64,000 nucleotides of DNA, taken from NCBI GenBank assembly GCA_963836235.1, contig CAWIIP010000002.1, positions 96,001 to 160,000 on the forward strand. Direction: 5' to 3'. The position numbers were made by a program, and so were the translations under genes. Below the pieces are notes generated by a model. It had not been told where the DNA came from. It searched no databases and was given only the letters and a program-made list of their open reading frames with translations. Source of the DNA: an uncultured Pseudomonadota bacterium. GTDB lineage: Bacteria; Oederibacteriota; Muellerivitia; Muellerivitales; Muellerivitaceae. Positions 1-64,000 of the stretch are shown here, one piece after another (within the stretch, counting starts at the first letter, position 1; each line of letters opens with the position of its first letter).

Positions 1-2646
1 CAAATTCTGCCGAGCTATCATGAAACCATTAGCATCCCATAATTCAACAACCGCGACATAAACTCCACTTGCCACCGTTCCGTTTGGCAAAAAGGCCTGA
101 CTTGTTCCCGGGAGCCCCATAAAAACGGCTACCTTTTCGCCCGCCAAATCATAAAGGCGCACTTTCAAGGTTAGAGGCTGGGTAGTAGAAGCTCTAAAGG
201 TTAAAGGTGGACCCCCACTTTGCCAGGGGTTGGGGTAGGCCACAACACCATTACCGGACCCGCTACTGTTGACCACCGTCAAATCCTTTGTGATTACCTC
301 TTCTCCACCGGTTCCATTCTCTGAAAAAATCTCCAGATAATAGACGCCATTGGTAGCCAAGGTTCCACCGCTACAACTACCGTCCCAGGCCAACGTCACT
401 CCGTTGCTCATCCCGATGGTCACGGGGTTTGAGGTTGTTAAACTGGTTTGCAGGACCAAAGAGGATAACTGGACCGCCGTGACAGGTCCCGCCGCTCCAT
501 CCACTTTATAAAGAATCCGCACCACTTCCCCCGCCGCATTACAAATCACCACCGATACCGCCCCCAGTGGCCGGCTAACCGTAACCTCCTGGACAACGCT
601 TTGGTCCGATCCCAGACTATTCACACTGTCCACTTTCAGATAATAGATTCCGTTAGATACCGGATAGCCGGAAATATTGGTTCCATTCCAGGCCGAAAGC
701 AGGTTCCCGTTCCAAAGTATGGAAACCGCGTCGTTAGGTCCCGTCAAGCTCGTGATGGCATTTCCCGAACCCAGAGTGATGGAGGTTACTGGCTGAGGAG
801 CCTTTTCCACCAGCAGCTTTTCTACTAGCTCCCCTGCGGAGTTATAAACCGCAACAGTCACCGTATAAGGCTCAGGCAACGGGGTGGGGGTGGATGTTCC
901 CGTAGGGGTGAAAGTGTCCGTTATTGTGGGCGTAAAGGTAATGGTGTAGGTATTAGTTAACGTTGGTGTTGAAGTAAGCGTTCCGGTAGGAGTGGTGGTA
1001 AAGCTGGCAGTAGGTGTCGGCGTAAAGGTGTATGTGTTTGTCGGGGTGGAAGTTTCGGTCAGCGTTGGGGTGTCCGTCACCGTAAAGGTCAAAGTCGGAG
1101 TAAACGTAGGCGTTACGGTAGGGGTAAAAGTCACTGTAAAAGTATCCGTTATGGTCGGAGTTGGAGTCGACGTACCGGTCATGGTGGAAGTCGCGGTGGA
1201 GGTTGCGGTGGAACTGGGGGTAAAAGAATCCGTGGGTGTCGCTGAATTTGTCGATGTCCCCGTTGGGATATAGGTCGCCGTTAAAGTCGGAGTAGGACTC
1301 TCGGTTGGACTCGCCGTGGGAGTAAAACTATCCGTAACCGTGGGCGTCCAGGTTGTGGTCGGACTCGGGGTCAAGGTCGCGGTGGAAGTGGACGTAAAAC
1401 CGGGCGTAAAAGAAGGGGTTGAAGTAGCGGTATAAGTGGGAGTCCCCGTAAGTGTCGACGTGAAAAAAGGAGTAGAAGTGGCGCTGTTGGTGGGAGTGAA
1501 GGAGAACGTCAGGGTGGGGCTATTCGTCGCGGTAAAAGAAGATGTCGGCGTTGGAGTAATGGTGGATGTCGGAGTCTGGGTCGCGGTATTCGTCGGGGTA
1601 GGTGTATTGCAAATCGAGTTGCAGGAAGCCGCCAAAAGGTTCACCCAATAAAAATCCTTGTCAGCGCTGTTGACGGGGCTTCCCAAGGCCCAGGTGATCT
1701 TTCCAGAGGGGTCCGAAAGGGGCACGTTGGCGTAGCTGTCGAGAAAGGTGTCGTAGCTCACTGAAGAGTCCTGGAAGATGGTTCCACCCCCCAGGGCCAT
1801 GTTGGGCGGCTGGGCCGGTCCCGGGTTGTCCGTACCGAAAAAATCGTCCGAGAAGCTGACCGGTACGTTGGGCGCACTCACACCTCCCCACCGTGAAAAC
1901 TGGTTGGCCCCACAGGCCTGGCTGTGCTGACAACTCCAATCCAAGGTCGAATACCAGGGGGTGACCCCGTAATCCAGCTTAGAGTTGCCGCCCACTGTGG
2001 ATCCGCCCCAAACGAAAAGCCCGTCTCCTAGGACCACCGCCCCGCAGGCGGTCGGGGCTGGAACCGTGTAGACGATCACCAGCCCGGCCAGCACCCCGAC
2101 CGATAGGGCGCTCGTGCCATAGGTGGAGACGCCAGGCGACACCAGACTAGTCACGTCATAGCGCACATCGCAAAAAAAGGCGGAATCTCCGGTTGTTATT
2201 AGGTCGGTTCCCAGTCGTGGGTCGTTCCAGAGGTTCTCGAAATTGCCCTGGCCCACTTCCAATCCCGAGGGTGTTAGACCGCCCCCGAAAGACACCGGGG
2301 AGTTGCTGCAGGCATAGCCGTTCCACCATTCCACCACCTCCAGGTAAGCCGCCTGGATGGTGGCACTGGACGGAGGAGGGGTGGCCAGAGTGATTGTGGT
2401 CACCCCGGCGGTATTGACCCCCGCCGCATAAAGCACCGATACGCCCGAAGCTGAATAAAGGTAAAACTGGTTGATGGCCATCGTGTTAAGAGAAACACTG
2501 GAAGAGGTACAATTGTCCAGGTTACCCGTTTGGGTATAGGGCGCTCCGGAAGCGCCATATTGAGCCCTAGCCTGGGTTGATCCAAGGAGAAAAACCCCTG
2601 GAAAAAGCACTAGGAAGGATAAAAAAAACGGCTTAAATTGTAGCAT
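1..2646 (-). CDS. Secreted surface protein (runs off the window edge): N-terminal globular domain, ~245-aa Thr/Pro linker, three tandem FlgD-Ig/T9SS-CTD-like segments
   Basis: Not in the ORF track because there is no stop in the window. Hand translation from ATG 2646 gives [28 protein letters not shown]|QYG (signal peptide), then RYDVTSLV...GLVIVY (DUF3344-like, tentative), a TPT-rich tract at ~880-1610, and VYNSAGELV...NGIYYLKV / CNAAGEVV...NGVYYLEI / YPNP...YDLAGEKV...SGVYVAVV. Confidence 0.85.
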
Positions 2647-2840
2647 CAAGGGGATATCCAAAAGTCCGGCATGGGCCTTCCTTCATATTCCCCATCTCTA
2701 ACGGCTAATTTCTTTACCCACTGAAGTTTTATTCCGCAAACAACTTACCCGATTCAAAGCTTAAAAAAGGCTAAAACAAAGACTTTTTTTAGTTCTACCT
2801 TTCGCACCCCAGCCAAGGACCCCGGGGTCAAAACAGCCTC

Positions 2841-4619
2841 CTACTTCAAAACTACCGGCAGTTGAAGCCCCGCTTTTACCAATTGAGCCGGAACCGTCAT
2901 GGACTTGGAACCGTTGGTTACCGTCACCTCATAATCCCCTAGGAAACCCCGCACCTGGTAGACCCCCTTCGCATCTGTTGTTCCATCTGCGTTGGTCCAC
3001 CAATCGCGTTGAACGAGTTGTTCATAGGCCGCTCCCGAAGGCTTCTCGGTCCAATCCTGATTAAAGATCGGAGCCTTGTTGTGCCAATGGGCCCCATCCC
3101 AGAAACCCCACATCAAGAAGGCGTTGGTGGAGGGATGGCTGAAAACGGCGGTCATGAAATCCTTCAAAAACTGAGCATCAAGTTCCTGGTCCTTAATGTC
3201 CGTGTCGTATTCAGTAATTTCCACGGGCAACCCGTGGGCCCCCAGCTTATCTAAAGTTTGGAGCAATGCCGGGATAGACCAGGGAGATGAACCAACATGA
3301 CCCTGCAATCCAATACCGCCTAAGGGCGCACCCTTTTGGATGAGGTATTGGATGGTATCGTCGTACGCGTCAAGGTGTCCCGTGGTATCGGGACTAGGAT
3401 AATCATTAACGAAGAGGAGCGGTTTAGGGTCCGCCTGCTGCGCCGTCTTGTACCAGGTAATCATGGCCTGCTTTCCCAGGATATCGGTCAGTTGGTGCTC
3501 TGGGACCGGTTCGTTTACCACATCCCACTCCACCAATTGTCCCTTCATAGTCCCGCCCACATCCTTGATCCGACTTTCGATTTTGGCTTCTAACGCCTTG
3601 GGGTCTCCTTCCAGTTGCTTGACCTCGGGTGGGAGATACCGCCATGTTCCCCAAACCATATTATGGCCACGCACGTCAAAACCCCTCTCGGACAGCCACT
3701 TCATCGCTCCCTGCACATATTCTCGGCGCCAATAGCCAGTATTGGAGGCTCCGTCCTCCCAAGGGCCCCATTTCAGGTCGTTCTCGAAGACCACGCGATT
3801 GAAAAGCCTTGCGACTTCCTTTTGGTAACGATCATTGTCGCCACCCTCGGTCGCCAAATTCTTCGCAACCACGGCCGTACCAAACCCGAAGGCATGGCGT
3901 TTCATTCGAACCGTTACTTTCGCGCCCAACAAGGGATTTCCATCAGAGTCTTTCACTAGGACGGTCAAATCGCCCTTGCGCATCTTCTCGATGCGATCCT
4001 GAGCTTCCTTGCGCCAGGGCGCGTCTGTATCTTCGCCGTCATAAGTCAGCTTAGTCTGAGGCAAGTCCGTGACTTTCACGTTAGTTCCATAGGTTGTCAG
4101 TTTGAAATCGGCAATCTCAAAGGCCTGAGGGTGATAGCCCATGCGGAAATAAATATGGGATTTCCCCGCGTCCAAATCCTCCACAATCGTGAACGGGATT
4201 GAAAATTTACGCCAATGGGGTCCCGCAGAGAGGTTGTAACTGACGGCTTTCGTCCAGGGATCACCCAAACGCTCAAATCCGAACTCACTGCTGGCCTCGC
4301 CGCTTTCCACGTTGGTCTCGGCGGCCCTCATCCAAAATTCGGCTAGGACCACATCGCCAGCCTTCACCGCTTGCGAAACGGGGGCTTCCACTTGCACATC
4401 CCAGGGATTGGCAGTGCTTTCAAAAGTAGTAAGCCTGAGGGCTTCCTTGAAGGCCTGTCCCACCACGGGAACCTTTTCCATTTTCCCCTTGCTCCCGTCA
4501 AATTGAATAAGATCGATGGCGGGGGGAGGAATCAAGTCATGGCCACCTGAAGGCACCGCCTGGGCGAATAAAGAAGCAGGAAATAACAAGGCGAAACAAG
4601 TCACGAGGGTTTTAAACAT
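2841..4619 (-). CDS. Endo-1,4-beta-xylanase, GH10, with an N-terminal CBM-like domain
   Basis: GH10 motifs FENDLKW, RGHNMVW, WDVVNEP (acid/base), GLQGH and ITEYD (nucleophile). Start moved to ATG 4619, which follows GAAAGGA and opens the signal peptide MFKTLVTCFALLFPASLFA. Confidence 0.92.
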   Translation of the reverse strand: MFKTLVTCFALLFPASLFAQAVPSGGHDLIPPPAIDLIQFDGSKGKMEKVPVVGQAFKEALRLTTFESTANPWDVQVEAPVSQAVKAGDVVLAEFWMRAAETNVESGEASSEFGFERLGDPWTKAVSYNLSAGPHWRKFSIPFTIVEDLDAGKSHIYFRMGYHPQAFEIADFKLTTYGTNVKVTDLPQTKLTYDGEDTDAPWRKEAQDRIEKMRKGDLTVLVKDSDGNPLLGAKVTVRMKRHAFGFGTAVVAKNLATEGGDNDRYQKEVARLFNRVVFENDLKWGPWEDGASNTGYWRREYVQGAMKWLSERGFDVRGHNMVWGTWRYLPPEVKQLEGDPKALEAKIESRIKDVGGTMKGQLVEWDVVNEPVPEHQLTDILGKQAMITWYKTAQQADPKPLLFVNDYPSPDTTGHLDAYDDTIQYLIQKGAPLGGIGLQGHVGSSPWSIPALLQTLDKLGAHGLPVEITEYDTDIKDQELDAQFLKDFMTAVFSHPSTNAFLMWGFWDGAHWHNKAPIFNQDWTEKPSGAAYEQLVQRDWWTNADGTTDAKGVYQVRGFLGDYEVTVTNGSKSMTVPAQLVKAGLQLPVVLK

Positions 4620-4858
4620 AAAAGTGGGGTTCCTTTCAAATTGATGCTTACAGTTTAAACGGTGATCAACCATCATGAAAGGCAGGTTAGCATCTTAAAT
4701 ATCAATCCGTTTCTAAAAAGCGGCTCTCCCGAGACAAAACTCCTCAGAAAACATATCCCGAGCTTTTAATTTCCTACCTCGTCTTTTTAAATAATGCAAC
4801 CGGATTCGTCATCAAAATAATTCCAGGCAAAGATATAAAAATCTAACGGTACAGCCCG

Positions 4859-4867
4859 TGGTAGGAT
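4859..4867 (+). promoter_or_regulatory. Putative extended -10 element (TGgTAGGAT) for the Lys-rich micro-gene
   Basis: TGn+TAGGAT lies about 20 nt upstream of the AAGGAGG ribosome-binding site. No good -35 is visible. Confidence 0.4.
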
Positions 4868-4898
4868 AAAGCTACGTCAAGCGATGAAGGAGGTTCTC

Positions 4899-4940
4899 AT
4901 GGCTACAAAGAAGAAAGCCGCCAAGAAAAAAAAGAAGTAA
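4899..4940 (+). CDS. 13-aa Lys-rich micro-protein MATKKKAAKKKKK
   Basis: Perfect Shine-Dalgarno AAGGAGG (4887-4893) ends 5 nt before the ATG. The TAA stop is followed directly by a terminator hairpin. Confidence 0.7.
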   Translation: MATKKKAAKKKKK

Positions 4941-4945
4941 CCCAC

Positions 4946-4966
4946 AAGCGCGCAAGCGCTTTTTTT
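4946..4966 (+). terminator. Intrinsic terminator after the micro-gene
   Basis: Stem AAGCGC / GCAA tetraloop / GCGCTT, followed by a T run. Confidence 0.7.
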
Positions 4967-4980
4967 GTGGTCGTTGAACC

Positions 4981-5012
4981 AAAGCCCGTGCGACTGCCCG
5001 GGCTTTTCTTTT
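4981..5012. terminator. Second hairpin, possibly a bidirectional terminator between convergent genes
   Basis: AAAGCCCG...CGGGCTTT followed by TCTTTT. Confidence 0.55.
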
Positions 5013-5114
5013 GAGCCTCTTGTCTTAGACCTATCCCCAAAATGAATTGAAATTTAAACTCGTCTTAGCCTTCTAAAAAATTATTTTCAAAAAACCGATG
5101 GAAAATGTGATCTC

Positions 5115-8100
5115 TTAAGGAACTTCCAAGCCGAGGGTTCCCAGCGGTTCCGTGTCGTAGATATGAAGCTGAGTCGAATCGTAGAGCTGGGCTTGGAACA
5201 CCTGGCCCGATACCGCTTGACCCACGCTCAAGCCGAATTGGGAAGCCGAAAGGGTGTAGTTGAAGTAGTTATATGCTCCTGCCGCCAATGTAACCGGGCC
5301 CAGGAACACGGAAGTCCCGTTCGTCGTATCCACCACTTTCAAATAACTGGTCACGGCAGTGGTGCCTGGCACATGCAGGTAGGCTTCAAAGTTGAAAGTC
5401 TCGCAGTTCCCGTCTTCCCCATTGGTTAGGCAACTTAAAGAATAATTGTAATAGAAGTATTCTACCGGCGATTCCATCACGAACGGGGTGCCGCTGGGCA
5501 CGGAGGTATCCAAAATTTGGTTCTGAGCCTGGTTGTAGAGCGTCACCTTCAAGGGAGCAGTAATCGCCGTGGTGACCCCAAAATCCCCTCCCGAGAGAGT
5601 AACGGAATAGCTGGTCCCGCTCCCGTTGTAAGTCCAAGGGCCAACCCACCGGCCCGTGTTATTCACTGTATCTGTTACGGCGGCATAGCTGGTTTCCGGA
5701 ATCCCCGCGGGCCCGTTGGCATTGATCGTTAGGAGGAAGTTCTGGCAGGCCCCGTTGCCGCTGTCTGACACCAGGCAGGATACCCCGCTGGAAGCGATAT
5801 AAGACGAGGGAAATTCCAGGTTCAGGTTTCCCAAGGGCTTTGTATCCACAACCGCGTCGGTACCCGCGTCAACCAACTGTGCCAGGAACACTTGGCCCGC
5901 CGCCTTTTGGCCCACTGCCGTCACACCGAACTGCTCCGGCGAAAGATTCCATGTATTGGCTACGTAATAGCCCCCGTTGTCAGTAACCGGGCCCAGGAAC
6001 ACCGTGGTTCCGTTGGAAAGGTTTGTCAGTTCAATCAAGCTCGTCACCGGACCCGATCCACTCGGCGCAAACAGCTCAGTGTCAAAGTTGAAATTGACGC
6101 AACTCTCATCCTCCGCCGTTGTGGCGCAGCTTAAATAGTTATATTCGTTGTAATATTCATAAAAGGATTCTTCGGGAGCCTCCAGCATGAAGGGCGATCC
6201 ACCGGGCGTGGCTGTATCCAATATTTTGGTTTCAGATTCGTCGTACAGCGTCACCTTAAGGGAAGTGGTGGTGGCCGTGGTAACTCCGAAATCCCCTCCC
6301 GTCAAAGTGACTGAATAGCTGGTCCCACTACCCGTGTAAGTCCATGGACCGACCCAGACATACTCGTTATTCGTCGTATCCGTGACGGCGGCGTAACTGG
6401 TTTCCGGAACCCCTGTAGACCCATCGGCATTGATGGTCAAGACGAAGCTCTGGCAGGCCCCGTTGTTAATGTCCGAAACCAGGCAGGAAACCGAGCTGGA
6501 GGCGATGGAAATTCCCGGATATTCCAGGTTAAGACTCCCCAAGGCCCTTGCGTCCAATACCGCGCTGCTGGCGGCATCTATCAACTGCGCCTCGAATACC
6601 TGGCTTACCGCCTGCTGGCCCACCATCGTCACTCCAAACTGTTGCGGCGAAAAATTCCAGGTATTGGCGACGTAATAGCCCCCGTTGTCAGTAACCGGGC
6701 CCAGGAACACCGTAGTCCCGTTGGAAAGGTTCGTCAGTTCAATCAGGCTCGTCACCGGGCCCGATCCGCTCGGCGCAAACAGCTCAGTATAAAAGTTGAA
6801 ATTAGAACAGTTCCCCTCTTCCGTGGTGGTGGCGCAACTCAAATAGTTATAAGAGTCATAACTGTAATAATAGAAATATTCCTCAGGCGACTCCAGCTGG
6901 AAGGGTGTCCCAAGTACCGAGGTATCCAGAATTTTAGTCTGCGTGGGGTCGTACAGGTCCACCTTCAGTGAAGTAGTGGTGGCCGTTGTGACCCCGAAAT
7001 CCCCTCCCGTTAGGGTGACTGAATAGCTGGTCCCACTCCCCGTGTAGTTCCAGGGCCCAACCCACACATATTGGTTGTTCGTCGCATCCGTCACCTTGGC
7101 GTAGCTGGTACCCAGATTCCCGGTCGGCGCGTCGGCGTCAATGGACAAGACGAAACTCTGGCAGGCCCCGTTGTTAATGTCCGAAACCAAGCAGGAAACC
7201 GAGCTGGAGGCGATATAAGACGAGGGATATTCAAAATTCATGCTTCCCAAAGCCTTCGCGTCCAAAACCGCCTGGCTTCCGTTGTCGATCAACTGCGCTT
7301 CGAACATCTGGCTCACCGCTTGCTGCCCTACTGTCGTCACCCCAAACTGTTCCGCCGAGAAGTTCCAAGTATTCGACGCATACCCCTCAGTAATTGTAAT
7401 CGGGCCAAGGAACATCGTGGTGCCATTGGAAAGATCTATCAATTGGACCATGCTCGTTACCGGGCTGGCACCGGGCGCGTACAACTCGGTATCAAAGTTG
7501 AAATTCGAGCAGTTTCCGTCTTCCGCCGTGGTCGCACAACTTAAGTTGTTATAGTCGCTGTAATATTCGTAAAAATATTCTTCCGGAGCCTCTAGAGAAA
7601 CAGGCAACCCAGTTGGAACGGTGTTCCCTAAGGCCACGTTTTGTGCCGCATTGTAAAGAGTCACCGCCAAGGAAGCCGCGGTCGCCGTGGAAATCCCAAA
7701 ATCCCCTGCCGTCAGGGTGACCGAATAACTGATCCCCGTTCCTGTGTAAGTCCAAGGGCCCACCCACAGGCTATTGTTATTCGTGGTATTGGTGACATAG
7801 GCGTAACTTTCCGCCGGACCACCGCTGGAGTTGGCATCGATCGTCAGGACAAAGCTCTGACAGGCTCCGTTGCCGCTGTCGGACAAAAGGCAAGCCGCTG
7901 ACGCGCCCGCCAGGCTGGCGGCGGTGCTGCTGTTTTCGATATTAAGAACCCCCGTCGTCTTCGTGTCCCAAACCTGGGTCTGGGTCGAATCGTAGAGCTG
8001 GGCTTGGAACACCTGGCTGATGGCCGATTGGCCCGAAGGCAAGCCGAAATTGGCCCCGGTGAGGGGAACCGAGTAATACAAATTCTGGTTTCCGATGTTG

Positions 8101-11100
8101 GTCACGGGCCCCAACATCGTGGAGGCCCCGGTCGTCAAGTCGACAAGCTTCACATAGCTGGTCACGGGAGTAGATCCTGGAACATCCAGGTAGGCGTTAT
8201 AGTTGAAGGTCACACAGTTCCCATCCTCCGCCACTGTGACACAGGAGAAATAGCTCTCGTAAAGGTATTCCTGGGATGTTTCCAGAGTCATAGGTGACCC
8301 ACTAGGCACCGCGGTATCCTGCAGATTGCCGGATGGGCTATAAAGCGAAACCTTCAGGGGAGGGGCGGTTGGGGTGGTTACCCCGAAATTCCCTCCAGAC
8401 AAAGTGATCGAATAGCTGTTGGCATCGGTACCCGAATAGGTCCAGGGACCCACCGATACATATTGGTTATTCGCCAAGTCCGTAAGAGTGGCATAGCTGG
8501 TTTCCGGGATTCCTGTCGGCCCGTTGGCGTCGATGGTCAAGATGAAGCTCTGGCAGGCCCCGTTATTGACGTCCGTCTGCAAGCAGGATAGCGAACTGGA
8601 GGCAATATAAGCCGAGGGATATTCCAGGTTTAAGCTCCCCAGATACTGCGAGTCCAAAACCGCCAGGCTGCCGTTGTCGATCAACTGTACTTCGAACATC
8701 TGGCTTACGGCCTTTTGTCCCACCAAGGACACGCCGAACTGACCCGGCGAAAGATTCCAGGTATTGGCCAGGTACCCACTTCCAGGAATCACAATCGGGC
8801 CCAAGAACATTGAGACACCGTTCGAAAGGTTTGTCATTTCAATCAGGCTCGTTACCGGGCCGGTTCCCGGGACGTACAATTCGGAATAGAAGTTGAAATT
8901 CGCGCAATTCCCGTCTTCCGCCGTGGTGGCACAGCTTAAGTAGTTATACTCGCCATAATACTCGTAGAAATATTCCTCCGGCGCCTCGATCGTCATGGGT
9001 GATCCAATGGGAATCGAAGTATCCAATATTTGGGTCTTGGATTCATTGTATAACTCCACTTGCAACGAAGCGGTCGCCGCCGTAGTGACCCCAAAGTCTC
9101 CGCCCGTTAAAGTGACCGTATAACTTGTGCCGCTCCCCGAGTAGGTCCAAGGCCCCACCCACAGGTACTGGCCGTTCGTCGTATCGGTTACGGCGGCATA
9201 GCTGGTTTCCGAAACCCCGGCGGGCCCATTGGCGTCTATCGTCAAAACAAAGCTCTGGCAGGCTCCATTATTGACGTCCGATACCAGGCAGGACACTGAG
9301 CTGGAGGCGATAGCCGTCGAGGGATATTCCAGGTTCAGGCTTCCCAATGGCTTCCTATCCAAAACAGCGTCCGTCCCGGCATCGATCAACTGCGCCTCGA
9401 ACAGCTGGCTAGCCGCCTGCTGGCCTACTATCGTCACCCCAAACTCCAGCGGCGAAAGATTCCAGGTATTTTGCGCGTAATCGTAGTATCCCCCGGAGAC
9501 CGTAACGGGACCCAGGAAAACTGAAACACCGTTGGAAAGGTTCGTCAATTCGATCAAACTCGTCACCGCACCCGAAATGGGCGCGTAAAGGTAAGTTTGG
9601 AAGCTGAAATTCGAGCAGTATCCGTCCTCCGACGTAGTCGCGCAGCTTAAGTAGTTATACGAATTGTAGTCATATTCGTAGAAATATTCTTCGGGCGATT
9701 CCAGCGTCAAGGGTGATCCGGCGGGAATAGATGTATCCAGTATTTGGCTCTCGGACTCGTTGTAAAGTTCCACCTTCAACGAGGCAGCGGTTGCCGTGGT
9801 AACTCCAAAATCCCCTCCCGCCAGTGTGACCGAATAACTGGTCCCGCTCCCCGTATAGGTCCAGGGACCTACCCACACATATTGGCCGTTCGTGGTATCT
9901 GTTACGGCGGCGTAGCTGGTTTCCGGAATCCCTGTGGGTCCATTGGCGTCAATCGTCAAGACGAAATTCTCGCAAGCTCCATTGTTAATATCCGACACCA
10001 GGCAGGACACGGAGCTGGAGGCGATGGCCGTCGAGGGATATTCCAGGTTCAGGCTTCCCAAAGCCTTCGCGTCCAAAATCACATCCGTTGCGGCGTCGAT
10101 CAATTGCGCCGTGAAGACCTGGCTCAACGCCTGCTGGCCCACGGTTGTCACCCCGAATTGTTGCGGCGAGAGGTTCCAGATATTTCCGGCATAATATCCC
10201 CCGGTATCCGTAACGGGGCCCAGGAACACCGAAACACCGTTGGAAAGGTCCGTGAGCTTGACCAAAGTCGTAACCGGGGTTGAGCCTGGTGCGAATAGTT
10301 CAGTATTAAAATTAAAATTCTCGCAGTACCCGTCCTCCGCCGTGGTCGCGCAGCTCAAGTAGTTATAAGAACTGTAGTAGTTGTAGAAATATTCTTCGGG
10401 CTCCTCCAACGTCAAAGGCGATCCGGAGGGAATGGCATACCCCAAAACTTGACTTTCGGTCGTGTTATAGAGGGTCACTGCCAAGGAAGTGGCAATCGCC
10501 GTGGTGACTCCGAAATCCCCGCCCGTCAGGGTGACTGAATAACTAGTACCGCTCCCCGTGTAAGTCCAAGGTCCTACCCACACATATTGGCCGTTCGTTA
10601 AATCCGCGACGTAAGCGTAACTTTCTGCCGGGTTTCCATTTGAATTGGCATCGATGGTGAGTACAAAGCTTTGGCAAGCCCCGTTATTGGTATCCGAAAG
10701 CAGGCAAGACAGTGAACTTGAAACGGTGTAGCCAGGAACGAAAGTAGGAGAAGGCGTAAAGGTGTTAGTGGGAGGAATAGTGGTATTGGTGGTAGCGGTG
10801 TTACTCGGCGTGGGGGTAATCGTCGGTGTATCCGTGATGGTCGGAGAATTGGTGAAAGTAGGTGAATTTGTAGGTGTAAAGGTGTTCGTGGGAACATTGG
10901 TCGGTGTTGGTGGGGGGGCGGGGCAGGATCCGTTGATGTCAGCGGTGGTGGGATCATAGGCGTAATAGGGCAAGGTAGTATTTACCCGGAAAAAGAACTT
11001 GGGACCGGTAGGACCCGGCGGGTAAAGACCGAAAGGTTGATTGGGGTTGACTACTTGTATCCACGCATGGCCGTTTGCCCCTGCCGGTCCCAGGCTAACA

Positions 11101-11888
11101 CAATAAACATCCCCCGCTTGGAGGTAGGAAGGTGAAACTCCCGCAGCCTGCTTGGCGACAGTGGAAGAAGCCACAAAGGCCGAGGTGACTGGAGTGCTGT
11201 CAAAATTAACGATCGGTCCGTTTCCTAGATAGGCGATCCCGTTGCTGGCTAAGGCAGCAAGCAAGTAAGTACCTGTGCCTACTGTTCCAATGGCCAAATC
11301 CGGAGAACCCGTTGGCGTAGCCGACAGGATGTCGGGCTGGAAAGTGAAATAGGCGGTGGTTACTCCAGCCGCGCTTACTCCATAAGAGGAGGTATCCACC
11401 GCGTAGCAATTGCGGACAACCGATCCCATGGTTACCCAAATATCGCTGACGCCACCCGCGTTGATGTCCGACTGCGCCGCGCCCAGGGCAAGGGGCTGGT
11501 GATTGGACGCATTGTTAAGCTGGAACGACAACAGCCGCGAAGCCCCTTGGGGAACCACAATAGAAAAATCCAATTCCCCCGACTGTGTCGCCGTGCTGAA
11601 AGGACCCGCCACGCCCGTAACAGGCCCCATGTTAGGCCCCGTTACCTGGTACATGACTTCGTTGCTGGCAACCCCCAGGAGGCTATCCTTGATCTCCTTG
11701 GATATGGGCATAGAAAAGGAAAGGGAAAGACCCCTCACCGCCACCAAGGGAGCTGTCGGAGACATTTTCCCCTGGCACCCCCAATGAGAAAAAAGAATCA
11801 ATAAGCCCATGGCCAATACCAAAGTCGTCCCGAGGAACCCCCCCGAAGACTTTCTAAACCAGGGTTTCCACCCTTTCACGAGCGTCAT
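5115..11888 (-). CDS. Giant repetitive surface protein, probable lipoprotein (~2257 aa), with 8 tandem two-domain Cys-paired repeats
   Basis: Start ATG 11888 overlaps the upstream stop (ATGA) and follows GAGGTGAG. The hydrophobic leader ends in FSHWGC (atypical lipobox). A Thr/Pro linker precedes repeats of CLxSDxNNGAC...VGPWTY...GGDFGV and CATTAEDGxC...FLGPVT...QFGV...LNLEYP. Confidence 0.85.
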   Translation of the reverse strand: MTLVKGWKPWFRKSSGGFLGTTLVLAMGLLILFSHWGCQGKMSPTAPLVAVRGLSLSFSMPISKEIKDSLLGVASNEVMYQVTGPNMGPVTGVAGPFSTATQSGELDFSIVVPQGASRLLSFQLNNASNHQPLALGAAQSDINAGGVSDIWVTMGSVVRNCYAVDTSSYGVSAAGVTTAYFTFQPDILSATPTGSPDLAIGTVGTGTYLLAALASNGIAYLGNGPIVNFDSTPVTSAFVASSTVAKQAAGVSPSYLQAGDVYCVSLGPAGANGHAWIQVVNPNQPFGLYPPGPTGPKFFFRVNTTLPYYAYDPTTADINGSCPAPPPTPTNVPTNTFTPTNSPTFTNSPTITDTPTITPTPSNTATTNTTIPPTNTFTPSPTFVPGYTVSSSLSCLLSDTNNGACQSFVLTIDANSNGNPAESYAYVADLTNGQYVWVGPWTYTGSGTSYSVTLTGGDFGVTTAIATSLAVTLYNTTESQVLGYAIPSGSPLTLEEPEEYFYNYYSSYNYLSCATTAEDGYCENFNFNTELFAPGSTPVTTLVKLTDLSNGVSVFLGPVTDTGGYYAGNIWNLSPQQFGVTTVGQQALSQVFTAQLIDAATDVILDAKALGSLNLEYPSTAIASSSVSCLVSDINNGACENFVLTIDANGPTGIPETSYAAVTDTTNGQYVWVGPWTYTGSGTSYSVTLAGGDFGVTTATAASLKVELYNESESQILDTSIPAGSPLTLESPEEYFYEYDYNSYNYLSCATTSEDGYCSNFSFQTYLYAPISGAVTSLIELTNLSNGVSVFLGPVTVSGGYYDYAQNTWNLSPLEFGVTIVGQQAASQLFEAQLIDAGTDAVLDRKPLGSLNLEYPSTAIASSSVSCLVSDVNNGACQSFVLTIDANGPAGVSETSYAAVTDTTNGQYLWVGPWTYSGSGTSYTVTLTGGDFGVTTAATASLQVELYNESKTQILDTSIPIGSPMTIEAPEEYFYEYYGEYNYLSCATTAEDGNCANFNFYSELYVPGTGPVTSLIEMTNLSNGVSMFLGPIVIPGSGYLANTWNLSPGQFGVSLVGQKAVSQMFEVQLIDNGSLAVLDSQYLGSLNLEYPSAYIASSSLSCLQTDVNNGACQSFILTIDANGPTGIPETSYATLTDLANNQYVSVGPWTYSGTDANSYSITLSGGNFGVTTPTAPPLKVSLYSPSGNLQDTAVPSGSPMTLETSQEYLYESYFSCVTVAEDGNCVTFNYNAYLDVPGSTPVTSYVKLVDLTTGASTMLGPVTNIGNQNLYYSVPLTGANFGLPSGQSAISQVFQAQLYDSTQTQVWDTKTTGVLNIENSSTAASLAGASAACLLSDSGNGACQSFVLTIDANSSGGPAESYAYVTNTTNNNSLWVGPWTYTGTGISYSVTLTAGDFGISTATAASLAVTLYNAAQNVALGNTVPTGLPVSLEAPEEYFYEYYSDYNNLSCATTAEDGNCSNFNFDTELYAPGASPVTSMVQLIDLSNGTTMFLGPITITEGYASNTWNFSAEQFGVTTVGQQAVSQMFEAQLIDNGSQAVLDAKALGSMNFEYPSSYIASSSVSCLVSDINNGACQSFVLSIDADAPTGNLGTSYAKVTDATNNQYVWVGPWNYTGSGTSYSVTLTGGDFGVTTATTTSLKVDLYDPTQTKILDTSVLGTPFQLESPEEYFYYYSYDSYNYLSCATTTEEGNCSNFNFYTELFAPSGSGPVTSLIELTNLSNGTTVFLGPVTDNGGYYVANTWNFSPQQFGVTMVGQQAVSQVFEAQLIDAASSAVLDARALGSLNLEYPGISIASSSVSCLVSDINNGACQSFVLTINADGSTGVPETSYAAVTDTTNNEYVWVGPWTYTGSGTSYSVTLTGGDFGVTTATTTSLKVTLYDESETKILDTATPGGSPFMLEAPEESFYEYYNEYNYLSCATTAEDESCVNFNFDTELFAPSGSGPVTSLIELTNLSNGTTVFLGPVTDNGGYYVANTWNLSPEQFGVTAVGQKAAGQVFLAQLVDAGTDAVVDTKPLGNLNLEFPSSYIASSGVSCLVSDSGNGACQNFLLTINANGPAGIPETSYAAVTDTVNNTGRWVGPWTYNGSGTSYSVTLSGGDFGVTTAITAPLKVTLYNQAQNQILDTSVPSGTPFVMESPVEYFYYNYSLSCLTNGEDGNCETFNFEAYLHVPGTTAVTSYLKVVDTTNGTSVFLGPVTLAAGAYNYFNYTLSASQFGLSVGQAVSGQVFQAQLYDSTQLHIYDTEPLGTLGLEVP
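5118..10722 (-). repeat. 8 diverged intragenic tandem repeats of ~700 bp (~235 aa)
   Basis: The translation has eight GAC(Q/E)(S/N)F motifs. DNA similarity is visible, e.g. ~5953 versus ~6661 (708-bp offset). Confidence 0.9.
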
Positions 11889-13087
11889 AGGCTCACCTCG
11901 TAATGGGTTCCGAAGGTCCAATGACCGTAATCAACATTCACGCGGTTTAACTGTTGGTCAGTATCCGCGTTTTGCCAAACAATAAAATCGTAACCCACCG
12001 AAAACTTAAGGTGTGAAGAAGCGTCGAGTTTGAGTTGATAAGAGGGTTCCAGGCCCAAAAGAAAACCACCGCCGTCATAAAAAGAGTTTCCAATAGGATA
12101 GTCATTGGCCAATATATATTTTACCTGGGCTAAAACTGTGAAATCGCCAAAGGCGTAACTGGGGGTTAAATAAAACCTCGTCCCCAGGGAACCATTGGAT
12201 TGTGAAACCATCTGAGTCGGTAGAAAATACTGTCCACCTACCTCGAAAGAAAAAGCCTTGGGATTCGACCAGCCATAGGAAGCGTTCAAGTTGGGCCCCA
12301 TCGTCAGCAAGTTAGAGCCGTCTAACTTGGTGGAAAGGAAATAAAAGGCCGATAGCCGGATGACATCGCTCTGGCCGCCCCCATGATCCGCCAATCGGTT
12401 CAAAGAGAGAAATACCGAATCCCCCAGTTTCAACTGTTCCGCCGGGCTCCCCACTTCTCCATAATAGGGATTGAAAGCACCTGTATACATATAGCCCGCC
12501 GCCAAGCCGAACTGTTCTCCTCCGGCCTGAAGGGAAAGTCCGTAAAGCAGACTCGTCCCGAAACCCCTTCCCCGATAGTCGCTGTCGATAAACTCAGTGG
12601 GAACGATGGAATTGGTTTGCTGGGTCTCCCAGGCGGAATTGCCCGTGGGAATATTGATTCCAACACTCAAAATGGAAGGAAGGTCGAAGCTTTTGAAATC
12701 GGTCTGCAAACCCAACACCGTGTCCGAAAAGTGCCTTAAGGAAATAGTCTCGGTGGTTCCATCCTGCGAATCCGTATAGTTTCCAGCGGCATATTCGGTC
12801 TGGGCGAAAACCCGACCGCCATTCCAGGGAATGACCGATAAAGTCAATGGCGTTAAAACTTCCCAGCCGTTGTCCGGAAGGGGGCTATTGGATTGCCAAC
12901 CCACCCCTTGGACTCCGAGGTCCAAGGTCCCCCAAGGGGCCGGAGCTTTCGCCGGCGGATTTTCAGTTTGGGCCAGAACTGATGTAAGACACCCGAAAAA
13001 AACTATGGCTAGTAGAGCAAAAGAAACTCCGTGAAGATTTCGGAGAAAGAACTGAACTGTTGGTTTCAAATATTGGGCCGCGATCAT
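11885..13087 (-). CDS. Putative outer-membrane beta-barrel protein
   Basis: Signal peptide, alternating aromatic/Gly beta-strands, an SVGINIPTG motif (seen in Phenol_MetA_deg-like barrels; tentative) and the C-terminus FGTHYEVSL. Confidence 0.6.
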   Translation of the reverse strand: MIAAQYLKPTVQFFLRNLHGVSFALLAIVFFGCLTSVLAQTENPPAKAPAPWGTLDLGVQGVGWQSNSPLPDNGWEVLTPLTLSVIPWNGGRVFAQTEYAAGNYTDSQDGTTETISLRHFSDTVLGLQTDFKSFDLPSILSVGINIPTGNSAWETQQTNSIVPTEFIDSDYRGRGFGTSLLYGLSLQAGGEQFGLAAGYMYTGAFNPYYGEVGSPAEQLKLGDSVFLSLNRLADHGGGQSDVIRLSAFYFLSTKLDGSNLLTMGPNLNASYGWSNPKAFSFEVGGQYFLPTQMVSQSNGSLGTRFYLTPSYAFGDFTVLAQVKYILANDYPIGNSFYDGGGFLLGLEPSYQLKLDASSHLKFSVGYDFIVWQNADTDQQLNRVNVDYGHWTFGTHYEVSL

Positions 13088-14025
13088 GGAACGGCCTCCC
13101 CTGGTGGAACAATAATGTGGATCTTGACACTTTGTTGGGATTGGTTAAGGTTGTTATCTCCGTTGATTAAAATTCCACCCAAAAATTGGTTGTTCAAATC
13201 GCCAAGGCAGGAGTTAGGTTGTAATCCTGAAGAACCGTTACCTTCTGTTCCAGTTTGAGTGCCGTTACCGGGAGTGTTAGAAGAACCGGTGTTTGAATTA
13301 TCTTGTCCGTTGTCGGTTCCACTGTTTCCGGTAGAACCGCCATTGGCCCCGGAATTGTTGCCATTGTTTCCTCCAGACCCATTACCCGAGGAGCCCCCGG
13401 AACTTCCTTTGCCACCGTTGCCTCCACCCTTACCAGAGGAACCCGCGTTCAATAATTTTCCATCCCATTTTCCGTTGAAGAAACGCCCTTCTTGCCCCTT
13501 CCCAAACAACTGGGTTGCCCCTCCGCTGGCCGCACCGACCAAGCCCTCAAGAACACTTAAATCCAACTTTTTAGTGTCCGGATCGAAGTTCATGGAAAAC
13601 TGCGTTCCCCGGACCCCGCAAACCACTCCTCCCGCCTCCACCTCGAAACTGGATTTGGCGGTTATGAGTTTCCGTACCTGCGCAAACAGTTTGCCGATCG
13701 CTAGTTGGAATAAAAAATTCTTGGTCTCGGGAGAAGGTTGGGTCAAGGAGGTGATGGTTAAACGGCTGTTGGCGGATAAGTCCAGCGATGAACCATCGGG
13801 AAGGCTAACAGAAGCTTGAGAATCGGATCCCACCTGAATGGTATCTCCCGGATGGATCACATGACCAAGGACAGCCTTACGAGAATGGCCTTTAGGCGTA
13901 AAAACCTTAACCTGCCCCTTGAACGATGAAAAAGTGGCGTCCTTTTTCCCTTCCCCCAGCGCACTGGAGGCGAGCCCATAGACCGATAAAAGAAAAAGTA
14001 AAAATAATGTTCCAGCTTTTTTCAT
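13084..14025 (-). CDS. Secreted FecR-domain protein with a Gly/Ser/Asn-rich tail
   Basis: Signal peptide followed by GDTIQVGSDSQASVSLPDGSSLDLSANS and FEVEAGGVVCGVRGTQF, which are typical FecR-domain motifs. Confidence 0.85.
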   Translation of the reverse strand: MKKAGTLFLLFLLSVYGLASSALGEGKKDATFSSFKGQVKVFTPKGHSRKAVLGHVIHPGDTIQVGSDSQASVSLPDGSSLDLSANSRLTITSLTQPSPETKNFLFQLAIGKLFAQVRKLITAKSSFEVEAGGVVCGVRGTQFSMNFDPDTKKLDLSVLEGLVGAASGGATQLFGKGQEGRFFNGKWDGKLLNAGSSGKGGGNGGKGSSGGSSGNGSGGNNGNNSGANGGSTGNSGTDNGQDNSNTGSSNTPGNGTQTGTEGNGSSGLQPNSCLGDLNNQFLGGILINGDNNLNQSQQSVKIHIIVPPGEAVP

Positions 14026-14260
14026 AAGAATTCTTGAAACCCTTTACCGAAAGATTCGACCGGGTATTTTCAGCACCTGACCACGAGCACGAATTTAAAA
14101 AATCGAAGAACCCATGGATTTTTCAAAACTCCGAAAAATACCCGCCCTTGTTCAGATTTTCAATTATTTATTCTTCAAAGCGATGCGTTGTATTTTCACT
14201 GGTCATATCATGTGGAGAAAAGATGTGGGAGACCTTATCCAACAATCGAAACCAAAAAGT

Positions 14261-14494
14261 CTAGTTTGGGTTAGTCCCCCGGGGATGAGTACTGCCGGTA
14301 ATGGGATTCGTTTTGGTCCCACGCTTCGTGGTTGACTTATGGCCAGTCGGGGCCGAAGTGCTAACCAAGGTTCCCTTGATCGGATTTTCTTTACTACCCA
14401 AGGGCGCGCCATTGGTGCTGGTCTGGGCCAGCAATAGGACCGGAACAGAGATCGTGGCCATGGCAGCTGCCACTACTAAATACTTTCGAACCAT
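14261..14494 (-). CDS. Small secreted low-complexity protein (77 aa)
   Basis: AAGGAGG precedes ATG 14494. The signal peptide MVRKYLVVAAAMATISVPVLLLA|Q is followed by a T/K/P-rich tail. Confidence 0.65.
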   Translation of the reverse strand: MVRKYLVVAAAMATISVPVLLLAQTSTNGAPLGSKENPIKGTLVSTSAPTGHKSTTKRGTKTNPITGSTHPRGTNPN

Positions 14495-14678
14495 AAAAAA
14501 CCTCCTTGAACGGCTTGTCGGCGACAATATGTTAGCCCCAATAGAAGATTTAAGAAAATAAAAAAACACTCCCCCACACGAATGAAATTTCGACGAAATT
14601 GAGGAGCCGGAGAGCCTGAAAATACGCCAAGAATAATGGTTTTTATGGTTTACAAGAATTTGACAAAGAAAAATAAAT

Positions 14679-14711
14679 TGGTGCCCAGGTCGGACTTGGA
14701 CCAACATGTCC
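14679..14711 (-). repeat. Degenerate copy of the tRNA-Leu 3' end (att-site relic)
   Basis: tggtgccc-aggtcggacttggaccaacatgtcc versus tRNA 39678-39711 tggtgcccgaggtcggacttgaaccgacatgacc: 30 of 34 positions match, same orientation. Confidence 0.8.
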
Positions 14712-14761
14712 ATAGTGAATCTTATTGAAAAAGAATATTTTATTTAAAAAAACGGCGTAAC

Positions 14762-17700
14762 TTACTGGATCACCAAGACCTTCAGAACTTTGGAGGTTTT
14801 TACCGGGCCGGAGACCTGGACCCTGAGGTAGTAAAGGCCGTTGGCCACCGGTCTTTTCCAGGCGTCTTCAAGATCCCACACAAGAATAGAGCTATTGCCC
14901 GAAACGGGATTGGAGTTATCCAGTACCTTGCGGAAGGCCGTCGTAAAAACGCTCCATTCCACGGTGGAACCTAGGGGCACCTGCAATTGTAAAGACACCG
15001 GGCCTGAGCCCATCACGGGATTGGGATAGGGTGGTCCAATCACTACCCCTGTCACGCCTGGAGTGGGACTTATTGTCGGTGTCGAAGTGATTAAAGGTGT
15101 ATTGGTCAACGTAGGTGTCCCAGTTAAGGTTGGCGTTAAGGTTGGGCTATAGGTCAGGGTAATGGTGGGTGTTTCGGAAGGAGTAAATGTTAAAGTTACC
15201 GTCGGGCTGTTGGTTAAGGTCGCTGTTGGGGTGATGGTCGCGGTGGCCGTTGTCGTAAAAGTGGGAGTTATCGTCGGACTTGCCGTGGGTGTCCGGGTGG
15301 GAGTAGGAGTCCGGACGATGGTCCAGCAGGATGCCGCGGGGCAGGTTCCAAAACTGTAAACCTGGCCGTTACTCCCGTCGGCCACAAACCATCCGCCGTT
15401 GCCCGCCGCCACGCCCTCGGTGTCGTAAAAATTCGCCCCGGTTCCTGGCCCGGAGACCACGCCCAAAACAGTTCCATTCGGATCAAAAACTCCCACGCTG
15501 CTGAAACCGTCAGTCACAAAAACAAGGCAGTCGCCGGTGGTCGCCAGGAAATTGGCGGTTAAAAGTGAAGTTTCAAGGGTCGCGTCCCACTGTCTTTTCC
15601 ACTTCCCCGTCCCGTCGAAGACCTGGACTATTCCAGTTTCTCCGTCGGCTACGTAGACCTCTCCTTGGCCATTCAAGGCGACCCCCGCGGGCTCTAGGAA
15701 GCTTCCATCCCCATTTACGCCAGGGAAACCCCAGGCGGTCAGCGTGGAAACCGCCGGGATTCCGGTAGTGGTCACGAGGAACTCCTGCATTCGCTGATTC
15801 CCTGAATCCGCAACAAAAACCGTGGTGCCACTGGAGCCTGTAGTAACCGCGATGCCATAGGGCGCCTCGAATTGCCCGCCCCCCGAGCCAGAGGTCCCCC
15901 AGTTTAGGACCAGGGACCCCGAGGCGTTAAAGACGTCCACCATATTCTGTTGTTCATCCGTCACGTAGGCATAGCCGTTGGCGTCCATGGCCACTCCCAC
16001 CGGCAGGGCCTCCGGCCCCAGAGATAATGCGGGGCCCGGAACGTCGACGGAGTTGAAAGTATCCACCGCGTTCACCGAGCTATTCACCACATAGAGGTTC
16101 CCTCCCGTGTCCAAGGCGGCACCCCATGGCTGGGAAACCGCCAGGGGCGTCCCGACCAGGGGACAGGAAAGGATCGGTGCTGGGGGATAAGTAGGCGTGA
16201 CGGTGGGCGTATACGTGAAGGTGGCCGTACTCTCGGGAACTGAACAATGCAATTTGATAATGGTATCCATGGACGTGTGTCCGGCGTAAACGTTTCCGGC
16301 CGGATCTACCGCGATGGATTGGCCGTAAACCGGCGCGATGGCGCAGCTCCATCGGAAATTGAAATTTGGATCAAATGTATAGTAATCCTCGACGGCCCCC
16401 ACAAAGACATTCCCGAAGGCGTCCGCAACGATACGGCCCATATAATCGTTGCCGTTGGATGTTTGCCAGAAAGCATGGTATGCGTAGGTATTGGACCCCG
16501 CCGGTGCCTGAAGATACTGGAGCACGCGTTGGGCAATGTCCCCATCCGACAGGTAAAGGGTCGAGGGTGCGCCGGCGTTCCCCGGGACGTACAGGATGCC
16601 GGGAGCGCCTTGGTGGACCGGGCTGGCATCGGTGGAAAATGACAACTGAGCCAAAGTGGAAGTACTGGCAGACTGGGTGATTAGGTACAGATTTCCGGAG
16701 TCGCAACCCGCGTAAATTTCCGGGTAGGACGACCCAGGGGCCACTGACAGGCTCCGCACCCCGTTTTCCGGGATGCTGAAGGTTTCCACGATATTCCCCG
16801 AGGGAAGTTGGGCCTTGAACACCTTGCTATTGTAGTCGGCTACGTACAAATAGCCGTCCCCCCCCATCGCCATGGCCGTGATGCTGTCAAAGGAAGCTGG
16901 CATGGAATTGTTCAGGATCGCCCCGTTCGCTGGGTTGAGCCCCAAAATCGTGGCGCCTCCGCCCGCGTAAAGAGTGGCGGGCCCCGAGGGATCATAAGCC
17001 AGGCCGTCTACGTCGGGAAGCGGACCTGAAGTGACAGTCCAGGCCGTCAGGCAGCAGTTGGGAATGGATGTCGGGGTGAAGGTGGGAACGGCGGAGTTCC
17101 AAGTGAAGGTAGGTGTTGGTGTGGCCGTGGATGAGGGTGAAGCTGTCGCGGTAAAGGATACCGTGGGAGTGGCCGTGAGGATTGGAGTATTCGAGGGGGT
17201 TGAGGTGAGGGTGAGCGTTGGGGTCCAGGAGCCCGTTGAAGTGGCGGTGGCAGTGGGCACCGGGAAAGGCTGGAGGTAAATAAGGACTCGGCTTCGGTTA
17301 TGGTTGGCCACGTAGAGGTTACCTTGGTCGTCAAAGGTTTCGGAATAATCCTGCGGCCCATAGTCCTTTAGGTAGGTGACTGGGTTAGCGCCCCCGCCCA
17401 GTGGATTCTGGAAGACCATGGTAAAAACAGAACCCCCGCTTTGGGCGTCCGAACCTGCGGTCATTACGGTGTCACCCGGGGAAAGAGCCGGTTCCCAGGG
17501 CCCCAATGCGTTGTAAACCATCGTGGCCGAAACCGCGTACAAGGGAGTAGCACCGCTGTTTTGGATGCTGGCTGCGCTGTACATCAGGATCCGGCCGTCA
17601 CCGTTGAACTCCAGTGAATGGTCCCCCACGAACAGGTTTCCGTACTGGTCCAATACCGCTGATCCGGGGTTATTCATGTTGTTGTTGGCGGGGGTTCCTC

Positions 17701-19831
17701 CCGGATAGTCCACCGTGGTGGAGGTGGCGTTGGGCTGGCCCAGGATGATGTCCACCACTGGACTGGTCACCGGGTTGCGGATCCGCATCACCCGGCTGGC
17801 GTACTGGTCCGTGACCCATAGGTAGCTGGCGTCCGGGGCCACGGCCATGCCCTCGCAGTGAGCTGAACCCGCTTGTCCCGAGGCGTCAGTCAAACTCACT
17901 GAACCCCCGCCTAACAGGGGAATCGGCTGGGTTAAGGACAGTGTTAGGAAGGGAGACTCCTGGCCCATCAAGGGAAGCTGATAAACCCAGACTGAATGCT
18001 GACCGTTCGCGAGGGCCCACAAATGGCCCATGCGGTCCGCTTTGACCCGGCCAAACCCGCCGGAGGGACCTACCAGGGGTTGAGAGGGGCTCGGTGCCCC
18101 GATCAGTCCATCCACCTTCTGGCCGTTAGAAAACCCGGCCGGCCCGGTGGAGGGCATGTTCCAAAACCTCAGCATGTCGCTAGCCTCCACCACCTGCGTC
18201 ACACCTTGGAAAGAAGCCACGGCCACTCCCGCCGTGTAGCGCATGCCGTGGTAGTCGGGAATATCCTCCAAGCCCTCCTGGAAAGGTTTGAGGATTTCCA
18301 CGTCCGCCGAGTGGACGACTCCGCTTACGGGGGCCGGGATGGGCCCTGGAAAACGGAAGATCCCGTCGCACTCATTGTTATAGGGGTTGATCCAATAGAC
18401 GTTTCCGGAGGCATCCACACCAGGCGACTCGATGGCCGGCTGGCGGATTTGTGTGCTGTTAATCCCGTCGCCCCCGACATTGGCAAAGGTGAAGTTATTG
18501 TCACCCACTGGGGAGCCTGTCGTGTCCCCAGGGGTATCGTTCATCAGGGTCTTGACGATACTCCAGGTGATATTGTCGGACGCGCTCAAACTCACCTTCA
18601 ACAGGTCGATTTCCTGAAGATTGGCAACCCAAAGCCCCCCCGACCCGCTCAAGGCCGGGGCCCCGCCGATGCCGTTGGGGCCGGATGCGTCCCATTCCTC
18701 GCCTTCGCTCTCCGCCCCCCCAATGTTGCTGAGTGTCATAGCCGCTGCAGGAATGTCCCCGCTTCCGTAAATGGGTTGTGTTGCACCGTTTCCGGGCGTG
18801 GTAGGTTTATAAATGAATAGAGTGCCAACGAGGGAGGAATTGTAGGAAACCACATAGACATTTCCCGCCCGGTCTACGCGTACTGCGATGGGCTGGGCCA
18901 GATAGGTAGTGGAATTTGTAGTGAAACCGGACTGGCCTAAGACCACATCGGCCGTCGCGGCCGGGGCCGCGCAACAGGTTCCGCCGGGGCTGGGAAACCG
19001 AAGGACCCGAGCGTTCCAGTCATCGGCCACCCACAGATTGCCCCATGCGTCGATGGCCACCCCCGACGAAGCGGTGTTGGTTCCCAGAGGGAAATAACCG
19101 GCCCCCCCACCCGGCGGGACCGGGCTGAGGTAAAAATTTTGGCTGTTGGGGGCACCGGTCACGTTACCGCCCACGTCGTTCACGGCCCAGCCGGTGAAAT
19201 CCGGCTGGCCCCATTCGTAGGTGGCGGGTTCCAAACTGGTGACCGACCCGTTCGGCTGGGCGTTGTAACGAACTACCCGGTTGTTGAAGTAGTCCGGGAC
19301 ATAAAGGTTGCCCTGTGAATCCACGTCCATGTTGGCCTTGCTTCCCGCCTCGGCCAGCGATTGGAGCGAATAACTGGTGCCGCAAAGGCAGTCCGGCGAG
19401 GCGGCAGGGGGGATGGGATAGTTCTGCCAGTTGGAATCGTGGTTGCAACCCGTGTGGAAAAAGTCCGGCTGGCCCAGGACCATGAAAGGGACCACATCCT
19501 GGTTCGGCCCTGGGTCCGAGGAGGAGCCGATGATGGAGACTCCCAGGATTCGGTTATTGCCTGAGTCCCAGATGTACATAACCCCGTTGACCCGGTCCAC
19601 CACGGTCCCTCCCAGGTGGAAGGCGCTTTGGGTAGTTGCCTGGTCGAACTGCACGTCCCCGAATCCAGAATTGGGGATACCGTAGTCGGGCTTGCCCAAC
19701 ACCACGTCCGCCCAAAGGTCGCCCGCTATGCCCCTGACTGCCTGGGCATTTAAAGGGGCGGGAATACAAAGGTAGGCAAAGACCGATAAACCACAAAAAA
19801 GAAAAGAAAGGTTTAATACTTTTTTAGTCAT
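14762..19831 (-). CDS. Secreted NHL/beta-propeller repeat protein (1689 aa) with Thr/Pro linkers and a C-terminal T9SS-CTD-like domain
   Basis: Signal peptide, NHL-type motifs ([26 protein letters not shown]...VADSGNQR) and the C-terminus YPNPV...WDL...VANGLYYLRV...KVLVIQ. Confidence 0.85.
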   Translation of the reverse strand: MTKKVLNLSFLFCGLSVFAYLCIPAPLNAQAVRGIAGDLWADVVLGKPDYGIPNSGFGDVQFDQATTQSAFHLGGTVVDRVNGVMYIWDSGNNRILGVSIIGSSSDPGPNQDVVPFMVLGQPDFFHTGCNHDSNWQNYPIPPAASPDCLCGTSYSLQSLAEAGSKANMDVDSQGNLYVPDYFNNRVVRYNAQPNGSVTSLEPATYEWGQPDFTGWAVNDVGGNVTGAPNSQNFYLSPVPPGGGAGYFPLGTNTASSGVAIDAWGNLWVADDWNARVLRFPSPGGTCCAAPAATADVVLGQSGFTTNSTTYLAQPIAVRVDRAGNVYVVSYNSSLVGTLFIYKPTTPGNGATQPIYGSGDIPAAAMTLSNIGGAESEGEEWDASGPNGIGGAPALSGSGGLWVANLQEIDLLKVSLSASDNITWSIVKTLMNDTPGDTTGSPVGDNNFTFANVGGDGINSTQIRQPAIESPGVDASGNVYWINPYNNECDGIFRFPGPIPAPVSGVVHSADVEILKPFQEGLEDIPDYHGMRYTAGVAVASFQGVTQVVEASDMLRFWNMPSTGPAGFSNGQKVDGLIGAPSPSQPLVGPSGGFGRVKADRMGHLWALANGQHSVWVYQLPLMGQESPFLTLSLTQPIPLLGGGSVSLTDASGQAGSAHCEGMAVAPDASYLWVTDQYASRVMRIRNPVTSPVVDIILGQPNATSTTVDYPGGTPANNNMNNPGSAVLDQYGNLFVGDHSLEFNGDGRILMYSAASIQNSGATPLYAVSATMVYNALGPWEPALSPGDTVMTAGSDAQSGGSVFTMVFQNPLGGGANPVTYLKDYGPQDYSETFDDQGNLYVANHNRSRVLIYLQPFPVPTATATSTGSWTPTLTLTSTPSNTPILTATPTVSFTATASPSSTATPTPTFTWNSAVPTFTPTSIPNCCLTAWTVTSGPLPDVDGLAYDPSGPATLYAGGGATILGLNPANGAILNNSMPASFDSITAMAMGGDGYLYVADYNSKVFKAQLPSGNIVETFSIPENGVRSLSVAPGSSYPEIYAGCDSGNLYLITQSASTSTLAQLSFSTDASPVHQGAPGILYVPGNAGAPSTLYLSDGDIAQRVLQYLQAPAGSNTYAYHAFWQTSNGNDYMGRIVADAFGNVFVGAVEDYYTFDPNFNFRWSCAIAPVYGQSIAVDPAGNVYAGHTSMDTIIKLHCSVPESTATFTYTPTVTPTYPPAPILSCPLVGTPLAVSQPWGAALDTGGNLYVVNSSVNAVDTFNSVDVPGPALSLGPEALPVGVAMDANGYAYVTDEQQNMVDVFNASGSLVLNWGTSGSGGGQFEAPYGIAVTTGSSGTTVFVADSGNQRMQEFLVTTTGIPAVSTLTAWGFPGVNGDGSFLEPAGVALNGQGEVYVADGETGIVQVFDGTGKWKRQWDATLETSLLTANFLATTGDCLVFVTDGFSSVGVFDPNGTVLGVVSGPGTGANFYDTEGVAAGNGGWFVADGSNGQVYSFGTCPAASCWTIVRTPTPTRTPTASPTITPTFTTTATATITPTATLTNSPTVTLTFTPSETPTITLTYSPTLTPTLTGTPTLTNTPLITSTPTISPTPGVTGVVIGPPYPNPVMGSGPVSLQLQVPLGSTVEWSVFTTAFRKVLDNSNPVSGNSSILVWDLEDAWKRPVANGLYYLRVQVSGPVKTSKVLKVLVIQ

Positions 19832-19865
19832 GTCACCTTACCCAATCCCTCAACTGGCCCTTAGT

Positions 19866-19889
19866 CAAGGGCTAAACAGTTAGCCCTTG
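19866..19889. promoter_or_regulatory. Perfect 10-bp inverted repeat in an intergenic region (RNA hairpin or operator)
   Basis: CAAGGGCTAA-ACAG-TTAGCCCTTG with no flanking T tract. Confidence 0.4.
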
Positions 19890-19969
19890 TGGGAGGGCAA
19901 AGCTAGATAATTCTTTCAGTTCAAACCCTATTACAAATTTATCGAAATTCTTGCGTTCATTCTAAATTT

Positions 19970-20341
19970 TTAGATTGACCCAGCATTCTGGGATAACGCG
20001 CTGGTTAACTCGCTTTTTTGCTCACTGGTGATTTCCTTTTCACCGTTTTGTTTAAAATATTCGAGTTCCTGCCGCCGCAACGATTTCAAATTTTCCCAAG
20101 CCGCCTTGGCCTGAACTTCAGTCAGTTTCCCTGATTTTCGGTCCTTTTGTATCTGGCGCATCTGCTGCCGAAGGACAATGTTCACTGAATGGATGTTGGA
20201 ACCCGCTCTTGAAACTTGGTTGCTAACCAAATGATGGACAATGGGTGTCACCTGAGTGGTTGAGGCGGGCTTCGATTGCCCCCAAACTTGGTCCCCAAAA
20301 CAAACCATGGATGCCGCCAATAATATTATTTTAAATTTCAT
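19970..20341 (-). CDS. Small secreted helical protein with LTxxQ-like motifs
   Basis: GAAGGAGG ribosome-binding site, signal peptide, and the motifs GKLTEVQ and EITSEQ in a charged helical body. Confidence 0.75.
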   Translation of the reverse strand: MKFKIILLAASMVCFGDQVWGQSKPASTTQVTPIVHHLVSNQVSRAGSNIHSVNIVLRQQMRQIQKDRKSGKLTEVQAKAAWENLKSLRRQELEYFKQNGEKEITSEQKSELTSALSQNAGSI

Positions 20342-20364
20342 AACTTTCCTCCTTCAAAATCTCT

Positions 20365-23300
20365 TTAGTGAAGAACAGCGATTTTGCCCCATTTACTTTC
20401 CTGCGTAGTCCCATTCTCGGTTTCCAATCGGTAGAGATAAAGTCCGCTTGCTACCGATTCACCCAATTGATTTTGCAGGCCCCACACAAGATCGTTCAAA
20501 CCAGCCCCACCTTCAGCGGAAGTCTGGTACACCAATTCTCCGGCAATACTAAAAAGTGTCAAATGGATCAGTCCGGATTGGTTGAGGGTTACCAGGAACT
20601 TGATGTTTTCCCCGCCTCTTGAAACATTCGGGGCCGCCACAACCAATTGCGCCAACCCATTGTTCGAAGTCGGTGTAAATGTTTTCTCTCCACGCTGGAC
20701 CATGGCCACTTCCCCTTTGGGAGTAAGCGTGCAAGTGGGATTCGGCCTGCAAGATGGCGGTATCCCGCCCGATGACGTTACCAGGTTACCCTGATAATAA
20801 ACCGCGTAATGCAGGTCGTTGCTATAAGTGGTTCCACCTCCCACTCCACAAGGGCTGTACCAAATGGCGTCATTCGAAAAATTGGCGAAATTGGCTAAAT
20901 GAACCGCGGTTTGAATATTAGTCCAAGTCACCCCCGCTCCCAACGTCGCCGTGCTGGTATCGGATACCGTGGTCTCCCAATTTGCTTGGTGGCTTCCATC
21001 CGGACCACAGGCCGGGGAAAAACTGGCAGTATGAATTGCCACTCCCGAAACCGCCGTACAGGCGGGACCGTAACAACCTCCATAATTGACGGCTCCGACA
21101 AGTCCCTGACCGGTCGTGTCGTCCACCCAGAACTTGAGGGTGATCTGGTTAAGATTAATCGGAACGGTTCCCCCATTGATCACCTCAAAAGTCTCGTTCG
21201 ATTCGTTGGCCGTGCAAGTCGTGAACTCCTTTAGCTGCAAGCTAACCGAACTGGTACCACAAGCCACACCCGGAGTGGGGCTTGGAGTAAAGGTCGGCGC
21301 GAGCGTAGCTGTTTTTGTGGTTGTGGGCGTCGGCGTCAAGTTTTTCGTAGGAGTTTTAGTCGGCGTAAAGGTTAACGCCTTCGTCGCAGTCCCTGTCGGG
21401 GTTTTGGTAAAGGTATTTGTAGGCGTCTCGTTTTTCGTTTGAGTTTTCGTTGCCGTAAAGGAAGGAGTGTTGGTGGTTGTACGGGTAGGTGTTTTCAAAC
21501 TTGTCGTAAAAGTCGGCGTGAGAGTAGCCGTTTTCGTTGGAGTCCGAGTTTGTGTAGGTGTAAGGCTATTGGTGGGAGTTTTAGTCTGTGTCCGAGTGGG
21601 TGTCTTCGTCATCGTATTCGTGGGTGTATAGGTATTTGTATAAGTAATCGTATTAGTGGGCGTCCCTGGACTTGGCGTCCATGTCGGGGTAAAAGTCGGA
21701 TCAAGGGTTGGAATCGGGCTCGTGATACAATTTGTCACGGGACAAGTGCCGAAACCATAAACTTGGCCGCTGGCTCCATCCCCCACAAACCATCCACCGT
21801 TACCTGCCGCGATGCCTTCCGTATCATAAAACTGGTTCCCTGAGCTACTTCCCTGAATCGTTCCAAGCGGAGTCCCATTGAGGTCAAACACACCCACCTC
21901 ACCGAACCCATCCGTCACGTAAACTAGGCAGTTGCCATAGACCGAAATGAAATTAGCCGAGAGAAGATTCGTGTCTTGGGTGACATCCCACTGATTAATG
22001 AAACTTCCCTGAGGAGTGAAAACCTGCACAAAACCAGTATTCCAATCCGCAACATAAACATTTCCCGACGCGTCCAGCGCCAATCCCGAAGGCGTGTCAA
22101 AGGTTCCATATCCTGTCCCACCCGGACCACCCCACTGGGTAAGCGCCGCTCCCGCTGAGTTGAAAACCTGGATCCTTTGGTTCCCCGAATCCGCCACATA
22201 AATACTCGTTGCCGCCGAATTAACCGCAATTCCAAATGGTCCCTCGAGCTCCCCCGTCCCTGTTCCCATTTCTCCCAATTGGGTAACAGGCGTCCCACTA
22301 CTGGCAAAAATATCCACCTGATCGAGATCTTCATCCGTCACGTAAATGTTTCCACCGCCATCCACCGCCACACCTACTGGCAGGCCAAAAGTACCAAGGC
22401 TGATCGCCGGTGTTTGGGGAACGCCAGCGGAATTAAAAATATCAACCGTGTTCATCGAATCATCCGCTACGTAAACATTTCCTTGCGGGCCCAAAGCTAT
22501 CCCCCAAGGCTGGGAAACAGCCCAGGCTGAAGTAGATTCACAGAATAAGAGGGCCGGCGTGGGAGTGATAGTGGGAGTCGCGGTAATAGTGGGCGTTGCG
22601 GTCACCGTTGGGGTTATCATGGGAATTGAACAATTGAATTTTTCAAGGGCTCCGTTGTCACTGGCCGAACCGATGTAAACCCCTCCCTGCGGGTCCACAG
22701 CGACAGCCTGGGCATCATAAACATCGGCGGTTGCGCAATTGCTGATGAAATTGAAATTCGAATCAAATTTCCGATACTGTCCCGATTGGGTAATATAAAT
22801 ATTCCCTTGCCAGTCTTTGGCCATTTGATGAGGGAAGTCCTCGTTTCCTGAATCTTCCAAGATTCCATAGTTGAATATCGTGCTACCCGGAGCGGTTTGG
22901 ATATATTGGTTGATCCCATGGTTAGGCGTGAGGATATCCGCCACATAGAGGGTCACGGGTGTCCCGCCCGTTCCACTTTCCACCAACACCCCTCCCATGG
23001 CTCCAATCGCCGGACCGCCGACCAGGGACATCGTTGATACTGTCCCTGTGGCCTCATTCACTCGGTAAACTTTATTCGAGGAACCCCCTACATAAAGATC
23101 ATCATTATTCGCTCCGTCCACGAAAAGGGCCTGCACCCCATCCCCAATATTGAAAGTCGCGGGTGAACTTCCACCTGAAACCAGAATTTTGTGGACTTCC
23201 TGGTTGTCACCAACGAAAAGATACTGGGATTGGGAAATTCCCATGACCAAAGCCGTAATGTTAGAGAATAACCCGCTGGGGACCAGCAACGGGCCGAAGG

Positions 23301-26300
23301 TCACCCCATTGGAAGGGTTTACCGCCAGGACCGTGGTCCCGGCCCCAACATAAAGGGTTCCCAGACCCGAGGAATTGTAGGCTAAACCATCCGTGGAACC
23401 CACAAAAGTAGTACCGCCACTGGGAACGTTCCAGGCCACTTGGCAGCAAACGGCCGTGGAAGTGGGTGTAAAGCTCAAGAGGGGTGTGAATGGTGGAATA
23501 GCCGTAGGAGAGCCTGTCGGAGTGGGGGTTATCGTCGGGCTGGAGGTGGGTGTGGGGCTCACGGTAACGGTAGGGCTGGGTGTTAAAGTGGGAGTGGGTG
23601 TCGGGCTCAAAGCGGGGCAGCTCGCCTGGAATTGGTTTACTTGATTGTTGATCGAATCAACCACATACCAACCATTGTTTCCCACCGCGACGCCTTTCGT
23701 ATCCGCGAAGGAGGTACTGCCGCCCTGGGTGAAAGCCAGAACATCGCCGTTTTCGTCGAATGTTCCAACCGTCCCAAAACCATCCGAAACATAAACCAGT
23801 CCGGTGGGTCCTACCGCGATGAAATCTGCGGTCAAGAGAGGCGTACTCCAATTGCCGTTACTTTCATTCCATTGGGTGACATTCCATTGGCTGAGGAAGG
23901 CCCCCTGGCCGTTGAACACTTGTACCAATCCAGTGTCCGAATCCGCCACAAATATATTCCCAGAAGAAGAATCCGCCGCGATTCCAGCGGGGGAACCGAA
24001 TGTCCCGTTCCCGCTGATCCCAGGCGTTCCCCACTGATTTAAATAAGTCACCGACGGGATTGATGGGTTCACCAGGAATTCTTGGATGCGCTGATTTCCT
24101 TGATCCGCCACATAAAGGGTCGTTCCTGACGAACTGGTTGTTAAGGCTACTCCGTAAGGCTGTTCAAATTCCCCGTTACCGCTGCCAGCTGGCAAACCCC
24201 ACTGAGTCACCGGAGTATCCGATGGGCTGAAAACATATATTTGGTTCTGGGCATTGTCCGCCACGTAAACAAATCCGTTCCCGTCCACCACCACCCCCTC
24301 GGGATCGTTTAAAAGACCCCGCCCAATAGGCGCCAAGGAAACGCCGCTGGAAGTGAAACTATCAACCTGTCCCATAGAATCGTCCGCCACATAGATATTG
24401 CCCGTATTGGCCAACGCCACCCCGCACCCTTGAGTCACCAAAAGGGTTTCGACCGGTGAACAGCTAATCGGCGTGGAGGTGGGAGTCGCGGGTAAACAGG
24501 CGAATTTCATGAGGGCCCCGCCGTCACTTTGAGAACCCACATAAACCCCTCCCTGCGGATCAACCGCGATGGATTGGGCGTCCGGCACTTCGGTGGTGGT
24601 GCAACTGCTGATAAAATTAAAATCCGGAGCGAATCTCCGGTATTGCCCTGATTGGGAAAGGTAAATATTGCCATCCGGGTCCTCGGCCATTTGGTGGGGG
24701 AAAATGTCGTTACCTTGGTCTTCTAAAGTTCCATAGTTGAAAATCGTGCTACCTGGAGCGGTTTGGATATATTGGTTGATCCCATGGTTAGGCGTAAGGA
24801 TGTCCGCCACATAGAGGGTCACGGGGGTCCCACCGGTTCCGCTTTCCACCAACACCCCTCCCATGGCGCCGATCGCCGGACCGCCCGATAGGGTAAGAGT
24901 AGACACCTTCTTAGTGGACTCGTTCACCCGGTAGACATTGTTCGAGGATCCTCCCACGTAAAGGTCGTCTTGATTTGATCCGTCCACGAAAAGGGCCGCA
25001 ACCGTATCCCCAATATTAAATGTCGCGGAAGAACTCCCTCCCGGAACCAGGATTTTGTGGACTTCTTGGTTATCTCCGACGAATAGGTACTGGGACCGTG
25101 AGACTCCCATGGCCATGGACGAAATGTTTGAGAAAATTCCGGAAGGAACCGGCAAGGGGCCGAAGGTCACCCCACTGGAAGGGTTTACCGCCAGAACCGT
25201 GGTCCCTGCCCCAACATAAAGGGTTCCCGGACCCGAGGAACTATAGGCCAAACCATCGGTGGAACCCACGAAAGTAGTACCGCCGCTGGGAACGTTCCAG
25301 GCCACCTGGCAACAAACCGAAGGACCGACCGTAGGAGTGGCGGTTGGATAGGGCGTCGCGAAAGGCTTTAAATAGACGAAAACCCGGCTGCGGTTGTGGT
25401 TGGCCACATAAAGATTGCCGTCGTCGTCAAAAACGGCCGAATAGGATTGTTGGTCGAAATCATTTAAGTGGGTAACTGGGTTATCGGCCACCAATGGATT
25501 GGCCAGCACCACCAAAGCATTGTTATAGGGATAGCTTTGGGCGTCAGAACCCGCCACCAACACACTGTCATCGGGACTTATGGCCGGTTCCCAGGGATTG
25601 GCGATGGAAGCATTTTGGGGATTGGCGTCGCCCGCCGAGGTAAAGTTATTCAACCCTCCCACGCCATAAACGGCCGAGGCTGGAACCCCGAACAAGGGGG
25701 TAGTGGAAGAGGTGTTTTGGATGGCAGGCGCGTTCCATCGAAGAAGCCTCCCATCCCCATTGAATTCTAGCGAATGGTCCCCCACGAATAGGTTTCCATA
25801 GTGGTCCAAAACTGCCGATCCAGCCATATTCAGGTTGGTTTGGCTGGGGACGCCGTTTGGCTGGTCGACGATCGTAGAGGCAGCGTCTGGCTGTCCCAGG
25901 ATGATATCGACCACTGGATTTGTCAGCGGATTTCGAATCCGCATGACCCGGCTGGCATAGGCGTCGGTGAACCACAAAAATCGGTCGTTCGGATCCACCG
26001 CCAAACCTTCCACGTGGCCGGGAGATCCCGAGGCATTGGTCAAGCTTACCGAACCCCCGCCCAAGAGGGAGATAGGTGAAGTCAGGGTTAAGGTTTGGGC
26101 AGCCGATTCCCCGTTGACCAAAGGAAGATTGTAAATCCAAAGCTGAGCTCCTCCAGGAGCGATAGCCCATAAGTGGCCCATTTTGTCCGGCTTAATCCGG
26201 CCAAATCCGCCACCAAAAAAGGGCTGGCTGGGGGTGCCCCCGATGAGGCCATCCACGCGGGGGCCGTTTTGGAACCCAGCTGGACCGTTCGACGGCATAT

Positions 26301-28008
26301 CCCAAAAACGGATGACGTTGTCCGATTCCACCACCTGGGTTATCCCTTTATAAGCGGATATCGCCACACCAGCAGTGTAATCCATCCCGTGATAGCCGGG
26401 CGAATTTTGCAATCCATAACGATAGGGTTTATAAACATCCACGTCCGCCGAATGGGCGATTCCGGACTGGGGCGTGGGAATCGGCGCCGGATAACGCCAT
26501 ACATCTTGTAGAGCCCCCACAAAACCACTAGAGATGAAGACATTTCCCAATCCATCTACTCCTATCGAACCGTCAATATCCCCGATGTTCCAAGTTGGCG
26601 AATTATTTCCCGTCAGGTCCGAAAAAGTAAAAGGCGCCTGGTCCCCTGCGGTTCCGTTCGATGCCGGGCCTTGCAGGTTGTCGCTCAACAGGGATTTGAC
26701 CGGCTGGCTGGTGATGACGGGAGGCGTTCCGGCCCCAAGGGCAACCTGGTAAAGGACGATATAACTTGCGTAGCCGTTGAGGTAAGAAACCCATAATCCC
26801 CCCGTTGTTCCGGCCGAAGGGGCTCCCCCGATTCCACCCATTGCGACTCCGCCGGTGATGGTGGGCGGGGCGTCCCATTCAAGCCCCAAGGGACTGCCGG
26901 AAGTACCGGAGATGGCGGCGCTAGGAACGGCGACCATGTTGGTCCCATAGATGGGTTCCCCGGAGGCGGCGTAACCAGAGGGTTGAAAAATCATAACCTC
27001 GCGGCTGGGGACGTTTGAATTGGGAAGGGCGGTGGTGTAGACATCACCCGCGTTATCGACTCTCACCGCGATGGGCGAGTACATATTCGTGCTATCGTTG
27101 GTCGTGAAGGAGCCCTGTCCCAACACGACGTCCGCCGTGGAGGCGGGCATGCCCGGATTGTGGGCGTTTGGGTTTGGAAAACGCAGGACCCGGTTGTTTC
27201 CATTATCCGCCACCCATAAGTTACCCCAAACATCCGCCGCCACCCCGGCCCGCCAATCCGGCGAGGGATAAAATTGGATCGTGGAGGCCGTAGGTTCCGC
27301 ATTACCTTGATTGTTTTGGACCGTAGTGAAATTGGGCTGGCCCCAAACACCCGAGGCCGTGACCGGGGTTCCCACTTGGAAAGCGGCAATGTCGGACCAG
27401 TTGAAACGCAAAACCCGGTTATTGAAAAAATCCGGGACATAGAGATCTCCCTGTCCGTCCACAGCCATGTTCCCGCCGGTCCAGACCTCCGCCAAACTCT
27501 CCATGTCATATCTCAAACCGCAAAGGCAGTTGGAATCGGCGGGTACGGGCGTGGGATAGGTCTGAAAATTGCCGTCATGGTTGCATCCGGTATGCTGGAA
27601 ATCGGGTTGGCCCAACACCACCGTGGCGTTGAAACCCTTTTGGTCGGACAATGGATTGGACGAAAGTCCTGAGACAGGCATTCCGAGCACTCGGTTGTTG
27701 CCCGCTTCGAAAACGTAAAGCATTCCATGCACAGGATCAACGGTGGCGCTGGCCGGGCTAAACAGACTACCGGCAGTGGCCTCATTGAATTTAGTTTCGC
27801 CAAAGGCTGAGTTGGGGATGCCATAATCCCCTTGGCCCAGGACCTTATCGGCCCAAAGGTCACCCGCGATACCCCGAGTGGGGAGGGCGGTTTGTGCGCT
27901 GGATAACAGCGGAAATGAAAAATACAGGGTGGCGAATAGTGCCACCCCGAGTCCAACATAATTACGACCGTAAATACCAGTTTTCTGGTTCATATCTTGA
28001 GTTTTCAC
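20365..28008 (-). CDS. Giant secreted NHL/beta-propeller protein (2547 aa) with a CBM3-like domain and a C-terminal T9SS-CTD-like domain
   Basis: Start is GTG 28008 or ATG 27993. An NHL module is followed by two copies each of two propeller types, Thr/Pro(Lys) linkers and a CBM3-like segment. It ends AAPNVSR...[10 protein letters not shown]...GKIAVLH. Confidence 0.85.
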
Positions 28009-28068
28009 TTTTTAAAAGTTTTCAACCTTTAAAACAGAAACCGCTAAAAATCCAAAAACGACCTTTGT

Positions 28069-31000
28069 TTAATGCAATATCACCATTTTTCCTCGTTGAG
28101 TAAGGTTGGAAATCCCATCACTAGCTTCAATTTCGTAAATATAAAGGCCGCTCGCCAATTGGTTTCCCGATTGATTTTTCAAATCCCAGGACAAGCTATT
28201 CCAGCCGCCATTCCCTTCGAACGAAGTTTCATAAACATTTTCTCCAGTTACAGTAAAGACCGTAACATTCACTTTCACGGATTGATTTAGATTCACCAAA
28301 AATTTAATAGGCTCGCCATTTCTAGAAATATTAGGTGCAGCGATGGCAAAGGATGAAGCGTTAGGCGTGGGCGAAGGGGTGATCGTCGGAGAAGGCGTAA
28401 AAGCGGGAGTCGGTGTCTGGTTGCCGATGAGTTTGGCCAAGGATTTAAAATTCCCTGTAATAGTGTTGGGTTCGATGACGCAGCTTTGCAGAACCGTCAC
28501 CCCTCCGCCCCCCAGCGACATGTAATCCTTCCCTTTCGAATCCACCCCCACTTCCCACACGTTACCCAGTCCCGTGCAGGTCTGGGCCAACACCCAGCTT
28601 GAGGTGAACCTCTCCAGAGTAGTCGGGTTGGTCACATAGAAATTACCCGCCCCGTCCGCCACCAGCCCCGAGACGCTCGGAATTCCCGTCACGAGGACCG
28701 TCGGTGATGACGAACTCCCTCCCGCCGTGTTGAACGACACGATCTCCCCGTTCCCGTTGTTCGCCACATACAGCACCCCGCCCACCACCACGATCCCCGT
28801 CGGCAGGCTTCCCGCGTTGTCCGTATAGGTCGCCACCAAAGAAAAAGTACCGCCGCTGACACTGTTGTATTGGTAAATATTTTGGTTGGTCGCGATAAAA
28901 AGCGACGTCGTGGCCCCTTGGGTGGTCACCGCCAGGCCCCTCACAGGTCCCAAAGCCCCCCCGCCGATCACCTGGATCAGTCCGTAACTCGGGCTGAATT
29001 CCTCTACCTCGCCGTTTGTCGAGTCCCCCACGTAAATATTTCCCGATCCATCCACCGCCACCGCCTCTGCGTCCACCATCGAGCCGGTTGGGCCCGTTGC
29101 GAGGGACTCCACCGGCGCCCCACCGGTGAGGGGGAAAACCTCCAGCAGCTTGTTTTGGTTCAAGCCATCCGTTACATACACCATATCTCCCGCCACCGCC
29201 AGCCCCTCGGTCTGCATGACCAGCCCCGTGAAGCTCTCGTTCACCCCCTGGCAGCAATTCGGGGTCGGCGTGGGGCTGGGTTCGATGACGCAGCTTTGCA
29301 GAACCGTCACCCCTCCGCCCCCCAGCGACATGTAATCCTTCCCTTTCGAATCCACCCCCACTTCCCACACGTTACCCAGTCCCGTGCAGGTCTGGGCCAA
29401 CACCCAGCTTGAGGTGAACCTCTCCAGAGTAGTCGGGTTGGTCACATAGAAATTACCCGCCCCGTCCGCCACCAGCCCCGAGACGCTCGGAATTCCCGTC
29501 ACGAGGACCGTCGGTGATGACGAACTCCCTCCCGCCGTGTTGAACGACACGATCTCCCCGTTCCCGTTGTTCGCCACATACAGCACCCCGCCCACCACCA
29601 CGATCCCCGTCGGCAGGCTTCCCGCGTTGTCCGTATAGGTCGCCACCAAAGAAAAAGTACCGCCGCTGACACTGTTGTATTGGTAAATATTTTGGTTGGT
29701 CGCGATAAAAAGCGACGTCGTGGCCCCTTGGGTGGTCACCGCCAGGCCCCTCACAGGTCCCAAAGCCCCCCCGCCGATCACCTGGATCAGTCCGTAACTC
29801 GGGCTGAATTCCTCTACCTCGCCGTTTGTCGAGTCCCCCACGTAAATATTTCCCGATCCATCCACCGCCACCGCCTCTGCGTCCACCATCGAGCCGGTTG
29901 GGCCCGTTGCGAGGGACTCCACCGGCGCCCCACCGGTGAGGGGGAAAACCTCCAGCAGCTTGTTTTGGTTCAAGCCATCCGTTACATACACCATATCTCC
30001 CGCCACCGCCAGCCCCTCGGTCTGCATGACCAGCCCCGTGAAGCTCTCGTTCACCCCCTGGCAGCAATTCGGGGTCGGCGTGGGGCTGGGTTCGATGACG
30101 CAGCTTTGCAGAACCGTCACCCCTCCGCCCCCCAGCGACATGTAATCCTTCCCTTTCGAATCCACCCCCACTTCCCACACGTTACCCAGTCCCGTGCAGG
30201 TCTGGGCCAACACCCAGCTTGAGGTGAACCTCTCCAGAGTAGTCGGGTTGGTCACATAGAAATTACCCGCCCCGTCCGCCACCAGCCCCGAGACGCTCGG
30301 AATTCCCGTCACGAGGACCGTCGGTGATGACGAACTCCCTCCCGCCGTGTTGAACGACACGATCTCCCCGTTCCCGTTGTTCGCCACATACAGCACCCCG
30401 CCCACCACCACGATCCCCGTCGGCAGGCTTCCCGCGTTGTCCGTATAGGTCGCCACCAAAGAAAAAGTACCGCCGCTGACACTGTTGTATTGGTAAATAT
30501 TTTGGTTGGTCGCGATAAAAAGCGACGTCGTGGCCCCTTGGGTGGTCACCGCCAGGCCCCTCACAGGTCCCAAAGCCCCCCCGCCGATCACCTGGATCAG
30601 TCCGTAACTCGGGCTGAATTCCTCTACCTCGCCGTTTGTCGAGTCCCCCACGTAAATATTTCCCGATCCATCCACCGCCACCGCCTCTGCGTCCACCATC
30701 GAGCCGGTTGGGCCCGTTGCGAGGGACTCCACCGGCGCCCCACCGGTGAGGGGGAAAACCTCCAGCAGCTTGTTTTGGTTCAAGCCATCCGTTACATACA
30801 CCATATCTCCCGCCACCGCCAGCCCCTCGGTCTGCATGACCAGCCCCGTGAAGCTCTCGTTCACCCCCTGGCAGCAATTCGGGGTCGGGGTCCATGTTGG
30901 AGTGGGAGTGATGGTAGGACTTGGGGTAGGGGTCAGTGTATTGGGGAGTGTGGGAACCGGTGTCACGCATGGAAATGTGGGAGTAGGACCCGGAGTCTGG

Positions 31001-34000
31001 CAACCACGGATGACCGTTACCCCCGAAAAGCTTGGTTGACTTGGTCCAGCACTGTTCAAAGTCACGAATATTTCGTCGCTCGAGTTGACCGCCACCCCAT
31101 TGGGGCCACCGGGGAGAGGGATGTATAGCTCAGGAAGGTTGAAGGCTTGTCCAAAAACGTACAAACCGTTGACGCCGGTGGTGTAAAAGTTCCCCCAGGC
31201 ATCGGTTCGAATTCTTTCCACTGAAACCATTGGAATCGGGGTTCCTGCGGTGTAGGGAGCCGTTGCGTCATAAGGGATGATTTCGGTGCCATAAGCGACA
31301 TAGATGGAGCAACCTGATTTCTGTACACCCGTGGGAACGTGGTTGCCGGTCGTATGGGCGAATTTGACGGGAGTTGTAGAAAAATCCCCAGTACTGGCCG
31401 TCCCGGTAAAAAGGTAAATATATCCTCCGGTGGCCGTTTGAACTGAAACATAAACGGAAGTCATAGACCCGTTGGTTTCGACCCAAAGGCCCCTGGGTTC
31501 GGTCCCTGTCGTTGAAAAGACCGCAAGGGGCTTAAGGGACGAGGATGCCAAGGGTGAAGTGGATGGATAATAAGGTCCGAATTCGTATACGGCTTCCCTT
31601 AGATAATCAGCCACGTAGACGTCCCCGAAAGAGTCCAAAGCTATGTCCGTGGGGCTCGCAAAAAGGGTCCCGTTGTACCCGGTCACAGTGGCCAAGGCCG
31701 TGCCTCCTGTTTGGGCGAAAACTTTTAATTCTTTGTTTCCCCCGTCCGCCACGTAAAGATAGTTGCTGTCCGCCGCGTCCCCATTCGGGGCGTCCAAGCC
31801 CTGGAAGGAAAGGGGCAGGCCGGTGTAACAGGAAGGCGTGGAAACCACGGTAGGAATTGCGGTTGGGGTGGGCAGGGGCGTGCTGGAAAGGGGCAAGGGG
31901 GCCTGGTAGACCAGGGCATAGGACCGGTTTTGGTTCGTGGTGTAAAAGTTGTTCTCATTGTCAAAAACGCCCGAAAGCTCGGTGGCGCTAACGTAATCGC
32001 TCAAGGTCGTCCAGGGGGAAGCGGTGGTCGGGTCGAACTGGGAGAGCGGGTTGGGGATGACCACCGGGAAGGGCGATCCTCCCCTGTTCGAGACGACCAT
32101 GTAACCATCGTCCGAGGTGAAGGCCGGTTCCCAGACGCCCGAAATATTCGGGGCGCCGGGCGGCACAAAGGTTTTCAGGGCGGTCGTGCTCCCCTGCATT
32201 TCGTAGGTATGGACCTCTGCGGCGGTGATGGAGGTGTTAAAAAGGCAGGTGTTTGAGTTGTTGACTAGGGCCGAGGCCTGGTATTGGAGCAACCTTGTGT
32301 TCCCGTTGGATTCTTCCCAAAAATCCGAAATATAGAGGTTCCCATGATGGTCCATGGCAAGGGACCCCGGATTGGATAATACCTTGTAGGTCGGCGGCCT
32401 ACTGCATCCATCATAAGCCCCGGAACCAAAAGCCCCTCCCCCGTTGCATCCCGTTGTGGTGGAATTGGCCTGTCCCAGGATGAAATCCACCTTGGGAGCG
32501 GGGCCCAAGGGATCCCGGACGCGAAAGACGCGGTTGGTCGCGGGGTCCGCGACCCAAAGCCAGGAGACGGCCCCATTGGTAGCGGTCACCGGCACCATAT
32601 CGGTGACATTATCGAGACTAAGGGTTTGCAAGGGACCCGACGGCTTCAAAACTGGGATGTTTTCGTTGAGGATGAAAGCGGGCGTCGCGTAGGAGGTTAA
32701 AGGCAGGTTATAAACCTGCATATAGTGATCCCCCAGATTTTCCGCCACCGCCCAAAGTTTCTGGGGATTCGCCTGGTCCACATGGACCCGGCCAAAAACT
32801 GTGACCCCCGTGTTCTCGGCGTCAGTGGCATTCACTCCCGCGTATCCGTCCGGAGCCTTGCCGTTGGCGAGGGAAAGGTCCCCGGGGCCGCCGGACATGT
32901 TCCAATACATGATCCGGTCGTGGTCAGAAATGACCAACTGGGCAGGGCTGACGTTCTCGGCCACCGCCACGCCTTTGCCCTGGTTGAAATTCGCTGGCCC
33001 TACCGTGTTCACCATCCCTGTTTGGGTCTGCTTGAAAATATCTACGTCCGCCGATTCCGCGACGCCAATGGTCGGGGTTCCCGGGGGCGGAAAGCGCCAG
33101 ACGTCCATGTAAGTGGAGGTGCCGCCGACATAAGCGTACCCATTGGAGTCGAATGCCACACCGCGCGGGCCTGTAATCTGCCAGGCGTTTTGCGAGGAAC
33201 CCGTGGGCGGGGGATAGGGATAATAGAAATAGGGAGAAACTCCACTGCCACTCGGGGGAAAGGGGTTGTGATCGTTGGGTGTACCCGAGGCCGTGGTCCA
33301 TACTTTGCCCTGCAGGAGCACTTTGGGGGCGGTCACGATGGGCGGATAGGGTTTGGGATAATGGGTGTATTGAAACTGGAACTCGACGACTTGGTTCATT
33401 TCAATAGACGCATTCTGGGTATAAGCCGCCCAGAGATTGCCGTTATTGTCAAATTCCAGACCTAAAGGACTTCCGTCAATGTTAGTGATCACCCTTTCCG
33501 CGGCTTGGCCCGAAGTGTAAAGGGGAATCCCCGCGCTAACGGAGGTCGGCTCAAAAATCACTATTCTCCCATTGCCCACGCTGTCCGATACGTAAACATT
33601 CCCCAAATTGTCCACCCTTACCGCGATGGGTTCGGTCAGGCCCTTCGTGCCGGTTACCGGTACTTGTCCATATCCATAGTTGAAATCCGGTTGTCCCAAA
33701 ACCACATCGGCGCCCTTCGCGGGGGCGCCACCGTTGTAGGCCGGATTGGTTGGGTCCGTGATCAGGGGAAAACGCAGGACCCGGTTATTCGCATAATCCG
33801 CCACCCAGAGGTTGCCCCAGGGATCGATGGCCGCACCGCCGGAAGCGTGGTTGAAACTCAAAGTGGAGTTGCTGGGATAGGCCACGACAGTAGAATCGGG
33901 GGGTTGTTGGTTGGACCCGTAACTCGTGAAATCCGGTTGGCCCCAAACGAAAGCGGCCGCAACCGCGGTCCCATTCGTGAAATTGGCGATATCGGCCGCG

Positions 34001-34641
34001 TTATAGCGAAGCACCCGGTTGTTGCCCGGGTCCGGCACGTAAAGGTTGCCCTGGGAATCCACCGCCATGTAAGAGCTGGTGTTGAATTCGAACGGGGAAT
34101 AATCGTCCTCCATGCTTCCGCAAAGGCTGGAGGAACTGGGCTGGGGGAAATTGGGATAGTCCTGGTAATTGGAATCCCCGTTGCAGGTGCAGTGGCTGAA
34201 ATCCGGCTGGCCCAATACGATGTCCGCGTTATAGCCAAGCTGGCCCATGGGCGCGTTGGGCTGGAATTCGCCGACGTTCAAAAATCCCAGGACCCGGCTG
34301 TTTCCCGCGTCCCAGACGTATAACCGATTCGGCGTCTGCGAGCGGTCTACCACAGGAGCGCCAGGATTGAAAACACCTCCGCTGGACGCCTGATTGGGCC
34401 TGTAGTCTCCAAAAGCGGAATTCGGGATATTGATGGCCCCACCGCCAACCGGCCCGTCCGTTTGGCCCAAGATCACGTCCGCCCAAAGATCTCCCGAAAC
34501 GCCCCGGGGGGGGAGCACCAAGGGCAAAGCGTTCAAAAACTCCGGCAATAAAAAATATAGGGTGGCCAATAATGCCACCCCAAAGCCAAAATACTTATGA
34601 CTGTAAATACCAGTTTTCTGGTTCATATCTTGCGCAACCAC
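28069..34641 (-). CDS. Giant secreted NHL/beta-propeller protein (2190 aa) with three identical 270-aa domains and a C-terminal T9SS-CTD-like domain
   Basis: Start is GTG 34641 or ATG 34626. It has the same GDLWAD..LG N-terminal module as its neighbours and ends AAPNISR...WDLKN...LASGLYIYEI...GKMVILH. Confidence 0.85.
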   Translation of the reverse strand: MVAQDMNQKTGIYSHKYFGFGVALLATLYFLLPEFLNALPLVLPPRGVSGDLWADVILGQTDGPVGGGAINIPNSAFGDYRPNQASSGGVFNPGAPVVDRSQTPNRLYVWDAGNSRVLGFLNVGEFQPNAPMGQLGYNADIVLGQPDFSHCTCNGDSNYQDYPNFPQPSSSSLCGSMEDDYSPFEFNTSSYMAVDSQGNLYVPDPGNNRVLRYNAADIANFTNGTAVAAAFVWGQPDFTSYGSNQQPPDSTVVAYPSNSTLSFNHASGGAAIDPWGNLWVADYANNRVLRFPLITDPTNPAYNGGAPAKGADVVLGQPDFNYGYGQVPVTGTKGLTEPIAVRVDNLGNVYVSDSVGNGRIVIFEPTSVSAGIPLYTSGQAAERVITNIDGSPLGLEFDNNGNLWAAYTQNASIEMNQVVEFQFQYTHYPKPYPPIVTAPKVLLQGKVWTTASGTPNDHNPFPPSGSGVSPYFYYPYPPPTGSSQNAWQITGPRGVAFDSNGYAYVGGTSTYMDVWRFPPPGTPTIGVAESADVDIFKQTQTGMVNTVGPANFNQGKGVAVAENVSPAQLVISDHDRIMYWNMSGGPGDLSLANGKAPDGYAGVNATDAENTGVTVFGRVHVDQANPQKLWAVAENLGDHYMQVYNLPLTSYATPAFILNENIPVLKPSGPLQTLSLDNVTDMVPVTATNGAVSWLWVADPATNRVFRVRDPLGPAPKVDFILGQANSTTTGCNGGGAFGSGAYDGCSRPPTYKVLSNPGSLAMDHHGNLYISDFWEESNGNTRLLQYQASALVNNSNTCLFNTSITAAEVHTYEMQGSTTALKTFVPPGAPNISGVWEPAFTSDDGYMVVSNRGGSPFPVVIPNPLSQFDPTTASPWTTLSDYVSATELSGVFDNENNFYTTNQNRSYALVYQAPLPLSSTPLPTPTAIPTVVSTPSCYTGLPLSFQGLDAPNGDAADSNYLYVADGGNKELKVFAQTGGTALATVTGYNGTLFASPTDIALDSFGDVYVADYLREAVYEFGPYYPSTSPLASSSLKPLAVFSTTGTEPRGLWVETNGSMTSVYVSVQTATGGYIYLFTGTASTGDFSTTPVKFAHTTGNHVPTGVQKSGCSIYVAYGTEIIPYDATAPYTAGTPIPMVSVERIRTDAWGNFYTTGVNGLYVFGQAFNLPELYIPLPGGPNGVAVNSSDEIFVTLNSAGPSQPSFSGVTVIRGCQTPGPTPTFPCVTPVPTLPNTLTPTPSPTITPTPTWTPTPNCCQGVNESFTGLVMQTEGLAVAGDMVYVTDGLNQNKLLEVFPLTGGAPVESLATGPTGSMVDAEAVAVDGSGNIYVGDSTNGEVEEFSPSYGLIQVIGGGALGPVRGLAVTTQGATTSLFIATNQNIYQYNSVSGGTFSLVATYTDNAGSLPTGIVVVGGVLYVANNGNGEIVSFNTAGGSSSSPTVLVTGIPSVSGLVADGAGNFYVTNPTTLERFTSSWVLAQTCTGLGNVWEVGVDSKGKDYMSLGGGGVTVLQSCVIEPSPTPTPNCCQGVNESFTGLVMQTEGLAVAGDMVYVTDGLNQNKLLEVFPLTGGAPVESLATGPTGSMVDAEAVAVDGSGNIYVGDSTNGEVEEFSPSYGLIQVIGGGALGPVRGLAVTTQGATTSLFIATNQNIYQYNSVSGGTFSLVATYTDNAGSLPTGIVVVGGVLYVANNGNGEIVSFNTAGGSSSSPTVLVTGIPSVSGLVADGAGNFYVTNPTTLERFTSSWVLAQTCTGLGNVWEVGVDSKGKDYMSLGGGGVTVLQSCVIEPSPTPTPNCCQGVNESFTGLVMQTEGLAVAGDMVYVTDGLNQNKLLEVFPLTGGAPVESLATGPTGSMVDAEAVAVDGSGNIYVGDSTNGEVEEFSPSYGLIQVIGGGALGPVRGLAVTTQGATTSLFIATNQNIYQYNSVSGGTFSLVATYTDNAGSLPTGIVVVGGVLYVANNGNGEIVSFNTAGGSSSSPTVLVTGIPSVSGLVADGAGNFYVTNPTTLERFTSSWVLAQTCTGLGNVWEVGVDSKGKDYMSLGGGGVTVLQSCVIEPNTITGNFKSLAKLIGNQTPTPAFTPSPTITPSPTPNASSFAIAAPNISRNGEPIKFLVNLNQSVKVNVTVFTVTGENVYETSFEGNGGWNSLSWDLKNQSGNQLASGLYIYEIEASDGISNLTQRGKMVILH
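28467..30888. repeat. Three apparently identical 810-bp in-frame tandem repeats
   Basis: The sequence at 28471, 29281 and 30091 is the same, and the alternative-frame ORF translations recur unchanged at 810-bp offsets. Confidence 0.95.
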
Positions 34642-34691
34642 TTTTTAAAGAATTCCAAACTTTAAAAATACTCCGATATCTGACGTATAAG

Positions 34692-34722
34692 AGTGACGGA
34701 AACGATCTCGTTTATTCCAAAA
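34692..34722 (-). promoter_or_regulatory. Putative ECF-sigma promoter upstream of the giant cargo genes
   Basis: Minus strand reads TTTTGGAATAAA-N10-TCCGTCACT, the same pattern and spacing as 36326-36356. Confidence 0.55.
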
Positions 34723-34820
34723 TTAAAAAATATTTTTGTTTAGAAAGGTTTGATTCATAGACAGTTTATGGGCGAAAAACAAATAGCGACTTGCCATTAA
34801 CAGGATTGACGTCAAAGAAT

Positions 34821-35702
34821 TTAGTGAATCTCAACATTTTTACGTTCAACAAAAAATCCAGCTCTGACCTCAATTTGATAAAAGCCGACTCCCGCTTTTA
34901 GCCCATTAGACACATGGCCATCCCATTCAAAGACCCAATGACCTGGCCCTAAGGTGCCGTTATACAAGGGTTGTATCTGAATTCCCTTTGAATCCAAGAC
35001 ATTTACAGTTAGAGCCGTTGGAGTACTTAAATGGACAACGGCCGAAACACTCGAGTAATCGTTTTTAGAGGTTTGATCCAAATTTATTGGTTGAGAAGGA
35101 ATCCGGACCTTGGTTAGAGATTCAGACTGACCTTCATAAGAGGGTGAAATCGATGCCTTCATTTGCTTTGTTTCGGATCCCGGTTGAATCCTATGAGCGG
35201 GCATGTCGTTATGCGGGGATGAAGTATCTTGATCCATACTCTTGGATTCTATTTCGATGGACTTCTGTTCGGTCTGTTTTGAACGTATTTCAACGTTAGA
35301 TTTTGAGGTGTTTAGAGATTCGGATTGGCTTCTTTGGTTTGACTTTAATCCCTCCCCATTCAAGACTGGAACTGTCCTCGGTTGGACTGCGTTAACCGGA
35401 ATACCCCAACTGCCGACTATAACCTTCAATTCCCCGCCCCATTTATTCCAACCTAAATAAGTCGCGCTCAGTCCTAAGATGAATAAACCAGCACCAATCC
35501 ATGGTTTAATCCCGCTTCCGGGATTTGAGGAAGGTCCATCTGGTTCTTGCGGTTCGGGGTACCCATAACGGGTATAGGCCGCCTGAGCTAGCCCAGCGAA
35601 TTTCTCCGTCAATTCTTCCGAAGCCCATAGGGCATCGCTCAGAAGCTGTTCCTCGGCTTCCGTCAAACCTTCCATAAAAAATTTTTCCACCAGGTCAGGC
35701 AC
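34821..35702 (-). CDS. Putative membrane anti-sigma factor with a C-terminal FlgD-Ig/T9SS-CTD-like domain
   Basis: Overlaps the sigma gene end by 8 bp. It has an acidic helical N-terminus, one TM helix (WIGAGLFILGLSATYLGW) and a polar linker, then VNVLDSKG...FEWDG...GVGFYQIEV...KNVEIH. Confidence 0.7.
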   Translation of the reverse strand: MPDLVEKFFMEGLTEAEEQLLSDALWASEELTEKFAGLAQAAYTRYGYPEPQEPDGPSSNPGSGIKPWIGAGLFILGLSATYLGWNKWGGELKVIVGSWGIPVNAVQPRTVPVLNGEGLKSNQRSQSESLNTSKSNVEIRSKQTEQKSIEIESKSMDQDTSSPHNDMPAHRIQPGSETKQMKASISPSYEGQSESLTKVRIPSQPINLDQTSKNDYSSVSAVVHLSTPTALTVNVLDSKGIQIQPLYNGTLGPGHWVFEWDGHVSNGLKAGVGFYQIEVRAGFFVERKNVEIH

Positions 35703-36267
35703 GAGTTCCCTCCCGGAGGATATTTAGCACCAATTGTTTCAAGGCTTCCTTACAACGGGTCAACCGGGACATGACGGTACCTATGGGAATTTTCAAATTT
35801 TCGGCGATGACGGCGTAGCTTAGGTTGTCCTCGTCCCATAATTTCAAAAGCTCCCGACAGGGATTTCCCATCATATCTCTTTGAGACCTCACCAGCTGGA
35901 TCATCCTTTTCTTCTCATCTTCTACTTCCACCTGCCTTTCCTGTTGGACCAAAGCCGGGGCCGAAAGACTTTCCAATTCACTTTCCAGTTGGACTACTTG
36001 GCGTTTGCGCTTTCGAATACGCTCATAGCAAAGGAAAACGCAGATGCGGTAAAGCCACCGGTTCAGGCTGGAACGAAACTCGAATTCTGGAAGTTTGCGA
36101 AGGGCCACCATAAAGGCTTCCTGGGCCACATCCTCGGCCTCCGGATCCTGGTAACCCAATATGTAAACGCAAGTTTTGTAGAGTTTAGTCCGATAAGTAT
36201 GAAAAAAATATTTTTCCGCTTCCTCATCTTTTGCGAGAAGCTTTTGTACCAATTCACGATCTTCCAA
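35695..36267 (-). CDS. ECF-type RNA polymerase sigma-70 factor
   Basis: Region 2 motif AEDVAQEAF...WLYRI and region 4 motif LSYAVIAENLKIPIGTVMSRLTR. Start placed at TTG 36267, 6 nt after AGGAG; the ORF track uses 36318. Confidence 0.92.
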   Translation of the reverse strand: MEDRELVQKLLAKDEEAEKYFFHTYRTKLYKTCVYILGYQDPEAEDVAQEAFMVALRKLPEFEFRSSLNRWLYRICVFLCYERIRKRKRQVVQLESELESLSAPALVQQERQVEVEDEKKRMIQLVRSQRDMMGNPCRELLKLWDEDNLSYAVIAENLKIPIGTVMSRLTRCKEALKQLVLNILREGTRA

Positions 36268-36325
36268 TGACTTCTCCTGATAAGAATAAAAAGCGGTTAA
36301 ATAATAAATGGCGTCCATAACAATA

Positions 36326-36356
36326 AGTGGTGGATCAAGATGGTTTTATTCCAAAA
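36326..36356 (-). promoter_or_regulatory. Putative autoregulatory ECF promoter
   Basis: Minus strand reads TTTTGGAATAAA-N10-TCCACCACT, about 60 nt upstream of the proposed sigma start. Confidence 0.55.
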
Positions 36357-36397
36357 TGCCCAATAAAACCCTTTTGTCATGTCATTAGGCCCAAATT

Positions 36398-37858
36398 TTA
36401 GGGGGAAGCACGGTATTTATTCAACCATACTTTGAGGGCCTGGTCGTCCGGCCTTAAATCAAGCACCTTTTGAAAACATTGGATGGCGTCGGTTTTTCGA
36501 TTCGCTTGATAATAAATCTTACCCATCTTCCACCAAGCCTGTAGGTTTTGTGGATCTTGTTGGACAGCTTTTTGATATAGCACCAAGGCCTCCACGAGAT
36601 GACCCTGTGTAGCCATTTGATCCCCTTGGGATGTGAAGTCGGCAGGAATATCAAAATGAAGTGCAAGGCTATTTCCGGCTTCCCTATCCTTTTCAGTTTG
36701 GGGAGCAGCTACGGTGGAAGGTGTAGAGGGAACAGTAATTACAGTGGATGTAGGTAAAGAAGACCCGTTCCCTCCCGCTTGAGTGGGTGACAGAGGGACC
36801 GACATCCCGGTTAAAGACGCGGATGTACCAGGGGTCCTTTTTGACTGCGAGTTCGATAAAGATTGGGCGTTGGAAGGCGCCAGAACGGACCTTGAATTTT
36901 TAGGTCTTTGCCCCAAAAAATAAGAGAGGCTGAATCGGTTCGAATCGGAAAGATTCCCGGAAGGGGTGTAAGCATAATCCAGCCCAAAATCAGATAAAAT
37001 TATGCCCGCCCCAATAGAAATGTTAGAAAATCCCTCATAACCGTTGTCATTGAACGGGATTTGATAACCCGCCCTTAAAAAATACATGTGCCGATAGGAA
37101 GCTTCGATTCCGGCCTGTAGGTAATCCAAAGAATTAGACTGGAGAGCGTTGCCGAGGGCCGTCAAAATCTTTGTGGAAGAATCCAAAGAAAAATCCCAAG
37201 AGGCGCCTGTTTTCAGAACCGAAACGAGAGGGCTTCCAAAAGAGCCCCAACCGGGGGCAAGGTAATCCAGGCCGATCTTCCATCCCTTCCAAGGGTTCAA
37301 GAGCACTCCCACATCCGCGGTAAGAAAAGAATAAGAACTACCCACAATTTCTTGCTGCGAATAATGGAGAGCCGTCCCTGCGGCAAATCCCTTGAGAAGG
37401 GTTATCCCCCATCCGGCCTGAAAACCAAAACGACCAGCGCTGTAACTGGGAGTCAGGGAACCGGAGGTGTCACGCCCCTCAAAAGTTCCGTAATCAAGAT
37501 AGCTACCCGCTAGGCCTATCCCCCCAAAACTACCCGCCGGTATTGCGAGAACACCCGTTTCTTGGGCCGCATCCACCAGCCCAAAATAACTATCGAAAGC
37601 CACTTGCGCCCTAATCAAGGAGGCCAATCCAGCGGGGTTGTTGAAAAGAGCCGAGGTGTCGTCGGCCACCCCAACAAAAGCTGGTCCCAGGATCACCGAA
37701 CGGGCGGAGTAACCCAGATCTTGGATGGAGTTTGATTGGCTGGCGGCATCGTACAAGGTCTGAGAAGTTTGAGAGCTGGCTTGGCCCGAGAGAAAAAAAA
37801 ATAAAGCAATAACTCCTATAGCGGTCTTGTGAACGGAATTGCCTTTTATTAAATTCAT
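36398..37858 (-). CDS. PorV/PorQ-family outer-membrane barrel with a Ser/Thr/Pro linker and C-terminal TPRs
   Basis: SARSVILGPAFVGVADDTSALFNNPAGLA matches the PorV/FadL-like N-terminal signature. Beta-strands end LDYAY...RFSLSY. TPRs include EALVLYQKAVQQDP...AIQCFQKVLDLRP. Start ATG 37858 follows GAGG. Confidence 0.8.
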   Translation of the reverse strand: MNLIKGNSVHKTAIGVIALFFFLSGQASSQTSQTLYDAASQSNSIQDLGYSARSVILGPAFVGVADDTSALFNNPAGLASLIRAQVAFDSYFGLVDAAQETGVLAIPAGSFGGIGLAGSYLDYGTFEGRDTSGSLTPSYSAGRFGFQAGWGITLLKGFAAGTALHYSQQEIVGSSYSFLTADVGVLLNPWKGWKIGLDYLAPGWGSFGSPLVSVLKTGASWDFSLDSSTKILTALGNALQSNSLDYLQAGIEASYRHMYFLRAGYQIPFNDNGYEGFSNISIGAGIILSDFGLDYAYTPSGNLSDSNRFSLSYFLGQRPKNSRSVLAPSNAQSLSNSQSKRTPGTSASLTGMSVPLSPTQAGGNGSSLPTSTVITVPSTPSTVAAPQTEKDREAGNSLALHFDIPADFTSQGDQMATQGHLVEALVLYQKAVQQDPQNLQAWWKMGKIYYQANRKTDAIQCFQKVLDLRPDDQALKVWLNKYRASP

Positions 37859-37865
37859 GATGGCC

Positions 37866-39299
37866 TCAACGAACCACAGCGAATTTCTGGGTCTTGAGCC
37901 TTTCCGTGTTTCCTGAATCATAGTTTAAGGTGACCACATAATAGTAAATTCCGGGTGGCAACCGCGTCATGTCAAAAGAAGTGGTTTGGATGCCCATCGC
38001 TTTCCGGTCCGTGATATCCATGACTAATTCACCATTTTCATTGAGTATCTTCAGATCCATTTGGCCACTACCAACCATGTAATAAGCGAGGGTTGCCTGA
38101 TTGCCTCTGACAGGAGAAGGGTAAATGAAACACTGTCCTTCCAGGGGTGGATTAGAACCGAAATTAAACGGAAGCGGGGTTGGGCTCTGTGTCGCGGTTG
38201 GGCTTGATGTCGCGGTCGGAATGGATGTCGAGGTTGGGCTGGGTGTCGAGGTTGCAATGGATGTCGGGGTTGGGCTGGGAGTTGGAACCACGCACCCCAG
38301 CTTCACCAAACCACCATTATCTTGCGTAGACCCTACATAAACTGAGCCCGAACTATCTAAGGCGACTGCTTGAGCGTCATAATCTGACGGCAAGGAACTG
38401 CAGTTGGCTAATACTGCCAAGAAATTGGGGTCAAAAGCCCAATAACCTCCCGAACCCACTAAATAAATTTCGCCAGATCCGTTCTTCGCCATTTGGTGGG
38501 GATAAATGAATCCTCCCGTTGTAACGGTTGAAACATACCCGTAAGTCAGACTTCCAGCCGAAGCCTGGACAAACTTCAAAAGACGGCTATTCAAGGGGTC
38601 AGAGTAATAAAGCGTTGAAGGTGCCCCTCCAGTTCCCTCCTGCAACAAAAGCCCCCAATTGGGTCCTCGGGCGGGCGTGGGCGCATCCGGTGAAAAAATT
38701 AACTTTGCGGTTACTGGACCCGCTTGCGTTACCTTATAGGCGTTGCCAGAGCCGCCACCGACATAAATATCCTCACCCACGCTTTGGTCATCCGCATAAA
38801 CAGTGTCAAGCGTATCGGATGGGAAGCTGAAAGTGGCCGCCCTCGCCCCACCAGGCAGGGCAACCTTAAATACCGCATGATTACTATTATCCGCCACATA
38901 AAGGAATCCATCCTGGCCGCAGGTCATCATATTGACACCTCCATAACTGCCAGGCAAAGTCCCAATAGTAACTCCGTCAGTCGGGTTGACCGACTGAATC
39001 ACCGAAACTCCTCCGACATAAAGAGTTCCAGGCCCGGCGGGATCATAGGCCAACCCATTTGTATCAGTGCTAAAGGTTGTGTTTCCTTCGGGATAGGACC
39101 ATAAAGTGTTACAACAAAAGGTTGCAATAGGGGTTGGGGTTTGAGCCATGGCCTTTTCACACCAAACGATTCCCATAAAAACCGAAACAAGACCTATGAA
39201 AATAAATTTATTTTTTTTAAATAAATAATACTTTGGGCATTCAAAGAAGAGGAGGGCTTTGGTGGAGGCGAAAACTGTTCCAAAATAGTCTAATAACAT
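37866..39299 (-). CDS. Secreted single beta-propeller protein with a Thr/Pro linker and T9SS-CTD-like domain (start uncertain)
   Basis: The CC...[14 protein letters not shown] module is shared with the giant proteins. It ends IYPSPV...LPPGIYYYVV...KFAVVR. Confidence 0.8.
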   Translation of the reverse strand: MLLDYFGTVFASTKALLFFECPKYYLFKKNKFIFIGLVSVFMGIVWCEKAMAQTPTPIATFCCNTLWSYPEGNTTFSTDTNGLAYDPAGPGTLYVGGVSVIQSVNPTDGVTIGTLPGSYGGVNMMTCGQDGFLYVADNSNHAVFKVALPGGARAATFSFPSDTLDTVYADDQSVGEDIYVGGGSGNAYKVTQAGPVTAKLIFSPDAPTPARGPNWGLLLQEGTGGAPSTLYYSDPLNSRLLKFVQASAGSLTYGYVSTVTTGGFIYPHQMAKNGSGEIYLVGSGGYWAFDPNFLAVLANCSSLPSDYDAQAVALDSSGSVYVGSTQDNGGLVKLGCVVPTPSPTPTSIATSTPSPTSTSIPTATSSPTATQSPTPLPFNFGSNPPLEGQCFIYPSPVRGNQATLAYYMVGSGQMDLKILNENGELVMDITDRKAMGIQTTSFDMTRLPPGIYYYVVTLNYDSGNTERLKTQKFAVVR

Positions 39300-39677
39300 A
39301 CAAAACCACCAGCTTGCGTAAGATTAAAAGCTTTGTAGAAAATTTCCCGCAAGATCAAGTCGTCCTTTGAGGAATCAACCAGAGCGAACCTCTAAATATG
39401 AAAAATAATAGCATAGTAGTCGTTCTCGAGGTTTAAAAGCTTAGGAGAAAGTGGCGCGTATAATAAACAGCCTAATTTTTAACAACACGTTTTCGAAATT
39501 CATCCAAAAGCCCTAAAGTTATCGTCGCATAACACTACAAGTAAAACGTTGCAAATGCTCTTAGAACCTGACGATAAAAGAATATTTGAAAAAAATTTCC
39601 CGCTAGATGAGTAACGCGGTAAACGACGAAATGAGTCGGACCTCTTCAGAAAAATAAAAAGACTATTAATCTAAAAA

Positions 39678-39764
39678 TGGTGCCCGAGGTCGGACTTGAA
39701 CCGACATGACCGTGAGGTCGATAGATTTTGAGTCTATTGCGTCTGCCAATTTCGCCACTCGGGC
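39678..39764 (-). tRNA. tRNA-Leu (anticodon CAA)
   Basis: GCCCGAG acceptor stem, D-arm TGGCGAAATTGGCAGACGC, anticodon arm ATAGA-CTCAAAA-TCTAT, long variable arm, GGTTCAAGTCC T-loop and encoded CCA. Confidence 0.97.
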
Positions 39765-39824
39765 AAGGAGGGACAAGCAGGGACGGCATTCTAATAAAAA
39801 AAGTTTGGAATGAGAAGATAGAAA

Positions 39825-40790
39825 TTAGACGCGTGAACCTGCCGATTCCCAAAATTGGCTCAGATCGTCGGGGAGAGGGTCCTCAAAAACCATTTTGTCG
39901 CAGGTTTTTAAGTGGGTGAATTCCAGCCGAAAAGCGTGAAGCGCTTGTCGGGGCAAAAGCACTCGATTCTTCACCCAATCATCCCAGCCATTCTCATGGA
40001 AATAGGGAAACACTTCATCGTTACCTGAATAAATCTTATCTCCGACAATGGGATAGCCTAGGTGTTCCAAATGAACCCTGATCTGATGGGTTCTTCCGGT
40101 TAAAAGTCTCGCTTCCACCATTGAAAATTTTCCGCGCTTTTCTAAAAGTTTGAATTCAGTGACAGCGGGATGACCCCCATCTCCATTCACTGCCAATTTC
40201 ATTCGAATGGAGCTTCCTACTTTGGAACCGATGGAAGCTTCCAACCGAATGGGAGATTCGTCAAACATTCCAAACACAATGGCTTTGTAAGATTTCTTCA
40301 CCCTCTCGTCCCACTCTTTCTGGTAAAGAGCGACCAAGCCCTTGTCCTTTGCGAGAAGTAAAAGCCCACTGGTTTCGGAGTCCAAACGGTGGACCAAATG
40401 ATAATTTTGGGCTTCAGGCCGGTCCCGACGCAGGAGATGCATGAGGGTATTCTGGAAATAAGCACCGATGGCGTGAACTGGCAGAGGAGCCGGTTTGGAA
40501 ATAACCAACACTGTCTCGTCCTCGAACACCACCCTGTAATTGGGGTTCACTTCCGGTTCTTCCCATGACTGGGTGGTATAGGCCACTTCGTCCCCCGGCC
40601 TCAATGGCTGACCCTCCGAGGGAGTAAGTCCGTTCACCTTGACCTTCCCTTCTTGGATGCGTTCCCGCCATTCATCAGGGTTGTGGTAAGAAAAACGCTT
40701 AGACAGGAATTCCAGCAAGGTCTGGGAGCTTTTATGCTCCAGTCTCGTCACAAGGGTGATCGGTTTTTTCGTTTTAGGTTCAAGTTTCAT
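39825..40790 (-). CDS. RluA-family 23S rRNA pseudouridine synthase with an S4-like domain
   Basis: Motifs HRLDSETSG, TGRTHQIRVH, GDKIY and QALHA. Start moved to ATG 40790. Confidence 0.93.
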   Translation of the reverse strand: MKLEPKTKKPITLVTRLEHKSSQTLLEFLSKRFSYHNPDEWRERIQEGKVKVNGLTPSEGQPLRPGDEVAYTTQSWEEPEVNPNYRVVFEDETVLVISKPAPLPVHAIGAYFQNTLMHLLRRDRPEAQNYHLVHRLDSETSGLLLLAKDKGLVALYQKEWDERVKKSYKAIVFGMFDESPIRLEASIGSKVGSSIRMKLAVNGDGGHPAVTEFKLLEKRGKFSMVEARLLTGRTHQIRVHLEHLGYPIVGDKIYSGNDEVFPYFHENGWDDWVKNRVLLPRQALHAFRLEFTHLKTCDKMVFEDPLPDDLSQFWESAGSRV

Positions 40791-40888
40791 GTGGCTATTT
40801 AACCATAGAGTCAGGCGTCTGGGCCAAGACCTTGCGATATAATTCATCCATTAAGAGACACTCTATTTTCATAAGACGGGAGGGCGAT

Positions 40889-41152
40889 ATGACCGAAGGC
40901 GGATTGGAACCGTTGTTATTGGAAATTCAGACGTTGTCCCAAAAATACGCTATGGGCAAAATGGCCCGGAGGAAATTCGAGACTCAGTTAAAAAACCTGC
41001 AGGACCACCTGGATTCCGAAGTTATTATCCAGCGAATCCACCAGGAAAAGAAATCGGGCTTCTACCAAGGATTCATCGCGGCCAGTATTTGTTTGGCTCT
41101 CCTGTACTTATTCGTAAAAATGATTCCTTGGATTATGATTGCTCGTTTTTAA
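40889..41152 (+). CDS. Small hypothetical membrane protein
   Basis: GGGAGG precedes ATG 40889. A helical N-terminus is followed by a C-terminal TM segment. Confidence 0.6.
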   Translation: MTEGGLEPLLLEIQTLSQKYAMGKMARRKFETQLKNLQDHLDSEVIIQRIHQEKKSGFYQGFIAASICLALLYLFVKMIPWIMIARF

Positions 41153-41169
41153 CCGAGTGCTGAACCCTG

Positions 41170-43374
41170 TTAGAGCATGGATTGAGGGTCCAGATCCACA
41201 ACCCGAAAGACCCCCCTTGGCGTCTGGTACCGCGAATCCAGAGACTGAAGCAGTTGACGAAGCACTTGTGGTTTCGCAGACTTCATCATCACCTGGAATC
41301 GATAATGGCCCCTCAATTTAAATATACCGGCCGGTGCTGGGCCTACGATCTCTACTCCGCAATTACGCGCTTCCCTTTTTAAAATCTCAGCGGCCTTATC
41401 CGCCGCCATGTGGGCCTTTTTTTCATCCTTGGCCCGATACACCAAAAGCCCCAATTTCATAAAAGGGGGATAGCCCAGGTCTTTTCTTAATTCCAGTTCC
41501 TTTTCCCAAAAACCTTGCGTGTCATGCCGGATGGCTGAAAGAATGCTGACATGCTCGGGATGGAAGGTTTGCAAGTAGATGATTCCTTCTTTTTCCGCCC
41601 GCCCCGCCCTTCCCGCCACCTGCACCAAAAGCTGGAAAACCCGCTCCGACGCCCTAAAGTCCGGCAAGGCCAATCCAACGTCCGCCCCCACTACACCCAC
41701 CAGGGTCACACCCGGAAAATCATGGCCCTTAGCTATCATTTGGGTTCCTACCAACATGTCGGTCTCGTGGCGACGAAAACGGTTAAGAATATCTTCATGG
41801 CTTCCCTGCCTGCGGGTTGTATCCAAATCCATTCTTTCGATCCGGGCATGGGGAAATCCAGTCTTCAATTCTTCTTCCAAACGCTCCGTGCCTAACCCCA
41901 CCTGTTGGATGGGCCCGTCTCCGCAACCGGCGCATTTTTCGGGAATGGGGCCAGTCCAGTTACAGTAGTGACATAGAAGCCCGGGTTTGGCTCCCCGATG
42001 GTAGGTCAAAGGAATCGAACAGGAAGGACAATGAACCTGTTCCCCACATTTCATGCAAAGAGTGACCGTGTTAAAACCCCGGCGGTTGAGGAACAAAAGC
42101 GCCTGTTCTTTTTTATCGAGGGTATCCCTGATAGCTTCCCTTAAAGCCAAGGATAGAACCGGTCTGTCTTCCCCGCGTACTTTCCACTCCGCTCTCAAGT
42201 CCACCGCTTTGATCCGAGGCAGGGGCTTTTTGTTCACCCTTTCCGGCATGGAAAGTAACTGGTATTTACCCAACCTGGCGTTGTGGACCGATTCCAGCGA
42301 CGGGGTGGCACTGCCCAAAAGAGCTACCACTTTACAAATTTGAGCCCTTTTCACTGCGGCGTCACGGGCATGATAGCGAGGCGCGTCTTCCTGCTTGTAG
42401 GAAGACTCATGCTCCTCATCCACCACGATGAGCCCTAGGTTCGAAGCCGGAGCGAAAAGAGCGGAACGTGCTCCCACCGCCACCTTCGCTTCACCCAGGG
42501 CAATCCTCTGCCATTCATAGGTGCGTTCTCCGGTGGAAAGACGGCTATGCAGGACCGCCACTTGGTTGCCGAAACGACCCGTGAACCGCTCCACCGTTTG
42601 GGGAGTCAGAGCGATTTCCGGAATCAGCACGATAGCCTGCTGTCCTTTGGCGATCACTTCCGAGATAGCCCGCAAATAAACTTCGGTCTTGCCCGATCCG
42701 GTCACCCCCTGCAAAAGAAAGGTCTTAAAGTCACCTCCCTCAATAGCCCTCTTAATCGCCGTAAAGGCCGCCTGTTGTTGGAAATGGAGCTCGGGAATGG
42801 CCGCCGTACCGGCGGTGCGAATGGTTTTCTTGGCCCGAGAGGTATCCGGTATTCCTTTCAGCCTTAATACCCCTAACGAAGCTTGTTTCAGCGCTTCTGC
42901 CAGTCCACGGGTACGGGCCGTCAAAGGGACTCGGCCCCCATTGAGACTTTCCCAATGGACCCCTCTCAAAGGACCCATCTTTTCCAACAAATCCTCGACA
43001 ACCGACTGTTCCGCTTCGGCATTCAACTCCAGAAAAGCCTTTGGATTTTTTCGGTATCCCGTGGGTAACATGGCGAAAAGGGCCTCACCCAGCGAACAAT
43101 AGTAGTAATCGGCAATCCAAGCCCCCAGTTGCAAGAGATCAGGCGTTAGCGATGGCACGGTATCCAAAAGCGAATCAATAGGCTTGATGTTTTTAATGTG
43201 GACAGGCGCTTTGGTGGTAATTCCCGTAATAAGCCCCACGGTCTGACGGCGGCCGAAAGAAACCGAGCAACGCATGCCGGGCTGGAGCAAACCTTCGAGA
43301 GTTTTGGGGATCCGATAGGAAAATATCTGTTTTAAAGAAACGGGAAACACAATTTCAGCGAATTGCTCAGCCAT
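41170..43374 (-). CDS. priA: Primosomal protein N' (replication restart helicase)
   Basis: Motifs GVTGSGKTEVY, DEEH, SATP, CxxC zinc motifs and GTQMIAKGHDFP. Confidence 0.96.
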   Translation of the reverse strand: MAEQFAEIVFPVSLKQIFSYRIPKTLEGLLQPGMRCSVSFGRRQTVGLITGITTKAPVHIKNIKPIDSLLDTVPSLTPDLLQLGAWIADYYYCSLGEALFAMLPTGYRKNPKAFLELNAEAEQSVVEDLLEKMGPLRGVHWESLNGGRVPLTARTRGLAEALKQASLGVLRLKGIPDTSRAKKTIRTAGTAAIPELHFQQQAAFTAIKRAIEGGDFKTFLLQGVTGSGKTEVYLRAISEVIAKGQQAIVLIPEIALTPQTVERFTGRFGNQVAVLHSRLSTGERTYEWQRIALGEAKVAVGARSALFAPASNLGLIVVDEEHESSYKQEDAPRYHARDAAVKRAQICKVVALLGSATPSLESVHNARLGKYQLLSMPERVNKKPLPRIKAVDLRAEWKVRGEDRPVLSLALREAIRDTLDKKEQALLFLNRRGFNTVTLCMKCGEQVHCPSCSIPLTYHRGAKPGLLCHYCNWTGPIPEKCAGCGDGPIQQVGLGTERLEEELKTGFPHARIERMDLDTTRRQGSHEDILNRFRRHETDMLVGTQMIAKGHDFPGVTLVGVVGADVGLALPDFRASERVFQLLVQVAGRAGRAEKEGIIYLQTFHPEHVSILSAIRHDTQGFWEKELELRKDLGYPPFMKLGLLVYRAKDEKKAHMAADKAAEILKREARNCGVEIVGPAPAGIFKLRGHYRFQVMMKSAKPQVLRQLLQSLDSRYQTPRGVFRVVDLDPQSML

Positions 43375-44206
43375 TCCTACCACTTCCCCTCAGACGGGGG
43401 TCCATATAGTCCCGCAAACCCTCGCCGAGAAGGTTATATCCGAGAACCGTAAGAAAAATAGCCAATCCCGGAAAAGTGATGAGCCACCAAGCGTCGGTTA
43501 AATGATCCCGTCCCTCTTCCAGCATATTTCCCCAGCTCGGGGTAGGCGGCTGGACCCCTAGGCCGAGGAAACTAAGCGAGGACTCAATCAGGATGGCCCC
43601 CCCAATTCCCAAGGTCGCCACCACCAAGACTGGACCCAAGGCATTTGGTAAAAGATGCCTCAAAATGATGCGGGAATCGGTCATACCAATAACCCGGGCT
43701 GCCTGAATGAATTCTCTTTCCTTCAAGGAAAGAATTTCACCCCGAACCAACCGGGCAACATCCGTCCAGGAAGTGATTCCGATGATGACCATGATGTTAA
43801 GAATACTCGGGCCCACAAAAGCTATGACCATTAGGATAAGAAAAAAAGTCGGGATACAAAGCAGAATATCCACTAGCCTCATCAAAACCGAATCCAATAG
43901 CCCGCCATAATAGCCTGCTACGGCACCGACAAAGGTCCCGATAAATATATAGATGGAGACAGCCACTAAACCGACGGCCAGGGAAACACGGGAACCATAA
44001 AGCATTCGAGAAAGGACATCCCGACCATATTGGTCCGTACCCATCCAATGGTGGAGGGAGGGTGACAGAAGTCGGTCCGCCAAAGTTTGCTGGAGCGGGT
44101 CGTAGGGCGAAATCCACTGGGCGGTTAGGGCCGTCAAAACTAAAATTGAAACAACAACTAAACCCCAAAACATCAAGGGATGTTGAAGAAACAATCGCTT
44201 AATCAT
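43367..44206 (-). CDS. Peptide ABC transporter permease (OppC/DppC)
   Basis: Motifs HWMGTDQYGRD, EFIQAARVIG and LSFLGLGVQPPTPSWG. Confidence 0.93.
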   Translation of the reverse strand: MIKRLFLQHPLMFWGLVVVSILVLTALTAQWISPYDPLQQTLADRLLSPSLHHWMGTDQYGRDVLSRMLYGSRVSLAVGLVAVSIYIFIGTFVGAVAGYYGGLLDSVLMRLVDILLCIPTFFLILMVIAFVGPSILNIMVIIGITSWTDVARLVRGEILSLKEREFIQAARVIGMTDSRIILRHLLPNALGPVLVVATLGIGGAILIESSLSFLGLGVQPPTPSWGNMLEEGRDHLTDAWWLITFPGLAIFLTVLGYNLLGEGLRDYMDPRLRGSGRNG

Positions 44207-45170
44207 AGCGGATCCTCGGATCCAGCCAAGCATAGGTAATATCCGCCAACAGGTTCCCAAAAAGCGTTAAGAAACCTGAAATGACACCGATCCCCATCAA
44301 CAAGGGGTAGTCATGGGCTAGAACGGCCTCAAACCCCAGGCGCCCCATTCCCGGCCAGGAAAAAAGGGTTTCGATAATGAAACTCCCGCCGATGATCCCG
44401 GGGAGCGACAAACCCATCAATGTCACAATCGGGATAAGGGCGTTAGGTAACGCATGTTTGAAGATTACTTGAAACTCGGATAAGCCTTTAGCCCGGGCAG
44501 TGCGGATGTAGTCCTGACGGATAACTTCCAGCATGCTGGTCCGGGCGTATCTGGAAACAGAAGCCAGGCCACCGAAAGTCGTCACGACTAGAGGCAAAAC
44601 CAGGTGGGAAATCAAATCCCAAACCTGGGACCACCAGGGCAGAAACTCGGCTTCGGTACTGGTCATTCCGGAAATGGGAAAGAGGTTCATTTTAACCCCA
44701 AATAAAAGCATCAACATGAGGGCAAACCAGAAACTGGGCATGGAAAAACCAACGAATGAAAAAAGAGTGACGAACCGGTCAAACCACCTATTTTGATAGT
44801 AAGCCGCCATAACCCCCATAGGCACCGCCACGAGGAATAAAAGCACTTCAGACAATCCCGACAACAAGAGGGTTGCGGGAAGACGCTCGGCGATGACGGC
44901 AATCACCGGCCGGTTGTCCCGAAAAGTATTGCCGAAATCCAGGAAGCATATGCGGTTGAGCCAATGCCAATATTGGACCATCAGGGGATCATCCAAGCCG
45001 TAGGACTGGCGGAGTTTGATAAGGTAACTGGGGTCAATCTTGCTGTTCATCCCTACGTTCAGGGAGGCAGGATCTCCCGGCGCCAACTGCATGATCACAA
45101 AGCTGATGAAGGAAATCCCCAAAAGGAGGGGCGCCATCATCAAAAGACGACGGATGACATACTTTCTCAT
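44199..45170 (-). CDS. Peptide ABC transporter permease (OppB/DppB)
   Basis: Motifs LAPGDP, YIRTARAKGL, KHALPNA and ETLFSWPGMG. Confidence 0.93.
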   Translation of the reverse strand: MRKYVIRRLLMMAPLLLGISFISFVIMQLAPGDPASLNVGMNSKIDPSYLIKLRQSYGLDDPLMVQYWHWLNRICFLDFGNTFRDNRPVIAVIAERLPATLLLSGLSEVLLFLVAVPMGVMAAYYQNRWFDRFVTLFSFVGFSMPSFWFALMLMLLFGVKMNLFPISGMTSTEAEFLPWWSQVWDLISHLVLPLVVTTFGGLASVSRYARTSMLEVIRQDYIRTARAKGLSEFQVIFKHALPNALIPIVTLMGLSLPGIIGGSFIIETLFSWPGMGRLGFEAVLAHDYPLLMGIGVISGFLTLFGNLLADITYAWLDPRIRYD

Positions 45171-46822
45171 GGTTTGATCGAATATTTTTGCTGAGCCAGG
45201 GGCACATACCATTTATTAACGGTCAATAAAGAAGGATCCACCAGTTGGGCAATCCCAAATCCTTTGAACCGCTTGTGGATGGCGGCAAGGTGGTTGGGAA
45301 CGACAAGAAAAGTATAAGGCTGGTCCTCGTGTAGGATGGACTGTATTTTCCAGTAGATTTTTTGGCGTTTGGCCGTATTCAGAGTCTGGCGCCCTTCCAC
45401 TAACAAGCGGTCCATCTGTTTATTGTTGTAGTCCACAAAATTAAATTGGTGCTCTCCCCTTTGACTGGAATGGAAGAGCTGGTAGCAATCCGGGTCCGGG
45501 GTAATGGCCCAAGATCCGATGTAAGCGTCGAACTTCCGGGGATACATGTACTGGGAAAGAAGAGTGGTCCATTCATAAACCTGCAGGTCCATCTGAATGC
45601 CCATCTGCTTGAACTGTTGCTGGATGATGGTGGCCACCCTCTCGGCGCTAATGGACCCTTGGGCCAAGATGAGTGTGAATTTAAACGGCGTATCCTTACC
45701 GGCGATGACCTTGTGGAGCAGGCCGTCCCCACTCGGCTTCCAACCCACTTCCTTCAGGATTTGTCCCGCTTTAGCCGGATCAAAGGGCCAGGGCTTGTCG
45801 GCAGGATTGTTAGCCCAAGAATGGAGCGGGTAAGGGCTATCACAAACCACTCCCTGCCCATAACTGACATTTTGAATGATGGTTTGACGATCAATGGCCA
45901 TGGTCAAGGCCTGTCGTACTTTCTTATCCTTGAAGATGGGGTTTTTCGGATTCCAACCAATGTAACTGAAAGCCAGCGAATCTGTTTTGTAGGTGTTGTA
46001 ATAATCCTCAAACTTCGGGGTATCCGTTTCCTTGACATATTGTTCCGCCCTCATACCCCCATGCATCCAGGCGCCCATGGCGTCGATTCCGCCGTTCATT
46101 AGCTCAAGAAATTCGGTGGTTTGGTCCGGAATAATTCGCATGACGAATTTTTGGATGTGGGGCTTTCCACCCCAATAGTCGGGGTTGGCTTCCAGCACGA
46201 CCTTTTGGGCCGTCTGCCATTCGACGAACTTGTAAGGCCCTGTCCCGATCGGGTGGCGGTCGAAATCCGATTTATTGATGTCCTTGCCTTCCAACAAATG
46301 CTTGGGAAGAATCATGTCGAAGGTTTGGGACAAGGCCGGAGCAAAGGGCTTTTTGTAGGTTACCCGAACGGTATAGAGGTCCATAATTTCGACATTCTTA
46401 ATGTCCTGGTACATGGCCCCTTCCGGGGTGTTCACCGTCGGATCGGAATAAACCTTATAAGTAAAAAGAACGTCATCGGCCGTGAATTCCACCCCATCCT
46501 GGAAATGAACTCCCTTGCGGAGGTAATAGGTGATGACCTTGCCGTCCTTGGAAACAGTCCATTTTTCGGCCAGGCATGGCACGGGATTGAAATTCTCGTC
46601 CATGCGGGCCAGTCCCTCAAATATCAAATAGTCAATATCCTCTCCGCCCGTCTCATCCACCAAGGGCGGCATTAAGTGCCTGGGATCGGCAGACCCCGAT
46701 TCCACTAACATGTCCCCATCTGCCACCGGGCCATCCTGGGTGTAGATTTTGGGATCTTTTTTCCCGCAACCGGAAAAGAGAACCGCCGCCATCGCCAAAA
46801 CGACCAGTGACTTTCGGTACAT
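45167..46822 (-). CDS. Peptide ABC transporter substrate-binding lipoprotein (family 5)
   Basis: AAGGAG precedes ATG 46822. Lipobox LFSGC, plus LRKGVHFQDGVEFTADDV and PIGTGPY. Confidence 0.93.
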   Translation of the reverse strand: MYRKSLVVLAMAAVLFSGCGKKDPKIYTQDGPVADGDMLVESGSADPRHLMPPLVDETGGEDIDYLIFEGLARMDENFNPVPCLAEKWTVSKDGKVITYYLRKGVHFQDGVEFTADDVLFTYKVYSDPTVNTPEGAMYQDIKNVEIMDLYTVRVTYKKPFAPALSQTFDMILPKHLLEGKDINKSDFDRHPIGTGPYKFVEWQTAQKVVLEANPDYWGGKPHIQKFVMRIIPDQTTEFLELMNGGIDAMGAWMHGGMRAEQYVKETDTPKFEDYYNTYKTDSLAFSYIGWNPKNPIFKDKKVRQALTMAIDRQTIIQNVSYGQGVVCDSPYPLHSWANNPADKPWPFDPAKAGQILKEVGWKPSGDGLLHKVIAGKDTPFKFTLILAQGSISAERVATIIQQQFKQMGIQMDLQVYEWTTLLSQYMYPRKFDAYIGSWAITPDPDCYQLFHSSQRGEHQFNFVDYNNKQMDRLLVEGRQTLNTAKRQKIYWKIQSILHEDQPYTFLVVPNHLAAIHKRFKGFGIAQLVDPSLLTVNKWYVPLAQQKYSIKP

Positions 46823-46849
46823 TTTAAAAAAACTCCTTAAAAGATTGTT

Positions 46850-46956
46850 AACCACCAAGATACCAAGAGCACCAAGAACGACAAAAAGATCGAAACACAA
46901 GAAAGATATTAAAATAAAAGATTTTGTCTTTCCCTTTTCTTGGTGTCTTGGTGGTT
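46850..46956. repeat. Small intergenic inverted-repeat element (REP/MITE-like)
   Basis: AACCACCAAGATACCAAGA ... TCTTGGTGTCTTGGTGGTT (18/19 complementary), with ACCAAGA repeated three times on the left. Confidence 0.7.
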
Positions 46957-46966
46957 CAAATAGATT

Positions 46967-49654
46967 TTAAGCGCCGTGGCACTTCTTGTATTTCTTGCCG
47001 GACCCGCAAGGGCAAGGGTCATTCCGACCCACCTTGGGCTCATCCCTGCGGATGGTGGCGACCTTCCCCGTTTCCTGAGACTGGTTTCCTTGGGCCTGCT
47101 GCCAAGTGTCCATGCCCGGGGGCGGCGCTATTCCTGGCGGCATATTTCCTCCCAACATTCCCATAGGCTGGGTCTCCATAGGTGCCGGAGCGGGAGTGGC
47201 CTGTGCGTGCGGATCGAAATCCGGGTGTTCTTCCTTGATGTTCTTGAGATCTCCTTGGGGAAATAATTCTTCTTTGGAACTCACGGTTTGAATGAGGAAC
47301 AAAAGCTTAAGAGAATCTACTTTAATTTGTCCCACCATCTCCTGGAACATTTGGAACCCTTCCCTTTTATATTCGATCAAGGGGTCTTTTTGACCATAAG
47401 CTTGCAGTCCGATGCCTTCTTTCAAATGATCCATCGATAGAAGATGGTCTTTCCAAAGGTTATCCACAACTTGGAGAATAATCGCCCTTTCCAGAGAACG
47501 CATAACATCAGGCGTCAGGGCCTTTTCCTTGTCTTCGTAGGCCTTGATAATTTCGTCTTTCAGCGCGGCGTAAAAAGCATCTCGGTCCAGTCGGCGGAAG
47601 CTTTCTTCCTTCCATCCCAGCTCTTTTTGAAAAACCTCTTGATACCACTTTTTCAAACCCTCATGGTTCCATTCCTCGGGTTTAGTTTTCTCCGGCAGGT
47701 GGGTATCGATACCCAATACCGCCACATCTTCCAGAATTTCAAGCATGTGGGCTCGAATGTCTTTTTCCCTTAAAACCCGGTTTCTTTCCCGGTAAATCAC
47801 CTCGCGCTGCTTGTTCATAACGTCGTCATATTCGAGCAAGTGTTTACGGATGTCGAAATTGTGGGACTCGACCGCTTTCTGCGCCCTTTCAATGGATTTA
47901 GACACCCAAGGATGGGAAATCACTTCCCCTTCCTCCATGCCCAACCGGGTCATCCAATCCTTTAGTTTGTCCGAACCGAAGATACGCATCAGATCATCCT
48001 CAAGGGACACGTAAAAGCGGGACAATCCCGGATCGCCCTGGCGCCCCGACCGGCCACGAAGCTGGTTATCGATACGGCGGCTCTCATGCCGTTCCGTGCC
48101 AAAAACAGCCAACCCACCGACCTCTTTAACACCAGGGCCCAACACGATATCCGTGCCTCGGCCTGCCATGTTCGTGGCGATGGTGACCGCGCCCGGCTGT
48201 CCAGCTAGGGAGATGATGTCCGATTCCCGGTCATGGAACTTGGCGTTCAAGACCTCATGCTTGACCCCCCGCTTCTTCAATAAGCCGGAGAGCATTTCAT
48301 TTTTCTCAATGGAAACGGTACCAACCAGCACCGGTTGGCCTTTTTGGTTCAACTCGACGACGTCGTCGACGATCGCGTTGAATTTTTCCTTGATCGAGCG
48401 GTAAACCGCGTCCGAATCGTCTTTGCGAACCATGGGGTTATGGGTGGGAATAGTCAAAACGTCCAGATTATAAATGTCCTTGAACTCCGCAGCCTCGGTT
48501 TCGGCAGTCCCGGTCATTCCCGCTAGCTTTTTGTACATACGAAAGAAATTTTGGAAAGTGATCGTCGCCAGAGTTTGATTCTCCGCCTCGATCTTGACTT
48601 TTTCCTTGGCTTCCAGGGCTTGATGCAGGCCATCGGAATAGCGACGCCCCGGCATGAGGCGGCCCGTGAATTCATCGACGATGATGACTTCACCGTCTTT
48701 CACGATGTAATCCACGTCCCGTTTGAAGACGACATGAGCTTTCAAAGCCTGGTTGACGTGGTGGACCAACCGGACATTTTTATGGTCATAAAGATTGTCT
48801 ACCTTAAGGAGACTTTCCACGTGGCGCACTCCGGCTTCGGTTAAAAAGGCCGACCGGGTTTTTTCTTCCGTGTCATAATCCTTGTCTTTTCCGAGAGCAA
48901 GCGAAGGGATAATGCGATCAATTTTGTAGTAGAGGTCGGTTGATTCTTCGGAGGGCCCCGAAATAATGAGTGGCGTTCGCGCTTCATCCACCAAGATACT
49001 GTCCACTTCGTCCACGATGGCATAGTTCAAGGCCCTTTGGACGGTATAACCCGGACCGGTCGCCATGTTGTCCCTCAAATAGTCGAAACCCAATTCGTTA
49101 TTGGTACCATAAGTGATGTCACAACCATAGGCGGCCTGGCGCTCTTCATGTTCCAACCCGTGTTTGATAACGCCGGTAGTAAGACCCAAAAAATTATAAA
49201 TGTTCCCCATGCCCTTGAAGGTTCCCCGGCCCAAGCTGTCGCGCTCAGCCAAGAAGTCGTTGACGGTCACCAAGTGGACACCCTTGCCTTCCAGGGCATT
49301 CAAATAAATGGGTAACGTGGCGACGAGGGTTTTACCCTCACCTGTTTTCATTTCAGCGATACAACCCGAGTGAAGCACCATGCCGCCGACCAATTGCACG
49401 TCAAAATGGCGGAGCCCCATCACGCGTTTGGAGGTTTCCCGCACGACGGCAAAAGCCTCCACCAAAAGGTCGTCGATGGTTTCCCCATGGGTAAGGCGGT
49501 CTTTAAATTCGTCGGTTTTCTTGCGTAAATCCGCGTCGGAAAGCGCCTGAAATTGGGGTTCCAAGGCGTTGATTTGCTGTACTTTAGGCCAAAGTTTTTT
49601 CAGTTCCCGGTCGGCCTTGCTTCCGAAAATCTTGGTTAAGACGTTACCTAACAT
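46967..49654 (-). CDS. secA: Preprotein translocase ATPase SecA
   Basis: Motifs [26 protein letters not shown] and [13 protein letters not shown], with a C-terminal SEC-C motif [17 protein letters not shown]. Confidence 0.99.
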
Positions 49655-49695
49655 GTTTCCTCGTTTCGATGGGGTAGGGGTGGTAAAGAGGCCTA

Positions 49696-49724
49696 AGTAT
49701 AAGGAGTTTGATGGGGTGGTTCAA
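49696..49724 (-). promoter_or_regulatory. Sigma70-type promoter of secA
   Basis: Minus strand reads TTGAAC-17bp-TATACT. Confidence 0.6.
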
Positions 49725-49784
49725 GGCGGGAAAAGGCTAGCTGACAGTCGGTAGATTTCGGTTCCAAGCAAAGGCTTTTAAATC

Positions 49785-53054
<3,270 letters not shown>

Positions 53055-53189
53055 GGAACCCCGCTGGTTGGATGGTTAGGACCGGGGTAGTTTATCACGT
53101 AGTTTTGATGAAACATATGCTTGAAATGCGTTCGCCGTTCGCGGCCAGACTTTTAACAGTCAACGGTCAATTTTGAACCTTTGGCTGGT

Positions 53190-53546
53190 TTATCGGATCT
53201 TCTTCTGGAGGAGATAGCTAAGAATTCGCAAGCGGTTTTCCTGACTTTCATTGTAGGCCCAAAAGCGTTCCAAATTTGAAAAACGCTCGGATTTCTTGTT
53301 GAGGCGGCAAACTTGCTCCCCATCAACGCGTTTCTCAAAAGTGGCCAAACCCAACTTCTCAAGCTTTCGCGTGGGTTTCAAGACGTCTTCGGTTGTCCGG
53401 CCCAAAAGTTGGGCGATACGGGCGGGAGTTTCCACCTCCCCCATTTTTTTGGAAACGAATATCAGCAAATCCCACATGACAAAGGAATCTACCACCTCGT
53501 CGATAAAGGCCCGGATGTCATCGGGAATGTCAATTTCCACTTTCAA
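53190..53546 (-). CDS. Hypothetical protein, possible winged-helix fold
   Basis: AGGAG precedes a TTG start. The segment TPARIAQLLGRTTEDV...LEKLGL resembles an HTH. Confidence 0.55.
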   Translation of the reverse strand: MKVEIDIPDDIRAFIDEVVDSFVMWDLLIFVSKKMGEVETPARIAQLLGRTTEDVLKPTRKLEKLGLATFEKRVDGEQVCRLNKKSERFSNLERFWAYNESQENRLRILSYLLQKKIR

Positions 53547-53592
53547 CTCCTAAAGAACCCCTAGCCATTGTCAAATGGCTACAAGCCACCCA

Positions 53593-53997
53593 TTACGCGC
53601 TGGTTTTATTTAATTTGTCCAAAATGCCGTTCACAAACTTGCTCGATTCTTCGGTGCTGAAACGTCTCACAATCTCGATGGCTTCATTGATGGCCACCGA
53701 TTTTGGAATTTCCGAATCATAAATAATTTCATAGGTCGCCAGCCTCAAAATGTTGCGATCCACGGCGGCCATGCGAGTCAAATCCCAATTCTCGGCCAAT
53801 CCCCTTAGATGCTTGTCGATATCAGCCAGCTTGTCCCAGGTGTTTCTCACCATACGTAGAGCCATGACCTTGGCGGCTTCCGGTGCGCTGGCCTGGGGCA
53901 AAAAACTTTCTTCAATTTCCTTTAATTGAACCGTCCCCATGTCCATTTGAAACAACATCTGGAGCGCTAGTTCGCGGCTGCGGCGTTTCAATCCCAT
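53593..53997 (-). CDS. nusB: Transcription antitermination factor NusB
   Basis: Motifs RRRSRELALQMLF, VDRNILRLA, INEAIE and FVNGILD; located downstream of ribH. Confidence 0.96.
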   Translation of the reverse strand: MGLKRRSRELALQMLFQMDMGTVQLKEIEESFLPQASAPEAAKVMALRMVRNTWDKLADIDKHLRGLAENWDLTRMAAVDRNILRLATYEIIYDSEIPKSVAINEAIEIVRRFSTEESSKFVNGILDKLNKTSA

Positions 53998-54009
53998 TTC
54001 AAATAATCC

Positions 54010-54480
54010 TCATTGGATTTGGTCCATAACCGAAAGGGTTTCTAAAAGATGCAAGGCCGCCTCGGCACCCTTGTTTTCGTTTTTCTCCCCCGCCCGAGCC
54101 AGGGCTTGGTCCAAACTATCTGTCGTTAAAACGCCAAAAGCCACGGGCAAGCTCGATTTTTCCGAAATCCGCCGCAATCCCGAAGCTACTTCCGCGGCAA
54201 TGTGTTCGTGATGGGTGGTCTCTCCCCGGATAACCGCCCCTAAAGTGATAACCCCTTGGAATCGGCCAGTCCTCACGAGTTTCGCGGCGACCACCGGTAT
54301 CTCCCACGCGCCGGGCACCCAGGCAACCTCAATATTTTTCTCGATTACACCCCGGGCCGCCAAGGTTTCCAAAGCGCCCCGCAACAAGCGTTGGCCGATC
54401 AAATCGTTGAATCGGCTTACGACAATGGCAATCCGATATTTGGCGCCTTCCGGTTTTCCTTCGTAAATTTTGACGGTCAC
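54010..54480 (-). CDS. ribH: 6,7-dimethyl-8-ribityllumazine synthase
   Basis: Motifs VSRFN, VPGAWEIP, LGAVIRGETTH and FGVLT. Confidence 0.96.
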   Translation of the reverse strand: MTVKIYEGKPEGAKYRIAIVVSRFNDLIGQRLLRGALETLAARGVIEKNIEVAWVPGAWEIPVVAAKLVRTGRFQGVITLGAVIRGETTHHEHIAAEVASGLRRISEKSSLPVAFGVLTTDSLDQALARAGEKNENKGAEAALHLLETLSVMDQIQ

Positions 54481-54572
54481 TCAATCTCCTTAAAAATCAG
54501 CACCACCGAAAAGGTCCTTAATGCCGCAAAACATTGAAAGGCTAAACCGGCAGGCATTGTAGTGCATCTTTT

Positions 54573-55784
54573 CTATTTTGGTTCGGAATTCTTGCTTAAA
54601 AAATGTCCCATCTTCAAACGTTTTGCGTCCAAATACCTGGCATTAATGGAATTAGCGGGGATTTCAATAGGAACACGTTCGACTACCTTTAACCCATATC
54701 CTTCCAAACCCACGATTTTTTTCGGGTTATTGGTCAAAAGACGAATTTCCTTAATTCCTAAATCCACAAGGATCTGGGCGCCAATACCATAGTCCCGTAA
54801 ATCGGCGGGAAAGCCCAATTTTTCGTTCGCTTCTACCGTATCCAATCCCTGGTCCTGAAGTTGATAAGCTTTTAATTTATTGAGAAGGCCGATTCCACGG
54901 CCTTCCTGTCGCATGTAAAGAACGAGTCCTTGCCCTTCTTTTTCAATCTGGGCCATCGCGGCGTGAAGCTGCTCACCGCAATCACAACGCAAAGAACCAA
55001 AAACGTCCCCCGTGAGACATTCGGAATGCACCCTGACCAGAACCGGTCCCTGAACAATGTCGCCTTTAATAAAAGCCAAACTGTCGTCATCTTCCGTTTC
55101 GGCCTTATAGATAACGACTTTCCATTCACCCGTTTCGGTCGGTATCGGAACTTCTAACACTCGCCGTACCAATTTTTCCTTCTGGCGGCGGTAACGAATG
55201 AGCTCCGCGATGGTGATCATCGTGAGTCCGTACTTGGCCGTAAAGATTTTCAAATCGTCCATGCGGGCCATCGTACCGTCATCTTTCATGATTTCACAAA
55301 GAACGCCAATGGGCCTTAAACCCGCCAGCTTGGCCAAGTCAACCGTGGCTTCCGTGTGCCCCGCTCGGCGGAGCACTCCTCCGGATCGGTATTTCAGGGG
55401 AAAAATATGCCCCGGTCTCACCAAATCGGAAGGTTTTGATTTCCGGTCGGCAAGGATTTGAATCGCCTTCGCCCGGTCGTGAGTTGAGATGCCGGTCGTG
55501 ACCCCTTGGCGAGCATCCACGGAAACGGCGAAAGCCGTGCGAAATTGATCTTGTTGTTCCGTAACCATCAAAGAAAGATCCAAGCGGTCTAAATCCTCGC
55601 CCAGCATAGGCACGCAAATAAGGCCACGACCTTCTTTCGCCATGAAATTAACCGCCTCGGGAGTCGCCTTTTCGGCTGCGATGACCAAGTCTCCTTCATT
55701 TTCTCGGTTCTCGTCATCCACCACGACCACCATTTTCCCCTGGCGGATATCTTCAATGGCTTGTTCTATTCTCTTGGTTTCCAT
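54573..55784 (-). CDS. ribBA: Bifunctional DHBP synthase / GTP cyclohydrolase II
   Basis: Motifs [33 protein letters not shown] and QEGRGIG. Confidence 0.97.
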
Positions 55785-55936
55785 TTCAACACCTTTAACC
55801 CCGCAATACACGAAAAGTACGAAGTTTAATATTTAACTTTTCTAAACTCATTTATTTACTTTGCTTAGTACACAAATGCTTTCGAGAAACCCAAGGCCCA
55901 AGCAAGTCGGCCAACTCATGCTTGAATCCGCCCTAT

Positions 55937-56368
55937 TTATGAATAAGTATCTAAAAGCATCCCACGAATCTCATCTAAAGCCGCCAGGATCCTCATGGAA
56001 TCCTGCTGGCCTGCCAAAAGCAGTTGGCCCAGGTTTTCGATGGCTTCATCCACCTTCTGCATCGTTAAATAGACAACGAACTTTCCGTCCTTTTTCTTGC
56101 CATGATGTTCCTCCATACGAAAGGAAGAATTCACCACCTTATTCATGAACTTCTTGACCGAAGCCTTATATTCCTCAAATTCTTTACGACCTTTGCTGGA
56201 AAATAGTTTCCTCCCTTTTTCCTCGACCTCGACGATCATCATGCTTAATTCCGCTTGCAAGGCGGAGTTGGTCACCCTTTTAATGCGCTCATTCAACGCG
56301 GGCGCAAAGAGCGGGGAAATGGGTTGGGGCTTTTCAAATTCACTATCACCCAATTTTTCTATTTTCAT
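55937..56368 (-). CDS. YaaR/DUF327-like protein
   Basis: Pattern GRKL...EEYKASVKKF...V and the C-terminus LDEIRGMLLD. Confidence 0.7.
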   Translation of the reverse strand: MKIEKLGDSEFEKPQPISPLFAPALNERIKRVTNSALQAELSMMIVEVEEKGRKLFSSKGRKEFEEYKASVKKFMNKVVNSSFRMEEHHGKKKDGKFVVYLTMQKVDEAIENLGQLLLAGQQDSMRILAALDEIRGMLLDTYS

Positions 56369-56973
56369 AGGTTTTGTACCGTCCGATATCCCGCCGAAAG
56401 CTTCTCCACGTATTTGGCGAGGAGGTCCGCTTCCACATGCAAATAATCGTCCGCCTTCCTGAATTTCAAATCGGTATTTTGAAGGGTATGGGGGATAAGC
56501 GCCACTTCCACTTCGTCGCCTTTTACCGTCACAACCGTCAAGCTGATCCCATTCAGCGCGATGCTTCCCTTTTCAATTACATAAGGCACGAGTGCGTCAG
56601 GAATCCGAACCTTTAAGCGTGCGCCTTGACCGTCCTGGTTCAATTCCAAGATTTGACCGACACCGTCAACGTGGCCCTGAACAAAATGTCCACCTAAGGG
56701 CTCGCTGAGGGTCAAAGGAGGTTCCAAATTGACGGCCTCCCCTTTTTTCAAAAGTCCAAGCACGGTACGTTTGATCGTCTCTGGAACCGCCTGGAAGGAA
56801 ACAACAGGCGGCTTCACCTCCACCACCGTAAGGCAGCAACCATTGACGGCTACGCTATCCCCAATCCTTAACTTTGGGGACAACCGGGGAGCTTCCAGCG
56901 AAAGCCACAACTCATGACCTTGCTTTTCAGCCTTTAATACAGTCCCCACTTCTTGAATCAGACCCGTGAACAT
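56365..56973 (-). CDS. ribE: Riboflavin synthase
   Basis: Canonical MFTGLI start, GDSVAVNGCCLTV, GGHFVQGHVDG and KGSIALNGISLTV. Confidence 0.96.
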   Translation of the reverse strand: MFTGLIQEVGTVLKAEKQGHELWLSLEAPRLSPKLRIGDSVAVNGCCLTVVEVKPPVVSFQAVPETIKRTVLGLLKKGEAVNLEPPLTLSEPLGGHFVQGHVDGVGQILELNQDGQGARLKVRIPDALVPYVIEKGSIALNGISLTVVTVKGDEVEVALIPHTLQNTDLKFRKADDYLHVEADLLAKYVEKLSAGYRTVQNL

Positions 56974-56974
56974 T

Positions 56975-58069
56975 TCACATTTTTCCCGTGAGTAAAAAAT
57001 CAATACCAACTTTCCGCACTTGGATATCCTTTAAGTAAGGCGCAGTGTTGGGATTTTCAACACCCACTCCACCCACCCAACCGGGAGCCTTTCCTCCGAA
57101 AATTTTGGGTGAAATAAAGAGATCCACCTCATCAACTTTCTTTTCCCGCAAAAATGAAGCAAATACTTCACCGCCGCCTTCCACTAAAATTGAACGAACC
57201 TGGAGTAAATAAAGCACCTTTAAAACAGCTCTTAACGATAACATCTTTCCTTGTGAAGGCACCCGAAAAACAACCGCACCGCGCTTCACGAGGGCTTTTT
57301 CTTTGGTCTTAGAAGCTATTTGGGAGGTGAAAAGGATGGTTTTCGCCCGGCCTTGTAAAACTTTGGCCCTCAGGCCCAACCGCAAGCGGGAATCTAAAAT
57401 AACTCTAAAAGGCCATCCGTCGTTTCGACGATAGCCGGGAAGCCGAATTGTAAGAGAAGGATTATCCTTCAAAGCCGTGCCACTACCCACCAGGATAGCG
57501 TCGGATTGGACCCGCATTTCGTGGGTTTTCCGGCGAGCTTTTTCCCCCGTAATCCACTTGGACTTACCCGAAACGGTGGCAATTTTTCCATCCAAACTCA
57601 TGGCCGCTTTCAAGATGACCCGAGGCCTTCGATGGGCAACACTAAACAGAAAAGCCCGATTGATTTCTTGCGCTTCTTTTTCCAATACTCCCGTCTGCAC
57701 TTGTATGCCAGCTTCCGTTAACGCTTTGAATCCTCGTCCATTGACCAAGGGAAATGGGTCTTTCATAGCCACCACAACTTTTCGAACTTCCGATTGGATG
57801 ATAGCGTCTACACATGGTGGAGTTTTTCCATAATGGACGCAAGGTTCTAGGGTGATGTATAAAGTTGCGCCTTTAGCCCGCCTTCCGGCCTTCCTAAGCG
57901 TTACCCGCTCGGCGTGGGGGCCGCCATAAGGTTGGGTAGCTCCCTCCGCCACAATCCTGCCCTTCTGAACCAAAACGGCTCCGACCCTGGGATTTGGCGA
58001 AGCATATTTCGCCCGGTTCTGCGCCAGGAAAAGCGCTCGTCTCATAAATTTTAAATCCGCCTGAGCCAC
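56975..58069 (-). CDS. ribD: Bifunctional deaminase/reductase RibD (start uncertain)
   Basis: Motifs PNPRVGAV, HAE, LEPCVHYGKTPPC, SLDGKIAT and VEGGG. Confidence 0.95.
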   Translation of the reverse strand: MAQADLKFMRRALFLAQNRAKYASPNPRVGAVLVQKGRIVAEGATQPYGGPHAERVTLRKAGRRAKGATLYITLEPCVHYGKTPPCVDAIIQSEVRKVVVAMKDPFPLVNGRGFKALTEAGIQVQTGVLEKEAQEINRAFLFSVAHRRPRVILKAAMSLDGKIATVSGKSKWITGEKARRKTHEMRVQSDAILVGSGTALKDNPSLTIRLPGYRRNDGWPFRVILDSRLRLGLRAKVLQGRAKTILFTSQIASKTKEKALVKRGAVVFRVPSQGKMLSLRAVLKVLYLLQVRSILVEGGGEVFASFLREKKVDEVDLFISPKIFGGKAPGWVGGVGVENPNTAPYLKDIQVRKVGIDFLLTGKM

Positions 58070-58106
58070 CTCAACCACCGTTTTAAAAATTTTGACCTCG
58101 GGCCAC

Positions 58107-58135
58107 AGTATGCAATAGGCTCCATTGCCAATCAA
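58107..58135 (-). promoter_or_regulatory. Putative sigma70 promoter of the rib operon
   Basis: Minus strand reads TTGATT-17bp-CATACT. Confidence 0.45.
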
Positions 58136-58241
58136 GGCGTGCCGGCCCTTAGCCATTCCCCTTTTCAAAAAGGATTTCAAAGGTTAAAATCACACCGCTT
58201 TTATAGCCTCCCTATCCTGATTCCAACAAAAGGGGTTTTCA

Positions 58242-58865
58242 ATGCCGACTCTCGTTTTGGTTCGTCACGGCCAATCACAATGGAACTTGGAGAACAAATT
58301 CACCGGGTGGGTGGATGTTCCCCTAACCGAACAGGGAGAAAAAGAGGCTCACCGAGCGGGTCAACTTTTGAAAGGCTCAAAATTTGACATCGCTTTCACT
58401 TCCGATCTTCAACGCGCCCAAAAAACGTTAAATATCATTCTTCAGGAAATCAGCCAGACCAATCTCATGATTATTAAGGACAAGGCTCTCAACGAGCGAC
58501 ATTACGGCGCCCTCCAGGGTTTGAACAAGGCTGAGACCACCCAGAAATACGGCGAGGAGCAAGTCAAGATCTGGCGTCGTAGCTATGACGTGCCCCCGCC
58601 CAAGGACAATACCGGTTATTCCGAATCCCTCAAGGATACCGCCGCCCGGACCCTTCCCTATTTTGACCACAAAATCGTGCCCTACTTGAAAGACGGAAAA
58701 AACGTCCTCGTTGCCGCCCATGGCAATTCCTTGCGGTCCATCGTCATGCACCTGGAAAATCTGACCAAGGAACAGGTTCTGGAATTGAACCTTGATACCG
58801 GCGTTCCCCGGGTTTACGAATTGGACAAAAACTTGAAGATTCTTTCCTCAAAAGACCTGAAGTAA
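58242..58865 (+). CDS. gpmA: 2,3-bisphosphoglycerate-dependent phosphoglycerate mutase
   Basis: Motifs [27 protein letters not shown] and AHGNSLR. Confidence 0.96.
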
Positions 58866-58879
58866 AGCTAACAGTCGAA

Positions 58880-59770
58880 ATGAATAAAACAGGGAAGATA
58901 TCGCAGTCCATCTATTGCCTTCTGGTCATTGCTCTCTTGGCCTTGAACTGTCTTTGTGGTTGTGCCCCCCATCGCTTTGCCCTCAAGCCTTCCTCTGCTC
59001 CCGCTCCCTCCCCACCCCCGCCCCAACCTCCCGTTTTAACTATTGACCAACTTTTTGGGCTTCAAAGACCACCTGATCTTATCCGCGACAACGATTCGGA
59101 CCAATATGCGCAGCGGCCCGTCATGGAAAGCTTTTGGAAGCTAAAGGAGAAGGCGGCCCAGGACGGCTGGCGTTTGATCCTAGTTTCGGGTTACAGGTCT
59201 TTTAGCCACCAACGCCACATTTGGAACCACTTTGACTCCCTTTATAAAAAAACAGACAACTTGGACGAAAAAGGACGGGCAAGGGCGGTTATGAGCTTAG
59301 TCTCGGTACCTGGACTTTCCCGGCATCATTGGGGTACCGAACTGGATATATCGGAGGCCAGCTTGAGAGGACAGTTAGTGAACGTGCACCCCGATACTCC
59401 GAGTAAGGTAGTCCAGTTTTACGATTGGATGGAACAAAACGCGCCTTTATTTGGTTTTTGCAAGACTTACGTCGGAAAACATGGGGCAGTAAGGGATGAA
59501 CCTTGGCATTGGAGCTACTTACCTTTTTCCAGGGTTTACCAACAGCAGTTTATGGCGATAAAAGATTTCCACGAAATCATGAACGACAAAGTTTTCAATG
59601 TTGGTTTCTTGATGAAGAATTTTCCGAAGATATTGAAACAGGAGATTCGGTCCATCAATAGCGAATGCTTTCCGGGAGAACCAACCGAAAAAAGTCAAAA
59701 CTCCGGCGTGGAAACGGAAGGCAAGGGACAACTACCCCCAACCCCGAAAGGCGCTGAAGGGGCGGATTAA
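58880..59770 (+). CDS. M15-family (VanY-like) D-Ala-D-Ala carboxypeptidase, probable lipoprotein
   Basis: Motifs SGYRS, PGLSRHHWGTELD and EPWHWSY, with an LCGC lipobox-like sequence. Confidence 0.88.
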   Translation: MNKTGKISQSIYCLLVIALLALNCLCGCAPHRFALKPSSAPAPSPPPPQPPVLTIDQLFGLQRPPDLIRDNDSDQYAQRPVMESFWKLKEKAAQDGWRLILVSGYRSFSHQRHIWNHFDSLYKKTDNLDEKGRARAVMSLVSVPGLSRHHWGTELDISEASLRGQLVNVHPDTPSKVVQFYDWMEQNAPLFGFCKTYVGKHGAVRDEPWHWSYLPFSRVYQQQFMAIKDFHEIMNDKVFNVGFLMKNFPKILKQEIRSINSECFPGEPTEKSQNSGVETEGKGQLPPTPKGAEGAD

Positions 59771-59832
59771 GTTCTTTGATCAGATACGGTCACTTATGGC
59801 GCCTCGGATTCCATCCCCAAATGAATTCGTCT

Positions 59833-60708
59833 CTACTTTTTGAGCCCGATAACCTTGAGGGGATAGTTTGAGTTTTGAACCCTTAAGCGGTCCCCCAATC
59901 GGAAGGGATAAGCCAAGTTGGCTCCATCGATAAAAAGCCGACCCTCCTTCATGCGGGAAACCACTTCTAAAATTCTACCCGGTTCCAATACTCCTTTTAA
60001 CAAATGGCGGGTTCCAAATTTCTTTTGATAGGCTTCTCGAACCACGTACTGGAATTTTCCGGAGGTGGGCGGCAAGGCCTTTCCCCCCGCCGAGAAAATA
60101 GCTGCCGTGGAGCCCGCAGCCGTGCTGATCCAGATGCCACTCGACATCTGCTCCTCGGCCCGGGAACCAACTTTAAGAACGTAACGGGAAGTACCGGCGG
60201 GGCTCAAGGTGGTCACCAATAGGTCGTTTAAAACCAGCCAAGGGTTCTTTCGGCCGTTCACCCAAAACTCAAGCCGGGGAACCGCGGTCGGCTTTAACCT
60301 GCCATCGAGATAGGTTTTTAAAACCATTGGAAAGGTCTTTAAATTACAACCGCTAAAGCGGGCCACGCTTCTTAAGGGATCGGAATTGACTCCCAAGATC
60401 GGAACCCGAACAGCATGATGGGAAGCGTCCAGTAACGTTCCGTCTCCACCCACAGAAACGAGAAATTTGAACTTTCCATCCACTCCCTTTTCGCGGTGAA
60501 CCTGGTCTCGGAGAACCAGGGTCACATTCATTCCTTCTTTTTCCAAAGCTTCCCTGACGCCATTCAGAGTAAGATTGTGGCGTTGATGGCTTCCCAAAAC
60601 GATGTCCCAGTAGCCGCCCTTTTTCAAGCTTTTAGCCAACTGGTTTTTGGATAGGTATTGGCTATAGGCGCTTTCTTTATAAACAACCAAAACTCGTGGT
60701 CTGGACAT
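59833..60708 (-). CDS. NAD(H) kinase
   Basis: Motifs GGDGTLL, LND and STAAGSTA. Start moved to ATG 60708. Confidence 0.88.
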   Translation of the reverse strand: MSRPRVLVVYKESAYSQYLSKNQLAKSLKKGGYWDIVLGSHQRHNLTLNGVREALEKEGMNVTLVLRDQVHREKGVDGKFKFLVSVGGDGTLLDASHHAVRVPILGVNSDPLRSVARFSGCNLKTFPMVLKTYLDGRLKPTAVPRLEFWVNGRKNPWLVLNDLLVTTLSPAGTSRYVLKVGSRAEEQMSSGIWISTAAGSTAAIFSAGGKALPPTSGKFQYVVREAYQKKFGTRHLLKGVLEPGRILEVVSRMKEGRLFIDGANLAYPFRLGDRLRVQNSNYPLKVIGLKK

Positions 60709-60716
60709 GAAATATC

Positions 60717-61316
60717 CTAATTCAGTAGGAATTGCTTGAGGGACACGAAACCCACCCGGATCATCATAACCGCGTAAGCGGCCAAAAGAAGCGCGGCTAG
60801 TTTGGATAGTACCCGGGTGCCAGTCAGGCCCATCCACTGCATGAGTACGGTGGATTTACGGAAAATGGACCAGGACAGGAACAAGTTCAAAATGAGGCAA
60901 CACCCGATCTCGACGACAGAAAACCTATCCCGAAGAAGAATAAGAGTCGCAAAAACCGCGGGACCTACCAAAAGCGGAATTCCGAAAGGCACGATCCCCG
61001 TCGCTTCCGAGGACTCACTCATGGCCATCATTTTCTGGTCCCACACCACGTCACGTAAAGCTACCACAAGGACCAAAAGACCGCCCGCCACCTGAAAGTC
61101 GCCGTTTTTAAGACCCAATACATCCAGCACCAGGGGGCCCAGTGGAATAAAGAGAAGACCGACCATTCCGGCCGTCAGAATGGAAAGGTTCAACATCTTC
61201 TGCCTTCTGGCAGGGGAAAGATCGGAGGTCATTTGGATAAAAATCGGCAGGACGCCCAAAGGATCCATAGCCACAAAGAGGGGGAGAAAAAGGCTGAGGA
61301 AGTCGGAGAAGGTCAT
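60717..61316 (-). CDS. MarC family membrane protein
   Basis: Motifs LFVAMDPLG, AGGLL and VPFGIPLLVGPA, with about six hydrophobic segments. Confidence 0.9.
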   Translation of the reverse strand: MTFSDFLSLFLPLFVAMDPLGVLPIFIQMTSDLSPARRQKMLNLSILTAGMVGLLFIPLGPLVLDVLGLKNGDFQVAGGLLVLVVALRDVVWDQKMMAMSESSEATGIVPFGIPLLVGPAVFATLILLRDRFSVVEIGCCLILNLFLSWSIFRKSTVLMQWMGLTGTRVLSKLAALLLAAYAVMMIRVGFVSLKQFLLN

Positions 61317-61390
61317 AGCGCCTCGAATAAAATGATTCCCATGTTGCCATTATAAGGCGGAGAGAGTTCCTGGTCGGAAAACCTCTAAAC

Positions 61391-63661
61391 TTATTTGGTT
61401 TTCATTACAAAAACACCATCCCAATTAACGCCGGGAGGGTCTTGTTTGAGATGATGACACCGTTTCACGAAAATCTCAGCGGGGCCGTCTTTCGGGTCCA
61501 AGTCCAAACAATTTTTGAAGCATTTGACCGCCTCGTCCCATTTTTGGGTGCGGTAGAAAGCCAGGCCCTCTTCAAAAGCCTTCACTTTCATTTCTTTGGC
61601 GCCCGCGCCTTTCAAACGGTGGTCCACCAATTCGTAAATGCGGATCGGCTCGTTTTTCCCCTTCACCTTGATCAGGTCCAGTTCGCGGCAAAGCATGTCA
61701 TTTTTTACTTGTACATAGGTGGTTTCAGAAATGATGATTTCCACGTGATATTCTTTCGTGGTCCCTTCCAGGCGGCTTCCCAAATTGACCGCATCACCGA
61801 TAAGGGTATAGCTTTTCATGGATTCGGACCCCACGAACCCTACGACCATGGGCCCGCTATTCAATCCGACCCCGATCTCGAGTTTTTCCTTGCCTTCTAA
61901 TTCCCATTTGGGATGCAGGACCGTATGTAGCAAATCCACCATTCCGAGCGCCGTACTGCAGGCCCGATAAGCGTTGTCCTGTTGAACTGTTGGCGCCCCC
62001 CAGAAGGCCATAATGGCGTCGCCGATGTACTTGTCTAAAGTGCCCTCGGTCTGGAAAACCAGGTAGGTCATCTGGGTCAAATATTCGTTGAGAATCTCAA
62101 CCACATCGTGGGGTTTATGTTTTTCGGAGAAAGTCGTGAATCCGCGAACATCGGAAAACATGACGGTCAGGTTCTTTTCTTCCCCGCCCAGCTCGATTCC
62201 CGCCGGCAGTTTCAGGATTTCTTCGACAACTTGAGGCGCTACCATACTCTGGAACATCTGCTTCATGTAGCGGCTATGGCGCACTTCCGTACGGAACTTG
62301 TAGGTAGTCAGCATGAGGAAAGTTACGACTAATGCCGCGGAGGGATAGGCCAAGTTGACCACATAGTTGAATTGACCAAAAAGGACACAGGCCACCGCGA
62401 AGTAAATGATGAAGACGAGGAGAAACCAAACCGTGCCCATGATGGGGGTCAGACGGGGGATCAAGTACCACATGAGCATGGCCGCCACTACGATTAGAGC
62501 CAGGGTCAAAGGTTCAGGGGCTTTCCTGAGGAAATTTCCGGAGATGGCGTTTTCCAGGACGTTGGCGTTGACATCCATCCCGGGCGCATTGTGGGTAAAA
62601 GGCGTGGGCCTCAAGTCGAAAAGCCCCGTGGCTGTCGCCCCGAAAATCACCACCGAATCCTTCAACTCCTCGGGCTTGATCCGGCCGTTCAACAAATCAC
62701 TAGCGGAATAGGTGGGAAAAGTGAAAGTTGGCGGATTCTTTCCGTAATCGATGAAAGGCCCGCAATAATTGATAAGGGCGATGCCCAGGTCCTGGATGGG
62801 GATTTGGTGCTTCCCTACCTTCACGTATTCTCCCATGTTAAACTTGATCGGATCCTTGTCCCCCAGGAAGTAGCGGGCCATCTGGAGTGACGCATGGGGA
62901 ATCAATTTTCCCTGGTAGGAAAGGACTGTCGGATAATAACGATAGATTCCATCCCAATAAGGGAACACGGTCGTGTGGCCCGAGTCCAGCGCGGATTGCT
63001 GTAGGAGAGGTATGGAAACGAGTAATGACTTGGCGTTGATCAAATCATCGGTTGATCCCCCGAACAACTCCGCCGGGGTGAAATGAAGCTTCCGGGGGTC
63101 GGGGATGGATCCCTCGGTTTCGGAGACATAGGGCTCGATCAAGAGGAAAACATTGCCCGCCTCCCGGATCGCCGCCGCCAATTGGGCGTCCCCGTCCTCC
63201 GACTCTTGAAACTTCTTGACGTCCGACCGGACCTTCTCCCGCATCGAGTTGGCCGTTTTGGAGGAACCCTTGAGTGAGGCTCCCAAAACTTCGTCCAGTT
63301 GGGCGAGCATTTTTTCCTGGGTGCGTTCGGGTTCCGGGAAAAAGACGTCGTAAAAAACGAATTTAACACCGTCCGCCTTGAGAAGACGGACAATCTTGGC
63401 GTGGGTGGCCCGGGGCCAGGGCCATTGGCCCACTTCCTTCAGGCTTTTCTCGTCTACCGTGATCAATTTAATGGGAGCCTGGGGAACCCTGGCACCGCGG
63501 ACGGAGAAACGTAAGTCGATCGTCTTGTTTTCCAGCAAAACAAAAAAACTAAAATCCTGGTTTTCACATGCGAAAAGAAGGAGGATCACCCCGAAGGCCA
63601 TCCAAAAAGCGGTTTTTTTGCTGTAATTAACTTTGATTTCTTTGGCTTGGGGCTGGGGCAT
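61391..63661 (-). CDS. CHASE2-domain class III adenylate cyclase with a C-terminal TPR-like segment
   Basis: CHASE2 motifs GQWPWPR and DLRPTP, three TM helices, and catalytic motifs FSDVRGFT, DKYIGDA (Lys, ATP-specifying) and YTLIGDAVNLGSRLEG. Confidence 0.93.
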   Translation of the reverse strand: MPQPQAKEIKVNYSKKTAFWMAFGVILLLFACENQDFSFFVLLENKTIDLRFSVRGARVPQAPIKLITVDEKSLKEVGQWPWPRATHAKIVRLLKADGVKFVFYDVFFPEPERTQEKMLAQLDEVLGASLKGSSKTANSMREKVRSDVKKFQESEDGDAQLAAAIREAGNVFLLIEPYVSETEGSIPDPRKLHFTPAELFGGSTDDLINAKSLLVSIPLLQQSALDSGHTTVFPYWDGIYRYYPTVLSYQGKLIPHASLQMARYFLGDKDPIKFNMGEYVKVGKHQIPIQDLGIALINYCGPFIDYGKNPPTFTFPTYSASDLLNGRIKPEELKDSVVIFGATATGLFDLRPTPFTHNAPGMDVNANVLENAISGNFLRKAPEPLTLALIVVAAMLMWYLIPRLTPIMGTVWFLLVFIIYFAVACVLFGQFNYVVNLAYPSAALVVTFLMLTTYKFRTEVRHSRYMKQMFQSMVAPQVVEEILKLPAGIELGGEEKNLTVMFSDVRGFTTFSEKHKPHDVVEILNEYLTQMTYLVFQTEGTLDKYIGDAIMAFWGAPTVQQDNAYRACSTALGMVDLLHTVLHPKWELEGKEKLEIGVGLNSGPMVVGFVGSESMKSYTLIGDAVNLGSRLEGTTKEYHVEIIISETTYVQVKNDMLCRELDLIKVKGKNEPIRIYELVDHRLKGAGAKEMKVKAFEEGLAFYRTQKWDEAVKCFKNCLDLDPKDGPAEIFVKRCHHLKQDPPGVNWDGVFVMKTK

Positions 63662-63667
63662 GGCTGC

Positions 63668-63698
63668 ATTCTATGTTTGACCCAACAAAGGGTCAAAC
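63668..63698 (-). promoter_or_regulatory. Sigma70 promoter ending 6 nt before the cyclase ATG, overlapped by a 9-bp inverted repeat
   Basis: Minus strand reads TTGACC-17bp-TAGAAT-GCAGCC-ATG. The palindrome GTTTGACCC-N6-GGGTCAAAC spans 63675-63698. Confidence 0.65.
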
Positions 63699-63750
63699 AG
63701 TTTTGAATTCTTAACTCGGAATTTTAACTGAATGTAACCGTGTTTCGAGG

Positions 63751-64000
63751 CTAAGAGGACGCCGATCTGTACCGCTGAAGACCCTTCTTCCAAATCCACA
63801 CCGTAAAAGCCATAAACGAAAGTCCTAAGGCAAATCCGTAGAATATCCAGCCGCTTTCCAGCTTATGAATCAGGAGCCCGGCTGGGAAATTGGAAACGAT
63901 CAGCATCGGGATTACCGTCATCAACACCCGGCGGATCAACCAGGGGTAAATATCCCCGGGATAGCGGGAAAATTGACCGAACTGCCAATAAAGCTCCATG
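63751..64000 (-). CDS. ABC-2 family transporter permease (C-terminal fragment)
   Basis: FSRYPGDIYP...IP...FPA and the C-terminus WKKGLQRYRSASS. The 5' end lies outside the window. Confidence 0.75.
   Translation of the reverse strand, partial: MELYWQFGQFSRYPGDIYPWLIRRVLMTVIPMLIVSNFPAGLLIHKLESGWIFYGFALGLSFMAFTVWIWKKGLQRYRSASS

Follow-up and report, generated by a model that had tools for sequence, protein, structure and literature searches.

The window, a stretch of 64,000 nucleotides from an uncultured bacterium, contains the gene series that a sequence-only reading had described (a CTD protein, a PorV-like protein with TPRs, an ECF sigma factor, a single-pass protein and giant CTD genes). 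Our check of gene content, order and strand places all of these genes on the minus strand. Listed from high to low coordinates, the features are as follows.

37866..39299, minus strand: small CTD protein, 477-aa open reading frame (TIGR04183, 23.7 bits, cut-off 23; PF18962, 23.7 bits; weak NHL match, 21.4 bits)
36398..37921, minus strand: PorV/PorQ-family barrel with TPR tail, 507 aa (NF033709, 87.6 bits, cut-off 90; PorQ model NF033711, E 1.3e-14; TPR_2, 44.2 bits)
36326..36352, minus strand: ECF-type promoter 5' of the sigma gene (GGAATAAA-N15-CACT)
35695..36318, minus strand: ECF sigma factor, 207-aa open reading frame (Sigma70_r2, 45.2 bits; r4_2, 26.8 bits; TIGR02937, 71.6 bits, cut-off 42.9)
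34821..35702, minus strand: presumed anti-sigma factor, 293 aa, GTG start (8-nt overlap with the sigma stop; FlgD_ig, 29.5 bits, cut-off 27; AF2 model)
34692..34718, minus strand: ECF-type promoter, second site, 51 nt 5' of the first giant cargo gene (GGAATAAA-N15-CACT)
28069..34641, minus strand: giant NHL/SBBP propeller protein with CTD, 2190 aa (NHL, 131 bits; FlgD_ig, 26.3 bits; TIGR04183, 20.1 bits; matches to PorU and PorZ CTD regions)
20365..28008, minus strand: second giant NHL propeller protein with CTD, 2547 aa (NHL, 159.6 bits; TIGR04183, 23.0 bits)
14762..19831, minus strand: third giant NHL protein with CTD, 1689 aa (NHL, 70 bits; TIGR04183, 23.5 bits)
13084-14025: FecR-domain protein, encoded by a gene separate from the cassette

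The TIGR04183 matches of the three giant proteins (cut-off 23) are C-terminal. The sigma factor probably starts at TTG 36267, which is preceded by AGGAGA and yields a protein of 190 aa as in its orthologues; the likely start of the PorV-TPR protein is M22 at 37858, and the small CTD protein probably begins later than its 477-aa open reading frame, before the signal peptide KKNKFIFIGLVSVFMGIVWCEKAMA. A simple scan for sigma-70 promoters and terminators returned sites at a level not above that of shuffled sequence, and Tandem Repeats Finder, with a period limit of 500, reported no repeats. A search of sequencing runs listed no RNA run with the sequence and one soil DNA run with a small share of its words.

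The sigma factor has only sigma-70 regions 2 and 4 and scores above the TIGR02937 cut-off, which places it among the ECF sigma factors. The pattern GGAATAAA-N15-CACT, defined post hoc from sites already seen, has two exact matches in the window compared with 0.01 expected; with up to two mismatches there are 8 sites versus 5.9 expected, and nothing stands out beyond the two exact ones. A search of 27 related loci (347,819 nt) for GGAATAAA-N12-16-(CGWCW or CACT) gives 34 sites on the gene strand and a single one on the other. Eighteen of the gene-strand sites precede a sigma gene (the motif lies upstream of it in 18 of the 27 loci), 12 precede other open reading frames (mostly large, some with a detectable CTD), 3 precede a PorV-TPR gene and 1 lies at a contig end. 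In related loci an equivalent site stands 3' of the anti-sigma gene or of the cassette, both promoter positions (at the sigma gene and at the first giant cargo gene) recur in orthologous loci, and the -10 elements of one locus vary together. The sigma gene and a giant cargo gene are preceded by one and the same promoter motif, which makes it very likely, as the sequence-only reading had suggested, that the sigma factor controls transcription of cargo genes. We propose the first giant cargo gene as the regulated output. The second begins 60 nt after it, from which we infer co-transcription, and the third lies 534 nt further on and lacks a motif of its own, so that its membership in the regulon is uncertain.

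The 293-aa protein is encoded directly downstream of the sigma gene, with the 8-nt overlap that is also found in most relatives, and has a single membrane span. It shows no signal peptide and, in contrast to Sec-exported soluble cargo, has a cytoplasmic N-domain and one hydrophobic span. The AF2 model contains a three-helix N-domain (residues 4-45, pLDDT 80-90), followed by a hydrophobic segment at about 66-88, a long linker of low confidence that appears disordered, and a β-sandwich (residues 220-292, pLDDT about 90) that runs to the last residue. The N-domain found no significant match in Pfam or the PDB by sequence, including any solved anti-sigma factor, and we presume the protein to be an anti-sigma factor by position, topology and its short helical N-domain. 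The family comprises 181 clusters at 50% identity (E <= 1e-30), and every source that names one of its members calls it a 'hypothetical protein'. In 150 members the stretch that separates the N-domain from the C-terminal Ig domain (about 75-85 residues) includes a hydrophobic 19-mer, and the shortest linkers measure about 32 residues.

The Ig domain satisfies the FlgD_ig model (PF13860, cut-off 27 bits) in all four presumed anti-sigma factors of the genome (29.5, 46.7, 49.2 and 36.4 bits), whereas neither TIGR04183 nor PF18962 matches the anti-sigma C-domain at E <= 0.01. Among solved structures its profile finds FlgD only, in six PDB sequences (E 3e-11 to 2e-5), the nearest relative being the Ig-like domain of the FlgD hook cap (7eh9, 7bhq and 3osv; E 3e-11, 24-30% identity). 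FlgD itself, a substrate of flagellar export, carries an N-terminal domain that has no counterpart in the anti-sigma factor. By fold, the Ig domain matches FlgD and the PorU CTD. Relationship to the cargo CTDs is also detectable: a CTD model built solely from the cargo of this genome finds the Ig domain of the window at E 1.2e-4 and those of the three paralogous anti-sigma factors at 2.7e-5 to 7.6e-10, and hhalign pairs the Ig-domain and cargo-CTD alignments with 96% probability (E 3e-9). The former alignment reads F-WDG-L-G-A-G-Y-I-V and lacks YPNP; the latter contains an N-proximal YPNP and GLYY and ends in K-AVL-R. The Ig domain is thus a distant homologue of the cargo CTDs within the same fold superfamily, placed like them at the extreme C-terminus. 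The earlier observation that the protein ends in the pattern of the cargo C-termini holds as far as this homology goes, but by Pfam the domain is of FlgD_ig type. The further suggestion that it mimics a secretion signal finds weak support, because genuine FlgD proteins match its sequence at E 1e-11 to 1e-14, better than any cargo CTD does. In two PorV paralogues of the genome FlgD_ig lies within periplasmic tails beside OmpA domains, and the domain therefore also serves in the periplasm in a setting unrelated to secretion. The FlgD of this genome is 147 aa long and has no Ig domain. We considered a flagellar link, as flgE lies beside cassette 4, and dropped it because flagellar neighbours are absent at the other cassettes.

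The PorV-like protein comprises a barrel (residues about 67-336), an S/P/T-rich linker of about 90 aa and a TPR tail (about 430-500). Its match to NF033709 lies just below the cut-off of 90 as a single hit and reaches 90.3 bits when summed in frame, so that the PorV-like label given to it earlier stands at the edge of this model; the equivalog models score far lower (PorV NF033710, 22 bits, cut-off 250; PorQ NF033711, 54 bits, cut-off 220). As a single sequence the barrel has no match in the PDB, and the barrel profile has one, to F. johnsoniae PorV (6h3i_F, E 1.6e-11); in a search with the full PorV-TPR profile, TPR proteins swamp the matches. The TPR tail is not exclusive to cassette barrels, as we had at one point assumed: Pfam identifies different TPR tails in two more PorV paralogues. 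No sigma gene is found near these two, and a TPR tail alone therefore does not imply signalling. PorV-TPR paralogues also give weak matches to UPF0164, the Treponema pallidum family. The FadL-like 14-stranded barrels of T. pallidum, which are followed by a presumably periplasmic, TPR-containing helical tail, resemble the PorV-TPR protein; the parts of the source consulted describe neither a link to a sigma/anti-sigma pair nor a CTD partner for them (PMC8407342).

In the small CTD protein a PT-rich linker joins a propeller-like head to a CTD resembling T9SS type A; the NHL match is weak in the window copy. A small CTD protein (<650 aa) adjoins the PorV-TPR gene in 20 of the 27 related loci, and the two genes frequently overlap by 4 nt, in either order. 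The heads of 22 such proteins are NHL/SGL propellers (15), PA14+CBM9 (6) or ConA-like (1); we did not use their pairwise identity, which reflects low-complexity linkers. Cargo genes flanking the sister cassettes encode GH30/GH59+malectin+CBM3, GH9, GH8 and a PL4-like protein.

The genome holds four such cassettes, in two gene orders. Median pairwise identities between paralogous cassettes are similar for every part: 41.5% for the sigma factor, 42.5% for the anti-sigma N-domain, 38% for the Ig domain, 38% for the barrel and 35% for the TPR tail. The four genes travel together and have been duplicated as one unit. Of 24 further genomes in the same family, 21 have homologues of the anti-sigma factor; among 16 genomes from outside the family one gives a match, confined to the Ig part and within giant open reading frames. 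Relatives titled candidate division FCPU426 yield 27 distinct anti-sigma homologues. A PorV-like gene lies within 6 kb of 24 of them, with a TPR tail in 22 of these 24 cases, and the remaining three are two at contig ends and one split gene. A sigma gene is directly upstream in 26/27 homologues, or in 27/27 if overlapping open reading frame calls are allowed. Conversely, all 16 complete TPR-tailed PorV genes of five related genomes sit in a cassette. The linkage of sigma gene, overlapping membrane-protein gene and PorV-TPR gene proposed from the window thus extends to other genomes, but the sequence-only reading had missed that the small CTD protein, with its lectin-like or propeller head, is a fixed fourth member. 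The cassettes share ancestry, and their recurrence therefore does not represent many independent events.

The genome encodes about 116 CTD proteins and has 23 PorV-like genes. A 2028-aa open reading frame matches the SprA model TIGR04189 in three stretches (E 6e-33, 6e-21 and 2e-7), each below the cut-off, and has no match in Pfam or the PDB. GldL, GldM and Peptidase_C25 gave no match in this genome and none in the control genomes either; GldK was likewise absent here, and the only controls to match it were three genomes that we take to lack a T9SS. The PorU model matched CTD parts only and no PorU peptidase was found, with PorU controls that never exceeded the cut-off. The cargo CTD profile is nearest to the CTDs of PorU and PorZ, which P. 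gingivalis keeps uncleaved (PMC10947112).

Several known systems share parts with the cassette. In FecA/FecR/FecI, an outer-membrane barrel, a single-pass anti-sigma factor and an ECF sigma factor are encoded together and genes for using an outside substrate are activated. Bacteroides PULs reportedly employ SusC-like protein, anti-sigma factor and ECF sigma factor in 'trans-envelope signaling' that includes genes for glycan-degrading enzymes. The cassette resembles both in grouping the genes for a barrel, a single-pass anti-sigma factor and an ECF sigma factor, but domain searches found neither a TonB-dependent transducer nor a FecR domain in its proteins. Unlike FecA, its barrel is PorV-like and extends into the periplasm as a C-terminal TPR tail, and the ligand binder would be a separate CTD protein. 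The cassette is also reminiscent of Dma, an ECF anti-sigma factor that links cytoplasm and outer membrane and affects the expression of PULs; Dma does so as one protein from outer membrane to cytosol, whereas the cassette anti-sigma factor ends in an Ig sandwich, not a barrel, and the barrel is a separate protein. PorZ is a propeller protein. The pairs PorQ-PorZ and PorV-PorU offer a parallel for a PorV-family barrel that anchors a CTD-retaining surface protein, but serve cargo attachment with sortase and A-LPS, their barrels being described without a TPR tail or a sigma link (PMC10947112).

The sequence-only reading knew of no comparable system. A search of open-access papers and bioRxiv likewise found no description of a PorV-linked anti-sigma factor or of an anti-sigma factor with a FlgD domain, but PorA of P. 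gingivalis is a partial precedent: it is a small surface CTD protein with a lectin-like head, bound by PorV and acting upstream of an ECF sigma factor, and its authors propose feedback on secretion function (PMC7712824). The PorA/PorXY/SigP route thus shares with the cassette a small CTD protein with lectin-like head, a PorV-type barrel and an ECF sigma factor. It runs through the two-component pair PorY/PorX, and the consulted parts of that paper mention no anti-sigma factor and no linkage to porV, its regulon being secretion machinery rather than cargo (PMC7712824). The cassette differs in its anti-sigma factor with Ig domain, its dedicated TPR-tailed barrel and its tight gene linkage.

We lean, tentatively and at slightly less than even confidence, towards the view that the module in the window represents a four-gene cassette conserved in the FCPU426 lineage and would work as a PUL-like cell-surface signalling device, a PorV-family barrel replacing the TonB-dependent transducer. 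Its parts would be an autoregulated ECF sigma factor, a single-pass anti-sigma factor with a periplasmic FlgD-type Ig domain, a TPR-tailed barrel and a small CTD protein, the last as a proposed sensor at the surface or partner for the PorV-like barrel. The small protein would bind the ligand with its head, which is a propeller in the window and of the PA14+CBM9 or ConA-like kind in the sister cassettes. Once exported, it would stay attached through the CTD to the PorV-like barrel of its cassette, in the way that PorZ sits on PorQ. Binding of a surface ligand may then be relayed through the barrel to the flexible periplasmic TPR tail, which would meet the Ig domain of the anti-sigma factor tethered in the inner membrane; inactivation of the anti-sigma factor would allow the sigma factor to activate its own operon and the adjacent genes for surface proteins or glycoside hydrolases.

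A second account, which we consider rather unlikely, retains the regulator and its regulon only: the sigma pair would control a dedicated secretion set of barrel, CTD partner and cargo, and the Ig domain would sense an unrelated periplasmic cue without contact between anti-sigma factor and PorV-TPR protein. FlgD_ig is indeed a widespread Ig-type module, and the sigma-first gene order puts the barrel and the small protein in the sigma operon. Three loci have a sigma-type promoter directly before PorV-TPR, so that the barrel may act as an output instead of an input, or in both roles like FecA. This account fits less well with the pairing of each of the 16 complete TPR-tailed barrels with an anti-sigma factor and with one PorV paralogue whose periplasmic extension fuses FlgD_ig, OmpA and a TPR tail. 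It would also leave unexplained why TPR tail and Ig domain sit on long flexible tethers from opposite membranes if they never meet.

The sequence-only reading had instead pictured a sensor of secretion load. Spelled out, the tethered look-alike of the signal and the cargo CTDs would be rivals for binding to the PorV-like protein or to its TPR tail, and the sigma factor would respond to a backlog of cargo or to idle capacity. We regard this as improbable. It sits poorly with the FlgD-type C-domain described above. PorV binds CTDs on the outer side of the outer membrane, and the short linkers of some family members would, by our own reasoning, hold the Ig domain in the periplasm. Nor does it explain the obligatory lectin-headed small protein and the glycoside hydrolases beside sister cassettes, which had been left out of consideration; these heads and neighbours lead us to favour sensing of an outside ligand by PUL-like trans-envelope signalling. 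That an ordinary ECF pair merely happens to lie among genes for secreted proteins is scarcely credible: such pairs are common and some proximity is expected with so many CTD and PorV-like genes, but the synteny counts contradict it, the four kinds of gene recurring in the genome's own cassettes, the related loci and around the TPR-tailed barrels, while two other close sigma paralogues in the genome have short ordinary anti-sigma factors and no PorV gene nearby.

Extended beyond the window, the PUL-like reading would make PorV-family barrels the outer-membrane transducers of an undescribed signalling class, a possibility that we advance with some doubt. A CTD protein with a lectin or propeller head, docked on its own barrel, would sense a polysaccharide or surface ligand, the TPR tail would engage the Ig domain, and the sigma factor would activate genes for glycoside hydrolases with CTD tags or for giant adhesin-like proteins. 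Such a device would be the T9SS-coupled counterpart of a PUL in a lineage without detectable PorKLM or PorU. Relatives of this lineage have been recovered bound to cellulose (PMC7031533). The cassette offers a compact set of parts, namely a sigma factor, a defined promoter, an anti-sigma factor and two small periplasmic domains. If the proposal is true, PorV-family barrels would gain a second role, in signalling, beside cargo shuttling, and ECF cell-surface signalling would extend beyond TonB-dependent transducers; it would also show how an uncultured lineage of soil and peat couples the sensing of substrates to the secretion of enzymes.

The gene order claimed for the locus in the sequence-only reading was borne out: a small protein with a T9SS-type C-terminal sorting domain (CTD), a PorV-TPR barrel, an ECF sigma factor, a single-pass protein and three giant CTD proteins are encoded one after the other, all on the minus strand:

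37866-39299, minus strand: small CTD protein, 477 aa; carries a signal peptide, matches an NHL propeller weakly and scores 23.7 bits against TIGR04183 (cut-off 23)
36398-37921, minus strand: PorV/PorQ-family barrel with TPR, 507 aa (family match at residues 67-334; TPR in the final 75 residues)
35695-36318, minus strand: ECF sigma factor
34821-35702, minus strand: putative anti-sigma factor, 293 aa, GTG start, 8-nt overlap with the sigma stop
minus strand: three giant proteins (2190, 2547 and 1689 aa), all with NHL propellers and a CTD at the C-terminus

The 507-aa protein scores 87.6 bits against NF033709 (cut-off 90; 90.3 bits summed in the genome search), and the sole solved structure matched by a PorV-TPR barrel profile is F. 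johnsoniae PorV (6h3i_F, E = 1.6e-11). The sigma factor most likely starts at TTG 36267, which has AGGAGA ahead of it and yields a 190-aa protein of the same length as its orthologues, and we infer an anti-sigma function for the 293-aa protein. The 2190-aa gene contains three tandem units (window 28467-30386, 810-nt spacing) with 100% identity over the 300 nt compared, which suggests that a 270-aa module was duplicated within the protein very recently. Immediately downstream of the cargo genes, window positions 5115-14025 encode proteins of 2268 and 400 aa, neither with a Pfam family, and a 313-aa FecR-domain protein similar to Leptospira LipL45/Lsa33.

Four cassettes built from the same four kinds of gene are present in the genome (3.97 Mb, 99.4% complete), arranged in one of two ways: small CTD protein, PorV-TPR, sigma, anti-sigma, or sigma, anti-sigma and then small protein and barrel in either order. 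All parts have diverged to a similar extent (median pairwise identity 35-42%), consistent with block duplication. Within the family, 21 of 24 other genomes have an anti-sigma homologue; beyond it, one of 16 genomes matches, by the Ig part only and within giant ORFs. We fetched 27 distinct homologues with 8-kb flanks. The sigma gene lies immediately upstream in 26 of them, and in the 27th as well once ORF calls may overlap. Within 6 kb, 24 have a PorV-like gene, which bears a TPR tail in 22 cases, and in 20 a CTD protein shorter than 650 aa sits beside the barrel. Of the three loci that have no barrel, two lie at contig ends and the third has a split gene. Seen from the barrel, every complete PorV match with a TPR tail in five related genomes (16 of 16) adjoins an anti-sigma, 14 of them identified through the homologue matches and two through a divergent anti-sigma type of 337-349 aa. 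The linkage of sigma, anti-sigma and PorV-like genes thus holds elsewhere. A profile search places 181 clusters in the anti-sigma family at E <= 1e-30; of 157 proteins, 150 show the complete architecture, in which the Ig domain reaches the C-terminus and the linker measures 32-162 residues (median 76). Members named by their sources are called hypothetical. At one related locus (L035:7633-8303) a frameshift or assembly error divides the anti-sigma gene, so that its N-domain and Ig domain are encoded by two overlapping ORFs in different frames. A 326-aa ORF with near-identical weak scores in the sigma-model search occurs in ten copies in the genome (e.g. C1:469375-470355) and is probably an insertion-sequence transposase.

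One promoter pattern occurs twice in the window:

36326-36352, minus strand: GGAATAAA-N15-CACT, ahead of the sigma gene
34692-34718, minus strand: second copy of GGAATAAA-N15-CACT, 51 nt ahead of the first giant gene

These are the only two exact sites in the window, compared with 0.01 expected by chance for a pattern chosen after the sites had been seen; its recurrence across related loci is independent support. In the 27 related loci (347,819 nt), GGAATAAA-N12-16-(CGWCW|CACT) has 34 sites on the gene strand against one on the opposite strand. The gene-strand sites precede sigma genes (18), PorV-TPR genes (3) and other ORFs (12), and one lies at a contig end. The other ORFs include CTD proteins of 2168, 2446 and 1110 aa as well as four ORFs running up to a contig end (2582, 2615, 1609 and 1581 aa). 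The -10 element varies between loci yet co-changes at both sites within a locus, and the paralogous cassettes of the genome also carry GGAATAAA boxes ahead of sigma and of the following cargo. We read this as sigma autoregulation together with control of neighboring secreted-protein genes. At locus L015, an identical 26-nt promoter sequence stands before and after the 2168-aa cargo gene (L015:8850 and L015:15643); the copy after it would act as promoter of the gene that follows.

An AF2 model of the 293-aa anti-sigma (mean pLDDT 64) has three helices at residues 4-45 (pLDDT 80-90), a long central stretch of low confidence and a β-sandwich at 220-292 (pLDDT about 90). Pfam FlgD_ig matches it and its three paralogues with 29.5, 46.7, 49.2 and 36.4 bits (cut-off 27). 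A CTD model built from cargo of this genome, with the anti-sigmas left out, matches all four (E = 1.2e-4, 2.7e-5, 1.5e-7 and 7.6e-10), and hhalign of the anti-sigma domain with the cargo CTD alignment gives 96% probability (E = 3e-9, 75 columns); the homology is therefore real. Judged by profile comparison, the domain is nevertheless nearer to true FlgD than to cargo CTDs. A model of eleven FlgD-like proteins (220-228 aa) from other phyla matched three anti-sigmas at 1e-11 to 1e-13, compared with 5e-5 for the best cargo. Searched against the PDB, the anti-sigma C-domain profile listed 28 sequences at E <= 1; six are FlgD (3e-11 to 2e-5) and none is a T9SS CTD. The claim that this C-terminus has the cargo pattern hence stands as to homology, but the domain is of FlgD type and, in the two alignments, lacks the YPNP motif of cargo CTDs. 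FlgD_ig is also found beside OmpA inside the periplasmic tails of two PorV paralogues, one of them also TPR-tailed. The genome's own FlgD (G000:C4:916719-917162, 147 aa) matches the N-terminal part of FlgD only and is missing the Ig domain, though this is present in the anti-sigmas. The flagellar hook gene flgE lies directly upstream of the cassette 4 sigma (L054:8040-9944); the other own cassettes have no flagellar neighbors.

The small cassette proteins carry predicted ligand-binding heads. In 22 from related loci these are NHL/SGL propellers (15), PA14+CBM9 (6) and ConA-like (1); the genome's own four have a weak NHL match, PA14+CBM9, LamG+DUF11 and, in one case, no match. In the cargo CTD alignment, an extra loop is present in 8/8 small-protein CTDs versus 1/17 large-cargo CTDs. 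CTD-tagged enzymes flank the sister cassettes: GH30/GH59+malectin+CBM3 the PA14+CBM9 cassette and its orthologues, and GH9, GH8 and a PL4-like protein the LamG cassette. In a study of single cells bound to cellulose, an organism of the FCPU426 cluster is counted among the validated degraders of cellulose (PMC7031533).

A text search of open-access papers and bioRxiv found no description of such a cassette. Fec-type signaling is related to it in logic. SusC-linked signaling in Bacteroides reportedly is too (PMC2709373). Among described systems, the closest is that in which PorA acts ahead of PorXY and SigP. PorA, a small CTD protein whose head resembles a lectin, is bound by PorV and lies upstream of an ECF sigma, but unlike the cassette this system is a two-component relay, with neither anti-sigma nor gene linkage (PMC7712824). 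Further relatives in logic are Dma anti-sigmas, which reach the outer membrane by themselves (PMC13088901), and the FadL-like barrels of T. pallidum, which bear TPR tails (PMC8407342).

Four-gene linkage, block duplication and a promoter at sigma and at cargo genes are established. We tentatively favor a signaling model in which the small protein would stay on its own barrel, docked by its CTD, as PorZ is on PorQ (PMC10947112). The barrel's TPR tail, tethered by about 90 linker residues, and the anti-sigma Ig domain, hanging from the inner membrane on its 32-162 residues, would meet in the periplasm, and a surface event would release sigma. That sigma and anti-sigma merely control a dedicated secretion set, with no contact between anti-sigma and PorV-TPR, seems rather unlikely; three promoters before PorV-TPR and two other TPR-tailed PorV paralogues without a nearby sigma speak for it. 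The secretion-load sensor of the sequence-only reading, with an anti-sigma that mimics the secretion signal, is quite improbable.

Among the secretion parts of the genome are 23 PorV-like ORFs and 116 proteins with the local CTD, and 114 of 148 CTD domain matches end within 12 residues of the C-terminus. The cargo CTD profile is closest to the CTDs of PorU (6za2, 7.6e-10) and then PorZ (5m11, 3.7e-6) and also matches CTDs in F. johnsoniae translocon complexes (8glk_D and 8glj_D); this makes the cargo signal a genuine relative of the T9SS type A CTDs. A 2028-aa ORF matches three stretches of the SprA model (E = 6e-33, 6e-21 and 2e-7) with scores under the cut-off, and the ORF has no match in Pfam or PDB. 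GldK, GldL, GldM and the PorU C25 peptidase were not found by model search of the genome, PorU matches being confined to its CTD parts; because control genomes gave no positive control, this means not found rather than absent. At L057:7622-16006 the SprA-like gene follows genes for a LytTR response regulator and its neighboring histidine kinase, which may regulate the translocon. The periplasmic tails of the 23 PorV-like paralogues (L055:2761-4962, L056:2508-4865, L062-L069) include FlgD_ig+OmpA(+TPR) (n = 2), fn3 (n = 3) and other TPR arrays (n = 2), and 12/23 have a CTD-protein gene within 6 kb. These varied tails and nearby CTD genes suggest that each surface protein has a barrel of its own in this lineage, which has no detectable sortase.
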